Below are positions 1 to 64,000 of a DNA stretch of 64,000 nucleotides, piece by piece. Under the pieces are notes generated by a model. It was not told the DNA's origin, did no database searches, and saw nothing but the letters and a program-made list of their open reading frames with translations. Location of the stretch: NCBI GenBank assembly GCA_965248835.1, contig CBDFLJ010000002.1, positions 1,536,001 to 1,600,000 on the forward strand. Direction: 5' to 3'. Position numbers and translations under genes: made by a program. The number at the start of each line of letters is the position of its first letter. Positions within the stretch are counted from its first letter, which is position 1. This DNA comes from Alphaproteobacteria bacterium (GTDB lineage: Bacteria > Pseudomonadota > Alphaproteobacteria > MPNO01).

Positions 1-443
1 TCGCGGCGCTGTTGCCGGCGCTGGTACTGATCTCCTGGCAGATCATGGTGGTGGTCAACAGCTTGCTGGCGCAGGGCGCGCTGGCGCGCTTCGGGGCGAA
101 CATACGGCCCGGCGAGCCGTTCACCGCGCTGTACCTGCCGCGCTGGCTTAGCGTCGTGCTCGCGGCCGCGGTGCTGGCCGCACTGCTTCCCGGACAGATC
201 GGCGACTTCGGGCGCAACGCGGCGGTCGTCGCCCTGCTGCCCTTTTTCTTGCTCGGCCTGTCGGTTATACATGCGGTCTCGAATCGCTGGGCCGGGCGGG
301 TTTTCGTACTCCTGGGCGTCTATCTGATCCTGTTCGTCGCCGGATGGCCGGTGCTGATCGTGGCGGCGATCGGTGTTTTCGAGCCCTGGACCCGGTTGCG
401 GGCACGCCTTGCGGGCCCACGGCGCGATGACGAGGAGGAGTAG
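1..443 (+). CDS. DUF2232/YybS-family membrane protein (5'-truncated by window edge)
   Basis: Hydrophobic multi-TM ORF with a C-terminal G..EPW..LR motif, 2 nt upstream of rplI, the usual position of this family. Confidence 0.7.
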
Positions 444-445
444 CC

Positions 446-1075
446 ATGGACGTGATCTTGCTGGAGCGCGTGGACAAACTCGGGCAGATGGGCGAGGTCG
501 TCACCGTCAAGCCGGGCTATGCGCGCAACTACCTGTTGCCCAAGAAGAAGGCGATGCGCGCGACCAAGGAGAACATGTCCTATTTCGAGACCCTGCGTAC
601 ACAGCTCGAGGCGGACAACCTCGAAAGGCGCGGTGAGGCCGAAAGCGTGTCGACCGCGATCGACGGTCTGTCGGTAATTCTGACTCGCCAAGCCTCGGAC
701 AACTATCAGCTCTACGGCTCGGTGAGGACAAGCGACATCGCCGCCGTGGTCGCCGAGGCCGGGTTTACCATCACGCGAAACCAGGTCGAGCTCGAGCGGT
801 CGATCAAGACCGTCGGCCTGCACCAGGTACGGATCAGGCTCCACCCCGAAGTCGCGGTGACGATCACCGTCAACGTCGCACGCACCCAGGAAGAGGCCAA
901 GGCCCAGGCCCGCGGCGAGACCCTGGGGATGGAAGACGAAGACGAAGAGACCTGGCGCGACGCCCGCACGATGTTCGATGCAGACGCCGAGCCCGCCGAT
1001 GCCGATCCCGGCGGCGAAGACACCGGCGGCGAGGACACCGGCGGGGAGGACACCGGCGGGGAAGACCGCGCCTAG
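446..1075 (+). CDS. rplI: 50S ribosomal protein L9 with acidic C-terminal tail
   Basis: [32 protein letters not shown] signature; LYGSV motif; RBS gaggag. Confidence 0.98.
1010..1069 (+). repeat. 15-bp in-frame tandem repeat x4 encoding (GGEDT)3-GGEDR
   Basis: ggcggcgaagacacc/ggcggcgaggacacc/ggcggggaggacacc/ggcggggaagaccgc. Confidence 0.95.
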
Positions 1076-1102
1076 CGGAAACGGTCCGTCGCACGCCCGA
1101 CC

Positions 1103-1870
1103 ATGAAATACGAGCGAATTGCCTTCGTCGCCGGCTCGACGTCTCAGGCGCAGCGATCGCTGCTGAGCCTGTCCAAGCGTTACGGCGGCGTGCGCCCAGA
1201 TCAGGCCGACGTGATCGTGGCGCTTGGCGGCGACGGTCTGATGCTCGAGACGCTGCACCGGTTTCTCGGCCGCAACGCGCCGATCTACGGAATGAACCGC
1301 GGCACGGTCGGGTTTCTGCTCAACGTCTACGACGACCGCAATCTGCTTGACCGGCTGGAAGTCGCCCAGCGGGTCGAGCTGCACCCGCTGACCATGCGTG
1401 CGCGCACCGTCGACGGCGCGGTGACCACGGCGATGGCGATCAACGAGGTCTCGCTGCTGCGTCAGACCCGCCAGGCGGCAAAGCTGCGGATCCTGATCGA
1501 CGGGACGGTGCGCATGCCCGAGCTGGTCTGCGACGGAACGATTATCGCGACGCCGGCCGGCAGCACCGCCTACAACCTGTCCGCCCACGGCCCGATCATT
1601 CCTCTGGGAGCGAATTTGCTGGCGCTGACCCCGATAAGCGCATTCCGGCCCCGCAGGTGGCGTGGCGCGCTGCTGCCGTCCGCGGCGCGGCTGCGCCTGG
1701 ACGCGCTGGATGCGAAGAAGCGCCCGGTCAGCGCGGTCGCCGACTATACGGAGGTGCGCAACATCCGCTCCGTGGTGGTCCGGGAGGACCCCAAGACGAC
1801 GTTGACGCTGCTGTTCGATCCCGAACACAACCTCGAGGATCGGATCCTCAACGAGCAGTTCATCCCATAG
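1103..1870 (+). CDS. nadK: NAD kinase
   Basis: GGDG, NE and [15 protein letters not shown] motifs. Confidence 0.95.
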
Positions 1871-1931
1871 AGCATGTCCCGATCGGATCGACCGGCTGCG
1901 GGCCGGTCCGGCCGGTTCGGAACATACGCTA
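1868..1931. repeat. TA-flanked palindromic intergenic element (MITE/RIME-like), complete copy
   Basis: Left arm tagagcatgtcccgatcggatcgaccggc pairs imperfectly with right arm gccggtccggccggttcggaacatacgcta; both ends are the stop codons of the convergent genes; 19/20 match to 34741-34760. Confidence 0.7.
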
Positions 1932-2411
1932 GTTCGCGACCATCAGACGGTAGTCCGGCGTGGTATTGAGCGGGCACGAATAGAGGTACTCGCCGGGTTT
2001 CAGCGTCACCTCGTAGTCACGCGTGGTGCCGGTCTTCAAACCGCCGCCGGAAACGCTGATCTTGGACAATCGGTGCAGCGGATTGCGCCAGTCATAGCCC
2101 TTGTCGCGCAGCCAGAAGCCGAGGACGTAGGGAACGTTCTTGTTCTGCACCCGGAAGACGTATTCGCCGGGCTTCAGCTTCAACACCTTCGACTCGGCCA
2201 GCCGCTGCTTACTCGTGCGCGCATTGATGGCCTCGCAATCGGCCTTTTTGGTCGACTTGTACATGTGGTCGACGCCGTTCTCGGATTCGACGAACTGGCA
2301 AGCGACCTGTGTCAGGGTAACAACCTGGGCGGCTTCGGCCGGCGCCGCAGCGGCGCCGAGAAGCGCCAGAGCGAATCCGCCGAGCGCGGCCGTGCGCATC
2401 TGAGATCCCAT
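1929..2411 (-). CDS. Secreted cupredoxin-like protein
   Basis: Signal peptide (ALALLGAAAAPAEA); C-terminal LKPGEYLYSCPLN as in cupredoxin folds; start uncertain (2399, 2411 or 2435). Confidence 0.6.
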   Translation of the reverse strand: MGSQMRTAALGGFALALLGAAAAPAEAAQVVTLTQVACQFVESENGVDHMYKSTKKADCEAINARTSKQRLAESKVLKLKPGEYVFRVQNKNVPYVLGFWLRDKGYDWRNPLHRLSKISVSGGGLKTGTTRDYEVTLKPGEYLYSCPLNTTPDYRLMVAN

Positions 2412-2618
2412 CACCCGCCTCGTGAGAATGTGCATTCAGGCCTCCCGTCGTTCCTGCCTTGCCGACCGCCGCCGTGCCACGGCACACCGTCGCTCAGCGC
2501 ATATTTGGGGTCATCGGTAAGGTAGGACAACCAACGCCTGTTCACCAAATGGTGAGCGTGCGCGGCGGAGCTGCGCGGCCTGACTTGCCGCCCGAGCGCC
2601 GCCGGGCGATACAACGTC

Positions 2619-4220
2619 ATGAACCACGAAACCACTGTGGCCGATGCGCTGGCGGCGCGGCTTGCCGCCTGGGGCGTTGAGCGCCTGTTCGGCATTCCGG
2701 GCGGCGGGTCCCTGCATGTCATCGAGGCCGCGGCGCGCGTCGGCATCCCCTTCGTCCTGACGCGCACCGAGACCGCAGCCGCCTTGATGGCCGCAGCCAC
2801 GGGCGAACTCACCGGACGGCCCGGCGTAGCAGTCACCGGAATCGGCCCCGGCCTTGCCGCGGCCACCAACGGAATCGCCTACGCGATGCTTGATCGCGCA
2901 CCGGTTGTCCTGATCACCGACGCTTTCGATCCGACAGGCCAGGGCTATGTCTCCCATCAGGTGATCGACCAGTCGGCCCTGTTCACGCCGATCACCAAGG
3001 CACGGGCGCGGCTCGATGGATCGAACGTCGCGGAGTCGATCGATGCGCTGATCGCAACGGCGCTGGCGCCGCCGTTCGGCCCGGTCCTTATCGAGTTGCC
3101 CGGCGGCATCGCGGCCCAGCGGGCGGACGTGGCTCCGGCGCCGGCCGCGCCGCCTGTGCCGTCCACAATGTTCGACATCGGCGGCGCCAGAGCGTTGCTG
3201 CGCCAGGCGCGGCGGCCGGCAATCCTCGTCGGGCTCGATGTCCGCAGCGCCGCAGCGGCCGCAGCGCTCGGACGGTTCGCCGGCAAGCTCGGCGCGCCGG
3301 TGCTGACGACCTACAAGGCCAAGGGCGCAATTGCCGACGGCCATAAGCTGCATGTCGGGCTCTTCACCGGTGCCGCGGCCGAGGCGCCGTGCCTGTCGCG
3401 GGCCGACCTGATCGTTCAGATCGGTCTCGACCCGGTCGAGCTCCAGCCTCAGCCCTGGCGCTACGACGCCCCGATCCTCGATATCGCCGCGGTCGGCGAC
3501 CGGCCCCTCTATGCCGCGCCCCGGGCGCGGATGATCGGGCCGATCGACGGCGCGCTCGACCTGCTGATGGATGCGGCATGCGCCGCCGACTGGCCCGCGG
3601 CCGAGATCGCCGGATTGCGCGAGGAGATGCGCGCAGCGCTGGCCTCGCCGCAAGGAGCGCCGGTCACCCCGCAGGCGCTGGTGGAGGCCGTCCACCGGGC
3701 GGCGCCGGAGGGAACCCGCATCACCGTGGATGCGGGCGCACACATGGTCCCGGCGATGACGTTCTACCCGACGGAGCGGCCCGGCGACGTCCTGATCTCC
3801 AACGGCCTGTCGACGATGGGACTCGCGCTGCCTGCGGCGATTGCGGCCGCCCTCGCCGAGCCCGACCGGCGGGTTGTGGCCTTCACCGGCGACGGCGGGC
3901 TGATGATGTGCGCCGGCGAGCTCGCGACCGCGGCCGAGACCGGCGCCGCTATCGTCGTGGTGGTATTCAACGACGCGGCACTGTCGCTGATCGACATCAA
4001 GCAGCAGGCGATCGGCCACCCGAGCCGGGGCGTGCGGACGGACCGGATCGATTTCGTGCGGATGGCCGAAAGCATGGGGTGCGCGGGCCAACGAGTCGAC
4101 AGGCCGGACGATCTGGCAGGTGCGCTGGACGAAGCCTTCGCGACCGCCGGGCCTTGCGTGATCGATGCGCGGATCGATCCGGGCGGATACGCCGCGCAGT
4201 TCAAATCATTGCGCGGCTAA
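2619..4220 (+). CDS. Thiamine pyrophosphate-dependent enzyme (acetolactate synthase-like)
   Basis: FGIPGG, TRTE catalytic Glu region, GPG..A, GDGG...FND TPP motif. Confidence 0.9.
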   Translation: MNHETTVADALAARLAAWGVERLFGIPGGGSLHVIEAAARVGIPFVLTRTETAAALMAAATGELTGRPGVAVTGIGPGLAAATNGIAYAMLDRAPVVLITDAFDPTGQGYVSHQVIDQSALFTPITKARARLDGSNVAESIDALIATALAPPFGPVLIELPGGIAAQRADVAPAPAAPPVPSTMFDIGGARALLRQARRPAILVGLDVRSAAAAAALGRFAGKLGAPVLTTYKAKGAIADGHKLHVGLFTGAAAEAPCLSRADLIVQIGLDPVELQPQPWRYDAPILDIAAVGDRPLYAAPRARMIGPIDGALDLLMDAACAADWPAAEIAGLREEMRAALASPQGAPVTPQALVEAVHRAAPEGTRITVDAGAHMVPAMTFYPTERPGDVLISNGLSTMGLALPAAIAAALAEPDRRVVAFTGDGGLMMCAGELATAAETGAAIVVVVFNDAALSLIDIKQQAIGHPSRGVRTDRIDFVRMAESMGCAGQRVDRPDDLAGALDEAFATAGPCVIDARIDPGGYAAQFKSLRG

Positions 4221-4242
4221 ACCATATCCCGAACAAGATTTT

Positions 4243-5052
4243 CTAAAGGTCAGAAAAATCGGGCGTTTTCTTGGCCGTAAACGCCGCGATACCGCGCTTG
4301 AACGCCGCGCCGAAACGGATCTTCTCGAACGCCTGGCCTTCGGTACGCAGACCCGCGGCGAGCGGCGTCTCATAGGTTTCGTTAAGAACCTGCTTCAAGG
4401 TGGCCAGCGGGATCTGCGGGCGCACCGCCAGGTCGTCGACCCAACGCTCGACCGCCGCATCCAGGCCGTCGTCGTCGACCAGTTCGCTGAGGACGCCCCA
4501 GTCAAGGGCGTCGGGAGCACTCAGGCGCCGGCCGCGCATGATCATTTCCTTGGCCCGGCCGAGACCGGCAATCCGGGCCAGCCGCTGGGTTCCGCCGGAG
4601 CCCGGGATGGCGCCGAGGTTTATTTCGGGCAGGGCGAAGACCGCCGACCGGGTCGCGATGCGAAAATCGCAGGCAAGCGCCAACTCGAAGGCGACCCCCA
4701 TGGCGTATTTCTCCACCGCGGCGATGACCGGCTTGCGGCAGCGCTCGGGCGCGGCAACGGCCCAGGCGAGGTCGGACATGCCATCGGCGGGAACCTCGAG
4801 GAACCCAGCGATATCCCCGCCGGAGCTGAAAACGCCGTTCGCGCCGCGGATGACGATCACCCTCACGTCGGGGTGCTGGTCCAAGGCTTCCAGAACGGCC
4901 GCGATCTGCGCGCGCGCCTCGAAGCTGACGACGTTGAGAGGCGGCCGGTCGAGGATCAGGGTGCCGACCCGGCGGTCGGCATCGAGCGCGACACGCAGAC
5001 CGTCGAGCTGATCGAGCAGCGCCGCGCGGCGTTCAAAGGGATCGTTCATCAA
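4243..5052 (-). CDS. Crotonase-family protein resembling HmfE (2-oxoglutaryl-CoA hydrolase)
   Basis: LDRPPLNVVS, FSSGGDI.GFLE, LAW.VAAP.RC.KPVIAA, IPGSGG recalled from HmfE. Confidence 0.7.
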   Translation of the reverse strand: MMNDPFERRAALLDQLDGLRVALDADRRVGTLILDRPPLNVVSFEARAQIAAVLEALDQHPDVRVIVIRGANGVFSSGGDIAGFLEVPADGMSDLAWAVAAPERCRKPVIAAVEKYAMGVAFELALACDFRIATRSAVFALPEINLGAIPGSGGTQRLARIAGLGRAKEMIMRGRRLSAPDALDWGVLSELVDDDGLDAAVERWVDDLAVRPQIPLATLKQVLNETYETPLAAGLRTEGQAFEKIRFGAAFKRGIAAFTAKKTPDFSDL

Positions 5053-5108
5053 ACCGCCTGACTTGGAACCGGAGGAGGCGCTTTCGGCGCATTGACCCAG
5101 GACATCAT

Positions 5109-5123
5109 CTTAGCAATGTTAAG
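5109..5123. promoter_or_regulatory. AT-rich palindrome, candidate repressor operator
   Basis: cttagcaatgttaag (reverse complement cttaacattgctaag) in the divergent intergenic region of two crotonase genes. Confidence 0.4.
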
Positions 5124-5254
5124 CCGTTCCCGTGCTTTGACAATTGGCGAGCGATCTTTCGGATCGTGCGAGTGCGCCGCGGCGGGCCGCACTGGCACGC
5201 TCCGGGCGGCTCGGGCACAATGCGTGCAAGGGTGAACCGAATCAGGAGTCCTCC

Positions 5255-6034
5255 ATGTCGCAGTCAATTCTCGTCGAGCGGCAAGGCGTGATCGCAACCG
5301 TCACGCTCAACCGTCCGGAGAAGCGAAACGCGCTCGACGCCGCGGCCTGGACGGCACTCGGCGAGGCGGTGGAAGGCCTCTCGGAGGACGACGACCTGCG
5401 CTGCATCGTTCTGCGCGGCGCAGGACCGGACGCCTTCGCCGCCGGGGCCGATATTTCGGGCTTCCGGCAGGAGCATTCGACGGTCGACCTCGCCCGATCC
5501 TACAAGGCCAAGACCGATCACGCGGTCGAGGCGATCGCGCGGGGCAAGCACCCCGTGGTCGCGATGATCCACGGCTACTGCCTGGGCGGCGGGTTCGAGA
5601 TCGCCACCGCGTGCGACATCAGGATCGCCGCGGAATCGAGCCGGCTGGGCGTTCCGGCCCGGCTGATGGGGCTCTATCTCGGCTACGGGCTGCTCGATAC
5701 GCTGGTCAATGTCGTCGGCCGGGCGACCGCGCTCGAGATCGCGCTCGAAGGCCGGGTCTACACCGCCCGCGAAGCCTACGAGAAGGGGTTGATCAACCAC
5801 ATCGTGCCCGACGAGAAGCTGGAGGACGAGGCCTATGCCTCGGCGCGCCGGATCGCAGAAGGCGCGCCGCTGGCCGCTCGCTGGCACCGCCGGGCGATCC
5901 GCCGGTTCGCGGACCCGGCCCCGCTGAGCGAGGCGGAAATCGCGGAATCCTACGCCTACGCCGACACCGAGGATTACCACGAGGGCTACCGGGCCTTCCT
6001 CGCCAAGGAGAAGCCGGTCTTCAAGGGGCGCTGA
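5255..6034 (+). CDS. Enoyl-CoA hydratase/isomerase family protein
   Basis: NRPEKRNAL, FAAGADI, GGGFEIA.ACDIR; RBS aggag before ATG 5255. Confidence 0.9.
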   Translation: MSQSILVERQGVIATVTLNRPEKRNALDAAAWTALGEAVEGLSEDDDLRCIVLRGAGPDAFAAGADISGFRQEHSTVDLARSYKAKTDHAVEAIARGKHPVVAMIHGYCLGGGFEIATACDIRIAAESSRLGVPARLMGLYLGYGLLDTLVNVVGRATALEIALEGRVYTAREAYEKGLINHIVPDEKLEDEAYASARRIAEGAPLAARWHRRAIRRFADPAPLSEAEIAESYAYADTEDYHEGYRAFLAKEKPVFKGR

Positions 6035-6037
6035 GCG

Positions 6038-7261
6038 GTGAGCGAGGCGGCGACCGGCCCGCTCGCCGGGCTGAAAATCATCGAATGCGCCCAGGTCGTG
6101 GCAGGACCGACCTGCGGCTACATGCTGGCCGACCTCGGCGCCGAGGTCATCAAGGTCGAGCGCGCCCCGCTGGGCGATGACGTAAGGCGCATGACGCCGC
6201 CCACGATCGAGGACGAATCGGCCGCCTTCATGATGCTCAACCGCAACAAGCGGGCGATCGTGCTCGATCTCAAGCAGGACGCCGGCAAGGAGGCGTTCCT
6301 GCGCATGGTGCGCGGCGCCGATGTGGTGGTCGAGAACTACCGAATGGGGGCGATGGACCGGCTGGGGCTGGGCTACGAGCGCCTGCGCGAAGAGAACCCG
6401 GCGATCATCTACGCCGCAATCTCGGGCTTCGGGCGGACCGGACCCTATGCCCACCGCGGCGGATACGACCTTGTCGCCCAGGCAATGTCGGGGCTGATGA
6501 GCATCACCGGAGAAGCCGCCGGCCGGCCGCCGGTCAAGATCGGGTCGCCGATCGCCGACTTCGCCGCCGGCGTCCTGGCTGCGCTCGGGATCGCCGCGGC
6601 GTACGCGCATCGGCTGAAGACCGGCGAGGGGCAATTCCTCGACACCTCGCTGTTCGAGGCCGGGATCTCCGCGACCTTCCACCAGGCGGCGATGTATCTC
6701 GCGACCGGCGAGCCGCCGGCGCCCCTTGGGTCGGCCCATCCGCTGAGCGCGCCCTACCAGGCCTACGAGACAGCCGACGGCTGGATCACCGTCGGTGCCG
6801 GGAACCAGGCAAACTGGCCGCGGCTCGCCGCCGCGCTCGGCGCGCCGGACCTTATCGAGGATCCGCGGTTCGTGACCAACGATCTGCGGATGGCGAACCT
6901 CGAAGCGCTCAACCGCGCGCTCGATCCGCTGTTCAAGGCGCACACGACCGATGCGCTGATGCGCGCCCTGGAAGAGGCCGGCGTGCCGGCCGGGCCGGTG
7001 CTCGATATCGGCCAGATGATGGAGGACCCCCAGACGCGCGCACGTGAGATGATCATGGAGGTCCGGCACAGCCGGCTCGGGCCGGTGCGCACCCTGGGCC
7101 CGCCGATCAAGTTTTCCGCCACGCCCGCCAACGTGCGCCGGGCGGCGCCGTATCTCGGCGAGCACTCGGCGGAGATTCTGCGCGAATTCGGCTATGACGA
7201 GGATGCCATCGCAGCCATGGCTGCGACCGGCGCGGTCATTCTCGGCCCGGATCCAGGCTGA
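6038..7261 (+). CDS. Family III CoA-transferase (CaiB/BaiF)
   Basis: LADLGAEVIKVE, NRNKR, VENYR, GYDLVAQAMSG. Confidence 0.93.
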   Translation: MSEAATGPLAGLKIIECAQVVAGPTCGYMLADLGAEVIKVERAPLGDDVRRMTPPTIEDESAAFMMLNRNKRAIVLDLKQDAGKEAFLRMVRGADVVVENYRMGAMDRLGLGYERLREENPAIIYAAISGFGRTGPYAHRGGYDLVAQAMSGLMSITGEAAGRPPVKIGSPIADFAAGVLAALGIAAAYAHRLKTGEGQFLDTSLFEAGISATFHQAAMYLATGEPPAPLGSAHPLSAPYQAYETADGWITVGAGNQANWPRLAAALGAPDLIEDPRFVTNDLRMANLEALNRALDPLFKAHTTDALMRALEEAGVPAGPVLDIGQMMEDPQTRAREMIMEVRHSRLGPVRTLGPPIKFSATPANVRRAAPYLGEHSAEILREFGYDEDAIAAMAATGAVILGPDPG

Positions 7262-8348
7262 TCGGATCGGGCCCGCGCCATTCGCGGCGCACCATGGCGA
7301 TCGTCCCGGGATCGAAGAACCCGTCGATCCGGCGCCCGACATCGGCCACCAGATCCGGCGCGCCCGCCGCCGCGCGCCACCAGGTGCTTTCTCCGGCGCC
7401 CTTGCCGTTGGCCCAGGCCTCCGCCTCGACCCGCCATTTGGCGAACCAGGTCGTCGTGCGCAGCCAGGTCAGCCGCCGCATCGGCAGCAGCCAGGGTTCC
7501 AGGCCGCGGGCGAGGTCCACCGGTATGTTCGCCCGATAGGCGTCATAGAAACCGATCACGTCCTGGCGCGTAAGGACCGCCTCGCAGTCGGGATCCCACA
7601 TGGTCGAGGTGTACAGGCTCGCATGGGCGACATCGATCGCCGGCGAGCCGTAGAGCGCCTTCTCCAGATCGATGAAGACCGCGCGCCCGGTGCCGGGGCG
7701 CTCGATCAGGAAGTTGCCGGGATGGGTGTCGGTGCCGCACAGCGTGATCGGCTGGGGCGTGCCGGCATGCCGGGCGGCGAATTGCCGCGCCCAGGCGATC
7801 TCCTCGTGGATCTGCGCGCGAGCGTCGTCCGCCAGCCCGGCGCGGTCGAGATAAGCCGCCTGCTCGGTGATGAAGCCCAGGATGCCGGCCACCGGGTCGG
7901 CGTGGACCGCCAGCGGCGCCCGGCCGCCCGGCGGCGGCAGCGCCACCCCGTGGATCCCGGCCATGCATGAAGCGATCGCCGGCAGGTCCTCGGGCAGCCG
8001 AGCCGCGACGCCCTCGACCAGCGCGACCACCAGGCCGCCATAGGCAAGGCCCGGACGCGGTGCGATGACGCCGGCCAGCGCCGGGGTGCAGCCGCTCGGC
8101 TGCGCGCGGGCGAAACAGGCGCTCTGATAGGCCAGGTTTGCCGCCGGATCGAGCCCGAACTGGCTCGAACGCGGCAGGCGGAGCACATAGCCGGTGCCCG
8201 TGATCCGGACGTGGTCGTGGAACAGCCCCTTTACGTGCAGCCGCTCCAGCGCGCCGGCCGGCGCGTCGGCGAATCCCGCCACACCGCGCAACCCCGCCAG
8301 CGCGGCATCAAGGTCCAATGGTCGGGTGACTGCTCCCTTCGCTGGCAT
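7236..8348 (-). CDS. Aminoglycoside/choline phosphotransferase-like kinase
   Basis: VLRLPR, TDTHPGNFL (Brenner-like motif), FIDLE, G.PAIDVA; start uncertain. Confidence 0.75.
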   Translation of the reverse strand: MPAKGAVTRPLDLDAALAGLRGVAGFADAPAGALERLHVKGLFHDHVRITGTGYVLRLPRSSQFGLDPAANLAYQSACFARAQPSGCTPALAGVIAPRPGLAYGGLVVALVEGVAARLPEDLPAIASCMAGIHGVALPPPGGRAPLAVHADPVAGILGFITEQAAYLDRAGLADDARAQIHEEIAWARQFAARHAGTPQPITLCGTDTHPGNFLIERPGTGRAVFIDLEKALYGSPAIDVAHASLYTSTMWDPDCEAVLTRQDVIGFYDAYRANIPVDLARGLEPWLLPMRRLTWLRTTTWFAKWRVEAEAWANGKGAGESTWWRAAAGAPDLVADVGRRIDGFFDPGTIAMVRREWRGPDPISLDPGRE

Positions 8349-8497
8349 GATCCAGATCAGGTTCCGTGGGTCTGCTCTCAGCCCGCCCGCGCGGGCACCC
8401 CAGCACATGCCGGTCACGGTGCCGCCGGCCGCCCGCCGGGTCAAGCCGGGGTGGCGTTGCCTCGCCCCGGCGGCGGTCGATCTGTAGGGTGCGGCCC

Positions 8498-9715
8498 ATG
8501 GACACCACCGATCGAATCATCATCGTCGGGGCCGGTCCGGTCGGAATGGTCACGGCGCTGGCGCTGGCACGGGCCGGCGTCCCCGTGCTCGTGCTGGAAG
8601 CCCTGGCGGTCACGTCGCGGGACCACCGCGCCTCGACCCTGCACCCCTCGACGCTCGCCATGCTGGAGCCGCTGGGCATGACGCCGCACCTCCTCGAACG
8701 CGGGCTCGCATCGCCGCGGTTCCAGTTCCGCGACCGCGCAAGCCAGCAGATCGTGGCCGAGTTCGACTATGCGCTCCTGAAGGACGAGACGCCCTTCCCG
8801 CTGGCACTTCAGCTCGAACAGCACAAGACGATCGAGATCGCCCACCTGATTGCCAAGCACCTGGAGACTTTCACACTCCTGCGCGAGCACGAGATCCTCG
8901 ACGTGCGCCAGAGCGCCGGCGGCGTCGATGTCGACGCCCGGACCCCGGACGGCCGGACGGCCACCTTCCCGGCGCGTTTCGTGATCGGCTGCGATGGCGG
9001 GCGCTCGGTGGTGCGCAAGGCCCAGGGGATCGACTTCCCCGGATTCACCTGGGAGGAACGCTTCATCATCGTCTCCACCGGCTACGATTTCGGCGCTGCA
9101 GGCGGCTTCCGCTACCGCAACTACATCGCCCATCCCGAACAATGGTCGGCAATCATCAAGGTGCCCGGCGAGGAGGATGAAGGGGTCTGGCGGGCGCTGT
9201 TCCCGGCGTTCACCGACGCGCCGGACGAAGAGGTGCTCGACGACGACTGGATCCAGGCCCGGTTCGCCGAATGCCTGCCCTACGATCCGCCCTACGCGAT
9301 TCTGCACCGCAACCTCTATGCGATCCATCAGCGGGTCGCGGCGACATTCCGCAAAGGCCGCGTGATGCTCGCCGGCGACGCGGCGCACGTGAACAACCCG
9401 GTCGGCGGGATGGGCATGAACAGCGGCCTGCATGACGGCCTCAACCTTGCCGCCAAGCTCGTCGCCATCTGGCGCGGCGAGGCCGGCGAGGATGTCCTCG
9501 ACCGCTACGACCGCCAGAGGCGGCCGATGGCCGAGAAATACGTCCAGGCCCAGTCCATCCGCAACAAGCAGCTGCTGGGCGAACGCGACCCCGAGGTCCG
9601 GCGCCGGCGGTTCGAGGAGCTGCGCCGGACCGCCGAGGACCCGGAGCGGGCGCGGGAATACCTCAGGGCGTCCTCGCTGATCGCCATGGTCGAGGAGGCC
9701 GACTCGATCGACTGA
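8498..9715 (+). CDS. FAD-dependent monooxygenase (MhpA/PheA-like)
   Basis: GAGPVG, GCDGGRS.VR, LAGDAAHVNNPVGGMGMNSG. Confidence 0.92.
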   Translation: MDTTDRIIIVGAGPVGMVTALALARAGVPVLVLEALAVTSRDHRASTLHPSTLAMLEPLGMTPHLLERGLASPRFQFRDRASQQIVAEFDYALLKDETPFPLALQLEQHKTIEIAHLIAKHLETFTLLREHEILDVRQSAGGVDVDARTPDGRTATFPARFVIGCDGGRSVVRKAQGIDFPGFTWEERFIIVSTGYDFGAAGGFRYRNYIAHPEQWSAIIKVPGEEDEGVWRALFPAFTDAPDEEVLDDDWIQARFAECLPYDPPYAILHRNLYAIHQRVAATFRKGRVMLAGDAAHVNNPVGGMGMNSGLHDGLNLAAKLVAIWRGEAGEDVLDRYDRQRRPMAEKYVQAQSIRNKQLLGERDPEVRRRRFEELRRTAEDPERAREYLRASSLIAMVEEADSID

Positions 9716-9721
9716 GCCCGG

Positions 9722-11005
9722 CTACTCCCTGCCCTCCCCCGGTGCTTGTTCAAGCGCGGCCTTCATGACCGGGATTTTGCCGCGGGCCCACAGCCAGACG
9801 CCGAGGCAGATCACCGCGCCGCCCAGCACCGGCCATCGCAGCCCGACATAGCTCGACAGGCCGCCCATCACCAGCGCTCCCAGCGCCGGCGCGCCGCGCC
9901 CGATCATCCCGTAGAGGCTCATCACCCGGCCGCGCAGCGCCGGTTCCACGGCGTTCTGCATCAGCGTCTGCTCGCCGACGCCGACGACGATCATCGCGAA
10001 CCCGGCCACCACCAGGCACGGCACCGCCAACCAGAAGATATCGGTGGCAGCGAAGCCAATCAGCGCGCACGACAGCACCGCAATGGCCGCAACCGTGGTT
10101 TCCGTAAGCCCGACCACCGCGCCGCGCTGGGCGAGCCAGGCCGCGCCCAGCAGCGCCCCGAGCCCGGTCATCGAGGTCAGCCAGGCGAGCCCCTCGGCGC
10201 CGCGTCCGAAGACGGCATCGGCAAAGCCGGGCAGCAGCTCCATATAGGGGCGCGCCAGCAACGCCAGCAGGACGAGGATGATCAGAATCGGCCCGATACC
10301 GGGATGACGCACGGCATAGCTGTAGCCCTCTGCGATCTCGCGCGGAATGTTGCGGACCGATCGCGCGACCGGCGGGGCTTCGCCGCGCTCGAAGCGGATC
10401 AGCGACAAGACGGCGATGAAGACCGCGAAGCTCGCCGCGTTGACGAGGAAGGCATAGCCGACCCCGGCCTGGACGATCACCAGACCGGCGACCATCGGGC
10501 CGACGAACCGGGCGCCGTTGAAGATCATCGAATTGATCCCGATCGCGGCCGTCAGATCCTTGCGCGGCACCAGGCTCGGGATGATCGAAAGACGGATCGG
10601 CTGTCCGAAGGAGATGCTGATCCCGCCGAAGACCACCAGCGCGAGCAGAATCTCGATGGTCATCGCTCCGGCAAGCGTGATCACCGCGAGAAAGCCCGAT
10701 TGGAACAGGTTGACGCACTGCACCACCTTGGTCGCGGTCAGCTTGTGGACCCGGTCGGCGACCGCGCCGGTGATCGGGGCCAGGATGACCGTCGGGAACA
10801 GATCGGCGAACGCGACGATGCCGAGCCACCAGCCGGATCGGGTCATCTCCCAGGTCAGCCATCCCACCGCGACCCGTTGGATCCAGGTGCCGATATGCGA
10901 GCCGACATTGCCGATCGAGAACAATCGGAAGTCCCGGTGGGCAAGCGCGTTGCTGATGGGCTCGAGGCGGTTGACAAGCGCAACCGGAACCTTGATCGCG
11001 TGCAT
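9722..11005 (-). CDS. MFS transporter
   Basis: About 12 TM segments, GAVADR loop motif, LRGRVMSLY. Confidence 0.92.
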   Translation of the reverse strand: MHAIKVPVALVNRLEPISNALAHRDFRLFSIGNVGSHIGTWIQRVAVGWLTWEMTRSGWWLGIVAFADLFPTVILAPITGAVADRVHKLTATKVVQCVNLFQSGFLAVITLAGAMTIEILLALVVFGGISISFGQPIRLSIIPSLVPRKDLTAAIGINSMIFNGARFVGPMVAGLVIVQAGVGYAFLVNAASFAVFIAVLSLIRFERGEAPPVARSVRNIPREIAEGYSYAVRHPGIGPILIILVLLALLARPYMELLPGFADAVFGRGAEGLAWLTSMTGLGALLGAAWLAQRGAVVGLTETTVAAIAVLSCALIGFAATDIFWLAVPCLVVAGFAMIVVGVGEQTLMQNAVEPALRGRVMSLYGMIGRGAPALGALVMGGLSSYVGLRWPVLGGAVICLGVWLWARGKIPVMKAALEQAPGEGRE

Positions 11006-11109
11006 CGCCGCTACGATAGCAGAACCACTCCGCAGCGGTCACGGTTGCCGGTTCGGCGGTCGGTCGCTAGCTTGAGCCGAAGCCGACCCAGACAACGAGG
11101 AGCCCGATC

Positions 11110-12435
11110 ATGCCGGACACGGCGCGCATCGCGGTCAACACGCTTGAGCCGTACTTCATGCCGTTCACCATGAACCGGCAGTTCAAGTCCGCACCCCGCA
11201 TGGTCGTTGCCGCAAAGGGCATGCATTACACCACCGATGACGGGCGCACGCTGCTCGACGGCGCGGCCGGCATGTGGTGCGTCAACGCCGGCCATGGCCG
11301 CGACAAGATCACCCGGGCAATCCAGGCCCAGGCGGCCAGGATGGACTACGCGCCGGCCTTCCAGTGCGGCCACCCCGGCGCTTTCGAGCTTTCAGCGCGG
11401 CTGGCGGCGATGCTGCCGGGCAACCTCGACTACGTGTTCTTCGGCAATTCGGGCTCCGAGGCGGTCGATACCGCGCTGAAGATCGCGCTCGCCTATCACC
11501 GCCAGAACGGTCAGGCGACGCGCACCCGGCTGATCGGGCGCGAGCGGGGCTATCACGGGGTCGGGTTCGGCGGCACCGCGGTGGGCGGGATCTCGAACAA
11601 CCGCAAGCAGTTCGGCAACCTGATCGCAGGGGTCGACCATCTGCCGCATACCCACAACCTTTCCGAGATGGCCTTCAGCAGAGGCATGCCCAAATGGGGC
11701 GCGCATTTGGCTGAGGATCTGGAACGCCTGGTTGCGCTCCACGACCCCTCGACGATCGCCGCGGTGATCGTCGAGCCGGTCGCCGGCTCGACCGGCGTGC
11801 TGGTGCCGCCGGAGGGCTATCTCCAGTGGCTGCAGGCGATCTGCGACAAGCACGGCGTGCTGCTGATCGCCGACGAGGTGATCACCGGCTTCGGCCGGCT
11901 CGGAGAGGCCTTCGGCTGCGAGCGGCTCGGCATCCAGCCGGACATGATCACCATAGCCAAGGGCCTGACCAACGCCGCGGTGCCGATGTCCGCCGTGGCG
12001 GTAAGCAAGCCGATCTACGACGCCTTGATGGCGGGCCCCGCGGGCGTGGAACTGTTCCACGGCTATACCTATTCGGGGCATCCTCTGGCCTGCGCTGCGG
12101 GGCTTGCGACGCTGGAGGTCTATGTCGAGGAGGGCCTGTTCGCGCGCGCGGCCGGGATGGCGGCCATCTTCGAGGATGCGGTGCACAGCTTGAAGAGCCT
12201 GCCCAACGTCATCGACATCCGCAATTTCGGGCTGATGGGCGCAGTCGAGCTTGCCCCGCGCGCAGGCGCGCCCGGCGCACGCGGGTTCGAGGTCTACCTC
12301 AAATGCTTCGAGACCGGCCTGATGGTACGCCAGATCGGCGATGCCATCGCGATGTCGCCGCCGCTGATCATCAGCGAGGCACAGATCGGCGAGCTTGTCG
12401 ATATCCTGGGCGCGGCGATCAAGGCAGCGGATTGA
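11110..12435 (+). CDS. Class III aminotransferase, omega-amino acid/beta-alanine:pyruvate type
   Basis: MPFT.NRQFK, NSGSEAVDTALK, ADEVITGFGR, AKGLTN, FHGYTYSGHP. Confidence 0.92.
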   Translation: MPDTARIAVNTLEPYFMPFTMNRQFKSAPRMVVAAKGMHYTTDDGRTLLDGAAGMWCVNAGHGRDKITRAIQAQAARMDYAPAFQCGHPGAFELSARLAAMLPGNLDYVFFGNSGSEAVDTALKIALAYHRQNGQATRTRLIGRERGYHGVGFGGTAVGGISNNRKQFGNLIAGVDHLPHTHNLSEMAFSRGMPKWGAHLAEDLERLVALHDPSTIAAVIVEPVAGSTGVLVPPEGYLQWLQAICDKHGVLLIADEVITGFGRLGEAFGCERLGIQPDMITIAKGLTNAAVPMSAVAVSKPIYDALMAGPAGVELFHGYTYSGHPLACAAGLATLEVYVEEGLFARAAGMAAIFEDAVHSLKSLPNVIDIRNFGLMGAVELAPRAGAPGARGFEVYLKCFETGLMVRQIGDAIAMSPPLIISEAQIGELVDILGAAIKAAD

Positions 12436-12454
12436 CGCTCCGGTTCAACCGGGC

Positions 12455-13141
12455 TCACAGGCTCGGCGGGGCGAGCACGCCCATCCCGGGCGCCGGCCGG
12501 ATCAACGCGCCGGTCCATGCCTGCAGGGTCGCGAAGTCCACCGCCTCGATCAATTCGCGCACCACCAGACCGTCCGCGGCCACATCGATGACCGCAAGGT
12601 CGGTGAAGATCGTCGTGACCACGCCCCGGCCGGTGAGCGGATAGCTGCACCGCGCCACGATCTTGGGCTCGCCGCGCTTGGTGCAGTGATCGGTCATCGC
12701 ATAGACGCTCCTGGCGCCGGCGGCGAGGTCCATTGCGCCACCGACGCCGGGGACGGCGCCCGCGGCCCCGGTCGACCAGTTCGCCAGATCGCCGTTCGCG
12801 GCGACCTGGAAGGCGCCCAGGACACACAGGTCGAGGTGGCCGCCGCGGACGATCGCGAAGGAATCCGCATGGTGGAACAAGGATGCGCCGGGCAACAGCG
12901 TGACCGGCTTCTTGCCGGCATTGACCAGATCCTCGTCCTGATCTTCCGGACCGGGCTCCGGTCCCATTCCAAGAATTCCGTTCTCGCTGTGGAAGACGAT
13001 CTCGCGTCCTTCCGGAAGATGGTTGGCGACGAGCTCTGGCTGCCCGATGCCGAGGTTGACGTAGGCGCCGTCCGCGATGTCCTGGGCGATCCGCCAGGCG
13101 ACCTGGTCGCGGCTGAGCCCGTGCGGCGGGGCTTCGCTCAT
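12455..13141 (-). CDS. pcaJ: 3-oxoadipate CoA-transferase subunit B
   Basis: VNLGIG.P, SENG catalytic Glu, GGAMDL; ATGA overlap with subunit A. Confidence 0.88.
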   Translation of the reverse strand: MSEAPPHGLSRDQVAWRIAQDIADGAYVNLGIGQPELVANHLPEGREIVFHSENGILGMGPEPGPEDQDEDLVNAGKKPVTLLPGASLFHHADSFAIVRGGHLDLCVLGAFQVAANGDLANWSTGAAGAVPGVGGAMDLAAGARSVYAMTDHCTKRGEPKIVARCSYPLTGRGVVTTIFTDLAVIDVAADGLVVRELIEAVDFATLQAWTGALIRPAPGMGVLAPPSL

Positions 13142-13848
13142 GGATAACGCTCCTTGCGCAGAATGGACTGCCGCTCGCTCATCGGATCGGGCACGCCGAC
13201 GACGCGGTCCACGAAGATGCCCGGCGTGACGACCGTCTCGGGGTCGATCTCGCCGAGCGCCACCAGGCGGCGGGCCTGGACGATCGTGGTCGCGGCGGCC
13301 ATGCACATCACCGGCGCGAAGTTGCGCGCTGCCAGCCGATAGGTCAGGTTTCCCCAGCGGTCGGCGCAGTCGGCCTTGATCAGCGCGAAGTCCGCCTTCA
13401 GCGGCATCTCCAAGACGTAGTCGCGCCCCTCGATGGTGCGTTGCTCCTTGCCCTCGGCCAGCGGGGTGCCGACGGTCGTCGGCGTATAGAAGCCGCCGAG
13501 CCCGGCTCCGGCGGCGCGAAGCCGTTCGGCCAGCGTGCCCTGCGGGATCACTTCAAGTTCGACCGCGTCGGCCTTGTACAGCCCCTCGAAGACCTCCGAA
13601 TGCGACGACCTCGGGTAGGAGCAGATCATCCGCCTGACACGGCCGTTCTCGAGCAGCGCCGCCAGCCCGATATGACCGTTCCCGGCGTTGTTGTTGACGA
13701 CTACCAGGTCCTTCGCGCCCTGATCGATCACGGCGTGGATCAGCTCGGTCGGCGATCCGGCCTCGCCGAAACCGCTGATCAGCACCGTGGCCCCGTCCGG
13801 GATGTCCGCCACGGCCTCGGCTGCGCTGGAGACGAATTTGTCGATCAC
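13138..13848 (-). CDS. pcaI: 3-oxoadipate CoA-transferase subunit A
   Basis: DGATV...GFG, NNAGNG, PQGTLAERLRAAGAG, TPGIFVD. Confidence 0.88.
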   Translation of the reverse strand: MIDKFVSSAAEAVADIPDGATVLISGFGEAGSPTELIHAVIDQGAKDLVVVNNNAGNGHIGLAALLENGRVRRMICSYPRSSHSEVFEGLYKADAVELEVIPQGTLAERLRAAGAGLGGFYTPTTVGTPLAEGKEQRTIEGRDYVLEMPLKADFALIKADCADRWGNLTYRLAARNFAPVMCMAAATTIVQARRLVALGEIDPETVVTPGIFVDRVVGVPDPMSERQSILRKERYP

Positions 13849-13935
13849 TGGCCCTACTCCGGCTTCTGCCGCGCCCAGACCCTACGCATCGGATCGGCCG
13901 TTGACCACAGCCGGTCGGCGGCTCAGTCTTCGTCC

Positions 13936-15231
13936 ATGGCCGGGCTGTGTCGAGATTGTTTTGCCAGCATCGCGCGCCGCTGCGACGGCCCCTGCCCGGG
14001 CTGCGGGAGCACAAGGAGCGTCCATCACGACGAGCTCGACCGGCTTACGATCGCGCATCTGGACTGCGATGCCTTCTATGCCGCCGTCGAGAAGCGTGAT
14101 GACCCGGGGCTGGCCGACAAGCCCGTCCTGGTGGGCGGTGGGCGGCGCGGCGTCGTGATGGCGGCGTGCTACGTCGCCAGACGATACGGGATCCGCTCGG
14201 CGATGCCGATGTACAGGGCGCTGCGCGCCTGTCCGGATGCTGTCGTGGTCCGGCCCGACATGCGCAAATACGCCGCCGTCGGACGCGAGGTCCGGGCGTT
14301 GATGGGCGAGGCCACCCCGGCGGTGGAGGCGATCTCGATCGACGAGGCGTTTCTCGACCTGGCTGGAACCGAGCGGCTGCACCGCGCGAGCCCGGCGCAG
14401 ACGGTCGCCCGCCTGGTCGACCGGATCGCGTGCGAAGTCGGCATCCCCGTCTCGGTCGGGCTGAGCTACAACAAGTTCCTGGCAAAACTCGCCTCCGACC
14501 TCGACAAGCCGCGCGGGTTCCAGGTCATCGGCCGGGCCGAGGCAGTAGATTTCCTGGCCCCCCGGCCGGTGACGCTGATCTGGGGCGTCGGCAAGGCAAT
14601 GGAAAAGCGCCTGGCGGCGGACGGGATCACCAGGATCGGCCAGCTCCAGCAGATCGACGAGGCGCGGCTCGAGGCCCGGTACGGTGCGATCGGCCGCCGT
14701 CTCGGCCGGTTCTCCCGCGGGCTGGACGAGCGCCGGGTCGTCCGCGGCACCGGGCGCAAATCGCTGTCGGCCGAAACGACGTTTGCCGAGGACCTCAGCG
14801 GCTACGACGATCTGTCCGCGCGGCTGTGGCGGCTGTGCGAAAAGGTCTCCCGACGGCTCAAAGACGAGGAGATCGGTGCCCGGACGATCACCCTCAAGCT
14901 CAAGACGACACGGTTTCGCCTGAAAACCCGCAGCACCACCCTGCCCGATCCGACTCAGCTCGCCGATGTGATCTTCCGCGCCGGATCGGCGATGCTGGCC
15001 AGGGAGACCGATGGGACCGCCTATCGGCTGATCGGCATCGGAGCGTCGCAATACGCCGCGGCGGCCGACAGCGATCCGCCGGATCTCGCCGACCCGGACG
15101 CGCGGCAAAGACGCGAGGTCGAGCATACGATCGATGCGATCCGCGACCGCTTCGGCGAGGACTCGATCGGCCACGGCCGGCGTCTGGCCGGGCGCGGCGG
15201 GCAGGCCGCGGACCGGCGCCGACCTGGATAG
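13936..15231 (+). CDS. dinB: DNA polymerase IV with N-terminal Zn ribbon
   Basis: HLDCDAFYAAVE, SIDEAFLD, KFLAKLASDLDKP; CRDC..CPGC N-terminus. Confidence 0.95.
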   Translation: MAGLCRDCFASIARRCDGPCPGCGSTRSVHHDELDRLTIAHLDCDAFYAAVEKRDDPGLADKPVLVGGGRRGVVMAACYVARRYGIRSAMPMYRALRACPDAVVVRPDMRKYAAVGREVRALMGEATPAVEAISIDEAFLDLAGTERLHRASPAQTVARLVDRIACEVGIPVSVGLSYNKFLAKLASDLDKPRGFQVIGRAEAVDFLAPRPVTLIWGVGKAMEKRLAADGITRIGQLQQIDEARLEARYGAIGRRLGRFSRGLDERRVVRGTGRKSLSAETTFAEDLSGYDDLSARLWRLCEKVSRRLKDEEIGARTITLKLKTTRFRLKTRSTTLPDPTQLADVIFRAGSAMLARETDGTAYRLIGIGASQYAAAADSDPPDLADPDARQRREVEHTIDAIRDRFGEDSIGHGRRLAGRGGQAADRRRPG

Positions 15232-15300
15232 CCCGCCACCCGGCGGTTTCCCAACCAGGTCCGAGAGACAGCGTAAGGCCGGACCCGGATCGCGGGCGGT

Positions 15301-16044
15301 TCAGCCGGTGTCGGCCAGCGCCTCGCGGACCCGAGCGATCTGGTCGTCGATCGCGATGTCGGCGACCGAGGTAATTTCGAGCGCGCGGTCCTCATAGACG
15401 TTCCCGTCCGGCCGCGTCGCCGCCCAGAAAGCGACCCGCCGGTCGCGTTCGGTCAGAAGCATGGAAATCTGCGGCCGGAACAGTTGCACCATCGCGGTGA
15501 TCCAGCGGTTGGCCGGCCACGACGGGATAGCCAGGTCAATCTCGAAGCAGTCGAGCATCCTGCGGACGTCATCGGCGGCGTACCAGACCTCACCGGTCAC
15601 CCAACGGTTGGTGGTGAACAATTTCCTGGGCACGCCGTGCTTGTCCATCGAGATGGCGATCAGGTGGCTCAGCGCGTCGTTCTCGCCTTCGGGCAATTCG
15701 AGGTCCGGCACCGGCGCCGGCCCGACCGAGCCCGGCATGCCGAGAGGCCGCAGGAAGGTGTGGAAATGGCCGTGCTCGGCAAACCGCAGTTCCTGCGGAT
15801 GGGTGTGATAGTAGAACTGGGAATGGGTAAGGTGGTCGTAGACGTCACCCTCCGGGTAATGGTTCCACTCGTAGAAGGTCTCGTTCACCGGCAGGATCTC
15901 GCCGACGATGTTGGCCCCGGACTTGGCAAGCACGCGGTGGCAGTCGAGCACTTCCTCGCCGGCCGCAACCATGACTTCCAGGCGGTCGCGGTTCAGCGTC
16001 CGGAAATCGAAATCGAGTTCGAAGGTCTTGGTGGCAGCCGCCAA
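15301..16044 (-). CDS. Conserved hypothetical protein (DUF6969-like)
   Basis: HYP.GDVYD, QFYYHTH, EHGHFHTF, LFTTNRWVTGE motifs. Confidence 0.7.
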   Translation of the reverse strand: MAAATKTFELDFDFRTLNRDRLEVMVAAGEEVLDCHRVLAKSGANIVGEILPVNETFYEWNHYPEGDVYDHLTHSQFYYHTHPQELRFAEHGHFHTFLRPLGMPGSVGPAPVPDLELPEGENDALSHLIAISMDKHGVPRKLFTTNRWVTGEVWYAADDVRRMLDCFEIDLAIPSWPANRWITAMVQLFRPQISMLLTERDRRVAFWAATRPDGNVYEDRALEITSVADIAIDDQIARVREALADTG

Positions 16045-16204
16045 CGCGCGTGTCCGATCTGGCCTTAGCGCCGGTTACGATAGCGCGCCCATTGTGCCTG
16101 CGCGAACACTTTGATTGCTCAAGCCGTCGTCGCGGCGTTGCCGGCTCTTCGCCGGTTTGCTAGCGTCTTTGGCGGCAATCGAATCAGGGGCGGGGAGCCG
16201 GTTC

Positions 16205-16375
16205 ATGGACGCTGACTGCAGAAAGGCGGCGCTGCGGATGATTCCATACAGGCTTTACGTCCTCACCGCGACGGTGCCCGATGGCACGATTGCCGCTGCC
16301 CCGGTCGGGGGCCGATCGGACGATGGGGTTCTGCACATGCATGACCGCATCGAGAGGATCTTTTGCGGCGGGTGA
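16205..16375 (+). pseudogene. Flavin reductase-family relic with large in-frame internal deletion
   Basis: N-terminus MDADCRKAALRMIPY.LYVLTA...IAAA joined directly to C-terminus GR.DD.VL.M.D..E.IF.GG; only 56 aa. Confidence 0.7.
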
Positions 16376-16412
16376 GCCGAACGCGCGCTTCGATGCAAGG
16401 TGCTGCGCGCCG

Positions 16413-17285
16413 ATGATGACCGCGCCGTCGCCTTCCCTGCGGGCGGTGGCGTGGATGAGTCTGTCATCGGTCTCCTACGCCTTTACCTATGTCACGGTGC
16501 GCGAGCTGTCGGCCACCTTCTCGGTATTCGAGATCAGCTTCTTTCGCGCGCTCCTGGGAATGCTGGTCATGCTGCCGTGGCTGATGCGCGCCGGGACCGG
16601 CGCCCTGCGGACCAGGCGCTGGCGGCTCTACCTGTTCCGCGCGGTGGTCAGCTATTCCGGCATGCTGTGCTGGTTCTACGGGCTCGCCAACATGAACCTG
16701 GCCGATGCCACCGCGATCATGTTCACCGCGCCGCTGTTGTCATTGGTGTTTCTGTCGATGGCGATCAAGGAGCATGTCGGCATGGCGCGCTGGGCGGTCA
16801 TACTGTGCGGCTTCGCCGGCGCCCTGATCATCATCCGGCCGGGCGTTGTCGAACTGTCGCTGACCGCCGGTGCGCTCGGCTGGACGGCGATCGCCTACGG
16901 CGCCAGCAACGCCACGACCCGCATGCTGGCGCGCACCGAGGATGCAAACGCGATCGTGTTCCTCATGTTCGCGACCATGGTGCCGCTGTCGCTGGGACCG
17001 GCGGCGGCACACTGGATCACGCCCGCCTGGGCGGATTTGCCGACCATCCTGGCCTTCGGCGTCTTGAGCCTGATCTCGATGCAGACCATGACGCGATCGC
17101 TGGCGGCCGCCCCGGCCTCGGTCGGCATGCCGCTGTTCTATCTGCAGCTTCCCTTCGTCGCGGTGCTGGGCTTTGTCTTCTACGGCCAGACGTCGGATCT
17201 CTGGACCTGGATCGGCGGCGCCGTGATCTGTGCCAGCGGCTATTGCGTGATCCTGATCGAAGCACGCAGCAGGGCCGCCGGTTGA
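16413..17285 (+). CDS. DMT/EamA family transporter
   Basis: About 10 TM; ADATAIMFTAPL, GALIIIRPG. Confidence 0.9.
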   Translation: MMTAPSPSLRAVAWMSLSSVSYAFTYVTVRELSATFSVFEISFFRALLGMLVMLPWLMRAGTGALRTRRWRLYLFRAVVSYSGMLCWFYGLANMNLADATAIMFTAPLLSLVFLSMAIKEHVGMARWAVILCGFAGALIIIRPGVVELSLTAGALGWTAIAYGASNATTRMLARTEDANAIVFLMFATMVPLSLGPAAAHWITPAWADLPTILAFGVLSLISMQTMTRSLAAAPASVGMPLFYLQLPFVAVLGFVFYGQTSDLWTWIGGAVICASGYCVILIEARSRAAG

Positions 17286-17296
17286 GATGCCGGCCG

Positions 17297-17995
17297 TTAC
17301 TTGACCCGCCGCACCGCTTCGTAGATTTCGTCGTAGAGGTTGAAGGCGATCCCCATGTGCCGGTCGACGGTCTTGAGGACCCGCGCGCGATCCTCATCGG
17401 TCGGCGCGAACTGTTCCAGGAGCTCTCGGCCGACATTGGAATGGTCGGTGTCGGCCGTGTCGTGGACGATCCAGAACGCGACCGCCTGGTCATCGAGCCC
17501 GTGGTTCTCCTGGAAGCCGGCGGCGATCTTGGAGAAGGTGCCCGGCCCCATCGCCTCGCCGCCCAGCATGTGCGCGGAAACGCCTTCGAGGAATGACCGT
17601 CCGCAGATCTCGCTGTAGTAGGCGCGGAAGGTCGTCGCCGCAGGGATATAGCCCGGGTCCCACATATGCTCTTCGCCGAGACCCAGCCCCTTGCCGAAAT
17701 TGACGTAAAGCTGCCAGTGCGGCACCCCGTCGGCATAGAGCCGCCCAGTCCCCTCCTCGTAGCACACCTCGGCAATCCGCGAGCGCCAGCGCGGGTCGGG
17801 GCAACTCACATAGAGCCGGCCATGATAGTTATGATTGTGCAGCGGGATGATGCCGTACTGCCGGGCGAACTCCCGAAGCTGCTCGAGGCTCAACGCCCCC
17901 TCGATCAGCGCCGCCCACATGCGCTCCTTGTAGAGCGGGCGCCGGGCATGCCAATCGGCTATCTGCCCCAATACGTCTTCGACGCTGATGGCCAT
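17297..17995 (-). CDS. Heme-oxygenase-like diiron (TenA/PqqC/CADD-like) protein
   Basis: Ligand pattern YEEG...PH...E...VH..AD.DH. Confidence 0.8.
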   Translation of the reverse strand: MAISVEDVLGQIADWHARRPLYKERMWAALIEGALSLEQLREFARQYGIIPLHNHNYHGRLYVSCPDPRWRSRIAEVCYEEGTGRLYADGVPHWQLYVNFGKGLGLGEEHMWDPGYIPAATTFRAYYSEICGRSFLEGVSAHMLGGEAMGPGTFSKIAAGFQENHGLDDQAVAFWIVHDTADTDHSNVGRELLEQFAPTDEDRARVLKTVDRHMGIAFNLYDEIYEAVRRVK

Positions 17996-18013
17996 CCCGG
18001 GTTCCTTCCTTGC

Positions 18014-19147
18014 CTAGCCGCGTTTTTCGCGCAGGCCCATACGCTCGAGGCGGGGCAGCACCTCGTCTCTGAAATAGGGCAGCTCGTCGGAATAGTTGAC
18101 GAACGAGATGCCGATGCCGCGCAGGCCCGTGCGGCTGAACTTGGCGAGTTCGGCGGCGACGTGGTCCGGGTCGCCAACGATCGGGATGCCGCCCAGCCCG
18201 TGGGCGACGTGACGCCGCATACCCTCATACGCCTCGGTTGTGTGGTCCGCCGGATCGACGCCGCGCATCGCCAGGATATTGTCGACCGCACCCCAGTCGG
18301 CCGTCTCGATGATGCAATAGCGATGATACGCCTCGGCCTCGGCCATGCTCGGCCGGCAGGTCACCACCCCCACCGAGTAGACGTCGATCTCCCGGCCGTG
18401 CCGGGCGCCGCGCGCCTTGGCGTCGCGGATCTCTTCGGCGAACTCCTCGATCGAGGACGCGCCGCGCGGGGTGGAGAACAGCGCATCGCAGTTGCGCACG
18501 GCAAACTCCCGGCCCGTGGGCGAGGCGCCGGCGTTCATGATCAGCGGCCGCGTGCCGCCAAAGGGCTTGGGCGCCGAGTGCACGTCCTCGAGCTTGAGAT
18601 AGCGCCCGCGATAGTCGAACGCCTCCTCGCGTTGCCACATCATCTGGATGACGTCGATCCACTCCTGACCGTACTCGTAGCGCGCCTCGTGGTCGCGCTG
18701 GGCGACGCCGAACATCCGAAACTCGCCCTCGTTCCAGCCGCAGACGAGGTTGAGCCCGAACCGGCCCTCGCCGATATGATCGGCGGTCACGAATTCCTTG
18801 GCCGCGATGATCGGATGCAGCAGCGGCGCGTGGACGGTGGCGAATACGGTCATGCGCTTGGTCTTGGCCAGGATCCCGGTGGCCCAGGTCACCGATTCCA
18901 AGGTCGCGCCCTGGTAGTCGGTCTGCCCGCCATAGCCCTTCCACCGCCCGACCGGCAGCATGAAATCGAACCCGGCCTCATCGGCCATCCGGGCAAGAGC
19001 GAGGTTGTCCGCCCAGCTCCCCGACCAGCGCTCCTCCGCCTTGGTCACGGCGCGCCCGGAGGAACAGTTGGCGCCAAAAAGGCCGAGCTTGAACGCGTTC
19101 CGATTGTGCATCGCAAGCCGTTCGCGCATGGCCGCGTCATATTGCAT
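18014..19147 (-). CDS. LLM-class flavin-dependent monooxygenase (SfnG/RutA-like)
   Basis: RWKGYGG, HPIIAAK..VTADHI.EGRFGLN.VCGWN, NAGASPTGREFA. Confidence 0.9.
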   Translation of the reverse strand: MQYDAAMRERLAMHNRNAFKLGLFGANCSSGRAVTKAEERWSGSWADNLALARMADEAGFDFMLPVGRWKGYGGQTDYQGATLESVTWATGILAKTKRMTVFATVHAPLLHPIIAAKEFVTADHIGEGRFGLNLVCGWNEGEFRMFGVAQRDHEARYEYGQEWIDVIQMMWQREEAFDYRGRYLKLEDVHSAPKPFGGTRPLIMNAGASPTGREFAVRNCDALFSTPRGASSIEEFAEEIRDAKARGARHGREIDVYSVGVVTCRPSMAEAEAYHRYCIIETADWGAVDNILAMRGVDPADHTTEAYEGMRRHVAHGLGGIPIVGDPDHVAAELAKFSRTGLRGIGISFVNYSDELPYFRDEVLPRLERMGLREKRG

Positions 19148-19260
19148 CGGACGGTCTCCTTCCGGTGGCCCAGTCTAAAGCATGTTCCAGTTCGATCGAG
19201 TCGGTCGCGGCGGGTTCACCCGGTGTGTGCTGGTGGACGTATCGGCCAGGCGCTGTCCGG

Positions 19261-19316
19261 TTGACGCAAAACGATCACGTCCATATCAAGACCACACAAA
19301 TCGGAATCGTTTGCGT
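19261..19316 (+). promoter_or_regulatory. Putative sigma70 promoter (TTGACG) with flanking inverted repeat
   Basis: acgcaaaacgat (19264-19275) and atcgtttgcgt (19306-19316), just upstream of the RBS of the TAXI binding-protein gene. Confidence 0.45.
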
Positions 19317-19331
19317 TTTGAGGAGACGTCC

Positions 19332-20381
19332 ATGAAACGGCTGTTCGCACTCGGTCTGGCAACGTGCTTTGCGGCCTCCGCCCAGGCGCAGATGCCGACA
19401 CTCACGATGGAATCGGGCTCGGTCGGCGGTGCGACGGACACCTCGGCGAAACATCTCGCCGAAATCGCGGCGCAAAGGAAGATCGCGACCATCCAGGCGC
19501 AGAATGGAAAGGTGCTGGTCAAATCGATCCAGCAGGTAGCAGAGGGCAAAACCGATATCGCCGCAAGCCCGTTCGTCCTGCAGTTCCTGATGGCAAAGGG
19601 GCTCGGTCCCTACGCGGGACTGGGAAGAAAAAGAGGCAAGGAACTTTCGAACAATCTCCGCCTCCTCTATCCCTATCATCTCGCCCACTACTATCTGGTC
19701 GCCTATGAAGGTTCGGGCATCGACAGTTGGGACAAGCTCAAAGGAAAGACCGTCTTCAACGGGCCGCCGCGCGGGGGCGCCCTAACCACGGCACGCGCGA
19801 TCATCCGGCTGGCCGCCGGTCTGAACGAGGGCAAGGGATATATCGGCAAACAGATCGCCTGGGGCCAGGCCGATGCGATCTTCCTCGACGGTGCCGTCCA
19901 GGCCTCGGTCCGGCCCGGCACCAATCCCGCACCCTACATGCCGATCTATATGGCGGCCGGCAGAATCAACCTGGTCTCGATCCCGAAAGCCAAGATGAAA
20001 AGCAAGGCTTTCCAGAAATATATCCGGTCGCCTGGCATTGTAGGCCACGTATTTCCCAAGCGGGACTTGGCTCACTACGGGGACGGCGTCAACGTAATCT
20101 CGGAAGATGACATGTTCCGTTCGGTGTCCAACACTGGCGGCGATGTCGTAAGCCGGCGCATGGACAAGTCCCTTGCCAAGGCACTGACCGCAGCGTTCAT
20201 CGAGACCCTGCCCGATCTGTTCAGAAAGGCGCCGTTCGCCAAAGGTCAGTTGTTCGGCGAGATCGACGACAAGACCATGGGCATGTGCAACGCGGGTGTG
20301 AAATTCCATCCCGGCGCCGTCGAAGCCTGGGAAGAGGCCGGCCGCAAGATTCCGGCGTGCGCCAAGCCCTCCGGTTCCTGA
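19332..20381 (+). CDS. TAXI-family TRAP solute-binding protein
   Basis: Signal peptide; LKGKTVFNGPPRGGA; KFHPGAVEAWEE end; RBS gaggag. Confidence 0.82.
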   Translation: MKRLFALGLATCFAASAQAQMPTLTMESGSVGGATDTSAKHLAEIAAQRKIATIQAQNGKVLVKSIQQVAEGKTDIAASPFVLQFLMAKGLGPYAGLGRKRGKELSNNLRLLYPYHLAHYYLVAYEGSGIDSWDKLKGKTVFNGPPRGGALTTARAIIRLAAGLNEGKGYIGKQIAWGQADAIFLDGAVQASVRPGTNPAPYMPIYMAAGRINLVSIPKAKMKSKAFQKYIRSPGIVGHVFPKRDLAHYGDGVNVISEDDMFRSVSNTGGDVVSRRMDKSLAKALTAAFIETLPDLFRKAPFAKGQLFGEIDDKTMGMCNAGVKFHPGAVEAWEEAGRKIPACAKPSGS

Positions 20382-20412
20382 ACGCCTGGAGCAGGTCGTC
20401 TGATCCACGCTG

Positions 20413-20449
20413 GACGAGGCCGGGCGGGTTTTGCGTCCCGGCCTTCGTC
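20413..20449. terminator. Hairpin between convergent genes
   Basis: gacgaggccggg...cccggccttcgtc. Confidence 0.55.
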
Positions 20450-20493
20450 TTGCCGGATCGGCTCTCCGCGACGCGGCGGGGATAGGGAGAGCT

Positions 20494-22083
20494 TCAGATC
20501 TCCGTCTCGTCCTCGATCCGGCGGCGCAGTTCAGGCTTGGAGATCTTCGCGGCGCCGCCGGTCCGCGGCATGTCGGCAATGATGCGGACCTGTCTCGGCA
20601 CCTTGAAATCCGAAAGCGCGGCTGCGCAGCGCTCCTGAATGGCTGATGTCAACGAAGCGGTCTCGTGCGCGCCGGTCGACACGACGAAGGCCACGGGGAC
20701 TTGACCGCGCATTGGGTCGGCTTTCCCAACCACCGCGACCTCGCGCACGCCGTCGACCTGCAGGATGACCCTCTCGAGCTCGGCCGAACTCACGTTCTCA
20801 CCGCCAACCTTGAGCATGTCCTTGGCGCGATCGGAAAAGCTCAACAAACCGTCCTCGTGCAAGGTCACGAGGTCGCCGGTAATGAAATACCCGTGCTCGT
20901 CGAAGGACTCCGCGGTCGCCTTGGGATCGTCCAGATATTCCTTGAACAGGGACAGACCCGGTGTCCCGCGAATGCGAAGCGCGCCCGTCTCACCCGGTTC
21001 GACCGGACGACCGTCGTCCCGCAGAACCGCCAGACCGTATTCCGGGGCCGGGCGGCCGATGGCGCCGTCGCGCTTGGGTAGACCCGGATCCCCGACGATT
21101 CCGTGGGTGATGATCTCGGTCATCCCCCACCAGCCGAGAAGGGCAACGCCGAAATGCTCTTCCACCGCCGCGTTGAGAACCGCATGCCCCCAGTTGCGGA
21201 ACCAATGCCGCTCGGGCACCGCTTCGCGCATGAGCGCCTTGGTGCAGAACGGCACCAGCGCGGCCCATGTGCAGCGATGCCGTACGGCCGCGGGCCAGAA
21301 TTCTCCGGCCGAAAAACGCGGTTGCAAGACGATCTCGGCACCCGCCCACAGGCTGGCCATCGCTGCGTAGATGCCGGAGATGACATGAAACAGGGGAAGC
21401 GTGACAAGGTGGCGGTCGGTCTCGACCAGACGTTCGTGATTGGCCGAGACCTGCGCGCCCCAAAGCACATTGTCATGGGTCCAGACGACCCCCTTGGGCC
21501 TTGCCGTGCTCCCGGACGTGTAGTGGATCGCGGCCGGACGGGTTCCGTCTCCGATCGGCGCGGGGGCCTTGGACGCATCGGCATAAAGCGCCGCAAACCG
21601 CGTTTCACCGGTCGGCCGGTCGGCATCGAGCGGTTCCGAACCGGCATCGTGGTCGATCACGGCGAGCCATTTGATCCCGGGGCAGGCCGCTTGGACCGGC
21701 GCCGAGAGGTTCGGTTGCGTGATCGCTGCTGTCACGGCGGAGTGCGCCGCGAAATAGGCCAACTCCTCGGCACTTGCGCGCGCATTGGTGGCCACCGCGA
21801 CCGCGCCGGTGCGGGCCAGCGCGTGCCATGCGAGAAGGTATTCCGGCGCGTTCTCCAGATGGATCAACACCCGCTCGCCCGGCTCGATGCCGCGCCGGAT
21901 GAGGCCGCCGGAAATCCGAGCGACCTCCTCGGCGAAGGATGCGTAGGTCCATGACTTTGGCTGCCGACCGAAGGGGGCCCAGGTCAGGAAGGTTCGCTTG
22001 CCGTGCGTCTGCGCCCGGCGCAGCAGCAGGCTTGCCATGTCGAGGCCCGTGTACGGGCTCAGAGTTGCTTTGCCGCCTGCCAC
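20494..22083 (-). CDS. Acyl-CoA synthetase (CaiC-like)
   Basis: YTSGSTARPKG, WGMTE, TGD, DRAKDMLKVGGENVS; GTG start with RBS gggagg. Confidence 0.9.
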   Translation of the reverse strand: MAGGKATLSPYTGLDMASLLLRRAQTHGKRTFLTWAPFGRQPKSWTYASFAEEVARISGGLIRRGIEPGERVLIHLENAPEYLLAWHALARTGAVAVATNARASAEELAYFAAHSAVTAAITQPNLSAPVQAACPGIKWLAVIDHDAGSEPLDADRPTGETRFAALYADASKAPAPIGDGTRPAAIHYTSGSTARPKGVVWTHDNVLWGAQVSANHERLVETDRHLVTLPLFHVISGIYAAMASLWAGAEIVLQPRFSAGEFWPAAVRHRCTWAALVPFCTKALMREAVPERHWFRNWGHAVLNAAVEEHFGVALLGWWGMTEIITHGIVGDPGLPKRDGAIGRPAPEYGLAVLRDDGRPVEPGETGALRIRGTPGLSLFKEYLDDPKATAESFDEHGYFITGDLVTLHEDGLLSFSDRAKDMLKVGGENVSSAELERVILQVDGVREVAVVGKADPMRGQVPVAFVVSTGAHETASLTSAIQERCAAALSDFKVPRQVRIIADMPRTGGAAKISKPELRRRIEDETEI

Positions 22084-22097
22084 CGTATGACCTCCCG

Positions 22098-22577
22098 TCA
22101 GCAAGCCACAGGCGATTGCCGTGTGCGAAAGTAGGACTTGCCGCGTTTTCTCATGACGGTCTCCCCTTTCTGATTCTGGACGCTTGCGAGGACGCGCACC
22201 AGCCCGCGGTCGGGGCGCGAGCGCGAGCGACGGCACTCGATGACCTCGACATGAAGCGAAAGGCGGTCGTTCGGCCGAACGGGACGCAGGAACTCCAACC
22301 CATCGACTCCGGGGGAGGAGATCACGGCGGCGCGTTTGATATAGCATTCGTACTGCATGCGCTGCATGAGGGCGGCCACCTGCCAACCGCTTGCGATCAG
22401 TCCACCGAACTGGCTTTTTGCAGCGGCAACGGGATCGGTGTGAACGGCGACCGGATCGAAGCGTTTGCCGAATTCGATGATGCTCTTCTCGCTGACGCTC
22501 AGGCCTCCCCATTCGAAGACCTTGCCGACCGTGAAGTCTTCGAAATAAAGGGTGTCGGCTTGATCGGGAGAACCCAT
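22098..22577 (-). CDS. MaoC-family dehydratase
   Basis: YFEDF.VG, FDP..VH.D, FGGLIASGW. Confidence 0.9.
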   Translation of the reverse strand: MGSPDQADTLYFEDFTVGKVFEWGGLSVSEKSIIEFGKRFDPVAVHTDPVAAAKSQFGGLIASGWQVAALMQRMQYECYIKRAAVISSPGVDGLEFLRPVRPNDRLSLHVEVIECRRSRSRPDRGLVRVLASVQNQKGETVMRKRGKSYFRTRQSPVAC

Positions 22578-22619
22578 CGATCCGTATTCTTTCGGGCGGA
22601 CCCTGCATCGAAGCCCGGG

Positions 22620-25028
22620 CTAATCACCTCTGGTGCGGTGCGCGGGATCGTCCGGCAAAAAACCGGCTTTGCGGAACAGCCCGAGATGGTGAAACGCGAG
22701 ATACAGCGCCGCGACCGCCAGGGCCGTCACCGCCACCGCGGGACTCTTGAGCAGCACCAAGACCGCCAGAACAAGCCGCAACGACACGGCGAAGCCGGAA
22801 AGGCGTGCCGCATCGTAGCGGCTCAACGCGCTGGCCACCAGATAAAGGGCGACGACCAGCCGAAACAGCAGCCAAGCGAGGCCGGTCAGATCGATCGTGC
22901 CGTCATAGCCCGGCAAATAGGCCCTTTGAGCGCTCACGCCTCCATCCAGCGATTGGGCGATCTGGGCCTGCTCGATCAGCAGCAGTTCGGGATAGAACGC
23001 GAACACGAAAGGAATCATGAACATCACGATCCCGACCCGTACGGCCGCGAACCCGGTCGACAGGGGCTCGGCCTTGGAGATGGTCGAAGCCGCGAACGCG
23101 GCGATCGCAACGGGCGGGGTAATCGCCGATGCGACGGCAAAATAGAAGATGAACATATGCGCGGTGAACAGCGAGGTCCCGAGCGCGACCAGAAGCGGCC
23201 CGATGATCAAGATGACGTTCACATAGGCAGGCAGGGTCGGCATCCCCATTCCGAGGAGGATGGTTGCAAGCATGGCAACAAACAGCGCGAGCATCAGGTA
23301 AACGGAGCCGCCGATTATGATCTCCTGGCCGAACAGGATGATGGTCGATATCGACTTGAGCCAGTTGAGGATGTCGATCGTCATGATGCCGGTAATATTG
23401 GTGAAACTGACACATACATCGATGACCGAGACGGCAACGAGCAGCAGGAACAGTTCGGCGATCACCAGACCCGCCCCGGAAAGAGCCTTGATCACCCTTG
23501 TCGGAGCCCGCCGGATCTCCGGATCGAGGAACAGCAGGACAACCAGTACAGCGACCGCCCAGAAGCCGGCGGAATCCGGATCGCCGGCCGCGTTCCTGAT
23601 GACTTGAAGGAGCCAGGGCAACGGCTCTCCGGACGACGGGTCGTATCCCGAAAGAAATCCCAGCAGTCCCGTGCCGATGGCGTCTTTCTTGCTCAGCAGG
23701 AGACCGAGAATGACCATGATCGGTCCCGCAATCATCAACAGGTTGATCCAGTCCCGCCGGGACAACTTCTGGTCTCGGGAAAGCGCGCCCACAGCCGCCA
23801 TCTTTTTGCGCCGCGCTTCGAAAACGACGGTCAGAAAAAGGCTGAAGAAGTAGGCAAGAGCGGGTAGGAACGCCGCGATGATCACCTGCGAATACGGCAC
23901 CGTCGACAAGGCGGCTAGCACGAATGCCGCAATCCCCATGACCGGGGGCATGATCTGTCCGCCACTCGAGGCGGCAGCCTCGACTCCGCCGGCGAATGTC
24001 GGCGTAAAGCCGGTTCGCATCATCATGGGGATCGTCAGGGTCCCGGTTCCAAGCACGTTCACCACCGGTCCGCCGGAAACCGTGCCGAACGTCGCCGAGC
24101 CGACGATGGCGGCATGGGCGGGACCGCCGCGCAAACCCCGTGTGATCACGATCGCCAGCTTGATCAGGGATCGCCCGCCGGCCGAGGCGCCGAACAAGGC
24201 CCCCAGGACGACATAGGGGAAGACGATGTTCACGGTGACGCTCAGGAACCGCCCAAGGATGCTGTTCGATTCCTGAATGATCGCGTTGCGCGCGGCGATC
24301 ACGCCTGCCGAATAATTCCGTATGCCCTCGAATTCCGTCCCGATCGATGTCGTCAGGTACCGGTTACCGCTCCAATCGAAGTACCAGGCCGCCGATGACA
24401 GCACGGTATAGAGCGCGATGACGAGCGCGACCGCGATAATCGGAAAACCCCAGGCCTTGATGATGTAGATGAAGAAAATCGCCAGCGCGATCAGGAGGAA
24501 CGGCAGGATCCAGTTGGCGAGATTTGTCTGACAATCGGGGAATTCCTCGACCGGGTCGATGCCGAAGATCGCCCTGTACTCGTCCGCGCGCGCCGCCGTC
24601 TCGGCCATCAGCCGGGCCCTTTCACCGTCCAGCGTGTCGATCAGGCAAACCTGCTCGTGCTCGATCAGATAGACGACCGCCATGCTGAGGACCGCGGCGA
24701 GCATCAACACATCCAAGGTGATGCCGAGCCAAAGCCGGATGGGGGACCGGGCGGCCCAATCGCGGCCGAAGGAGGTCACCAGCAGCGCGATCACCATCAT
24801 CAGCACGAACATCAGTGGAAAGAAATATTCCGAACTGTATTTGCTGATGCGCGGAATGCCGCCCAGTCCTGGAACCAATTGAACGAGCTCGAGGAAGCCG
24901 GGGATATTGGGCAGGTTGTTCGCCATGCCGAGCATCACCAGGATGAAGGCAAGCCCCAGCGCGAAGCGGCCCGTCCAATGGTCGCTCGGCTCGACTTGGA
25001 CCTCTGAAATGGAGGCCGCTTCCTGCAT
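22620..25028 (-). CDS. TRAP 4TM/12TM fused permease (TAXI type)
   Basis: GGPA, EAAASSGGQIMPPVMG, LGMGMPT..AY, ITPPVAIAAFAA. Confidence 0.92.
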   Translation of the reverse strand: MQEAASISEVQVEPSDHWTGRFALGLAFILVMLGMANNLPNIPGFLELVQLVPGLGGIPRISKYSSEYFFPLMFVLMMVIALLVTSFGRDWAARSPIRLWLGITLDVLMLAAVLSMAVVYLIEHEQVCLIDTLDGERARLMAETAARADEYRAIFGIDPVEEFPDCQTNLANWILPFLLIALAIFFIYIIKAWGFPIIAVALVIALYTVLSSAAWYFDWSGNRYLTTSIGTEFEGIRNYSAGVIAARNAIIQESNSILGRFLSVTVNIVFPYVVLGALFGASAGGRSLIKLAIVITRGLRGGPAHAAIVGSATFGTVSGGPVVNVLGTGTLTIPMMMRTGFTPTFAGGVEAAASSGGQIMPPVMGIAAFVLAALSTVPYSQVIIAAFLPALAYFFSLFLTVVFEARRKKMAAVGALSRDQKLSRRDWINLLMIAGPIMVILGLLLSKKDAIGTGLLGFLSGYDPSSGEPLPWLLQVIRNAAGDPDSAGFWAVAVLVVLLFLDPEIRRAPTRVIKALSGAGLVIAELFLLLVAVSVIDVCVSFTNITGIMTIDILNWLKSISTIILFGQEIIIGGSVYLMLALFVAMLATILLGMGMPTLPAYVNVILIIGPLLVALGTSLFTAHMFIFYFAVASAITPPVAIAAFAASTISKAEPLSTGFAAVRVGIVMFMIPFVFAFYPELLLIEQAQIAQSLDGGVSAQRAYLPGYDGTIDLTGLAWLLFRLVVALYLVASALSRYDAARLSGFAVSLRLVLAVLVLLKSPAVAVTALAVAALYLAFHHLGLFRKAGFLPDDPAHRTRGD

Positions 25029-25033
25029 TTGTT

Positions 25034-25630
25034 TCAATAATCGCGGACGACGAAACGGATATCCGTCAGGCGCTCGCCGTTGATCGGTACGAGGTCCATC
25101 GGACAAGCAGAGCCGACCGCGATCACATCCATAACGGCCCGCAACACCACCTTGTCGCCCGCCTTGGCCAGCGACGGCTCGCCGTATGCGATGCTTCCGT
25201 CCGGCATGACCGGTGTGTTCTGGAAGAGGTTGATCGGATCGGGCAGGCATTCATAGGGAAGGTTCTTGTCGGCCATGACCTCGGCAAGGTTGGTGCGGCA
25301 GCTACGATGCTCGGCGACGCCGAACCCCCGCAGGTAGCGCATCGGATCGCAGGGCGGAAATATGATGTCGTGTCTGCCGACGCTGTCCTCGAGGATTTCG
25401 AAGATCGGGTTGTAGAGACGCGTCACCAGAACATCGCCGACCTTGAGCGCGACCGAGCGCAGCGCTGCCCGGCAATGTGCCGGCGACAGGTGGTCGCTGA
25501 GGTCTTCGGCGTTGAAGGCGAAGAAGTCGCAGATCTGCTCTCCTTCGACGTTGACGATCTCCAGAATCTGGTCCTTGGCGACCGCGATGCGCCCGCCATG
25601 GCCGCCTTTGATCAGGACTTCATTCGTCAA
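25034..25630 (-). CDS. DUF1989 / urea carboxylase-associated family protein
   Basis: G.QICDF.AFN, GRHDI...PC, HRSC..NL, INLFQN, SACPMD; TTG start with RBS ggagga. Confidence 0.85.
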   Translation of the reverse strand: MTNEVLIKGGHGGRIAVAKDQILEIVNVEGEQICDFFAFNAEDLSDHLSPAHCRAALRSVALKVGDVLVTRLYNPIFEILEDSVGRHDIIFPPCDPMRYLRGFGVAEHRSCRTNLAEVMADKNLPYECLPDPINLFQNTPVMPDGSIAYGEPSLAKAGDKVVLRAVMDVIAVGSACPMDLVPINGERLTDIRFVVRDY

Positions 25631-25676
25631 GGTCTTCCCCTCCTCCGCGCCGCGTTCGACGCCCGTCGGTCGCGCT

Positions 25677-26698
25677 TCAGGGACCGGGCAGGTCGATGTC
25701 GAACAGCCGGGCCGGGTTCTCCGCGAAGATCGCCCGCCGGTCGGCTTCCGACAGCGCCGTGCAATCGTTGACCACCTTGATCGCGCCCTCCATGGCCCGC
25801 CGTCCGAAAAAGGGGTTGTCGGTGCCGAAGCAGACATGGTCGACGCCGGCCCAGCGGGTCGCATCACCGAGGACCTCGGAATCGTAGGTCAGCGTGTCGT
25901 AGTAGAACTTCCTGAAGTGGTCCTTGGCGTCGCCGCCGAAGCGCTTGTCGAGCGCAAGCTCGGTCTCCTCGAGAAAGGACTCGTAGCCCTCGCTCAGCCT
26001 CCGCGGAGGAACGGTACCGTGCCTCCGAAGTGGGAGAGCAGGATCCGCAGGTTCGGGTAGCGCTCCATGTGGCCGCCATAGACGAGCCGGGCCGCGGCCA
26101 GCGTCGTGTCCATTGTGAAACCGACGATCACCTCCAGCCGGTGCCGCTGCATCCGCTCACGGCCGGCGGGTGCGATGGGGTGCATGAAGGCCGGGACGTC
26201 GAGGTCGGTCATCGCCGCGAAGAAGTCCTCGAACTGTTCCGCGTCGAGGTCCTCGAAGCTGATGTTGGTGCCAAGCAGGCATCCCTTCATCCCGAGGTCG
26301 TTCACGGCCGAGCGCAACACATCGACGGCCGAAGGAACGTCCTGGAGCGGCACCGCCGCCAGGGCCTCGAACTTGCCCGGGTAGTCCCGCACCAGCCGGG
26401 CGAGTTCCGCGTTGTAGATCTGGCAGAGCTCGCGGCCGAGCCCCGGGTCGGCCCAGAACACCATCGGTGGGGCAATGGACAGCACCTGCATGTCCACCCC
26501 CGCCTCCTCCATCTCCGCAAGGCGCACCCCGATGTCGTAGAACCGCGGCAGAAAGGTGAAGAAATGCCCCTGCCCGAAACGCAGCACCCGCTGGCCCTTT
26601 TCGTCGCGGACGATGCTGACCGGGTATTTCTCGCCCTGCGCCTCCACCAGATCGAGATAGGGCTCGGGATAGAAATGTGCGTGAGTGTCGATGATCAT
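25677..26698 (-). pseudogene. Amidohydrolase_2 (ACMSD-like decarboxylase/hydratase), frameshifted
   Basis: IDTHAH, FMHP, SHFGG; after a 1-nt deletion near 26002 the other frame continues RLSEGY...FYYDT...CFGTDNPF...NPARLF to TGA at 25677. Confidence 0.85.
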
Positions 26699-26789
26699 CC
26701 GCCGTCCTCTCGCCGCCTCGATTCTTCGGAGGGTGTGCCGGTCGGGCATCCTGCCTCAGCCGACGCGGGATTGCCATCCGCAGGGAGGC

Positions 26790-27668
26790 TCAGGCGGCCG
26801 CCCTTTGGCGGCTCATCGCGGTGTCGCGCACGGTGCTGTAATAGGTGCTCACGAACAGGACCGCCGCGCCGACCCATGTCCAGACGCTGGGCAGTTCGGT
26901 GAAAAAGATGTAGCCCAGAAGAGCGACCACCGGCATACGCAGGTAGAGCGCGGGTGAGACGAGACTCGCCTCGGCGGCGGCGAACGACTTGGTCATGCAG
27001 ATCTGCGCGCCGAACGCCGCCAGCACGAAGGCACCGATCCACGGAAGATCAGCCGGGCCGGGGGTCACCCAGTCCAGCGCGGCCGGCACCACCACGATGG
27101 GAATTTGCAGGATGAAGCTGTAGAAAAGCACCTGGTTGACGCTGCCGGCGCCGGTGAGGAAGCGAGTCATGACGTCGACGCCGGCGAACAGCAGCGCCGC
27201 GGCGAGCGCGATCAGGATGCCGGCATTCACCTCGGCAAAGCCCGGCCGGACGATGATCAGCGCGCCGGCAAAGCCGAACACGATCCCAATCCAGCGGTGG
27301 CGGTGGACCCGCTCCCCGAGCGCCAGCGCGGCGAGGATCGCCGTAAAGATCGGAAGCGTGAATTGGAGCGCCACCGAATCGGCGACGGTGATCAGCCGGA
27401 CCGAATAGTACGAAGCGAAACTCGCCGCGAAGGTGAGGACCGCGCGGCCGGCATAGAACCGGAGATTTTCCGTCCGCATGCCGGCGAGCCCAAAGCGAAA
27501 CAGCCAGGGCAGCATCACCGCCGTGCCAAAGATAAGGCGGAACAGCAGGATCTCGAATGTCGAGAAGGTCGCCGAAAGGTACCGGACCAGCACGATCGAA
27601 ACCGAGAAGCTGATCGCGGCGGCGGTCATCCAAAGGACGCCCACGACCGGGTTGTGGCGTCCTTTCAT
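26790..27668 (-). CDS. DMT/EamA family transporter
   Basis: About 10 TM; LQFTLPIF, LGERV, GALIIVRPG. Confidence 0.9.
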   Translation of the reverse strand: MKGRHNPVVGVLWMTAAAISFSVSIVLVRYLSATFSTFEILLFRLIFGTAVMLPWLFRFGLAGMRTENLRFYAGRAVLTFAASFASYYSVRLITVADSVALQFTLPIFTAILAALALGERVHRHRWIGIVFGFAGALIIVRPGFAEVNAGILIALAAALLFAGVDVMTRFLTGAGSVNQVLFYSFILQIPIVVVPAALDWVTPGPADLPWIGAFVLAAFGAQICMTKSFAAAEASLVSPALYLRMPVVALLGYIFFTELPSVWTWVGAAVLFVSTYYSTVRDTAMSRQRAAA

Positions 27669-27699
27669 GGTTGTGCTCTACCGCTGATTGGAAGATCGG

Positions 27700-28731
27700 C
27701 TAGCAAGAGCGGCCGCTGACCAGATCGGCGCCTTTGGCCAGCGCCCGCAGCTTGCCCGACGCGGCCGCACGGCTGCGCGGGACCAGACCGCAATCGGTGC
27801 AGGCGATGAGGTGGGCGGCATCGACGTGGTTCAGCGCCGCCTCGATCCGTTGGGCGACGACCGCGACGCTTTCAACCGCCTCCGTCCCGACATCGATCAC
27901 ACCCACCATCACGTCCTTGCCCCGCAGGGCCTGGAGCACGGCGAGATCAACGCCCGAGGCAGCGCATTCGACCGAGACCTGATCGACCGAGCTGTCGGCA
28001 AGCAGCGGAAGCGTTCGGTGGTAATGGCTCCAGTCTTCGTTCGCGGTCTTCCAGGCCAGCACGACCGGCGAGCCGTAGCCGTAGCAGATGTGGACCGCGC
28101 GGGTGGCATCGACCCCGTCGAAGGCGCGTTCGAGGGCCTCGATACCCCAATCGAGGACGGCATCGACATAGATGTTGAAGCACGGCTCGTCGATCTGGAT
28201 CACTTCGCAGCCCGCCTCTGCGAGCGCCTGTGCTTCCCGGTTCAAGATGTCCGCATAAGCCATCGCCACTTCGGCATCCGAGCGGCCGCCATATTCGTCG
28301 ATCACACTGTCGGCGAGGGTCATCGGCCCCGGGAGCGTCACTTTGATCGCCCGGTCGGTCCGGGCGCGGGCGAATTCGTAAGCTTCGACCATCACCGGTC
28401 CCGGCCAGGACAGCTCGCTAAGGATACGCGGCGCCCTGGTCTCTTCGACATAGCGCTGGCCGCGGCTCTTGCGGAGGCCGAGAGTCTGAAAGTCCACCTC
28501 GCCCAGCGCCTCCAGGAACCCCCAGATATAGTGGCGACGGCGTTGCTCCCCGTCGGTCACGATGTCGATGCCCGCCGCGCCCTGCTCGAGCAGCCACGAC
28601 GCGACCGCATCGTCCTGCCCCTCCCTGAGGGCCTCGTCTTCGAGGTTCCAGGGCGCGAAGAGCTGCCTGGGGCCGGCAAGCCATGTCGGCTTGGGAAGGC
28701 TGCCGGCAATGGTCGTGCGGATGCGGTCCAA
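27700..28731 (-). CDS. Single-barrel cobalamin-independent methionine synthase-family protein (MesD-like)
   Basis: AGSLPKP.WL, TDGEQ, PGPMT, QIDEP, HICYGYG, SVEC, DCG zinc ligands; TTG start. Confidence 0.8.
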   Translation of the reverse strand: MDRIRTTIAGSLPKPTWLAGPRQLFAPWNLEDEALREGQDDAVASWLLEQGAAGIDIVTDGEQRRRHYIWGFLEALGEVDFQTLGLRKSRGQRYVEETRAPRILSELSWPGPVMVEAYEFARARTDRAIKVTLPGPMTLADSVIDEYGGRSDAEVAMAYADILNREAQALAEAGCEVIQIDEPCFNIYVDAVLDWGIEALERAFDGVDATRAVHICYGYGSPVVLAWKTANEDWSHYHRTLPLLADSSVDQVSVECAASGVDLAVLQALRGKDVMVGVIDVGTEAVESVAVVAQRIEAALNHVDAAHLIACTDCGLVPRSRAAASGKLRALAKGADLVSGRSC

Positions 28732-28867
28732 TGGTGTCTTCCCTATCCGGTTGATGGTCCGCCAGCCCTGCCGCGGCCCGTCCGATCGACCTTGGTCTTC
28801 GACAGTCAAAGCCACAAGGCGGCGGCCACAATGATACCAATAATATCGCTGATGATCTCCGAGGCCA

Positions 28868-29170
28868 TCAGGACGCCCCTCGCCGCTGCGAAAGCCAGGC
28901 AGTCACCTTTCCCTCGACCGGGAAGGCGACACTCACCTCGTCGCTGTTCTCGCCGAGCTGGGTCAGGTAGCGCGGATCGGCCTGGCCCCGGTCGTGGGCG
29001 TTGGTGCACGGCAGGCACACGATCAGGTCGACGCCGTCCCGCTTCATCAGCTTGCGCACTTTCGACCAGCGCCGGGTGCGCTCCCGGAGCGAGAAGACCG
29101 CGTTGCTCCATTCTTGCGACCACTTCTTCGGGTCCGTCTTGACGACGGGCATCAGCTCCAAGGATTTCAT
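28868..29170 (-). pseudogene. Truncated M24 peptidase/creatinase N-terminal fragment
   Basis: FSLRER.RRW..VR.LM.RDGVD, D.RYLTQ; ends after 100 aa with no catalytic domain. Confidence 0.65.
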
Positions 29171-29412
29171 CGCAGACCTCCTGTTCGCCGGGCGGAACGG
29201 ACCATGCCTGCCTCGGCGAACCAGATCTTATCGGTGGCGCCGCGTCTGCGGTATCGGAGTTCGGGCGGCGGCCTCCCGGCCGCGGCCGCAGCGTGCCTTA
29301 GCGTGCCTTGTTCGCCGATCGGGCTCGCCTATACTCGCGCCACGGTGGCCGCGGATGTTCTCGCCGCCGGTGATATGGCTCTCGAGAACTGAAGGGTCAG
29401 GGGAATTCTGCA

Positions 29413-29826
29413 ATGAACAACCAGACGCGGCCGCGCCCGGTCCCGCAGCCGACGCCGGCCACCCAGCCGTTCTGGGACGGCGCCAGGCAGAAGAAGCTGA
29501 TGCTGCAATACGACCCGGTCTCGCGGCGCTACCAGTTCTGGCCGCGCGCATGCAGCGTGCGCACCGGCAGGCGGAACCTGCGCTGGCGGGAGGCCAAGGG
29601 AAGCGGCACGCTGTATTCGTTCACCCAGACCCATGTGCCGACCGCCGGCTTCGAGGGCAAGGCGCCCTATCTGATCGGGCTGGTCGAGCTCGACGAGGGT
29701 GTGCGCATCATCGCCAACCTGATCAACGTCGCCTCGGACCAGGTGGCGATCGGCATGCGGCTCACGCTTGCCTGGGAGCCGATCTCCGAGGACCTGAACT
29801 ACTTCGCCTTCGAGCCCGCAGGGTAG
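29413..29826 (+). CDS. DUF35/ChsH2-type OB-fold protein (Zn-ribbon cysteines degenerate)
   Basis: P.P.P..QPFWDG, G.GTLYSFT, PY.IGLVELDEG.RI. Confidence 0.88.
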   Translation: MNNQTRPRPVPQPTPATQPFWDGARQKKLMLQYDPVSRRYQFWPRACSVRTGRRNLRWREAKGSGTLYSFTQTHVPTAGFEGKAPYLIGLVELDEGVRIIANLINVASDQVAIGMRLTLAWEPISEDLNYFAFEPAG

Positions 29827-29834
29827 CCGCGGCG

Positions 29835-31358
29835 ATGAAGCTCGGCGACATGCTGTCGGATTGCGCGCGGCGCTATCCCGCGCGCGAGGCGGTCGTATGC
29901 GGCGCGCTTCGGATGACCTTCGCCGGACTGGACGACGCGGCCCACCGGCTGGCCAACGCGCTGATCGGGCTCGGCCAGGGCCATGGCGACCGGGTCGCGC
30001 TCTATCTTCCCAACGGGGCGGAGCTGGTCGTCGCGATGGCCGCGGTCGCGCGGACCGGCGGGATGATCGTGCCGATCAGCACACGGCTGAGCCCGGCCGA
30101 GGTCCGCTTCATCCTGGAGGACTGCACGCCATCGGTGGTGATGTTCGCGCCCGAGTTCCGCCAGACCGTCACCGGCATCGCCGGTGCCGCGCTGATTGCG
30201 GTCGGCGCGCCCGAGCCGGGCGAGCACGGCTACGCGGCGCTGATCGAGGCCGCGCCGCGCCGACCGGCCCCGGCGCTGCCGCCGGAGGTGCGCGACCTGG
30301 TGATCGGCTACACCTCCGGCACGACCGGCCGGCCGAAGGGGGCGATCAACACCCACACCAACATCATCCTGGTCCACGGCTACATGAACTCGATCGAATT
30401 CGGGATGACCGGCGGTGACATCACCCTGGTGACCACGCCGATGGCCCATCGCACCGGGCTCGGGCGTATCGCCAACATGTTCTGCCTTGGCTCGGCGGTC
30501 GTGATCATGCCGCGGTTCGACCCGGCCGAGGCGGTCAGCCTCATCGAGCGAGAGGGGATCACGGTGATCGGCGGGGTGCCGACGATCATCCGCCTGCTCC
30601 TGCCGGAGCTCGAGCGCCGGCCCGAGGCGCTTGCGAGCCTCAGGACCATCGTCGCCACCGGCGAGACCTTTCCGGTCGCGCTCAAGGAGCGGCTGTTCGC
30701 GATCCTGCCCGATCTCGAGATATACAGCTTCCTCGCCCAGACCGAATCGGGTTTCGTCGCCTGCCTCAGACCGGAAGAGCAGCGCACCCACCCCGCCTCC
30801 GTCGGCCGGCCGGTGCCGGGTGTCGAGGTCCGGCTGGTCGACGCTGCGCTCAACAACGTGCCGGTCGGCGAGGCCGGCGAGGCGCTGGTGCGCTGCGGCG
30901 CGCCGGGCGAGGTGATGACCATGCGGGGCTACTACCGCCGGCCGGAGGCCAACGCCGAGACCATCCTGGAGGGCGGCTGGATCCGCACCGGCGACCTGCT
31001 GCGCTACGACGAGGACGGCTATCTCTATTTCGTCGACCGGGTCAAGGACATGATCGTCTCGGGCGGGCTCAACATCTATTCCAAGGAGGTCGAGCTGGCG
31101 CTGGCCGAGCACCCCGGCGTCGCCGACGCGGCGGTGATCGGCGTGCCCGATGACGAGTTCGGCGAGGCGGTGATGGCCTTCGTCGAGCGCGGACCGGACG
31201 GCACGGCGGACGCCGACGACCTGATCGCGCATTGCAGAGCGCGCATCGCGAGCTACAAGAAGCCCAAGCACATCCGGTTCATCGAGGCGCTGCCGCGCAC
31301 CGGCACCGGCAAGGTGCTGAAGGGCGAACTGCGCGCGATCGCCGCCGGGCAGAGGTGA
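29835..31358 (+). CDS. Acyl-CoA synthetase (AMP-forming)
   Basis: YTSGTTGRPKG, RTGDL, DRVKDMIVSGG.NI, LPRTGTGK. Confidence 0.92.
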   Translation: MKLGDMLSDCARRYPAREAVVCGALRMTFAGLDDAAHRLANALIGLGQGHGDRVALYLPNGAELVVAMAAVARTGGMIVPISTRLSPAEVRFILEDCTPSVVMFAPEFRQTVTGIAGAALIAVGAPEPGEHGYAALIEAAPRRPAPALPPEVRDLVIGYTSGTTGRPKGAINTHTNIILVHGYMNSIEFGMTGGDITLVTTPMAHRTGLGRIANMFCLGSAVVIMPRFDPAEAVSLIEREGITVIGGVPTIIRLLLPELERRPEALASLRTIVATGETFPVALKERLFAILPDLEIYSFLAQTESGFVACLRPEEQRTHPASVGRPVPGVEVRLVDAALNNVPVGEAGEALVRCGAPGEVMTMRGYYRRPEANAETILEGGWIRTGDLLRYDEDGYLYFVDRVKDMIVSGGLNIYSKEVELALAEHPGVADAAVIGVPDDEFGEAVMAFVERGPDGTADADDLIAHCRARIASYKKPKHIRFIEALPRTGTGKVLKGELRAIAAGQR

Positions 31359-31365
31359 ACGCTTC

Positions 31366-32436
31366 ATGGAACTGCTGCTGAGCGAAGAACAGGTCCTGCT
31401 GCAGCAGAGCGCCACCGCGCTGTGCGAGCGCACAAGCGACGGCGGCGATGCCTGGCAGGCGATCGCCGAGGCCGGCTGGATCGGGCTGCTGGCCGATCCG
31501 GATCACGGCGGCGCGGGGCTGGGCGCGAGCGAGCTTGCGCTGGTCCTCGAGCAGGCCGGCCGGTCGCTCCTTGCGACCCCGCTCGGCGGCGTGGCGGCAG
31601 CGGCGCGTGCCATCGCCGCCGGCGAGAGCGATGCGCTCCGCCAGACGCTGCTGCCGGAGATGCTGGCCGGCCGGCGCGTCGTCGTCCCGGCGCTGCAGGA
31701 AGGCCACGGCGCGATCGATGCCGCGCAACCCGCAACCCGCGCGGCGCCCGATGCCGCCGGCGGTTTCGAGATCTCCGGCACCAAGGACGGGATCCCGGGG
31801 CTGGATGCGCTCGACGGTGTGCTGATCAATGCCGCGAGCGATGCCGGCCCGATGGTGCTGCACATCCCCTGCGATGCGCCGGGCGTCCGGATCACCTGCC
31901 GCGCCGGGATCGACGGCGAGCCGCTCGGCAGCATCGCCTTCGACCGGACGAGCCTGCCGCCAAGCGCAGTGCTGGCGCGCGGCAACGCGGCCGGCGCCTT
32001 GACCGATGACGCCGCCGCCGCGCTGCTGGTGGGCGTGAGCGCCGAGCTCCTGGGCGTGATGGGCAAGGCGCTGGACATCGCGGTCGCCTACAGCAAGGTC
32101 CGCCGCCAGTTCGACGCGCCGATCGGCAGCTTCCAGGCCTTGCAGCACAAGGCGGTCAACGACTATGTCGCGGTCGAGGTGACGCGGTCCTTGCTGTTTC
32201 AGATCGCCGCGGCGATCGACGAGGCCCGCGCGAGCGAGGCGATGACGGCCGCGCTCAAGGCCAAGGCCTCGGGTGCGGCGCTCGGCGTGACCAAGTCCGC
32301 CATCCAGATGCACGGCGCCATCGGCTTCACCGACGAGCATGAGATCGGCCGCTACTTCAAGCGCGCCATGGCGTTATCGGCCCGCCACGGCAACGAGGCC
32401 GCCCACCGCGGTCGGTATGCTGCGCTCACCGCCTAG
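31366..32436 (+). CDS. Acyl-CoA dehydrogenase, short subunit of heteromeric type
   Basis: R.QF..PIGSFQALQH, IQMHGAIGFT.E. Confidence 0.85.
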   Translation: MELLLSEEQVLLQQSATALCERTSDGGDAWQAIAEAGWIGLLADPDHGGAGLGASELALVLEQAGRSLLATPLGGVAAAARAIAAGESDALRQTLLPEMLAGRRVVVPALQEGHGAIDAAQPATRAAPDAAGGFEISGTKDGIPGLDALDGVLINAASDAGPMVLHIPCDAPGVRITCRAGIDGEPLGSIAFDRTSLPPSAVLARGNAAGALTDDAAAALLVGVSAELLGVMGKALDIAVAYSKVRRQFDAPIGSFQALQHKAVNDYVAVEVTRSLLFQIAAAIDEARASEAMTAALKAKASGAALGVTKSAIQMHGAIGFTDEHEIGRYFKRAMALSARHGNEAAHRGRYAALTA

Positions 32437-32532
32437 GCCGGGCGCATCGGTTGCGCTGCGCCGGGGCGCTCACTAAAACGCAGTTCGGCCCATCGAGAAC
32501 GAACGGCGCGCATGCGCCTTAGGAGGCGAGAC

Positions 32533-33930
32533 GTGCCCGACCAGTCCTACCGGACCTTCCTGAAGAACCTCGAGCAGCAGGGCGAGATGGTCCACTTCAC
32601 CAAGCAGGTGGACCCCCTGATCAACATGGCCGCGGTCGAGTGGAAAACCTACAACGAGCTCGGCAAGTCGAGCCTGTTCACCAACATCAAGGGGCACGCG
32701 CACTGGCAGGCCTGCAGCCAGATCCTCGCCGACCGCAAGAAGTGGTCGATCGGCCTCGGCATCGAGGAAGACGCGATGCTGGAGACCATGTCGACACGCC
32801 TGCGCCAGCCGATCGCCTGCGTCGCGGTGGCCGAAGACGCGGCCCCGGTCAAGGAGGTCAAGCTGCTGGGGGCCGATGCCGACCTGAACGACATCCCGGC
32901 GATGATGACCTCCGAGAAGGACGGCGGGCGGTTCCTCGCCTCCGGCATGGCGATCATCAAGGACCCGGAGACCGGCATCCGCAACATGTCGATCCACCGC
33001 CAGCAGATCATGGACCGCGACAAGACCGGATTCTTGATGCTGCACCGCCAGGCGCGGCGGATCTACGACATGTACTGCGCCCGGGGCGAAGCGATGCCGG
33101 TTGCGATGGTCTACGGCGTCCACCCGGCAATCTTCTTCGGCTCGGCCTACACCACGAGCTTTGGGGTCGACGAGCTGGAGCTGTCCGGCGGACTGCTCGG
33201 CGAGGGCGTCCGCATGGTCAAGTGCGAGACCGTCGACATCGAGGTCCCGGCGGAGGCCGAGCTGGTGATCGAGGGCGAGGTGCTGCCCAACCACGTCGAG
33301 CCCGAAGGGCCGTTCGGCGAGGTCCCCGGCACCTATGCCCAGCAGGGCCATGCCGAGATCCTCAAGGTAAAGGCGATCACCCGCAGGCGCGATCCGATCT
33401 TCTATGCCATCCACTGCGGCTTCCCGGTCACCGACACCCAGCAGACCACGGCGCTGGGCATCGAGATCGCGACCCAGGAGCACTTGCGCAACGTCGAAGG
33501 CGGGCTCGACCTGCGCGATGTCCGCTGCGTGACCGCGGCCGGGCTGATGATGCTTGTCCTGAAGATCCGCCCGCGCGTCGAGGGCCAGGCCAAGACCGCG
33601 CTTATGGCGGCACTGTCCGGCCCCTACCTGCACCCCAAGATCGCGATCGCGGTCGATGAGGACATCGACGCCGCCGATTTGCGCCAGGTGATGTGGTCGA
33701 TGACCACCCGCGTCCACGCCGAGAAGGACGTCACGCTGTTGCCCAACACCCGCGTCTTCCCGCTCGACAACATCTCGCCGATCGTCGAGGGCATGGACAG
33801 CCTGCACCGGATCGGCACCAAGTGGCTGATCGATGCGACCATGCCGACCCAGGCCGAGGCGCGCGCCCGGTTCGAGCGCGCGATCCCCAAGAACTTCGAC
33901 TCCGTCGACCTCGACGAGTTCCTGCCATAG
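32533..33930 (+). CDS. UbiD-family prFMN-dependent decarboxylase
   Basis: RNMSIHR, EGPFGE, VDEDID, KWLIDAT; GTG start with RBS aggagg. Confidence 0.92.
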   Translation: MPDQSYRTFLKNLEQQGEMVHFTKQVDPLINMAAVEWKTYNELGKSSLFTNIKGHAHWQACSQILADRKKWSIGLGIEEDAMLETMSTRLRQPIACVAVAEDAAPVKEVKLLGADADLNDIPAMMTSEKDGGRFLASGMAIIKDPETGIRNMSIHRQQIMDRDKTGFLMLHRQARRIYDMYCARGEAMPVAMVYGVHPAIFFGSAYTTSFGVDELELSGGLLGEGVRMVKCETVDIEVPAEAELVIEGEVLPNHVEPEGPFGEVPGTYAQQGHAEILKVKAITRRRDPIFYAIHCGFPVTDTQQTTALGIEIATQEHLRNVEGGLDLRDVRCVTAAGLMMLVLKIRPRVEGQAKTALMAALSGPYLHPKIAIAVDEDIDAADLRQVMWSMTTRVHAEKDVTLLPNTRVFPLDNISPIVEGMDSLHRIGTKWLIDATMPTQAEARARFERAIPKNFDSVDLDEFLP

Positions 33931-33941
33931 GAGAGGCGGCG

Positions 33942-34721
33942 GTGGACCTCGGGATCGCCGGCAAGGTCGCGCTGGTTACCGGCGGCAGCAGCGGCATCGG
34001 CTACGCCTCAGCCGAGGCGCTGGCGGCCGAGGGGGCCCGGGTGGCGATCTGCGCGCGCGGCAGCGAGCGCCTCGCGCAGGCCGCGCGCGACATCGCGGCG
34101 GCAACCGGCGGCGAGGTCGCAGCCTTCATCGCCGACACGGCCAGGGCCGAAGATATCGACCGCCTGCTCGCCGAGGTCGCCGGCCGGCTCGGCCCGGTCG
34201 AGATCCTGCTCGCCAACAACGGCGGGCCGCCGCGCGGCGGGTTCGACGCGCTCTCCGACGAAGACTGGCAGGAAGGCTTCGACGTCTCGATGATGTCGAT
34301 CGTGCGCCTGGTCCGCGGCGTGCTGCCGGGAATGAAGGCGGCCGGCTGGGGCCGTGTGCTGAGCATCGTGTCGTCCTCGGTCCGCCAGCCGGTCGACCAG
34401 CTCGAGCTCTCCAATGCGCTGCGGCCCGGCGTGGTCGGACTGTTCAAGTCGCTCGCGGTGACCATGGGACGGCACAACGTGCTGTTCAACTGCATCGCGC
34501 CCGGCCGCATCATGACCAGCCGCTTCCTCGCCGGCTCCAAATACGCCGGCCTCACCGAGGAGCAGTACGCCGCCAAGCACGCCGCGACCATCCCGCTCGG
34601 CCGCATCGGCCGGCCCGAGGAGTTCGCCGCGGTGGTCGCTTTCCTGGCGTCGGAGCGCGCATCGTTCATCAACGGCGCCACCATAATCGTCGATGGCGGC
34701 ATGATCCGATCGCTCCACTGA
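33942..34721 (+). CDS. SDR family oxidoreductase
   Basis: TGGSSGIG, NNGGP, IPLGRIGRPEE, VDGG. Confidence 0.9.
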   Translation: MDLGIAGKVALVTGGSSGIGYASAEALAAEGARVAICARGSERLAQAARDIAAATGGEVAAFIADTARAEDIDRLLAEVAGRLGPVEILLANNGGPPRGGFDALSDEDWQEGFDVSMMSIVRLVRGVLPGMKAAGWGRVLSIVSSSVRQPVDQLELSNALRPGVVGLFKSLAVTMGRHNVLFNCIAPGRIMTSRFLAGSKYAGLTEEQYAAKHAATIPLGRIGRPEEFAAVVAFLASERASFINGATIIVDGGMIRSLH

Positions 34722-34738
34722 GCCTGCCAACCGGCCCG

Positions 34739-34801
34739 GCGCATGTCCCGACCGGATCGAGACGGTCCGCCGGTTGCAGTCGTCTTGGCCGGAATGGCTT
34801 A
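34739..34801. repeat. Second copy of the palindromic intergenic element (degenerate)
   Basis: gcatgtcccgaccggatcga is 19/20 identical to 1872-1891; internal arms cgagacgg/tcgtcttg; ends in ...gctta. Confidence 0.6.
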
Positions 34802-34862
34802 ATGTTGTAATCGCGCGGTGCGTACACGGACGCACGATGCGCATATCGGAACGGAGGCGGAC

Positions 34863-35288
34863 TTGGCGACGATCAAGAACGAATGGCACGAGGCGATCAA
34901 CAATTCCCTGGAGGACGGTGCCCCCTGCCTAGTGGGAACGGTCTCCGCGGACGGTCAGCCGCAGATCAGCCCCAAGGGCAGCGTGCTGGTCCACAACGAA
35001 ACCACGCTAGCCTATTGGGAGCGCTCCAAGCGCACCGCGCTCGACAACGTGACCAGCAATCCGCGCGTCGTGGTCTATTTCCGCAACCCCGACCGGGCCG
35101 CGGAGCTGCCCCAGGGAGCGGCGCTGCGGTTCTACGGCACCGCGCGGGTGCTCGACAGCGGGCCGGAGCGCGAGGCGGTGATGGGCAAGGTCGTCGAGCG
35201 CGAGTTGAAGGCCGATCCCGGACGCACCGGCGCGGCCGTGCTGATCGATATCGACCGCATCACCGATCTCAGGGGGAACGCGCTTTAA
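34863..35288 (+). CDS. Pyridoxamine 5'-phosphate oxidase-like FMN-binding split-barrel protein
   Basis: GTVSADGQP.ISPKGS, N..NPRV, RFYG.A; TTG start with RBS ggagg. Confidence 0.82.
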   Translation: MATIKNEWHEAINNSLEDGAPCLVGTVSADGQPQISPKGSVLVHNETTLAYWERSKRTALDNVTSNPRVVVYFRNPDRAAELPQGAALRFYGTARVLDSGPEREAVMGKVVERELKADPGRTGAAVLIDIDRITDLRGNAL

Positions 35289-35373
35289 CCGTGTTCCGGA
35301 CGAGCTGAACCGGCCCTGCGCGGTTGTCTCCGGTGTGAGCACCGTGCTATCGAGCGAGCCGGGGAGAAGGCCC

Positions 35374-36012
35374 ATGGATGATGCGATTACCGGGCCGCGC
35401 GATGCGGCCAACGGCACCCGTTCGCCCCTGCTGCGCAAGGATTGGGACTATCTGGGCGTCATCGCCCTGGAGGATTTCGGACCGAGCGAGTTCGCGCTGC
35501 TCGATGCCCAGCGGGTGAACTTCTATGCCGAGCGTCAGGCCCTGGAGGCGCTGCGCATGCTCAAGGCCTCGGCAGAGGACCCGTCCTTCGGCTATCGGAT
35601 CAACAACTACCGCCACTGCCTTCAGTCGGCGACGATGGCCTACCGCGCCGGCAAGGACGAGGAATACGTGGCGATCGCGGTGCTGCACGACATCGGCTTC
35701 GTCGCCGCACCGACCAACCACGGCAGCTTCGCTGCGGCCCTGATGGGTCCCTACATCTCGCCCGAGAACGAATGGATGCTGGTCCATCACCAGGTCTTCC
35801 AGGATTTCCATTGCCACGGCCATCCGAGCATCGACCGGCATCAGCGCGAGCGGTGGCGCGGCCATCCTGCCTTCGCCCGGACCGCGGAGTTCGTCGCCCG
35901 ATTCGATCAGGACGCGATGGACCCCGACTACGACAACATGCCGATCGAGGCGTTCGAGCCGATGGTCCACCGCATGTTCGCAAAGCCGCCGCGGACAATT
36001 CCCTTGGAATGA
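35374..36012 (+). CDS. HD-domain protein, PhnZ/MIOX-like diiron class
   Basis: HCLQSAT, LHDIG, NHG, HH, FDQ..DP ligand pattern. Confidence 0.82.
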   Translation: MDDAITGPRDAANGTRSPLLRKDWDYLGVIALEDFGPSEFALLDAQRVNFYAERQALEALRMLKASAEDPSFGYRINNYRHCLQSATMAYRAGKDEEYVAIAVLHDIGFVAAPTNHGSFAAALMGPYISPENEWMLVHHQVFQDFHCHGHPSIDRHQRERWRGHPAFARTAEFVARFDQDAMDPDYDNMPIEAFEPMVHRMFAKPPRTIPLE

Positions 36013-36614
36013 GCTGGATCCGGCGCATCGACTATGACGACTCGCGGGGGACGCTTCGCACGCTCTACGACCGGGTGAAGGGCCCGGCCGGCAACATCGA
36101 CAACGTCATGAAGGCGCACAGCCTGCGCCCGCACACCATGGAGGGCCATTCGGCGCTCTACAAATCCGTGCTGCACCATAGCGGCAACACCCTGCCCGGC
36201 TGGTTTCTGGAAACCGTCGGCATCTACACCAGCCTGATCAACGGCTGCGCCTATTCGGTCGCCCACCACTATGCCGGGCTGTGCCGCCTGCTCGAGGAAA
36301 GCGACCGGGCCGGTGCAGTCCTCGCCGCGCTCGAGGCCGGAACCCCGGAGGAGGTCTTTTCCGGCAAGGAGCTGGCGCTGCTCGCCTATGCCGCCAAGCT
36401 CACACGCACCCCGGCCGAGATGACCGAGGCCGATGTCGCAGCCGCGCGGCGGGCCGGGGCCAGCGACGAAGAGATCTTCGAGACCAACCAGGTCTCGGCC
36501 TATTTCGCCTACGCCAACCGACTGCTGAACGGACTCGGCATCACCACCGACGGCGACGTCCTGGGCGAATCTCCGCCGACCAGCGATGACGTCGAAAGCT
36601 GGGCACACCGATGA
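36009..36614 (+). CDS. AhpD/CMD-family peroxidase-related protein
   Basis: HSLRP, E.VG...S.INGC.YSV.HH, YFAYANR..NGLG; ATGA overlap. Confidence 0.85.
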   Translation: MSWIRRIDYDDSRGTLRTLYDRVKGPAGNIDNVMKAHSLRPHTMEGHSALYKSVLHHSGNTLPGWFLETVGIYTSLINGCAYSVAHHYAGLCRLLEESDRAGAVLAALEAGTPEEVFSGKELALLAYAAKLTRTPAEMTEADVAAARRAGASDEEIFETNQVSAYFAYANRLLNGLGITTDGDVLGESPPTSDDVESWAHR

Positions 36615-37567
36615 CGGCGCTCAGATCCTTCGACCATATCCCGGTTATCGACCTGGCGCCGATAGCCGCCGGCGGGCTCGGCCGCATCGCCAAGGCGATG
36701 CGCTCGGCATCGGAGACCGCGGGCTTCTTCTACGTTGCCAACCACGGCGTGCCGGAGGAAACCGCCGAAGCGGCGCTGGCCGCCTCGCGGGCATTCTTCG
36801 CCTGGCCCGATTCCTGGAAGCGGCGCGTCGCGGTCAACGCGCTGCACCGCGGCTTCCTCGGCATGGGCGAGGCGAGGCTGCGGGACGACGCGGAAGCCGA
36901 CCGCAAGGAAAGCTTCGTATGGGGGCTCGAGCTCGCCGATGACGACCCCGACGTGCGCGCCGGCAAGCCGCTGATGGGCTCCAACCGGTGGCCCGAAGAC
37001 ATGCCGGAGATGCGCACCGCGCTCTATGGCTGGTACGACGCCGTCGGGGCCTGTGCCCGCACCGTCCTGGGGGCGCTGGCGGTGGGGCTGGAGATGCCCG
37101 AGACCTTCTTCGCGGAGCGTTTCGCCAAGCCGCTGGCGCGCGGCGCGCTGGTCCACTATCCGCCCCATCCGGCCGATGCCGGTGCGCGCACCTTCGGCAC
37201 CGCCGCGCACACCGATTACGGCGGCATCACGCTGGTCCATCAGGACGATACCGGCGGGCTCGAGGTCGAGAACCGCGCCGGCAGCTGGGTGCCGGCCCAC
37301 CCGATCCCCGGCACTCTTGTGGTCAATATCGGCGACCTGATGGCGCGCTGGACCAATGACGTCTTCGCCTCGAACCCCCACCGGGTCATCAACCGTTCGG
37401 GGACGGAGCGGTATTCGATGGCGGTCTTCTACGATCCGGACTTCGACACCGTCATAGAGACCCTGCCAAGCTGCCTCGGCCCGGGCGAGACGCCGCGCTA
37501 CGCGGCCACGACCTGCGGCGCCTACATCCAGGAACGGTTCGACACCGTCTTCCGCTACCGCAAGTAG
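36611..37567 (+). CDS. IPNS-family 2OG-Fe(II) dioxygenase
   Basis: GFFYVANHG, HTD, NIGD..ARWTND, HRV, RYS; ATGA overlap. Confidence 0.93.
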   Translation: MTALRSFDHIPVIDLAPIAAGGLGRIAKAMRSASETAGFFYVANHGVPEETAEAALAASRAFFAWPDSWKRRVAVNALHRGFLGMGEARLRDDAEADRKESFVWGLELADDDPDVRAGKPLMGSNRWPEDMPEMRTALYGWYDAVGACARTVLGALAVGLEMPETFFAERFAKPLARGALVHYPPHPADAGARTFGTAAHTDYGGITLVHQDDTGGLEVENRAGSWVPAHPIPGTLVVNIGDLMARWTNDVFASNPHRVINRSGTERYSMAVFYDPDFDTVIETLPSCLGPGETPRYAATTCGAYIQERFDTVFRYRK

Positions 37568-37618
37568 CGGCAAGGCAGCCAACGGCCGCGCGGCTGATGG
37601 CCCGGGGGCCGAGCCGGC

Positions 37619-38074
37619 TCAGAACATCGTCGGCTCCGCCTCGATGTCCTTGCGCTCTTCGATATCAAACCGGTCGGCGTAGATCGGCCGCTCACCGGTG
37701 TTGGGGCCGGTGTATTGGCAGAAGACGATCGTCACCCCGTGCTCGGTGTGAAGCGAGCGCTCGACATGGGGGTCGGGATGGAACACGAACGTGCCCGCGA
37801 CCAGCGTTTCGCCGTCGATCGTGCATTCGCCCTCGGTGATGTACCAGACCTGCGCGAACGCGTGGGCGTGGTCCGGGAAATGACCGCCGGGCTCGAACCG
37901 GGTGATGCCGAACAACGGCTCGGTGGGATCTTCTTCCCGCGGGTGGAAGGCGATCTTGCCCCATTCGCCCGGCCAGCGGATGCGCTTCCATTCCAGATCG
38001 TCGATATGGACCGCCCTGTGCGGCGCACGCTGCTTGGTGAATGCGTCCACCTCCGCCTTCTGGTCGTTGGGCAT
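37619..38074 (-). CDS. Cupin-domain protein
   Basis: FPDHAH.FAQVWY..EG, HPDPH.E. Confidence 0.8.
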   Translation of the reverse strand: MPNDQKAEVDAFTKQRAPHRAVHIDDLEWKRIRWPGEWGKIAFHPREEDPTEPLFGITRFEPGGHFPDHAHAFAQVWYITEGECTIDGETLVAGTFVFHPDPHVERSLHTEHGVTIVFCQYTGPNTGERPIYADRFDIEERKDIEAEPTMF

Positions 38075-38094
38075 TTTCGTCCTCTCCCCGGTCC

Positions 38095-38118
38095 ATGTAG
38101 CATTCGATGTAGCATTTG
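38095..38118. repeat. 12-bp tandem direct repeat in divergent promoter
   Basis: atgtagcattcg/atgtagcatttg. Confidence 0.75.
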
Positions 38119-38148
38119 ATCACACCATTGGAGCGATCGGGACTCAAC

Positions 38149-38931
38149 ATGGATCTGCAACTGGCGGGCAAACGCGCCCTGGTCACCGGCGCTTCGCGGG
38201 GCATCGGCGCGGCGATCGCGCGGCATCTGGCGGCCGAGGGCTGCGCCCTGGTAATCGCCGCCCGATCGGCGGACAGGCTGGCGGCGCTGAAGGCCGAGAT
38301 CGAAGCCTCGTCCGCGGTCGCGGTCCTCGATGTCGCGCTCGACCTCGCCGCCCCGGGCGCGATCGAAGCGCTGGCCGAACGGGCGGAGCCGATCGACATT
38401 CTGATCAACAACGCCGGGGCGGTCCCGGCCGGGCGGCTGCACGAGATCGACGAGGTACAATGGCGCGCGGCGTGGGAGCTCAAGCTGTTCGGCTACATCA
38501 ACCTGATCCGGGCGGTCTACCCGAAGATGGCCGCTTCGGGCGGCGGCGTGATCATCAACATCTGCGGCGCCTCGGGGCAGCGCCCGAAGGCCGAATACAT
38601 CTGCGGGGCGACGGCCAATACCGCGCTGATGTCCTTCAGCCAGGCGCTCGGCGGCGGCAGCTTGAACGACGGAATTCGGGTGGTCGCCCTGAACCCCGGA
38701 CCGGTCGAGACCGACCATCTCGTCGGGCTGACGCGGGCCTCCGCCGCCGCGCGGCTGGGCGATGCCGAGCGCTGGCGGGAATTGTGGCGGCCCTTGTCCG
38801 AAGGCCGCGCCGCGAGCGTCGATGAGGTCGCCGATACGGCCGCCTTCCTCGCCTCGCCGCGCTCGTCCTACATCTCGGGGACCGTGGTCACGGTCGATGG
38901 CGGCTATTGCAACCGCGGCCCGCTCATGTGA
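38149..38931 (+). CDS. SDR family oxidoreductase
   Basis: TGASRGIG, NNAG, NPGPV.T, VDGG. Confidence 0.9.
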   Translation: MDLQLAGKRALVTGASRGIGAAIARHLAAEGCALVIAARSADRLAALKAEIEASSAVAVLDVALDLAAPGAIEALAERAEPIDILINNAGAVPAGRLHEIDEVQWRAAWELKLFGYINLIRAVYPKMAASGGGVIINICGASGQRPKAEYICGATANTALMSFSQALGGGSLNDGIRVVALNPGPVETDHLVGLTRASAAARLGDAERWRELWRPLSEGRAASVDEVADTAAFLASPRSSYISGTVVTVDGGYCNRGPLM

Positions 38932-39045
38932 GCGATTGCACATCGCGGAACCGGCCCGGTGGGCGGGCAGCCGGTCTATGGTGTGGTCGTGGTCGCTTGC
39001 GGCATCCTATAGCGGCGCCGGTGGAGATTGGAGCGGAGAGACGAC

Positions 39046-39858
39046 ATGAGCCCGGACAGAGGCGGACCTTCGAGCGAGAGCGAAGAGATCGTCGTCGAGC
39101 GCACGCCGCCGACGGCGAGGATCACGATTGAGCGTCCCGCAGAGCAGAACCGGCTGAACCGCGCCAATCTCGAGCGCCTGGACGAAATCGTCGAGGCGCT
39201 CACCGCCGACGGCGACGTCCATGCCGTCGTGCTCACCGGCGCCGGCGATGACTTCTTCTCGGCCGGGCTGCTCAATCCGGCGATACGGGCCAGCCTCACC
39301 AAGGACGAGGTGATCGACACGGTCCGCCTCGCCAACCGCGTCTTCGATGCGTTGGAGGCCCTGCCCCAGATCGTCATCGCCGCCATCAACGGCGCGGTCC
39401 AGGCCGGGGCAGTCGAGCTTGCGCTGGCCTGCGATATCCGCCTTGCCGGCGCCCATTCGACGCTGAGCCTGCCGGAGGCGAAATGGGGCGGGTTCCCGGG
39501 CGCCGGGGGGCCGGTCCGGTTGCCCGCCGCCATCGGCCACGGCCGCGCGTTGATGCTGATCGCCACCGGCCGGACGATCGAGGCGATCGAGATGGAACGC
39601 ATCGGGCTGGTCGAGGAAATCCATCCGCGCGGCGCAGTCCTCGGGGCCGCATCGGCGATGGCCGATGAGATCGGCCGGAACGGCCCGCTCGCCACCCGCG
39701 GGGCCAAGCGGATCATGCGGCTGAGGCGCGAGCCGGGCTTCGCCGCCGCCCGCTCGCTGTCGGATGCGCTGAGATACGCGCTCGAATGGAGCCAGGACGT
39801 CGATGAGGGCATCGCCGCCCACCGCGACGGCCGCGCGCCGCGGTTCATCGGCAGGTAG
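39046..39858 (+). CDS. Enoyl-CoA hydratase/isomerase family protein
   Basis: FFSAG, ELALACDIR, LPEA.WG.FPGAGG. Confidence 0.88.
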   Translation: MSPDRGGPSSESEEIVVERTPPTARITIERPAEQNRLNRANLERLDEIVEALTADGDVHAVVLTGAGDDFFSAGLLNPAIRASLTKDEVIDTVRLANRVFDALEALPQIVIAAINGAVQAGAVELALACDIRLAGAHSTLSLPEAKWGGFPGAGGPVRLPAAIGHGRALMLIATGRTIEAIEMERIGLVEEIHPRGAVLGAASAMADEIGRNGPLATRGAKRIMRLRREPGFAAARSLSDALRYALEWSQDVDEGIAAHRDGRAPRFIGR

Positions 39859-40029
39859 GCCGCACGGTTGAACAGCGCCGCGCGGCGGATCACTGCGCTC
39901 AATTCAACAGAATCTGGCTGAGGAACAGCTTGGTCCGGTCGCTCTCGGGCCCGGTGAAGCCAGAAAGCATAACGACCACGGCAACACTTACACAGATAAT
40001 CGGACACACCTCTCCGCCACGACCAGAGC

Positions 40030-40130
40030 GATGCGCCCTGGGTGCTTGACGGCGCGCTCGACGGCGCCGCCTTCCTCACCTATATCGAGCGGGTCCTTGT
40101 CCCGACACCACCGCCGACACCGTCGCCGTC
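40030..40130 (+). mobile_element. IS630-family transposase relic (fragment of DDE domain)
   Basis: Unannotated frame reads DAPWVLDGALDGAAFLTYIERVLVPT, matching the IS630 segment APWVLDG..NG..F..YVE.VLVPTL.PGD.V. Confidence 0.75.
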
Positions 40131-40172
40131 ACCATCGCAGCCATCGTCGTTTGCCGGCTATGAGGTTGGAGC

Positions 40173-41486
40173 CTAGTCGATAAGCCTTGGCAGCCATACC
40201 GCCATCGCCGGGAAGACTAACAGCAGAACCAGTACGAACAGCTCGATCAGAACGAACGGGGCGGCAGCCGCGTAGATCTGGGTAAGCGAAGTCTTGAACG
40301 GCGCCACCCCCTTCATCACGAACAACAACAGGCCGAAGGGCGGTGTGAGCAGCGAGATCTCCATTACGATCAGCATCAGCACCATCAGCCAGAGGATGTC
40401 GATGCCCTGGGCCATGGCCAGTGGCAGGAAGAACGGCAAGGTGAGAAGCAGCATCGAGACCTGGTCCATGAATGCGCCCAAGAGCAACAGCACAAGCATC
40501 ATCAGAACCACCGCAAACAAAGAGGTCAGCTCGTACGCGGTGATCTGGGCCAGCAGCCCGTCGACGGCGCCCGAAACGGCGAGGATCTGCGAGAACGTCA
40601 GAGAGCCGGCGATGATGATCAGGATCATGGTGTTGATCTTGGCGGTCTCGAGCAGCGCCTTCTTGAGACTCCGCCACGTCAGCGAGCGGTAACACATGCA
40701 GGTGATCACGGAAGCGACGCAACCCAGGGCGGCGGCTTCGGTCGGCGCGGCCAACTTGAAGAAGATGCTGCCGACGACGACGACGAAGATAGAGAACAGC
40801 GGCAGCACATATTTCAGGAACGGCAGCCAGCGTTCGCGCCCGGTCAACGCCTCGGTCTCGTATGACGGCGCCAGCGCCGGGTTCAGCGTGCAGCGTCCCA
40901 CGACATATGTGAAGAAAAGGAACGCCATCAGCAAGCCCGGCACGATGCCGGCGATCAGCAGCTTGGCGATCGAGAATTCTGCAAGGCTCGCCAGCAGCAC
41001 CGCCAGGGCGGAGGGCGGTATCAGCATCGCAATGCCGCCCACCGCCATGATGGGCCCCATCGCCATAGCCGGATGGTAACCGCGCTTGACCATGTCGGGC
41101 AGCAACACGCTGCCCAGGATTGCGGTGTTGGCGATGGTCGAGCCCGATAGCGAAGAGAAGATCGTGCCGCCGACGATGGAGACCACCGATAGGCGCCCAG
41201 GGATCCGAGAGATCAGTCGATCGATTGCATTGATTGCCTGGAAGGCGACTCCGGTGTGGAACAATAGCTCGCCCATCAGCAGGAACAGCGCGATCGGTGT
41301 CAGCGAGAATTTGGCGATGGCACGCTGGAACTCCATTGGCATCGAGGCCAGACCCGGATCGCCGCCGAGAAAGACCAGGGTGCCGATGATATTGGCAGCG
41401 AAAAACGCAATCACCACCGGCAGACCGAGGAACATTCCGCCACAGACGATCCCCAGCATCATCACCAGCGCGATCTGCCACTCCAC
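40173..41486 (-). CDS. dctM: TRAP transporter large permease
   Basis: SGSTIANTA, LIPPS, PTEAAA, LTPPFG. Confidence 0.93.
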   Translation of the reverse strand: MEWQIALVMMLGIVCGGMFLGLPVVIAFFAANIIGTLVFLGGDPGLASMPMEFQRAIAKFSLTPIALFLLMGELLFHTGVAFQAINAIDRLISRIPGRLSVVSIVGGTIFSSLSGSTIANTAILGSVLLPDMVKRGYHPAMAMGPIMAVGGIAMLIPPSALAVLLASLAEFSIAKLLIAGIVPGLLMAFLFFTYVVGRCTLNPALAPSYETEALTGRERWLPFLKYVLPLFSIFVVVVGSIFFKLAAPTEAAALGCVASVITCMCYRSLTWRSLKKALLETAKINTMILIIIAGSLTFSQILAVSGAVDGLLAQITAYELTSLFAVVLMMLVLLLLGAFMDQVSMLLLTLPFFLPLAMAQGIDILWLMVLMLIVMEISLLTPPFGLLLFVMKGVAPFKTSLTQIYAAAAPFVLIELFVLVLLLVFPAMAVWLPRLID

Positions 41487-41489
41487 GGC

Positions 41490-42011
41490 TTATAACCCGG
41501 TCTTGGCGACGGCGGCGTCCTCGGCTTCCAGCACCTCGTGCGCACGCCGCAGACGGAGCAGGAATTCGGCGCATAGCAGCACCGCCGAGACCGTGAAAAT
41601 CGCCATCAGCCACCAATCGAAGATGATCAATGTTTTGAACTGCCGCGAGTCGCCGGCAAACGACTCGATCGTTGCCCGCCAGCCGTAGTAGACCAGCGTC
41701 ATTGAGACCGCAGCACCGGCGGCATCGAGGAACTGCTCGAGCCGAACCGCTATCGGCCGCGGAAGCGCCGACACCACGATGTCGACCCGGATATGGCCGC
41801 CTTCGCGCAACAGCCACGGCGTGCCCAGGAAGACGCCGGCATAGAGCACGTATTCGATCACCTCGTAGAGCCACGGCATGTTGCCGAGCCCGGTTCTGCG
41901 CATCAGCAGATCCAGCGGTATGGCGATCGCGAACAGGCCGAGCGATAGTGCCACAAGCCAACCGATTGCCGCGTTCAGGCGCCCCAAGCGCCGATCGATT
42001 GCAGCGATCAA
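41490..42011 (-). CDS. dctQ: TRAP transporter small permease
   Basis: 4 TM, GGHIRVD. Confidence 0.9.
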   Translation of the reverse strand: MIAAIDRRLGRLNAAIGWLVALSLGLFAIAIPLDLLMRRTGLGNMPWLYEVIEYVLYAGVFLGTPWLLREGGHIRVDIVVSALPRPIAVRLEQFLDAAGAAVSMTLVYYGWRATIESFAGDSRQFKTLIIFDWWLMAIFTVSAVLLCAEFLLRLRRAHEVLEAEDAAVAKTGL

Positions 42012-42038
42012 GATCCGGTGTCCATCTCGGTTCCTGAT

Positions 42039-42065
42039 CCGGCCCGGCGCTTCTCGCCGGGCCGG
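42039..42065. terminator. Perfect 11-bp hairpin between dctP and dctQ (stabiliser/attenuator)
   Basis: ccggcccggcg-cttct-cgccgggccgg. Confidence 0.6.
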
Positions 42066-42083
42066 GCAGCAGGTTGCGGCAAT

Positions 42084-43055
42084 TTACTTGGCGAACAGCG
42101 CGCGCAGCTTCGGTCCATGTTCGGGACTGCGCTTGATAATGTTGGCCCAGCCCGCCTCGCGTGCCGCGGCGAGCCACTTGGTGCGATCAGCGCCGGTGAA
42201 CTCGATCGTCTGGATGCCGTTCTTGGCCTGGACGACGACCGCCTTTTCGACGTCCTTTGCGAACCCGGTCGCGGCTTTTTCGTGCTCGATCACCACCTTG
42301 GTCATCAGGTCCTGCTGGGAGCGGCCGAGAGTCTGCCATTTCTTCAGATTGACCATGATCTCCAGATCGGCGTTGTAAAAGCCGGGATCGACCCGATACT
42401 TGGTCACCTTGTGCCAATCCGGCAGGATGCCCGTGATCGGCCAGCCGAAACCATGCACGGTGCCGTTCTCCATGTAGGTATAGACTTGGGCGATGTTGGA
42501 GCGTTGGGTGGTCGCGCCAAGCGCCTGGAAAAAGGCGGTGTAGATTGGCGCCACGCGCAGATGCAGCCCCTTAAGGTCGGGTTTGCTGATCGGTTTGTTG
42601 AGATACAGGTGGAATGGCGTATAGCTCATGATCCGACCGATATAGTGCAGCCCCTTGGCCTCGTGCAGCCGGTTCATGTAGGCCACCGCACCATTGGCGC
42701 GAACCTCCTCGAGGCTGCGTTCGAGCATCTTGAACGCATCCACCTCGGGCAGGACGTTCTGATAGTAGGACCCTGTGCAGCTCGCGCTGTCGAAGACGCC
42801 CTTGGAGGTCTTCTGGACCAAGGTGAACGGGCTGCCGATGGCCGGCGCTCCGCCGCGGTAATTCAGTGTCAGATCGCCCTTGGACTGCTTGTTGATATCG
42901 GCAATCAGGTCTTCGAACGGCCGCGCGAAATAGGTGCCCTTGGGAAAGCAGTTCGCCGCACTCAGGGTGCTTCCCGACACCGCCGGCCCGGCTCCGGCCA
43001 CCATCGCAAGCGCGATCGCGCCCGACAGGGATCCGATGATTTTGCGCATGTGCAT
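42084..43055 (-). CDS. dctP: TRAP solute-binding protein
   Basis: Signal peptide, DLKGLHLRV with conserved Arg, VYTYMENGTV.G. Confidence 0.9.
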   Translation of the reverse strand: MHMRKIIGSLSGAIALAMVAGAGPAVSGSTLSAANCFPKGTYFARPFEDLIADINKQSKGDLTLNYRGGAPAIGSPFTLVQKTSKGVFDSASCTGSYYQNVLPEVDAFKMLERSLEEVRANGAVAYMNRLHEAKGLHYIGRIMSYTPFHLYLNKPISKPDLKGLHLRVAPIYTAFFQALGATTQRSNIAQVYTYMENGTVHGFGWPITGILPDWHKVTKYRVDPGFYNADLEIMVNLKKWQTLGRSQQDLMTKVVIEHEKAATGFAKDVEKAVVVQAKNGIQTIEFTGADRTKWLAAAREAGWANIIKRSPEHGPKLRALFAK

Positions 43056-43284
43056 TTTCGCCTCCTGTGCTGACCGAAATTCTCAGGCCGTTACTACGCA
43101 GCCGACCGAGCGTGACGTGAAATCGCGTCACAGGCAACATGCCCGCCGGAACGTTTTTGACGACCTGTCTCGGCCCCAGTCACTGACCCGGTCACTGGCG
43201 CGCTATTCGATCTGGGATCAAGACGGGATCCAGCGTTCTGTTTGGCCCGCGGTTCGGGTGTGAGAGACCCTCCCCAGGGCATCC

Positions 43285-43728
43285 TCATCCCCATATTCGA
43301 GAACAACACTCGGCGTGAACGAGATCGCTCCATAAATCGGCCATCGGCTCGCGCGGGCAATTCCGCGCGCGCATCGGGGGGCGCATCGGGGCAAGCGCCA
43401 GGTTCTCCAGCGCCGTCAGGTGGAGGAACAGGTTGAACTGCTGGAAGACCATGCCGACTTCGCGGCGGATGGCGGTGAAGTTCTCGGTGTGGTCGTTAAG
43501 CTCGATCCGGTCGATGACGATCCGCCCCTTTCGGTGCGCTTCGGGCCGATTGATACAGAGGATATTGATACAGCGGATCATGGTCGACTTGCCCGAGCCC
43601 GAGGGGCCGCACACCACGACCTCCTGTCCGGCGGCGACCGGGAGGTCGACGTCGCGCAGGGCCTGGAAATCGCCGAACTACTTCGAGACCGATACGATCT
43701 CGATCATCTGTCGCAGCGCCCCGGTCAT
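43285..43728 (-). pseudogene. Polar amino acid ABC ATPase relic (AapP/GlnQ-like)
   Basis: K*FGDFQAL (TAG at 43678-43680), GPSGSGKST, VGMVFQQFNLF; two internal duplications; C-terminal half missing. Confidence 0.85.
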
Positions 43729-44792
43729 TGCGCGGCCTTGGCCCGCTCGTGGTCGATCTGGAGCCGAGTGAGGAACGGGACCATCGGATGAACCCCGAGC
43801 GCGCGCATCCGCTCCATGTCGAGGCTGGCCAGCGCCGCGGTCTCATCGGCGGCCAGACCGGCCGCGGCGGCATAGGCCTGCGGGTCGGCGACGAATTTCG
43901 CCCGCTCCGCCGGGTCGTTCGACAGAAGGTGCAGGGTCCTGGTCAGGTCCACCCGGTCGGCGCGGACGGCCGGATAATGCGGCGCGTGCGCGGCCGCGCC
44001 TTGCGGCGTGAACCAGCCGAGCGAGCCGTAGATGTGATGCCAGCTCGGGTCGAGCTGGACGACGTCGGGTACCCGCTCGCCCAGCGCGCCCGCACCGATC
44101 GCCCAACAACGCAGCTCGACATTGCCGGTATCGTCCAGCCGTTTCTCATCGAGCGACAGCAGGGTCTTGAGCCGGCCGAGGCGAAGCGGCTCCAACAGCT
44201 CCTCGTCGAAGGCGAGGTCCGGGTTGGCGTAGCGCTCGGTGCCTGGAAAATGGGACATCCCGCCGCTTGCGATGACCACCGCGCGCAGGTCGATCGCGGC
44301 GAGCCCGCGGGCAAGCGCCTGGCCGAAGGCGTAGCAGCGCTCCATCGTCGGCTGGGGCGGGACGTAGGCGTTGGCGTAGATCGGGATGATCGGCGCATCG
44401 ACGCCGAGATGGGCAAGCGGGATGCCGAAGGCGTAATCGATCTCCGCAGACGACGTGAAGGCCGGATCGAACCCCTCGGACTGGAGGTGGCGGATCAGGG
44501 CGAGCGAGCGATCGCTGGCGACCGCATGGGAGAAGTCGCGCCCGGCGAACGAGCCCTGCACCCGTCCGCCCATATGCAGCGTGAAGGCCGGCGTGCAGTG
44601 CAGGAAGAACTGGTTGACGTGGTCGTTGGCAATGATGATCCAGACCTCGGGCTGGAGCGCCGCCAGGGCCTCGCCGATACGCGAAGCGGCCGCGCGCACC
44701 CGCTCGACCGTGGCGGCATCCTCGGTCTCGGGCATCGTGAAGAATTGCGGCGCATGCGGCAAAAAGGCGCCGCCCAGCACATGCGTGTTCAT
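43725..44792 (-). CDS. Type II extradiol dioxygenase, LigB domain fused to C-terminal LigA-like domain
   Basis: PHAP, NDH...FF, SGGMSHFPG, GNVELR; C-terminal F..DP..Y....GL...E.....GVHP. Confidence 0.85.
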   Translation of the reverse strand: MNTHVLGGAFLPHAPQFFTMPETEDAATVERVRAAASRIGEALAALQPEVWIIIANDHVNQFFLHCTPAFTLHMGGRVQGSFAGRDFSHAVASDRSLALIRHLQSEGFDPAFTSSAEIDYAFGIPLAHLGVDAPIIPIYANAYVPPQPTMERCYAFGQALARGLAAIDLRAVVIASGGMSHFPGTERYANPDLAFDEELLEPLRLGRLKTLLSLDEKRLDDTGNVELRCWAIGAGALGERVPDVVQLDPSWHHIYGSLGWFTPQGAAAHAPHYPAVRADRVDLTRTLHLLSNDPAERAKFVADPQAYAAAAGLAADETAALASLDMERMRALGVHPMVPFLTRLQIDHERAKAAQ

Positions 44793-44825
44793 CGCCGAGC
44801 CTCCCCGGATCCGCGTGGTGTGGCG

Positions 44826-45629
44826 CTATCTTAGAGCAGATTTGCGGCCCGCGGAAATCGTCGCGCCGAGTGCAAACAGGATCGCGGCCGCGACCACGAT
44901 CGCAGGGCCCGACGGCAGGTCGAGCCACGCCGATCCGGCGATGCCGCCGAGGACGGAAACACAGCCGATCAGGCTCGCCAGCACCGCCATCGCCTCGGGC
45001 GTTCGCGCGAAGGGACGCGCGGCGGCCGCGGGAATGACCAGCATCGAAGCGACCAGCAGCAGGCCAACCACCTTCATCGCGACGGCGATCACCAGCGCGA
45101 TCAGAACCAGAAATCCGAGCTCGACGCCGCGGACGTCCACACCTTCGACGCGGGCGGTATCCTCATCGACGGTGATCGCGATCAGCCGGCGCCACAGGAC
45201 GGCAAGGACCGCAAGCGCCGCCGCGCCGCCGCCATAGATCCAGGCGAGATCGGACGGCGCGATCGCCAGGATGTCGCCGAACAGATAGCCGATCAGATCG
45301 ACCCTGAACGCGGGCAACAGCGCGATCACCACGAGCCCCAGCGCCAATGCCGTGTGGGCGATGATGCCGAGCAACGTATCCTCGGCCAGCCCGGTGCGGC
45401 CGCGCAACACATACAGCAACAGGGCGCTCGCGATGCATACGCCGACCAGCCCGATCATCGGCTCGGTGCCGATCAGAAAGCTCAGCGCGATGCCGAGAAG
45501 CGCCGAATGGGCGACCGAGGCGCCGAAGAAGGCCATCCGCCGCCAGACGATCAGCGCCCCGAACGGCCCCATCGCGAACGCGACGCCGAGACCGGCGGCA
45601 AGCGCATAAAGCAGAAACCCGTCGATCAC
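44826..45629 (-). CDS. znuB: Zinc ABC permease
   Basis: WRRMAFFG..VAHSALLG, YLFGDIL, IPAAAAR. Confidence 0.92.
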   Translation of the reverse strand: MIDGFLLYALAAGLGVAFAMGPFGALIVWRRMAFFGASVAHSALLGIALSFLIGTEPMIGLVGVCIASALLLYVLRGRTGLAEDTLLGIIAHTALALGLVVIALLPAFRVDLIGYLFGDILAIAPSDLAWIYGGGAAALAVLAVLWRRLIAITVDEDTARVEGVDVRGVELGFLVLIALVIAVAMKVVGLLLVASMLVIPAAAARPFARTPEAMAVLASLIGCVSVLGGIAGSAWLDLPSGPAIVVAAAILFALGATISAGRKSALR

Positions 45630-46366
45630 CGTCGGTCGGCCTCGTCATGGGTGTGATCGTGCATGTGTGGATAGACGCCGAAGGCTTCCGCGCCGTGCTC
45701 GCCGAACAGGGCGCGGAACTCCGGGTGGCGTCCGACCGTCTCGGGATGCCCGCTGCAGCAGACATGGCCGTTAAGGCAGAACACACGGTCGGTCGCAGCC
45801 ATCACCAGGTGCAGGTCGTGGGAGACCAGCACCACCGCGCAGCCGCGCCGCTCGCGGATCCGCTGAATCAGGCGGTAGACCTCTTCCTGGCCCTGAAGGT
45901 CGAGATTGGTGCCGGGCTCATCGAGCACCAGGAGATCCGGATCGCGCAGCAGAGCACGGGCGAGCGCCGCGCGCCTGGCCTCGCCGCCCGAGATGTCCTG
46001 GATCGCATCCTCGAGTATCCGGGTGATGCCAGTCTCGGCCGCGACCTGTTCGATGCGCCCGTTGCCGCCGGGTGCAGCCATGGCGAGGAACCGCCGGACG
46101 CTCAACGGCAGCGTCCGGTCGATGCCGAACTGCTGGGGCATGTAGGCGAGCCGCGCGCCGGCGCGGCGGCGGACCGTGCCGCGCGTCGGCTCGATCAGCC
46201 CGAGCAGCGCCCGAAGCAGGGTCGTCTTGCCCGCCCCGTTGGGGCCGAGGACGGTCACGATCTCGCCGTCGGCGACAGCGATGTCGACGTCGTAGAGAAT
46301 CCGCCGGCCGGACCGGCGGACCTCGAGGCCGGTGGCTTCGACCAGATACGCCGCGGCATCCATCAT
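45626..46366 (-). CDS. znuC: Zinc ABC ATPase
   Basis: GPNGAGKTT, ISGGE, LDEP, SHDLH, HVCC.GHP, His-rich tail. Confidence 0.93.
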   Translation of the reverse strand: MMDAAAYLVEATGLEVRRSGRRILYDVDIAVADGEIVTVLGPNGAGKTTLLRALLGLIEPTRGTVRRRAGARLAYMPQQFGIDRTLPLSVRRFLAMAAPGGNGRIEQVAAETGITRILEDAIQDISGGEARRAALARALLRDPDLLVLDEPGTNLDLQGQEEVYRLIQRIRERRGCAVVLVSHDLHLVMAATDRVFCLNGHVCCSGHPETVGRHPEFRALFGEHGAEAFGVYPHMHDHTHDEADRR

Positions 46367-46863
46367 TGCTGCCCGGCTCCCGGATTGCAGGACGGGCACA
46401 GCCCCATCACCTCGATGGTCTGGCGGTCGGCGGCAAAACCCATGTCATCGGCGCGGCGGATCACCAGATCGGCGATCTCCGGATCGTCGAGCTCGCCGAC
46501 CGCGTTGCAGTTTCGGCAGATCAGGAACTGTGCCGAATGGGCCGGCCCGGGGTCGGGGCAGCCGACATAGGCATTCAGCGACTCGATCCGGTGGACCAGC
46601 CCGGTGCCCAGCAGGAACGCCAGCGCGCGATAGACCGTCGGCGGCGCGGCGGCGCGGCGGTCCTCGCGCAGCCGGTCGAGCAGGTCATAGGCGCGGACCG
46701 GTTGGTGGTGCTGCCATACCAGCTCGAGGACCCGCCGGCGCAGGGCGGTCAGCCGCAGCCCCTGGCGCGCGCACACGGCTTCGGCGGCGGCCATGGCATC
46801 GTCGATGCAAAGCGCATGGTTGTGACTGCCGGGTTTGAAGGTCGGCCTTGCCTGATCTTTCAT
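46363..46863 (-). CDS. zur: Fur-family zinc uptake regulator
   Basis: HNH..C, PPTVYRAL, HRIESLNAY..C, C..C pairs; adjacent to znu genes. Confidence 0.9.
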   Translation of the reverse strand: MKDQARPTFKPGSHNHALCIDDAMAAAEAVCARQGLRLTALRRRVLELVWQHHQPVRAYDLLDRLREDRRAAAPPTVYRALAFLLGTGLVHRIESLNAYVGCPDPGPAHSAQFLICRNCNAVGELDDPEIADLVIRRADDMGFAADRQTIEVMGLCPSCNPGAGQQ

Positions 46864-46886
46864 CGCGCCTGCCGTTGACGTGTTTT

Positions 46887-46904
46887 GTTATGTAATATAA
46901 TAAC
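46887..46904. promoter_or_regulatory. Zur box
   Basis: gttatgtaatataataac (GTTAT...ATAAC dyad) between divergent zur and znuA. Confidence 0.75.
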
Positions 46905-46935
46905 CCTTCCAGAGCCCAACCACAATACGGGTGTG

Positions 46936-47829
46936 ATGGCCCCTCTTGGGCGAGCCAGCGGACACGGGGCGTTCGTCACGGCGCTGTGCATGGCTGTCGT
47001 TCTCGGCGGCGGGCCGGCGCAGGCGTCCGATCCGCCTGTCGTCGTCGCCTCGATAAAGCCGGTGCATGATCTCGCCGCGGGCGTGATGGCGGGCATCGCG
47101 CGGCCGCACCTGCTGCTTCCGCCGGGGACCTCGCCGCACGCCCATTCCCTGCGGCCTTCGGCGGCGCGCATCCTGGCAAAGGCGGATCTGATCCTGTGGA
47201 TCGGACCGGGCCTCGAAAGCTTTCTCGCCAAACCCATCCGAACGCTCGGCCGCAAGGCGCTGAGCCTCGCCCTGGTAGAGGCCGAGGGCATGGCCTTGCT
47301 CCCCTCGCAGGAGCGCGGCGCGCGCGGCATCGATCCGCATCTGTGGCTCGATCCGCGCAACGCACGGCAGATCTCGCGCCTCGTCGCGGCCACGCTGGCC
47401 CGGCTCGATCCCGGGCGGGCCGGCCTTTATCACGCGAACCTGGCCACCGAGCTTGCGGTGATCGACAGGGCCGAGGCGGAGACGCGGATGATCCTCGCCC
47501 CGGTCAGGCACCTGCCCTATGTCGTCTTCCATGACGCCTTTGGGTATTTCGAGAAACGGTTCGGGACCGGGGCGATCGGCGCGGTAACGCTGTCGCCCGA
47601 ACGCAAGCCCGGCGCGCGGCGGGTCGCGGAGATTCGCGCGCGGATCAACGCCACCGGCGCGCGCTGCGTCTTCTCCGAACCCCAGTTCGAGCCGGCGTTG
47701 CTGCGTACCATCCTGCGCGGCAGCGCCGCGCGCGCCGCCGTGCTTGATCCGATGGGCGGCAGCGTGCGCAGTTATGGCGCAATGCTGCGCGCGATCGCGC
47801 GCGGGATTCGGGACTGCCTGGCCCCCTAG
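46936..47829 (+). CDS. znuA: Zinc ABC substrate-binding protein
   Basis: SIKPVH, SPH..SLRPS, DPHLWLDP, FHDAF.YFE. Confidence 0.9.
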   Translation: MAPLGRASGHGAFVTALCMAVVLGGGPAQASDPPVVVASIKPVHDLAAGVMAGIARPHLLLPPGTSPHAHSLRPSAARILAKADLILWIGPGLESFLAKPIRTLGRKALSLALVEAEGMALLPSQERGARGIDPHLWLDPRNARQISRLVAATLARLDPGRAGLYHANLATELAVIDRAEAETRMILAPVRHLPYVVFHDAFGYFEKRFGTGAIGAVTLSPERKPGARRVAEIRARINATGARCVFSEPQFEPALLRTILRGSAARAAVLDPMGGSVRSYGAMLRAIARGIRDCLAP

Positions 47830-47905
47830 CGAATACCCCGAACACGCTGGACGAGATGGTCCACAAGGCGGACAACTCGGCTGGACCATCCGAGCGGAGA
47901 TACCG

Positions 47906-48848
47906 ATGCACCAACATGCGCCGATCGACATTCATGCCCACTACTACCCGGAGGGGTATCTGCGGCTGATCGAAAAGCACGGCTCGCGCTTCGATGCGGG
48001 CTGCGATGCCGCCGCGCTTCACCGATGTCGATCTGCGCGTTGCGGAGATGGACGAGATCGGCGTGGAGGTCCACGCGCTGTCGCTGACCATGCCGATGGT
48101 CGATTTCGCCGACGGCCCGTTCGCGCGCGATCTGTCGGCGGCCTTCAACGACGGCTGCGCGGAGGCCCATGGAAAGTATCCCGACCGCCTGGTGGGGTTT
48201 GCGATGCTGCCTTGGCACGCCCCCGATCTGGCGGTCGAGGAGCTCGCACGCGCAGCCACCCTGCCCGGCATCAAGGGCGTCTACGCGCCGACCCACGTGC
48301 TGGAGCACGAGCTCGGCGATGATCTGTTCCATCCGATCTACGAGATGATGGAGGATCTGGGCCTGGCGCTGTTCCTCCATCCGATCCATGTCGTCGCGCC
48401 CGAGCGGCTCAGCCGCTATTACCTCAACAACCTGATCGGCAACCCGACGGAATCGGGGATAGCCGCAGCCCATTTCATCTTCTCAGGGACCCTCGACAGG
48501 TTCCGAAGGCTCGCCGTCTGCCTGCCCCATGCCGGCGGCATCTTTCCCTATGTTGTGGGCCGCTTCGAGCACGGCCACAACGTCCGGCCGGAAATGGCCC
48601 ATCGCGACAACGGGCCGCTCGAATATCTCCGCAGGTTCTACTACGACACGGTGAGCCATTCGCCGGCGGCGCTGTCCTACCTGATCGACCTGGTCGGCGC
48701 CGACCGGGTGATGCTGGGCAGCGACTACTGCTTCGATATGGGCTACGAGCGCCCGGTCGAAATCGTCACCGCCCACCCCGGGATCGACGACCAGGCGGCC
48801 GCGCGGATCCTCGGCGGCAACGCCCGCGCCCTGCTGGGCTTGGCGTAG
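47906..48848 (+). pseudogene. Amidohydrolase_2 (ACMSD-like), frameshifted near N-terminus
   Basis: IDIHAHYYP in one frame; PPRFTD...FLHP...PHAGG...YYDT...LGSDY in another; break near 48005. Confidence 0.82.
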
Positions 48849-48907
48849 GGACGAACATCCGCCTATCATGAGTCCCGATAAGACAGGGGCGGCTGAAGAG
48901 GTCGGGC

Positions 48908-50227
48908 GTGGAGTGGTGGATCCTCCTGCTCTTTATTTTCGGCGGCGCGATGCTGCTGCTGGCCAAAGGCATGCCGGTGGCCTTCGCCTTCGTCCTGGTC
49001 AACATCCTGGGCGTGCTCTATCTGCAGGGCGGCGGGTCGGCGTTCAACGCGCTGGCGCGCAACATGTTCCAATCGGTCCACAGCTTCACCCTGCTGCCGA
49101 TCCCGCTGTTCGTGCTGATGGGCGAGATCCTGTGGCACTCCAAGGTCGCATTCAACGCGATCGACGCGATCGATAAGCTGCTCGGCCGGCTGCCCGGCCG
49201 GCTCAGCATCCTGACCGTCGTCTCGGGCACCGTCTTTTCCAGCCTGAGCGGGTCCACGGTCGCCAACACCGCGGTGCTCGGCACCATTCTGCTGCCGGAC
49301 ATGGAACGGCGCGGCTACCAGCGGCCGATGTCGATCGGCCCCATCCTGGCGAGCGGCGGTCTGGCAATGATCGTCCCGCCGAGCGGGCTTGCGGTGATCC
49401 TTGCCGCGATCGGCCACCTGTCGATCGGCCGTATCCTGATCGGCGCCTTGATCCCCGGGCTGATCATGGCCGCGCTCTACCTCGCCTATATCCTGATCCG
49501 CTGCCGGATCCAGCCTGGGTTGACCCCGTCCTACGAGGTGGACCCGGTGCCGCTGCGCGAGAGGATCTGGGGGATCATCAAATACATCCTGCCGCTGGGC
49601 ATCATCGTCTTCCTGGTGACCGGCGTGATCGTCGTCGGCGTCGCCACGCCGACCGAGGCCGCCGCACTCGGCTGCCTGGGCGCGTTCATCGTCGCCGCGC
49701 TCTACAAGAGCCTCGACTGGGGGGTGATCAAACGGGCGATGACCGGCACCGTCCAGGTCTCCGTCATTACCCTCACCATCCTGATGGGCGCGGTCGGATT
49801 TTCGCAGATCCTCGCCTTTTCCGGCGCCTCGCGCGGGCTGGTCGAGGCGGTGACCGACCTGCCGGTCCATCCGATCGTCCTGGTGCTCATCATGCAGCTC
49901 ATGGTGCTGCTGCTCGGGATGTTCATGGAGCAGATCTCGATCATGATGATCACGCTGCCGCTCTACATCCCGATCATCAAGGTGCTGGAATACGATCCGA
50001 TCTGGTTCGGCGTTCTGATGCTGATCAACCTTCAGATGGCACTGACCACCCCGCCCTTCGGCATCCTGCTGTTCGTCATGAAGGGAGTCGCCCCGGCCGA
50101 TACCAAGATGCGCGAGATCTACATGGCGGGGCTGCCGTTCCTGGTGTGCGATTTCATTGCGCTGATGATCGTCTTGTTCGTCCCCGACACGGTCGGTTGG
50201 CTGCAGAATCTGGCGTATGGCCGATGA
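48908..50227 (+). CDS. dctM: TRAP transporter large permease
   Basis: SGSTVANTA, IVPPS, PTEAAA, TTPPFG. Confidence 0.93.
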   Translation: MEWWILLLFIFGGAMLLLAKGMPVAFAFVLVNILGVLYLQGGGSAFNALARNMFQSVHSFTLLPIPLFVLMGEILWHSKVAFNAIDAIDKLLGRLPGRLSILTVVSGTVFSSLSGSTVANTAVLGTILLPDMERRGYQRPMSIGPILASGGLAMIVPPSGLAVILAAIGHLSIGRILIGALIPGLIMAALYLAYILIRCRIQPGLTPSYEVDPVPLRERIWGIIKYILPLGIIVFLVTGVIVVGVATPTEAAALGCLGAFIVAALYKSLDWGVIKRAMTGTVQVSVITLTILMGAVGFSQILAFSGASRGLVEAVTDLPVHPIVLVLIMQLMVLLLGMFMEQISIMMITLPLYIPIIKVLEYDPIWFGVLMLINLQMALTTPPFGILLFVMKGVAPADTKMREIYMAGLPFLVCDFIALMIVLFVPDTVGWLQNLAYGR

Positions 50228-50718
50228 AGCGGATCGTGAAAGCCTATGACGAATTCGTCGTCGCCCTGGGCGTGCTGTCGGGCGTGGCCATCCTGCTGGC
50301 GATGACGCTGGTGGTGGTCGACGTCCTGGGCCGATATTTCCTGAGCCTGCCGTTGGCCTGGGTGAACGAATGGACCGAGCACCTGATCGTGTTCATCCCG
50401 TTCTTCGGCATGGCCTGGCTGGTTCGCCGGCTGGGTGGCCATGTCCGCATCGACTTGGTGGTCAACGCGCTCAGCCCGCGCGCGCAAAACATCCTGGGCG
50501 TCTGGATTGCCGTCCTGTGCGCAGGAACCTGCGCGTTCGCAGCCTACTATGCCGGCATCGAGGCCTGGAAGAACTATGTCCGCGGCATCCAGACAATCGG
50601 CAACTTTCCCGTGCCCAAATACCCGCTGATCGCCGCGGTCTGCCTGGGCATGGGTCTGTGTGCCATCGAGTTCGCGAGGCTTGGAAGGGAGTACTATCAA
50701 AGACTGCGCGGCGGCTAA
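50224..50718 (+). CDS. dctQ: TRAP transporter small permease
   Basis: 4 TM, GGHVRID; ATGA overlap with dctM. Confidence 0.9.
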   Translation: MKRIVKAYDEFVVALGVLSGVAILLAMTLVVVDVLGRYFLSLPLAWVNEWTEHLIVFIPFFGMAWLVRRLGGHVRIDLVVNALSPRAQNILGVWIAVLCAGTCAFAAYYAGIEAWKNYVRGIQTIGNFPVPKYPLIAAVCLGMGLCAIEFARLGREYYQRLRGG

Positions 50719-50801
50719 CTCGGTTGGCCGACCCCGCCGCAGCGAACAACGTGAACACTGCCGGCGCGCCTTGCCGGTCGACATCAGAACGGGAGGTCAA
50801 G

Positions 50802-51806
50802 ATGCTGCGTAAAGATCTGATAAGAAGCGGCTTTATGGGTGTTGCTCTGGGCGTTGCGCTGGCCGCGGCACCGGGTGTGAACCCGGCAACGGCGGAGACC
50901 GAGCTGAAGGGGCTCGTGCCGTGGCCGCTGCCGTTCCTGCTGAGCGAGCCCTTCATCTGGTTCAAGGACGAGGTGAACAAGGAGCTCAAGGGCGAGATCA
51001 GGGTCAAGTTCCTCGGCGCCAGCGAGGTCGTGCCGGCGTTCGAGCAGTTCGGCGCGCTGCAGGACGGCGTGATCGATACGCTGCTCACCGCGACCGCCTA
51101 TTACAAGGGAACGCTTCCGGTCGGCCGCGCCGGACTGTTCTCCAACATTCCCGTCGGTGAGCGGCGCAAGACCGGCTTCTATCAGTTGATGCGGAAGATC
51201 CACGCGGAGAAGACCGACACGATCTATCTCTCCCAGTCAGGCGGGCCGCCCGGCGGCTTCCGCATCTATACCAGGGAGCGGCCGCGCGCCAAGCCCGACT
51301 TCAAGGGTATGAAGTTCCGTGGCGGCGGCGCCTATTCCCATCTGATCGGCGCGCTTGGTGGAACGACCGTGCTGATGAAGCCGTCGGAGGCCTATACCGC
51401 GCTGGAGCGCGGCATCGTCGACGGGCTCGGCTGGGCGCGGATCGGCGTCGTCGACCGGGCGCTGCACGAGGTGACCAAGTTCGTCGTCGACCACCCCTTC
51501 GAGATGGTCGACGATCCGATCCTCATCCGCGGCGAAGCCTGGCGCAAGATGTCCGCCAAGACCCGTGCCAAGCTCGAGGAGATCGGCGTCAGGATCGAAG
51601 CCAAGACGGACCGGGTGTTCGCCCAGGCCTACAAGGACGAGGACACCGCACTCGGGAAGCGCGGAATGACGTTCTTCAAATACGCCCCCGAAGACGCCAA
51701 GCGATACCTCCAATACGCCCACGAGGAAGGCTGGAAGATGATCATCAAGGCCGATCCGGTCAACGGCCCGAAACTGAAAGAGACCGGATATCGCCCGGTG
51801 ATGTAG
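50802..51806 (+). CDS. dctP: TRAP solute-binding protein
   Basis: Signal peptide, DFKGMKFR, YTALERGIVDG; RBS gggagg. Confidence 0.9.
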   Translation: MLRKDLIRSGFMGVALGVALAAAPGVNPATAETELKGLVPWPLPFLLSEPFIWFKDEVNKELKGEIRVKFLGASEVVPAFEQFGALQDGVIDTLLTATAYYKGTLPVGRAGLFSNIPVGERRKTGFYQLMRKIHAEKTDTIYLSQSGGPPGGFRIYTRERPRAKPDFKGMKFRGGGAYSHLIGALGGTTVLMKPSEAYTALERGIVDGLGWARIGVVDRALHEVTKFVVDHPFEMVDDPILIRGEAWRKMSAKTRAKLEEIGVRIEAKTDRVFAQAYKDEDTALGKRGMTFFKYAPEDAKRYLQYAHEEGWKMIIKADPVNGPKLKETGYRPVM

Positions 51807-51829
51807 ACCGGCCTCGCCGGCAACGGTTT

Positions 51830-51857
51830 TCGGGCCTCCCCGGCGCGGGAGGCCCGA
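51830..51857. terminator. Hairpin between convergent dctP and hnr
   Basis: tcgggcctccc-cggcgc-gggaggcccga. Confidence 0.65.
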
Positions 51858-51991
51858 TCCCGTTCGCGATCACGCTGCCCTATTTTCTGCCGGTGCTGAC
51901 GGCCGCCTGTCCGGCATGCGGCGCGCTTGATTTCGCGCGCAACCGGCTGTTCTCCCGGAACCGGGGCTTTCGCGAATAACCCGGCACCGGC

Positions 51992-53458
51992 TCAGATGTC
52001 GTCGATCGTCTCGCGCTCGTCCATCGGCCAGGGGTTGGCCGGGCGTTGCGGCTCCGAGCGCACCGGGCCGCGGGCCATGGCGTCCTCTAGCGAGACGATC
52101 GCATCCCCGTAACCGCCGAAATCAAGGAACTCCTCACGCGGCATGGTGAATTCGATCGGCGCCACCAGCGCCGGGGTCGGCACATAGCCGAAGGCGTTGT
52201 CCGGCATGGTGGTGACGTCGAGCATGACCGTGATCCCGCCGCCCGGCCAGACATAAACCGGCGCACCGCCGCAGGTCACCCGCGTGGCGTGGCGCTTGAT
52301 CGAGCGGGTCAGACGGACCGGGTTGACGGTCACGCCGGCGCGCAGGCTGCCGCCCGCCCCGCCCATGAACAGGACGCTGGACAGCGCCGGTTCGCAGTTC
52401 TCGCCGATCCGGTCGACCACGACCTGGAGGTCGGCGGGCATCGGCCCTTCGGCGGGCTTCAACGTCTCGTCAAGCTCGAAATAGGCCGCGTCCTGGCCGG
52501 TGGTCGAGACCATCAGCAGCTTGAGCCCGGGCCAGGCGGTCTTGTCGTCGATCTTCTCGATGATGCTCAGCGGGTCGGTAACGTCGGTGCCGCCCCAGCC
52601 GCCGCCGTGCTCGGCGACTTGGAAATAGCGCCCCGGGGTCGACCTGCGGCCGCGCACCCGGATGCCGGCGGGCGGCATGTCGAGGAATTTCCCCGATTGG
52701 TGCTCGGTCAGGACGCCGGTGATGTGGTCGTCGACCACGATGACCTCATCGACATGGCCGTGCCATTGCGGCGCGAAGATGCCGATGGTGGCCGAGCCGC
52801 AGCCGACCCGCATGCGCTCTTCCCGGTCACCGTCGATGACCGGCGGCTTGCCGGCCTGGACGCTCAGCGTGGCGCCGCCGTCGACGCTCATCTCGACCGG
52901 CTCCTTGTTGCACAGCGCGAGCATCGCCGCGCAGGTGACGTTGCCTTCCTTCTTGGTGCCGCCGGTCAGGTGGCGCACGCCGCCGATCGCCAGCATCTGC
53001 GAGCCGTATTCCGCGGTGGTCACGTGGCCGATCTGCTCGCCCTCGACCCGGATCGGGGCGGGCTCGGGCCCGATATAGCGGTCCGTGTCGATCTTGATCT
53101 TCACGCCGCAATAGGAGAACACGCCCTCGCTGACGACGGTGACCATGTCGATCCCCTCGTGCTCGGAGGAGACGATGAACGGTGCCGGCTTGTAGTCGGG
53201 ATAGGTCGTCGTCGCCCCGATGCCGGTCACGAATACCGGCTTGCCGGAGCGCACCAGCGAACCGTCCCAGACCTCGGCCGCGGTCAGGAACGGCACCAGC
53301 TCGCCGTCGTCGGCGGCGGCCTTCTGGGTGACCAGCAGCGGGTCCACACGGGTCAAGACGCCTTCGATATTGCCGTAGCGGTCGCACGCTCCGGTCTTTC
53401 CCGGGCGGATGCGACACAGCACCGGACAGGCGTCGCAGGTGATGATCTGATCGGTCAT
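51992..53458 (-). CDS. hnr: 6-hydroxynicotinate reductase
   Basis: CDACPVLC...GACDRY, YPDYKPAPFI, RMRVGCGSATIG, GGSLRAGVT.NP, VPTPALVAPIEFT; directly downstream of Mo-hydroxylase genes. Confidence 0.85.
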   Translation of the reverse strand: MTDQIITCDACPVLCRIRPGKTGACDRYGNIEGVLTRVDPLLVTQKAAADDGELVPFLTAAEVWDGSLVRSGKPVFVTGIGATTTYPDYKPAPFIVSSEHEGIDMVTVVSEGVFSYCGVKIKIDTDRYIGPEPAPIRVEGEQIGHVTTAEYGSQMLAIGGVRHLTGGTKKEGNVTCAAMLALCNKEPVEMSVDGGATLSVQAGKPPVIDGDREERMRVGCGSATIGIFAPQWHGHVDEVIVVDDHITGVLTEHQSGKFLDMPPAGIRVRGRRSTPGRYFQVAEHGGGWGGTDVTDPLSIIEKIDDKTAWPGLKLLMVSTTGQDAAYFELDETLKPAEGPMPADLQVVVDRIGENCEPALSSVLFMGGAGGSLRAGVTVNPVRLTRSIKRHATRVTCGGAPVYVWPGGGITVMLDVTTMPDNAFGYVPTPALVAPIEFTMPREEFLDFGGYGDAIVSLEDAMARGPVRSEPQRPANPWPMDERETIDDI

Positions 53459-53462
53459 CGTC

Positions 53463-56225
53463 TCACCCCTTCCCGCCCCTGTCATGGGCAAGGATGGCCG
53501 CTCGCACCCGGCCGGGCGTCGCCGGCGCCTGGGTGATGCGGACGCCGGTCGCATGGTAGATAGCCCCGAAAATCGCCGGCGGCGTGGCGATCAGGGTCGG
53601 CTCACCGATCCCCTTGGCGCCCCATGGGCCGGTCGGCTCGGGGTCCTCGACGACGACGTATTCGATTTCCGGCATGTCGCCGATCGTCGGGATCAGGTAG
53701 TCGTGCAGGTTCTCGGTCCGGCCGGGGACGAACTCCTCCATCAGCGCAAGGCCCAGGCCCTGGGCCACGCCGCCGTCGATCTGGCCTTCGACCTGCTGCG
53801 GGTTGAGCGAGCGGCCGACATCGTGGGCGGCGACCATCCGGCGGACCTTGACGGTGCCGAGCGCCACGTCGACCTCGACCGCGGCCAGGTGGGCGGCGAA
53901 GGCGTAGGTCGCGTAAGGCGTGCCTTGGCCGTTCTCGTCGGAGGGCCCGGTGGGCGGGTCGAACGTCCCCTCGCCCACCAGCACGTCCTCGCCGCGGGCA
54001 AGCGCGAGGCCCGTGAGATCGATCTCTCGGGTCGCATCGCCGTCGCGCAGCTTCAGGCCGCCGTCGCCGAATTCGATGCGCGCATCCTCGCCGACATTTG
54101 CAAGCCGCAGAATCTGGCGCCTCAAATCCTCACCGGCGCGCTTGGCCGCATTACCCGAGATGTAAGCCTGGCGGGACGCCGAGGTCTTGCCGGCATCGGC
54201 CGTCAGATCGGTATCGCCCCAGACCAGGACGATCCGCTTCATGTCGATCCCCAGCCCGTCGGCGGCGCACTGGACCATGGTCGTGTTGGTGCCCTGGCCG
54301 ATGTCCTGGGCGCCGGAATAGAGCGTCACGGTGCCGTCGCGCGTGATGCCCATATGCATGGTCGACGGGTTGGCCATCGAGGTGTTGCCGCAGCCGTACC
54401 ACATGCAGCCCAGCCCGACGCCGCGGCGCAGCACGCCGGAGGATGCGGCGTTGAACGCCTCGGCCTCCTGCTTGTATTGCCGCCAGTAGGGCCGCAGCCC
54501 GTCGAGACATGCCGCAAGTCCGCAGCTCGCCTTCAACACCTGGCCCGTCGCGGTCTCGTCGCCGACCCCGAGCGCGTTCATGCGGCGGAACTCGAGCGCA
54601 TCGATGCCGCACTTCTCGGCCATCATGTCCATCAGCATGTCGTGCAGCAGCGCCGCCTGGGGCACGCCGAAGCCGCGGAAGGCGCCGGCCGGTGTCTCGT
54701 TGGTGTAGACGCCGCACGATGTCGCGGTCACGCAAGGCACACGATAGGGCCCGGTCGCGTGCACCGGCACGCGGTCCTTCACCGTCAGCCCGAAGGAGAT
54801 ATAGGCCCCGGTGTTGAAGTCGCCGTGGAACCTGTAGCCGGTCAGCTTGCCGTCGGCGGTGCAGCCATAAGTGCCGCGGGTGCGCGAAGGGTGGCGCTTG
54901 GTCGAGGACGCCATCGACTCGATGCGGTTGTAGACCGCGCGCACCGGCCGGTCGATGTTCCAGGCTGCGACCGCGAGCAGCGGCTGGACCGACAGGTCGA
55001 TCTTGCCGCCGAACCCGCCGCCGCAGGCCGTCGGCAGCACCCGGACCGACTCGATGGGAATCCCGAGGATGTTGGCGAGCTCGTCGCGGTCCATGTGCGG
55101 CGCCTGGGTGGTGGCGGCGATCTCGAGCCGGTCGCCGACCCGCCGCGCCCATCCGGCCTCCGGCTCGATATAGGCGTGCTCGACGAAAGCGGTCTCGAAG
55201 CCGCCCTCGACGACGATGTCCGACGACGCCAGCGCGGCACCGGCATCGCCTTTCTTGACGAAGCCTCGGGCCATGACGTTGTCGTCCTGGCCGGCATGGA
55301 CGATCGGCGCACCCGCGGCCAGCGCCTGGTCGAGCCCATGGACGTGCGGGCGCACATGGTAGTCGATCGGCACCTCATCGTCGCGGATGCCGTGGACGGA
55401 CGCCTGATCGCCGACCAGGGCAAGCACCGCCTCGCCGCGGTAGCGCACCTCGCCGTCGGCCAGGATCGGCTGGTCCTTGACCGTCGGGTAGGCGCCGAAT
55501 CCGTTCACGGAAGGCACGTCGGCAGCGGTGATCACCCGCACCAGGCCCGGGTGGCTGTCGAACAACGGGGCAAGATCGCCGATCGTGAAGGCGGCGCTCC
55601 AGTGGGGCGAGCGAACGGCGCGCAGCCACAGCGAATCGGCAGGCGCCTGATCGGCACCGAACAGCTCGGTGCCGTCGACTTTCCGCCATCCGTCGGTCTT
55701 GGGCACCCGTGCGCCGACCGCCTCGCCGACCCCCGGGTTGTCGAGCTCGATCCCGTTGGGCTCGATCACGTGCCGCACGGCCTCGACAATCTTCTTGTAC
55801 CCGGTGCAGCGGCAAAGCACGCCGCCCAGCGCGTCGTTGATCGCCGCCTCGTCGGGCGCGTCGGCATGGCTCAACAGGTCGGCCGCGGCCATCAGCATGC
55901 CGGGAGTGCAGATCCCGCACTGCGCCGCGCCGTGCAGGTAGAAGGATTCCTGCAACGCCGCCATGCGGCCGCCGGCATCGGCCAGGCCTTCGACCGTCAA
56001 CACCGCGCGGCCGGCGACCTGACCCACCGGCGTCATGCAGGCGCAGACCTGCCTTCCGTCGAGCAGCACCGTACAGGCGCCGCAATCCCCTGCATCGCAG
56101 CCCACCTTGGTGCCGGTCAGCGCCAGATCCTCGCGCAGCACCTGGGCCAGTCTCCGGATCGGATCGACGCCGACCTCGGCCGGCTTGCCATTGAGGGTAA
56201 AGGCGATCTTCTCAGGCGTGGTCAT
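53463..56225 (-). CDS. Xanthine dehydrogenase-family fused [2Fe-2S]+molybdopterin subunit, probable nicotinate dehydrogenase
   Basis: GCDAGDCGAC, QCGICTPG, CRCTGY, GGGFGGK, AFRGFG, GAKGIGE. Confidence 0.88.
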   Translation of the reverse strand: MTTPEKIAFTLNGKPAEVGVDPIRRLAQVLREDLALTGTKVGCDAGDCGACTVLLDGRQVCACMTPVGQVAGRAVLTVEGLADAGGRMAALQESFYLHGAAQCGICTPGMLMAAADLLSHADAPDEAAINDALGGVLCRCTGYKKIVEAVRHVIEPNGIELDNPGVGEAVGARVPKTDGWRKVDGTELFGADQAPADSLWLRAVRSPHWSAAFTIGDLAPLFDSHPGLVRVITAADVPSVNGFGAYPTVKDQPILADGEVRYRGEAVLALVGDQASVHGIRDDEVPIDYHVRPHVHGLDQALAAGAPIVHAGQDDNVMARGFVKKGDAGAALASSDIVVEGGFETAFVEHAYIEPEAGWARRVGDRLEIAATTQAPHMDRDELANILGIPIESVRVLPTACGGGFGGKIDLSVQPLLAVAAWNIDRPVRAVYNRIESMASSTKRHPSRTRGTYGCTADGKLTGYRFHGDFNTGAYISFGLTVKDRVPVHATGPYRVPCVTATSCGVYTNETPAGAFRGFGVPQAALLHDMLMDMMAEKCGIDALEFRRMNALGVGDETATGQVLKASCGLAACLDGLRPYWRQYKQEAEAFNAASSGVLRRGVGLGCMWYGCGNTSMANPSTMHMGITRDGTVTLYSGAQDIGQGTNTTMVQCAADGLGIDMKRIVLVWGDTDLTADAGKTSASRQAYISGNAAKRAGEDLRRQILRLANVGEDARIEFGDGGLKLRDGDATREIDLTGLALARGEDVLVGEGTFDPPTGPSDENGQGTPYATYAFAAHLAAVEVDVALGTVKVRRMVAAHDVGRSLNPQQVEGQIDGGVAQGLGLALMEEFVPGRTENLHDYLIPTIGDMPEIEYVVVEDPEPTGPWGAKGIGEPTLIATPPAIFGAIYHATGVRITQAPATPGRVRAAILAHDRGGKG

Positions 56226-57064
56226 TCCTGGTTCTCCAGCTCGGCCAGCATGCGCCGGACCAGCGTCAAGGCGGCATCCATTCGGTAGGCGGCGGTCCCG
56301 CGCACATCGTCTATCGGCGAAAGCACACCCAGGTGCTCGGCGGCGGCGACTGCGGCCATGCCGCCGTCGATCGGCCGGCCGATCAGCGCCTGCTCGAGTT
56401 CGGGCAGCCTCCGGGCGACCGCCGAGCACGACCCGATCGCAAGCCGCGCGCCGGCGACCGTGCCGTCCGGGGCGGGCTCGACGACACCGGCCACCATGAC
56501 GATCGAGATCACCAGATACTTGCGCGCGCCGAGCTTCAGGAAGCTGCTCCGCGCGCCGTCGGCCGGCTTGGGGATCGTGATCGCGGTAACCATCTCGCCC
56601 GGCGCGCGGACCGTCTGGCGGTTGCCGGTGACGAATTCGGCCAGCGGCACCGAGCGCGCGCCGGCCGCCGAGGCGAGTTCGACGACCGCATCGAGGCTGA
56701 GCAGGCCGGGCACGCCGTCGGCGGCAGGCGAGGCGTTGCAGACATTGCCGACGATCGTGCCGGCGTTTTGCACCTGGATGCCGCCGACCTCTCGTGCGGC
56801 CCGCTTCAAACCGTCGAAGCAGGGCGGCAAGGCGGCGGCGATCAGCTCCGACCAGGTCACCAGCGCACCGATCCGGAAGTGGTCCGCGTGCTCGGTGATC
56901 CCCCGCAGCGCCGCGATCCCGGTGACGTCGAGCACGTCGTCATCGAGCGGCTTGCCGACCCGGGCCGGGTAGTAGTCGGTGCCGCCGGCGACGATCGCGC
57001 GCGGCGTCTCGTTCAGCGCCGCCAGAGCCGTGTCCAGTTCGCTGGGGCGTAGATAGCTTGCCAT
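56222..57064 (-). CDS. Mo-hydroxylase FAD-binding subunit (NdhF-like)
   Basis: AGGTD, Q..NAGT..GN.CNASPAAD, PIDDVRGTA.YR. Confidence 0.9.
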   Translation of the reverse strand: MASYLRPSELDTALAALNETPRAIVAGGTDYYPARVGKPLDDDVLDVTGIAALRGITEHADHFRIGALVTWSELIAAALPPCFDGLKRAAREVGGIQVQNAGTIVGNVCNASPAADGVPGLLSLDAVVELASAAGARSVPLAEFVTGNRQTVRAPGEMVTAITIPKPADGARSSFLKLGARKYLVISIVMVAGVVEPAPDGTVAGARLAIGSCSAVARRLPELEQALIGRPIDGGMAAVAAAEHLGVLSPIDDVRGTAAYRMDAALTLVRRMLAELENQE

Positions 57065-57125
57065 TTCCTGCGGGTCCCGATCAGCCTGTCGGACAAAGCT
57101 TCGCACGGCACGGTTGCCGCCGCAA

Positions 57126-57148
57126 AATTGTTCGTGTACATACAAATT
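57126..57148. promoter_or_regulatory. Putative NicR (MarR) operator upstream of the ndh-hnr operon
   Basis: aattgttcgtgtacatacaaatt; first 20 nt are 17/20 identical to 62115-62134. Confidence 0.7.
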
Positions 57149-57360
57149 AGAAGTCAACCCGACCCGACCTGTCAAGCATTAGTCGGTGCGGTCTCATTTC
57201 GGATGAGTCGTGCGTGGACCGGATCGAATCGGTGCCACGGCCCAATGCGGCGTGCTATAGTCCGGCCGCGCCGGCCCCGCGTGGGTGCCGGTTGACTTTT
57301 GCGGATCGGGGGCCATGACTCCGTTCGGCGGGCAAGAATTCCACGCGGATGGGTGGGACG

Positions 57361-59238
57361 ATGGCGACCAAGCTTGCGAGTTCCGAATCGGCCGGGAAGG
57401 CTCCCCGCAAGTCGCTCGATTCGGTGGTGATCCGGTTTGCCGGCGATTCGGGCGACGGGATGCAGTTGACCGGGACCCAGTTCACCCAGTCGACCGCTCT
57501 GATGGGCAACGACCTGGCCACCTTCCCGGATTTCCCGGCCGAGATCCGCGCGCCGATCGGCACGACCTATGGCGTCTCGGCCTTCCAGATCAACTTCGCC
57601 TCCTATGACATCATGACGCCGGGCGATGCGCCGGACGTTCTGGTCGCCATGAACCCGGCCGCGCTCAAGGTCCACCTGCGCGACGTGCCCAAGGGCGGAA
57701 CCATCGTCGTCAACACCGACACGTTCAACAACCGCAACATCGCCAAGGCGGGGTATGCCGCCGACCCGTTGGAAGACGGCACGCTCGACAACTATGTCGT
57801 CATCTCGATCGAAATCCAGAAGATGACGTTGGCGGCGGTCAACGGGCTGGGGCTGTCCAACAAGGAAGCGGTGCGCTGCAAGAACATGTGGGCGCTGGGG
57901 CTGATGTGCTGGATGTACGACCGCGACCGGCAGCCGACGGTCGACTGGCTCAACCAGCGGTTCGGCGAACGCGCGCCGGCGCTTGCCGCAGCCAACATTG
58001 CCGCGCTCAACGCCGGCCACGCCTACGGCGAGACCGCCGAGCTGCCGAGCGGCGCCCAGGCCTATGTCGTACCCAAGGCCGACGTGCAGCCGGGCATCTA
58101 CCGCGCGGTCACCGGCACCGAGGCGATTGCCTGGGGGCTGGTCACCGGCGCCCACAAGGCGGGGTTGCCGCTGTTCCTGGGCTCCTACCCGATCACTCCA
58201 GCCTCGGCATTGCTGCACACGCTGTCGAACCTCAAGCAGTACGGCGTAACGACGTTCCAGGCCGAGGACGAGATCGCAGCGGTGTGCTCGGCGATCGGCG
58301 CCTCGTTCTCCGGCGCGATCGGCGTGACTTCGAGCTCCGGGCCCGGCATCGCGCTCAAGACCGAGGCGATCGGACTTGCGTTCGCTGCAGAGCTGCCTCT
58401 GGTGGTGGTCAACAGCCAGCGCGGCGGGCCTTCGACCGGGCTTCCGACCAAGACCGAGCAGTCGGATCTGTTCCAGGCGGTCTATGGCCGAAACGCCGAT
58501 TCGCCGTTGCCCGTCCTCGCCTCGCGGACCGCGGGGGACTGCTTCTTCACCGCGATCGAGGCGGTCCGGCTGGCGGTAAAATACATGACCCCTGTGATCC
58601 TGTTGACCGACGGCTATCTCGCCAACGCGGCCGAACCCTGGGAGATCCCGGATGTCGACGACATCCCCGACTTCAAGGTCGCGCTGCGGACCGACCCGGA
58701 GGGATTCCATCCCTTCCTGCGCGATGACAAGACGCTGGCGCGCAACTGGGCGGTGCCCGGCACGCCGGGTCTGATGCACCGGATCGGCGGCATCGAGAAG
58801 AGCTACGAGACCGGGCACATTTCCTATGACCCGGACAACCATCACCGGATGACCAAGGTCCGCGCGGCCAAGGTCGACGGCATAGCCAACGACATCCCCG
58901 AGCAGGAGGTCGCCATAGGCCCGTCCTCCGGCAAACTCGCGGTCGTCGGCTGGGGCTCGACGTTCGGTGCGATCAACCAGGCGGTCGGCCGGGTCAACGC
59001 TGCGGGCCTGGATGTCGCCCATGTTCACATCCGCCATATCTGGCCGCTGCCCAGGAACCTCGGCGACCTGTTGCGCGGCTACAAAAAGATCCTGGTGCCG
59101 GAGATGAACGACGGCCAGTTGGTGACGGTCCTGCGCGCGCAGTACCTGGTGCCGGCCGAAGGGCTCAACCAGATTTCCGGCCTGCCCTTCAAGGTCTCCG
59201 ATCTCGAGGCGGCGATCCGCGAGCGCGTGGAGAACTAG
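57361..59238 (+). CDS. korA: 2-oxoacid (2-oxoglutarate):ferredoxin oxidoreductase alpha subunit
   Basis: AGDSGDG, FPAEIRAP, YPITP, QAEDE, QRGGPSTG.PT, EMN.GQ. Confidence 0.93.
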   Translation: MATKLASSESAGKAPRKSLDSVVIRFAGDSGDGMQLTGTQFTQSTALMGNDLATFPDFPAEIRAPIGTTYGVSAFQINFASYDIMTPGDAPDVLVAMNPAALKVHLRDVPKGGTIVVNTDTFNNRNIAKAGYAADPLEDGTLDNYVVISIEIQKMTLAAVNGLGLSNKEAVRCKNMWALGLMCWMYDRDRQPTVDWLNQRFGERAPALAAANIAALNAGHAYGETAELPSGAQAYVVPKADVQPGIYRAVTGTEAIAWGLVTGAHKAGLPLFLGSYPITPASALLHTLSNLKQYGVTTFQAEDEIAAVCSAIGASFSGAIGVTSSSGPGIALKTEAIGLAFAAELPLVVVNSQRGGPSTGLPTKTEQSDLFQAVYGRNADSPLPVLASRTAGDCFFTAIEAVRLAVKYMTPVILLTDGYLANAAEPWEIPDVDDIPDFKVALRTDPEGFHPFLRDDKTLARNWAVPGTPGLMHRIGGIEKSYETGHISYDPDNHHRMTKVRAAKVDGIANDIPEQEVAIGPSSGKLAVVGWGSTFGAINQAVGRVNAAGLDVAHVHIRHIWPLPRNLGDLLRGYKKILVPEMNDGQLVTVLRAQYLVPAEGLNQISGLPFKVSDLEAAIRERVEN

Positions 59239-59239
59239 C

Positions 59240-60271
59240 ATGAACGTCCAGACCCCCCTCGAGCAGCTCAAGCCGGCCGATTACGCTTCCGACCAGGAGG
59301 TCCGCTGGTGCCCGGGCTGCGGCGACTACGCGATCGTGAAGTCGGTGCAGCGGACGATGGCCGACCTCCAGCTTCGGCCGGAAAAGGTGGTGTTCATCTC
59401 CGGCATCGGTTGCGCCGCGCGGTTCCCCTACTACATGGCGACCTACGGGTTCCACACGATCCACGGCCGCGCGCCGGCGCTGGCGACCGGCACCAAGCTC
59501 GCCAACCCCGACCTCGACATCTGGGTGGTCATGGGCGACGGCGACTGCCTGTCGATCGGCGGCAACCACACGCTGCATGCGCTGCGCCGCAACGTCGACA
59601 TGCAGATGCTGCTGTTCAACAACGAGATCTACGGGCTGACCAAGGGCCAGTATTCGCCGACCTCGCGGCTCGGCACCCGCTCGCCCTCGACCCCGCAGGG
59701 CTCGGTCGATTCGCCGGTCAATGCCACCGTGTTCGCGCTTGGCGCCGGCGCCAGGTTCGTCGCCCGGTCGGTCGACACCAACCAGAAGCACCTGCCCGAG
59801 ATGCTCAAGCGGGCGCATGCCCACAAGGGCGCCTCGTTCCTCGAGATCATCCAGAACTGCATCGTCTACAACGACGGCGCGTTCGCGGAGTGGACCGATA
59901 GGGCCGCAGCGGCCGATTCGCAGGTGGTGGTCGAAGACGGCAAGCCGCTGATCTTCGGCAAGGATGGCGAAAAGGGCTTGCGCATCGTACCGGGCGCGCT
60001 GGCTCTGGAGGTCGTCACCATCGGCGAGGACGGCGTGACCGAAGACGACATCCTGGTCCATGACGAGACCGACCGGGCCTTGGCAGGGCTGCTCGGGGCG
60101 ATGGAGCACCCCGACTTCCCGGTGGCGGTCGGCGTGCTGTATTGCGATCCCGCCAAGCCCTACGAAGCCGCCGTCCACGAGCAGATCGAGCAGATCAGGC
60201 AGAAGACACCGGCCGGCGATCTCAATGCGATGCTGCGGCGCGGCCGTACCTGGACCGTCGCACCCGGCTGA
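59240..60271 (+). CDS. korB: 2-oxoacid:ferredoxin oxidoreductase beta subunit
   Basis: WCPGCGD, SGIGC, GDGD..SIGGNH, NN.IYGLTKGQYSPT. Confidence 0.93.
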   Translation: MNVQTPLEQLKPADYASDQEVRWCPGCGDYAIVKSVQRTMADLQLRPEKVVFISGIGCAARFPYYMATYGFHTIHGRAPALATGTKLANPDLDIWVVMGDGDCLSIGGNHTLHALRRNVDMQMLLFNNEIYGLTKGQYSPTSRLGTRSPSTPQGSVDSPVNATVFALGAGARFVARSVDTNQKHLPEMLKRAHAHKGASFLEIIQNCIVYNDGAFAEWTDRAAAADSQVVVEDGKPLIFGKDGEKGLRIVPGALALEVVTIGEDGVTEDDILVHDETDRALAGLLGAMEHPDFPVAVGVLYCDPAKPYEAAVHEQIEQIRQKTPAGDLNAMLRRGRTWTVAPG

Positions 60272-60288
60272 GGCCCCCGCGGGGCTTT
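60271..60288 (+). terminator. Short hairpin with T-run after korB
   Basis: aggcccc-cgc-ggggcttt. Confidence 0.4.
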
Positions 60289-60341
60289 ACCGCCACAAGC
60301 CCTCGGCTATCATGGCGCCGATCGAGCCTCAGGAGCCATGA

Positions 60342-61658
60342 ATGTCCCGTAGCGTCGCCGTCGTGGGGTCGGGTCCCGGCGGCATGTATGTTGCCCAAGG
60401 GCTGATCGACAAGTTGCCCGGCTGTCGGGTCGACGTGTTCGACCGACTGCCCTCGCCTTTCGGGCTGATCCGCGGCGGCGTAGCGCCGGATCATCAGAAA
60501 ACCAAGCGCGTCAGCCGTGCCTTCGAGAAGACCATGCTTGCCGAGGGCGCGCGCTTCATCGGCAATGTCGAGGTCGGCCGCGACATCGAGATCGGCGCGC
60601 TGGAGGAGGCCTACGACGCGGTCGTGCTCGCCTATGGCGCGCCTTTCGACAACCGGCTCGGGATCCCCGGCGAGGACAAGATCAACGTCTTCGGCTCCAA
60701 CGCCTTCGTAGGCTGGTACAACTGCCACCCGGACTTCATCGACCTGAACCCGGACCTCAACGTGTCTGCGGTCGCGGTGATCGGCGTGGGCAATGTCGCC
60801 GTCGATGTCGCCCGGGTGCTCGCCAAGACGCCGAAGGAGATGTCGGTCACCGATCTGGCGCCCTATGCCGGGCCGGCGATTGACGCGGCCCCGATCCGCG
60901 ACATCTACATGTTCGGCAGGCGCGGGCCGGTCGAGGCGGCGTTCACCAACGTCGAGCTCCGCGAGATGGGCGAGCTCGAGAACGCGCAGCCCATCGTCAA
61001 TCTCGGCCACCTGCCCGAGGAGGTCGTTGCCCCCTACATGTCCGATCGCGACCTGCGCCTGAGTGCCAGGAACGTCGCCACCATGCGCGGCTTCGATGCC
61101 GTCGGCAGCGAGGGCAAGGCCAAGCGCGTCCATTTCAGCTTTTTCGCAAGCCCGTTGGAAATCCTGGGCGGTGACCGGGTCGAGGGTGTGCGCCTGGAAC
61201 GCACCCGGGTCGAGGACGGCCGCTGCATCCCGATCGGCGAGACCTTCGAGGTCGCGTGCGGGCTGGTGATTACCTGCATCGGCAGCCGCGCCGACCCGCT
61301 CGACAGCGTGCCGTTCGACGACCGCAAGGGGATTGTGATCCACGAGAACGGCCGGGTGCGGCCCGGCCTGTACGCCGCCGGCTGGGTCAAGCGCGGCGCG
61401 ACGGGAACCATCGGCACCAACAAGAACGATTCGCTGGCCGTGGTCGACCTCCTGATCGGCGACCTCGCCGGCCCCGAGAAAAACGGACCGGCCGCATTCG
61501 ATGCCATCGCACAGGAGCGGAGCTTGCGGGTCGTCAGCTACCCCGACTGGCAGATCATCGACCGCCTGGAGACCGAAGCCGCCCCGCCGGGCGCCCCACG
61601 CAGGAAATTCGTCACGCCGGAAGAAATGCTTGCGGCGCTAGGCCAGCCGCCGCAATAG
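60342..61658 (+). CDS. Ferredoxin-NADP+ reductase, FprA/adrenodoxin reductase type
   Basis: GSGPGG, FGLIR.GVAPDH, G.GNVA.DVAR, GRRGP, GWVKRG.TG.IG.N. Confidence 0.88.
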   Translation: MSRSVAVVGSGPGGMYVAQGLIDKLPGCRVDVFDRLPSPFGLIRGGVAPDHQKTKRVSRAFEKTMLAEGARFIGNVEVGRDIEIGALEEAYDAVVLAYGAPFDNRLGIPGEDKINVFGSNAFVGWYNCHPDFIDLNPDLNVSAVAVIGVGNVAVDVARVLAKTPKEMSVTDLAPYAGPAIDAAPIRDIYMFGRRGPVEAAFTNVELREMGELENAQPIVNLGHLPEEVVAPYMSDRDLRLSARNVATMRGFDAVGSEGKAKRVHFSFFASPLEILGGDRVEGVRLERTRVEDGRCIPIGETFEVACGLVITCIGSRADPLDSVPFDDRKGIVIHENGRVRPGLYAAGWVKRGATGTIGTNKNDSLAVVDLLIGDLAGPEKNGPAAFDAIAQERSLRVVSYPDWQIIDRLETEAAPPGAPRRKFVTPEEMLAALGQPPQ

Positions 61659-62096
61659 CGCCAGGAAGGTCCGCCGCTCCACCTCGCTCAAAGGTGCGAG
61701 CGTCGCATCGGTAATCGCGCGGCCGTTCCGCGTGATCGCTGCAACGAGATCGCGGCCTGACGCGGTCAGGCTGAGGACGAGGCGGCGGCGGTCGGACGCA
61801 TCGGGGCGGCGGTCGATCAGCCTGCGGGCCAACAAGCGCTTGATCACGCCGTGCATGGTGGCCGCGTCCATTGCGGTCCGGCGGCCGAGCTCGTTCTGGG
61901 AGACCTCGCCAAGGTCGCCGAGCTTGACCAGGGCTGCGAACTGCAGCGGCGTGGCCTGGTCGTCGCCGACCATCGACTGGAAGATCACCGCATGCCGCTG
62001 GTGCGCTCGGCGCAGCAGGTGGCCGACCTGGTCCTCCAGGACATAGTCCGCGGCAGGAACAAGTTCGGCTTCTGCGGAATCAGCGGCCGGTTTCAT
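61638..62096 (-). CDS. MarR-family regulator, NicR-like
   Basis: Y.LEDQVGHLLRRAHQRH..IF, TAMD.AT..GVI.RL, DRR. Confidence 0.88.
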   Translation of the reverse strand: MKPAADSAEAELVPAADYVLEDQVGHLLRRAHQRHAVIFQSMVGDDQATPLQFAALVKLGDLGEVSQNELGRRTAMDAATMHGVIKRLLARRLIDRRPDASDRRRLVLSLTASGRDLVAAITRNGRAITDATLAPLSEVERRTFLALLRRLA

Positions 62097-62114
62097 CGAA
62101 CGGCCGATCCTCAT

Positions 62115-62135
62115 AATTGTTCGTATACAAACGAT
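62115..62135. promoter_or_regulatory. Putative autoregulatory NicR operator
   Basis: aattgttcgtatacaaacgat; minus-strand TTGACA at 62154-62159. Confidence 0.7.
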
Positions 62136-62228
62136 GGCCGAGCCCTGGAGTCGTGTCAAGCCGACGGCTCGATCAGACCATGTATGCGCGGCGGCATGGA
62201 CCCCGGCGCGGGGCCGGGATGGACGGGT

Positions 62229-63452
62229 TCAGATCACCTCGGCCTCGCGTAGTGCGGCGATGGCGCTTGCGTCGAGGCCCAGCACGTCGGCAAGCACCGT
62301 CTCGGTGTGCTCTCCCAGCACCGGGGCGGCACCGGGGTAGTCGTGCGGGTGACCGACATAGCGGATCGGGTTGGCGACGCCCGGGACCGTGCCGGCTTCG
62401 GCATGGGAAAGCGCGATCCGCGTGCCGCGGTGTCGGGTCTGGGGGTCGGAAAAGATCTGGGCGAGGTCGTTGATCGGGCCGCACGGCACGCCGACGGCTT
62501 CGAGGTCGGCAAGCCACGCCGCGCGGGTCCTGGTCGCCATCATGTCGGCGATCTCGGCGACCAGCTCCTCACGGTGTGCGACACGGCCGGCATTGGTGGC
62601 ATAACGCGCATCCCCGGCCAGATCCGGCCGGCCGCCGGCATGGCAGAACCGATCGAACTGGGCATCGTTGCCGACCGCGACGATCACATGATCGTCTGCG
62701 GTCTTGAACGACTGGTATGGCACGATGTTGGGATGCGCGTTGCCCATCCGACCGGGCGCCGTGCCGGTCGCCAGAAAATTCATCGCCTGATTGGCGGTCG
62801 CGGCCACGGTGACGTCGAACAGGGCCATGTCGACGTGGCGGCCCTGGCCGGTCCGATCGCGCTCGCGCACCGCAGCCAGGGCAGCGATCGTGGTGTAGAG
62901 CCCGGTCAAGACGTCGGACAGCGCCACACCGATTTTCTGTGGACCGCCGCCCGGCACCCCGTCGCGTTCGCCGGTGATCGACATGAAGCCGCCCATCGCC
63001 TGGATCATGAAGTCATAGCCCGCGCGCTTGGCGTAGGGTCCGGTCTGGCCGAACCCGGTGATCGAGCAGTAGATCAGCCCGGGATTGACTTCCTTGAGGT
63101 CGTCATAGGCCAGCCCGTAGCGGGCCAGCCCGCCGACCTTGTAGTTCTCCAGCAGGATGTCGGATTTGCCGGCCAGTTCGCGGGCGATGCGCTGGCCGTC
63201 GGGCTTGGCCAGATCGAGCGTGACCGACTTCTTGCCGCGGTTGGCACAGTGGAAATAGGCCGCGTCCGCGGTCTCGTTGCCCTCGCGGTCGCGGATGAAA
63301 GGCGGGCCCCAGACACGGGTGTCGTCGCCGGTGCCGGGACGCTCGATCTTGATCACCTCGGCGCCGAGGTCGGCCATCGTCTGCCCGGCCCAGGGTCCGG
63401 CCAGAATTCGGCTGAAATCGAGGACCCGGAGCCCCGATAGCGGTCCGGACAT
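62229..63452 (-). CDS. Family III CoA-transferase (succinyl-CoA:glutarate type)
   Basis: LAGPW, GDDTR.WGPP, NRGKKS, GYDF.IQAMGG, GNAHPNIVPYQ; next to gcdH. Confidence 0.88.
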   Translation of the reverse strand: MSGPLSGLRVLDFSRILAGPWAGQTMADLGAEVIKIERPGTGDDTRVWGPPFIRDREGNETADAAYFHCANRGKKSVTLDLAKPDGQRIARELAGKSDILLENYKVGGLARYGLAYDDLKEVNPGLIYCSITGFGQTGPYAKRAGYDFMIQAMGGFMSITGERDGVPGGGPQKIGVALSDVLTGLYTTIAALAAVRERDRTGQGRHVDMALFDVTVAATANQAMNFLATGTAPGRMGNAHPNIVPYQSFKTADDHVIVAVGNDAQFDRFCHAGGRPDLAGDARYATNAGRVAHREELVAEIADMMATRTRAAWLADLEAVGVPCGPINDLAQIFSDPQTRHRGTRIALSHAEAGTVPGVANPIRYVGHPHDYPGAAPVLGEHTETVLADVLGLDASAIAALREAEVI

Positions 63453-63455
63453 CGT

Positions 63456-64000
63456 CTACGTGAACGCCTGGATGCCGGTCTGCGCGCGCCCCAGGATCAG
63501 CGCGTGGATGTCATGGGTGCCCTCGTAGGTGACGATGGTTTCCATGTTCATCAAGTGGCGCATAACGTGATACTCGTCGACGATCCCGTTGCCGCCGTGC
63601 ATGTCGCGCGCCTCGCGAATCATGTCGCGTGCCTTGCCGGTCGAGTTGCGCTTGAGCATCGAGATCGATTCGGGCGAACAGGTGCCATCGTCCATCATCC
63701 GGCCGAGCTGGAGACAGGCATGCAGACCGATTGAGATTTCGGTCTGCATGTCGGCGAGCTTTTTCTGGATGAGCTGGTTTGCCGCCAGGGGCCGGCCGAA
63801 CTGGCTGCGCTCCAGCGTGTACTGGCGCGCGGCGTGCCAGCAGAACTCCGCCGCACCCAGCGCGCCCCATGCGATGCCGTAGCGCGCGTTGTTGAGGCAG
63901 CCGAACGGCCCGCCGAGCCCCTTTGCGTGCGGCAGACGGTTCTCCGCCGGGACGAAGACATCCTCCATCACGATCTCGCCGGTGACCGAGGCGCGCAGCG
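63456..64000 (-). CDS. gcdH: Glutaryl-CoA dehydrogenase (5' part outside window)
   Basis: [49 protein letters not shown]. Confidence 0.93.

Follow-up and report, generated by a model that had tools for sequence, protein, structure and literature searches.

Why should genes for a 2-oxoacid:ferredoxin oxidoreductase and a ferredoxin reductase lie inside a probable cluster for the reductive breakdown of nicotinate? Reduction of the 6-hydroxynicotinate ring is a ferredoxin-level reaction that was first known from a strict anaerobe, Eubacterium barkeri, whose 6-hydroxynicotinate reductase (Hnr; EC 1.3.7.1) is ferredoxin-dependent and whose nicotinate dehydrogenase has four subunits. In the 64-kb window (the whole stretch of alphaproteobacterial DNA that was analyzed), nine genes were confirmed in the order and on the strands first described in a sequence-only reading of the locus (Table 1). 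The minus strand carries gcdH, a family III CoA-transferase gene and marR, and then ndhF, a gene for a fused FeS+Mo hydroxylase subunit, and hnr. The plus strand carries korA-korB-fprA (fpr below), which diverges from ndhF. As detailed below, we give roughly even odds (about 0.5) to the reading that Hnr receives low-potential electrons from KorAB together with Fpr, and that the CoA-transferase and GcdH make up a glutarate branch.

Table 1. Features of the cluster, its flanks and the free ferredoxin genes. Positions are those of the window unless a contig (C1, C2) is given.
Feature	Position	Strand	Remarks
Amidohydro_2-family hydrolase	47994-48848	+	PF04909, 110 bits; pathway membership uncertain
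TRAP transporter	48908-51806	+	dctM 48908-50227, dctQ ~50224-50718, dctP ~50802-51806
hnr, 6-hydroxynicotinate reductase homologue	51992-53458	-	short form, 488 aa; N-terminal four-Cys motif
Fused [2Fe-2S] and molybdopterin subunit (ndhSL), putative nicotinate dehydrogenase NdhS+L/M	53463-56225	-	XDH family
ndhF, FAD subunit of hydroxylase	56222-57064	-	FAD_binding_5, CO_deh_flav_C
18-bp palindromic box TTGTTCGTGTACATACAA, putative MarR operator	57128-57145	.	abuts -10 of ndhF promoter
korA, alpha subunit of two-subunit 2-oxoacid:ferredoxin oxidoreductase	57349-59238	+	TIGR03710, 642.7 bits (cut-off 482.75)
korB, beta (TPP, Fe-S) subunit	59240-60271	+	TPP_enzyme_C; TIGR02177, 258.4 bits, just below cut-off of 261.9
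GC-rich hairpin over korB stop	60266-60294	+	short U tail (UUUA)
fpr, adrenodoxin-reductase/FprA-type NADPH:ferredoxin reductase	60342-61658	+	PDB 1CJC 311 bits, 1LQT 286 bits
marR, MarR-family regulator, NicR-like by position	61638-62096	-	MarR_2 and MarR domains; start and RBS located
Second palindromic box, 1 mismatch	62117-62134	.	marR promoter, just downstream of CTTGACAC -35
Family III CoA-transferase, candidate succinyl-CoA:glutarate CoA-transferase	62229-63452	-	CoA_transf_3, 440 bits
gcdH, glutaryl-CoA dehydrogenase, 3' part	63456-64000	-	complete in genome; start ~64670, beyond window
Free 7Fe ferredoxin	C1:372022-372360		elsewhere in genome
Free 2x[4Fe-4S] ferredoxin	C2:972598-972858		elsewhere in genome

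The hnr gene is present once in the genome and starts with an ATG at 53458; searches used 51992-53461, so that the query had 489 residues with one extra at the N-terminus. Pfam and NCBIfam models gave no match to it, and its name therefore rests on synteny and on homologues called 6-hydroxynicotinate reductase by NCBI/JGI (10 of the 120 homologues listed), which are 72-90% identical to it. Cysteines C9, C12, C16 and C26 (query numbering) are invariant in alignments of 16 and of 39 sequences. Unlike its long-form relatives, to which it is 35-45% identical, the window protein is short, and neither domain search nor alignment found their N-terminal 2x[4Fe-4S] domain in it. Fer4 domains are present in the homologues P0126, P0130 and P0133 as well as in the fusions P0127 and P0132, and were not found in P0122, P0131, P0134, P0160 or P0216, the last being a short representative with 29% identity to the window protein. 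In both fusions Hnr is joined to a GltD-like NAD(P)H module, indicating that a dedicated electron-input partner recurs in the family. The structure model of Hnr (pLDDT 88) matched no PDB fold at E<=0.001, and a predicted complex of Hnr with Fpr, run with no controls, scored 0.00 and is given no weight for or against.

Directly upstream of hnr, ndhF and the fused gene overlap stop-to-start as ATGA and encode a complete set of XDH-family parts by Pfam: a FAD subunit, two [2Fe-2S] domains and a molybdopterin-binding domain (Fer2, Fer2_2, Ald_Xan_dh_C, MoCoBD_1 and MoCoBD_2 in the fused subunit). The fused subunit scores below the cut-off of all NCBIfam equivalogs, and its best solved match is the aldehyde oxidoreductase MOP (387 bits), with chains A and B of the E. 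barkeri dehydrogenase (3HRD) at 246 and 227 bits. The nicotinate specificity of the Mo enzyme is thus putative and has one source of support, its synteny with hnr: among 80 hnr loci surveyed, a homologue of the fused subunit is present in 66 and ndhF in 60. In this respect the earlier assignment to the reductive nicotinate type stands, as the locus matches the proteobacterial form of that cluster. With the aldehyde oxidoreductase as closest solved relative and no substrate-specific model matched by Hnr or the Mo enzyme, the cluster could act instead on another N-heterocyclic or aromatic acid, the Hnr homologue reducing a different ring; genes for UbiD decarboxylases, an MFS transporter and a LigB dioxygenase also lie nearby. 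We consider this quite improbable. GcdH is consistent with the glutarate route by which Azorhizobium breaks down nicotinate, and the island of one relative includes two isochorismatase/nicotinamidase-family genes. In addition, the synteny of ndh, hnr, ApbE-like and enamidase genes is that of the gene cluster known for nicotinate catabolism in Azorhizobium caulinodans ORS571 and in Bradyrhizobiaceae, as described in PMC3511419 (citing Alhapel et al. 2006), which puts a Bradyrhizobiaceae Hnr homologue at 42% identity to the E. barkeri enzyme.

The lower-pathway genes proposed at the outset are also of the expected kind. GcdH, the sole orthologue in the genome, is canonical, scoring 593 bits to the solved enzymes 3GNC, 3EOM and 1SIQ versus at most 245 bits for acyl-CoA dehydrogenases of other specificities. 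The CoA-transferase is SUGCT-like (338 bits to human SUGCT, PDB 9BR7); NF052585 is its best-scoring family, yet its 511 bits are below the cut-off of 750. Other parts of the pathway are spread more widely. No enamidase gene or free ferredoxin gene is found in 46001-64000, as had been noted, and no credible small Fe-S reading frame was found in the window region or at loci L006, L007, L019, L035, L086, L083, L023, L084 and L085. The lack of a ferredoxin gene at every linked locus weighs against the proposed supply of Hnr by KorAB. A genome search located both functions elsewhere: the two ferredoxins are listed in Table 1, and an enamidase orthologue (C2:232272-233426; 73% to the hnr-linked gene of locus L008) is encoded 1.35 Mb away. 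The ApbE-like partner gene c4 is likewise encoded elsewhere, with the enamidase gene and c4-c3 scattered. On the other side of hnr, a plus-strand run converging on it begins with the Amidohydro_2 hydrolase gene, for which there was no NCBIfam match and no homologue at any of the 80 hnr loci. The run continues with TRAP genes (DctM 270 bits, DctP 72 bits, DctQ 74.5 bits); dctM homologues occur at 2 of the 80 loci, and the system is a candidate for the uptake function that an ABC transporter would fill in typical hnr clusters.

Both the alpha and the beta subunit of the OAFO family are present in KorAB, and no gene in the genome other than korA scores above cut-off for POR_N. The best PDB match of KorA is 6N2N (265 bits), which we take to be the 2-oxoglutarate enzyme of Magnetococcus. 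Every score against substrate-specific equivalog models is below cut-off and models at the subfamily level make no distinction by substrate, so 2-oxoglutarate is given as a putative substrate. Fpr resembles adrenodoxin reductase and Mycobacterium tuberculosis FprA over its full length (residues 4-434 in the match to 1CJC), and its gene overlaps the 3' end of marR by 21 nt. The hairpin reported behind korB is real and overlaps the korB stop, but the terminator scan made no call there, and the 96-nt fold has z = -0.68. Because the genome also encodes SucA (1100 bits), KorAB is not required for the TCA cycle. The module is widespread in alphaproteobacteria: some 40 of the sampled genomes have korAB and fpr no more than 3 kb apart. 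In most of these genomes hnr is absent or far away, and in 18 such loci the neighbors are heterogeneous. This close pairing in mixed company means that korAB-fpr has a function of its own. Acyl-CoA dehydrogenase genes beside korAB-fpr in three genomes (G006, G191 and G155) were considered as an older kor-gcdH link and dismissed, their products being only 33-35% identical to the window GcdH.

Such a distribution, and the fact that fpr and korAB are each single-copy in this genome, favor an alternative in which korAB-fpr is an independent, general-purpose module for 2-oxoglutarate oxidation and ferredoxin/NADPH balance, lies by hnr through the shared ancestry of one lineage, and supplies nothing to Hnr. 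We regard this as somewhat unlikely, though a serious contender, and the survey of hnr neighborhoods bears on it from both sides. The survey covered 80 of 585 hnr-encoding stretches, and only 56 of these 80 extend at least 8 kb upstream of hnr. Despite the anaerobic origin of the first Hnr, hnr homologues are common in aerobic Proteobacteria, occurring in 63 of 401 sampled alphaproteobacterial genomes. Within the available DNA, korA was found at 5 of the 80 loci and was missing from the other 75. Where a sampled genome has both genes they are adjacent in 3 of 30 cases, and about half of the sampled hnr genomes (32 of 62) have no korA orthologue, from which it follows that Hnr usually works without KorAB. 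Common hnr neighbors are c4 (ApbE-like), c3 (AA_synth) and genes for an ABC transporter, a hydantoinase and the enamidase. None of these is an obvious source of reductant, and the usual clusters thus appear to encode no electron donor. As the commonest neighbor, c4 was entertained as a donor and rejected, since its model matches DUF375 and ApbE flavin transferases.

On the other hand, seven other genomes or contigs (L006, L007, L019 (=G309), L035, L023, G169 and G188) have korAB no more than 10 kb from hnr. Two gene orders were seen. In order A, acd-coaT-marR read rightwards, fpr-korB-korA leftwards and hnr-c4-c3 rightwards; in order B, marR-korA-korB-fpr-(chrBA)-ndhF-ndhSL-hnr lie on a single strand, and in L023, whose contig begins at korA, 21 nt separate fpr from ndhF. 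The window combines order-A flanks with ndhF-ndhSL. At every kor-linked locus for which the upstream side is available (arrangement A and G188), korAB-fpr stands between marR and the ndh/hnr genes. The kor-linked Hnr proteins fall in one 11-row clade (support 84), which includes two proteins (L003 and L005) from contigs cut upstream. Placing the KorA proteins of orders A and B in one clade was rejected (p-AU 0.019). The retention of linkage in two orders by korA lineages that cannot be held as one clade, and the co-directional spacing in order B, both argue against a purely independent module, as does genome G320, which keeps korAB-fpr-ndhF-ndhSL-hyuA together even though hnr is absent. The counts themselves are inflated by kinship, the kor-linked loci coming from a narrow set of relatives. 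Similarly, gcdH and the CoA-transferase gene followed by marR are kept only here and in the order-A relatives (4 of the 80 loci plus G169).

In order B and in G320, fpr is the gene immediately before ndhF, which could instead mean that Fpr is the relevant partner, passing NADPH made by the FAD-containing hydroxylase to Hnr, via ferredoxin or directly, while KorAB serves mainly to provide succinyl-CoA. Hydroxylation would then pay for ring reduction, since it is the hydroxylase's NADPH that Fpr would hand on. The Hnr-GltD fusions show that other members of the family have an NAD(P)H-linked input, and a SUGCT-like CoA-transferase requires a CoA donor. SucAB is already able to supply that succinyl-CoA, however, and NADPH is a poor reductant for a step that in E. 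barkeri depends on ferredoxin. Moreover, in G169, a genome 99% complete, korAB has stayed next to hnr although the search there found no fpr. Fpr as the main donor is therefore improbable in our view.

The promoter regions provide a further link between korAB-fpr and the nicotinate genes. Homologues of marR are present at 35 of the 80 loci, directly upstream of ndhF in 18. The palindrome TTGTNNGTNNACNNACAA has just 3 sites in the 4.9-Mb genome at no more than one mismatch, and the promoter of marR itself carries the same putative operator as that of its presumed target ndhF, whose -35 (TTGACA) is at 57170-57175 on the minus strand. A divergent promoter shared by ndhF and korA had been proposed. 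The arrangement and its 284 bp spacer are real, but the palindrome is at the ndhF promoter and not at the predicted korA promoter: the single box is 64 nt away from the ATG of ndhF and 204 nt away from that of korA, whose predicted -35 lies some 87 nt downstream of the box, and no second box was found in the spacer even at 3 mismatches. This is a point in favor of the independent module. Searches ahead of gcdH, c4-c3 and the enamidase gene gave no copy of the palindrome either. Upstream of both korA and gcdH there is a shared 14-mer, but it includes TATAGT, a frequent -10-like motif, and its 10-mer core is present at 12 places in the genome, so that it was given no weight. Among relatives, seven kor-less loci have the box 39-66 nt upstream of ndhF, and L006 has one 41 nt upstream of marR. 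In the five arrangement-A relatives the spacer between korA and hnr has two copies of the palindrome, at distances of 44-85 nt from korA and 70-95 nt from hnr, and a CTTGACAG -35 precedes each of them (the left copy in L007 was recognized by eye, as it is missed by the scan at up to one mismatch). The box of hnr and ndhF thus stands at the korA promoters of these five, against the independent module.

Gene identities, conserved linkage and common promoter boxes are what the sequences show. Since both the linkage and a korA-side palindrome occur in other genomes, the placement of korAB-fpr by hnr is not peculiar to this one. The proposal that korAB-fpr was recruited to the cluster survives in part: its position between marR and the ndh/hnr genes is kept in kor-linked loci and the five closest kor-linked relatives carry the box at korA, but the module is self-standing and the copy here is the only one in the genome. 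From this we infer a substrate, an electron path and nicotinate-dependent regulation, as follows. The substrate would be nicotinate or a close pyridine carboxylate, degraded by the reductive route of the Azorhizobium/E. barkeri type. NdhF and the fused FeS-Mo subunit would convert nicotinate to 6-hydroxynicotinate, Hnr would reduce the ring to tetrahydro-6-oxonicotinate, the enamidase encoded elsewhere would open it, and the CoA-transferase and GcdH would take glutarate to crotonyl-CoA. MarR would bind the 18-bp palindrome as a repressor, both at its own promoter and at that of ndhF. In this Hnr subclade, a resident korAB-fpr module may have become part of the nicotinate cluster: KorAB would oxidize 2-oxoglutarate, with electrons reaching Hnr through a housekeeping ferredoxin or directly at the N-terminal four-Cys cluster, Fpr would tie the low-potential electron pool to NADPH, and each KorAB turnover would also yield succinyl-CoA for the CoA-transferase. 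A stricter version, which we hold to be distinctly unlikely, would make KorAB the direct partner of Hnr in an aerobic pyridine dearomatization, each turnover delivering two electrons to the four-Cys cluster and one succinyl-CoA, with Fpr as an NADPH buffer. One 2-oxoglutarate would then pay for one nicotinate, as the same turnover gives both products.

Comparison with known systems places the cluster among them. In E. barkeri, the lower pathway is B12-dependent, versus the glutaryl-CoA route proposed here; the locus shares with that organism the Hnr family and a homologous Mo enzyme, but its FeS and Mo subunits are fused rather than separate as in the four-subunit enzyme. KorAB drives benzoyl-CoA ring reduction in Thauera aromatica, and Azoarcus evansii has an NADP-dependent KGOR. 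As in these organisms, genes for a two-subunit oxidoreductase, here a putative 2-oxoglutarate:ferredoxin oxidoreductase, are found with genes for reductive dearomatization and an NADP-linked flavoprotein. Unlike the Thauera type, the window cluster has no ferredoxin gene, and the acceptor would be Hnr rather than an ATP-dependent reductase. It also differs from both in that its flavoprotein is of the AdR/FprA type and its korAB module, the sole copy in the genome, belongs to a kind widespread without a ring reductase nearby. Operons of gcdH and gcoT for glutarate are known from, for example, Pseudomonas; gcdH likewise has a family III CoA-transferase gene beside it here, but what comes next is marR from the nicotinate cluster. 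Like the cluster of A. caulinodans and Bradyrhizobiaceae described in PMC3511419, the locus has hnr behind the genes of the ndh hydroxylase, together with a MarR regulator. It departs from that cluster in the korAB-fpr genes between marR and ndhF, in the attached gcdH and CoA-transferase genes, in TRAP genes instead of an ABC transporter, and in the scattering of the enamidase gene and c4-c3. In literature searches, with the matches for korAB judged by title or abstract, no account of korAB alongside hnr came up. The ndh-hnr cluster itself is already known, and korAB-fpr within a nicotinate cluster is a new variant of it.

Built into the cluster in one hnr subclade and bearing its putative operator in some relatives, korAB-fpr is a concrete candidate for the electron donor of Hnr. 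If this is true, it would be a second coupling of KorAB to dearomatization besides benzoyl-CoA reduction, and would give one defined physiological context to a module that is widespread in aerobes.

Gene calls recover the nine genes that the sequence-only reading had placed in this region, in the order it gave, in a window at C2:1536001-1600000 of this genome (G000) whose G+C content is about 67%. The ndhF stop overlaps the start of the Mo subunit gene in an ATGA, four bases separate the stop of the latter from the hnr ATG (the Hnr searches used a start at 53461, one extra residue), and a spacer of 284 bp lies between ndhF and korA. The hairpin proposed to follow korB is present at 60266-60294, but its tail is only UUUA, the terminator scan made no call, and a 96-nt fold of the region gave z = -0.68. 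A TRAP transporter (dctM-dctQ-dctP) and an Amidohydro_2 gene are convergent with hnr. The flanks surveyed around the cluster (window 43725-47829 and the excerpted stretch L002:1631-8138) hold a LigB-type extradiol dioxygenase gene, a znuCB-zur/znuA zinc uptake locus and, past gcdH, genes for two UbiD-family decarboxylases, an MFS transporter and a zinc-type alcohol dehydrogenase. Elsewhere in the assembly, contig C1 begins with 21 kb (1-21046), including an aprB-like ORF, that are an inverted copy of its last 21 kb (2264326-2285374) at 99.3% identity; an assembly artefact and terminal inverted repeats are the two candidate explanations, and the duplication may be the source of the 9.5% contamination figure.

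Coordinates of the nicotinate cluster and its palindromic sites in the window
Feature	Position	Strand	Remark
hnr	51992-53458	minus	ATG at 53458
ndhSL, fused [2Fe-2S]+molybdopterin subunit	53463-56225	minus	
ndhF	56222-57064	minus	
palindrome TTGTTCGTGTACATACAA	57128-57145		ndhF-korA spacer
korA	57349-59238	plus	
korB	59240-60271	plus	
fpr	60342-61658	plus	
marR	61638-62096	minus	start and RBS read from sequence
one-mismatch palindrome copy	62117-62134		just upstream of marR
family III CoA-transferase	62229-63452	minus	
gcdH	63456 to past window end	minus	start near 64670; complete in genome

The best reading of these genes is a reductive pathway for nicotinate with a branch for glutarate; the reductive cluster as such is already known. 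Kitts et al. are said to have described in 1992 the degradation of nicotinate by Azorhizobium via tetrahydro-6-oxonicotinate to glutarate, with succinyl-CoA-dependent CoA transfer yielding glutaryl-CoA. Against solved structures, the acyl-CoA dehydrogenase encoded here reaches 593 bits with glutaryl-CoA dehydrogenases and at most 245 bits with acyl-CoA dehydrogenases of other specificity. The best family for the CoA-transferase is succinate-glutarate CoA-transferase, at 511 bits under a cut-off of 750, and it scores 338 bits against human SUGCT. The Mo enzyme has a complete XDH-family domain architecture and matches both Mo chains of Eubacterium barkeri nicotinate dehydrogenase (3HRD; 246 and 227 bits), its top-scoring solved match overall being an aldehyde oxidoreductase (387 bits). 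Fpr is of the adrenodoxin reductase/FprA type (311 and 286 bits), and KorA, whose closest solved structure is 6N2N, exceeds the OAFO subfamily cut-off (642.7 vs 482.75). Each of korA, korB and fpr is single-copy in this genome (G000), where korA is the sole POR_N gene above cut-off and a normal SucA (1100 bits) is also encoded.

No Pfam or NCBIfam model and no PDB sequence matched Hnr. Foldseek of its structure model (pLDDT 88, pTM 0.85) against the PDB gave no fold match at E <= 0.001, and on this modeling the family fold appears to have no solved representative. All 8000 scored candidates in the homologue search were at E <= 0.001; among the 120 matches listed, identity was 72-90% and ten were named 6-hydroxynicotinate reductase. 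For a homologue of this kind, PMC3511419 gives 42% identity with Hnr of E. barkeri. In a domain scan of ten representatives, three (~510 aa) had an N-terminal 4Fe-4S dicluster domain, two (~970 aa) had this domain plus a GltD-like NAD(P)H flavoprotein fused to Hnr, and in five a Fer4 domain was not found. The natural fusions P0127 (982 aa) and P0132 (969 aa) join a 4Fe-4S domain, a GltD-like flavoprotein (Fer4_20 + Pyr_redox_2) and Hnr. By the names of their sources, long forms come from Nitrospiraceae, Chloroflexota and Bathyarchaeota MAGs. The window's Hnr is without the dicluster domain and keeps four invariant cysteines near the N-terminus.

A contig scan identified 585 hnr-encoding stretches, and neighbors were counted for the best 80. 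Among these best 80 loci, a protein family of ~290 aa (c4) was present in 76, ndhSL in 66, ndhF in 60, the AA_synth family c3 (PF06684) in 55, ABC transporter parts in 36 and 34, marR in 35 (18 directly upstream of ndhF), an enamidase-like amidohydrolase in 25 and hydantoinase A in 19. The c4, c3, enamidase and ABC genes of typical hnr clusters are missing from the window. The lack of an enamidase gene there had been pointed out from the sequence, and a genome search places an orthologue at C2:232272-233426, with 73% identity to the hnr-linked gene of another hnr locus, L008. Genes for c4 and c3 (58% and 56% identity) lie at C2:1869056-1870511 (L088:7039-8512); the pair is 280 kb from hnr and adjoins a TRAP system, a PuuE-like deacetylase and an HsaA-like monooxygenase. 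The c4 protein has no Pfam match and scores above NCBIfam NF003322 ("hypothetical protein"; 369.6 bits vs a cut-off of 290). Its model (pLDDT 89.9) matches DVU1097/DUF375 (E 1e-11) and the flavin transferases ApbE/Ftp/FmnB (E 7e-5 to 4e-3, probability 0.97-1.0), and we infer that c4 may be a flavin-maturation factor for Hnr rather than an electron donor.

The sequence-only reading had proposed that korAB-fpr was recruited as the electron supply for Hnr, and korAB does adjoin hnr outside this genome. All three genes are present in five of the best 80 hnr loci (L006, L007, L019, L035 and L023). In a survey of 400 other alphaproteobacterial genomes, with counts read from match coordinates, hnr was found in 62, a korA-family match in 106, and hnr together with a korA orthologue (at least 54% identity) in 30. 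Within these 30, the two genes are at most 12 kb apart in three (G309, the genome of L019; G169; and G188), at least 250 kb apart on one contig in seven, and on separate contigs in 20. Two gene orders occur. Order A (L006, L007, L019/G309, L035 and G169) reads acd-coaT-marR> <fpr-korB-korA hnr-c4-c3-c3>; ndhF-ndhSL is absent upstream of hnr, and a different Mo subunit and an enamidase are encoded a few kb downstream. No fpr match was found in G169. Order B (L023 and G188) is (marR)-korA-korB-fpr-ndhF-ndhSL-hnr-c4-hyuA on a single strand, with 21 nt from fpr to ndhF in L023 and with a chrB-like gene and a chromate transporter gene (chrB-chrA) between them in G188 (L083:8824-10928). The window has the flanks of order A, with ndhF-ndhSL preceding hnr. 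A search of each kor-linked locus found no small Fe-S ORF, and a genome search finds free ferredoxins elsewhere in G000. A stretch of G320 (L122; G320:C1:2450500-2469000) carries korA-korB-fpr-ndhF-ndhSL-hyuA on one strand; neither hnr nor c4 stands between ndhSL and hyuA, and hnr is 1.4 Mb distant. Beside the order-A cluster of G309, an island holds two isochorismatase-family (nicotinamidase-like) genes (L085:8025-9552) as well as chemoreceptor, flavin-reductase-like and MOSC genes.

The 18-bp palindrome in the ndhF-korA spacer is a putative MarR operator, or box. At one mismatch or fewer, it has three sites only in the whole genome. The third (C1:1485994) lies upstream of genes for a VanA-like Rieske oxygenase (49% to neighbor family c24) and an AA_synth paralogue, which probably belong to the same regulon; no box was found upstream of gcdH, the enamidase gene or c4-c3. 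Read by eye, a minus-strand TTGACA-N18-TCTAAT promoter toward ndhF is followed directly by the spacer box. For korA, the only promoter-like site predicted by the scan is 57232-57261, ~87 nt from the box, and no further box was found in that region when searched to three mismatches. A 14-mer, CTATAGTCCGGCCG, containing a TATAGT -10-like hexamer, occurs only twice in the genome, on the coding strand upstream of korA (57255-57268) and of gcdH (64706-64719 equivalent); its 10-mer core has 12 genome-wide occurrences. In order-A relatives the korA-hnr spacer has two boxes, each behind CTTGACAG, at distances of 44-85 nt to korA and 70-95 nt to hnr; in L007 the one-mismatch scan misses the left box, which was identified by eye. 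Because boxes stand at both genes, korAB appears to be in the hnr regulon in these relatives, but this is not evident in G000. In the kor-less loci L005, L017, L020, L024, L034, L052 and L080, the box is 39-66 nt upstream of ndhF, and in L077 it precedes hnr by 75 nt. Between marR and korA of G188, the palindrome occurs as a variant with an additional base at its center.

In the main rival explanation, korAB-fpr would be a general module kept beside the nicotinate cluster by descent. Coordinates place fpr at most 3 kb from korAB, in either order, in about 40 sampled genomes; hnr was not found in 26 of these, lies elsewhere in 12 and is adjacent in two. Neighbors at 18 korAB-fpr loci are mixed and include genes for an MBL-fold hydrolase, a response regulator, an ADP-ribosylglycohydrolase, other CoA-transferases, acyl-CoA dehydrogenases and ABC proteins. 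In L118 (G037) and L125 (G286), genes divergent from korAB-fpr encode homologues (54-62% identity) of two hnr-cluster proteins, the ABC binding protein and the fused permease, and no hnr match was found in either genome. In a 28-row KorA tree, one clade (support 99) unites the window's KorA with the order-A proteins; the partner of G188 is G098, and that of L023 is G320. One clade for orders A and B together is rejected (p-AU 0.019), and one for order B alone is not (p = 0.42); the groups were set by gene order but tested after the tree was seen. The Hnr tree (83 rows) puts all eight linked proteins, together with those of L003, L004 and L005, in a single clade of 11 rows (support 84). The upstream side of L003 and L005 is lost at contig ends, and korA was not found in the 6 kb upstream in L004.

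A literature search, with subscription journals largely outside it, found no paper linking korAB or fprA with hnr. The case for integration is weakest for G000 itself, whose korA promoter is without a box. In its favor, korAB-fpr keeps its place in two gene orders, relatives have the box at their korA promoters, G169 keeps korAB without fpr, and typical hnr clusters encode no other donor. These features of gene order and promoter sequence point to functional integration of korAB-fpr as a reductant supply in one Hnr subclade.
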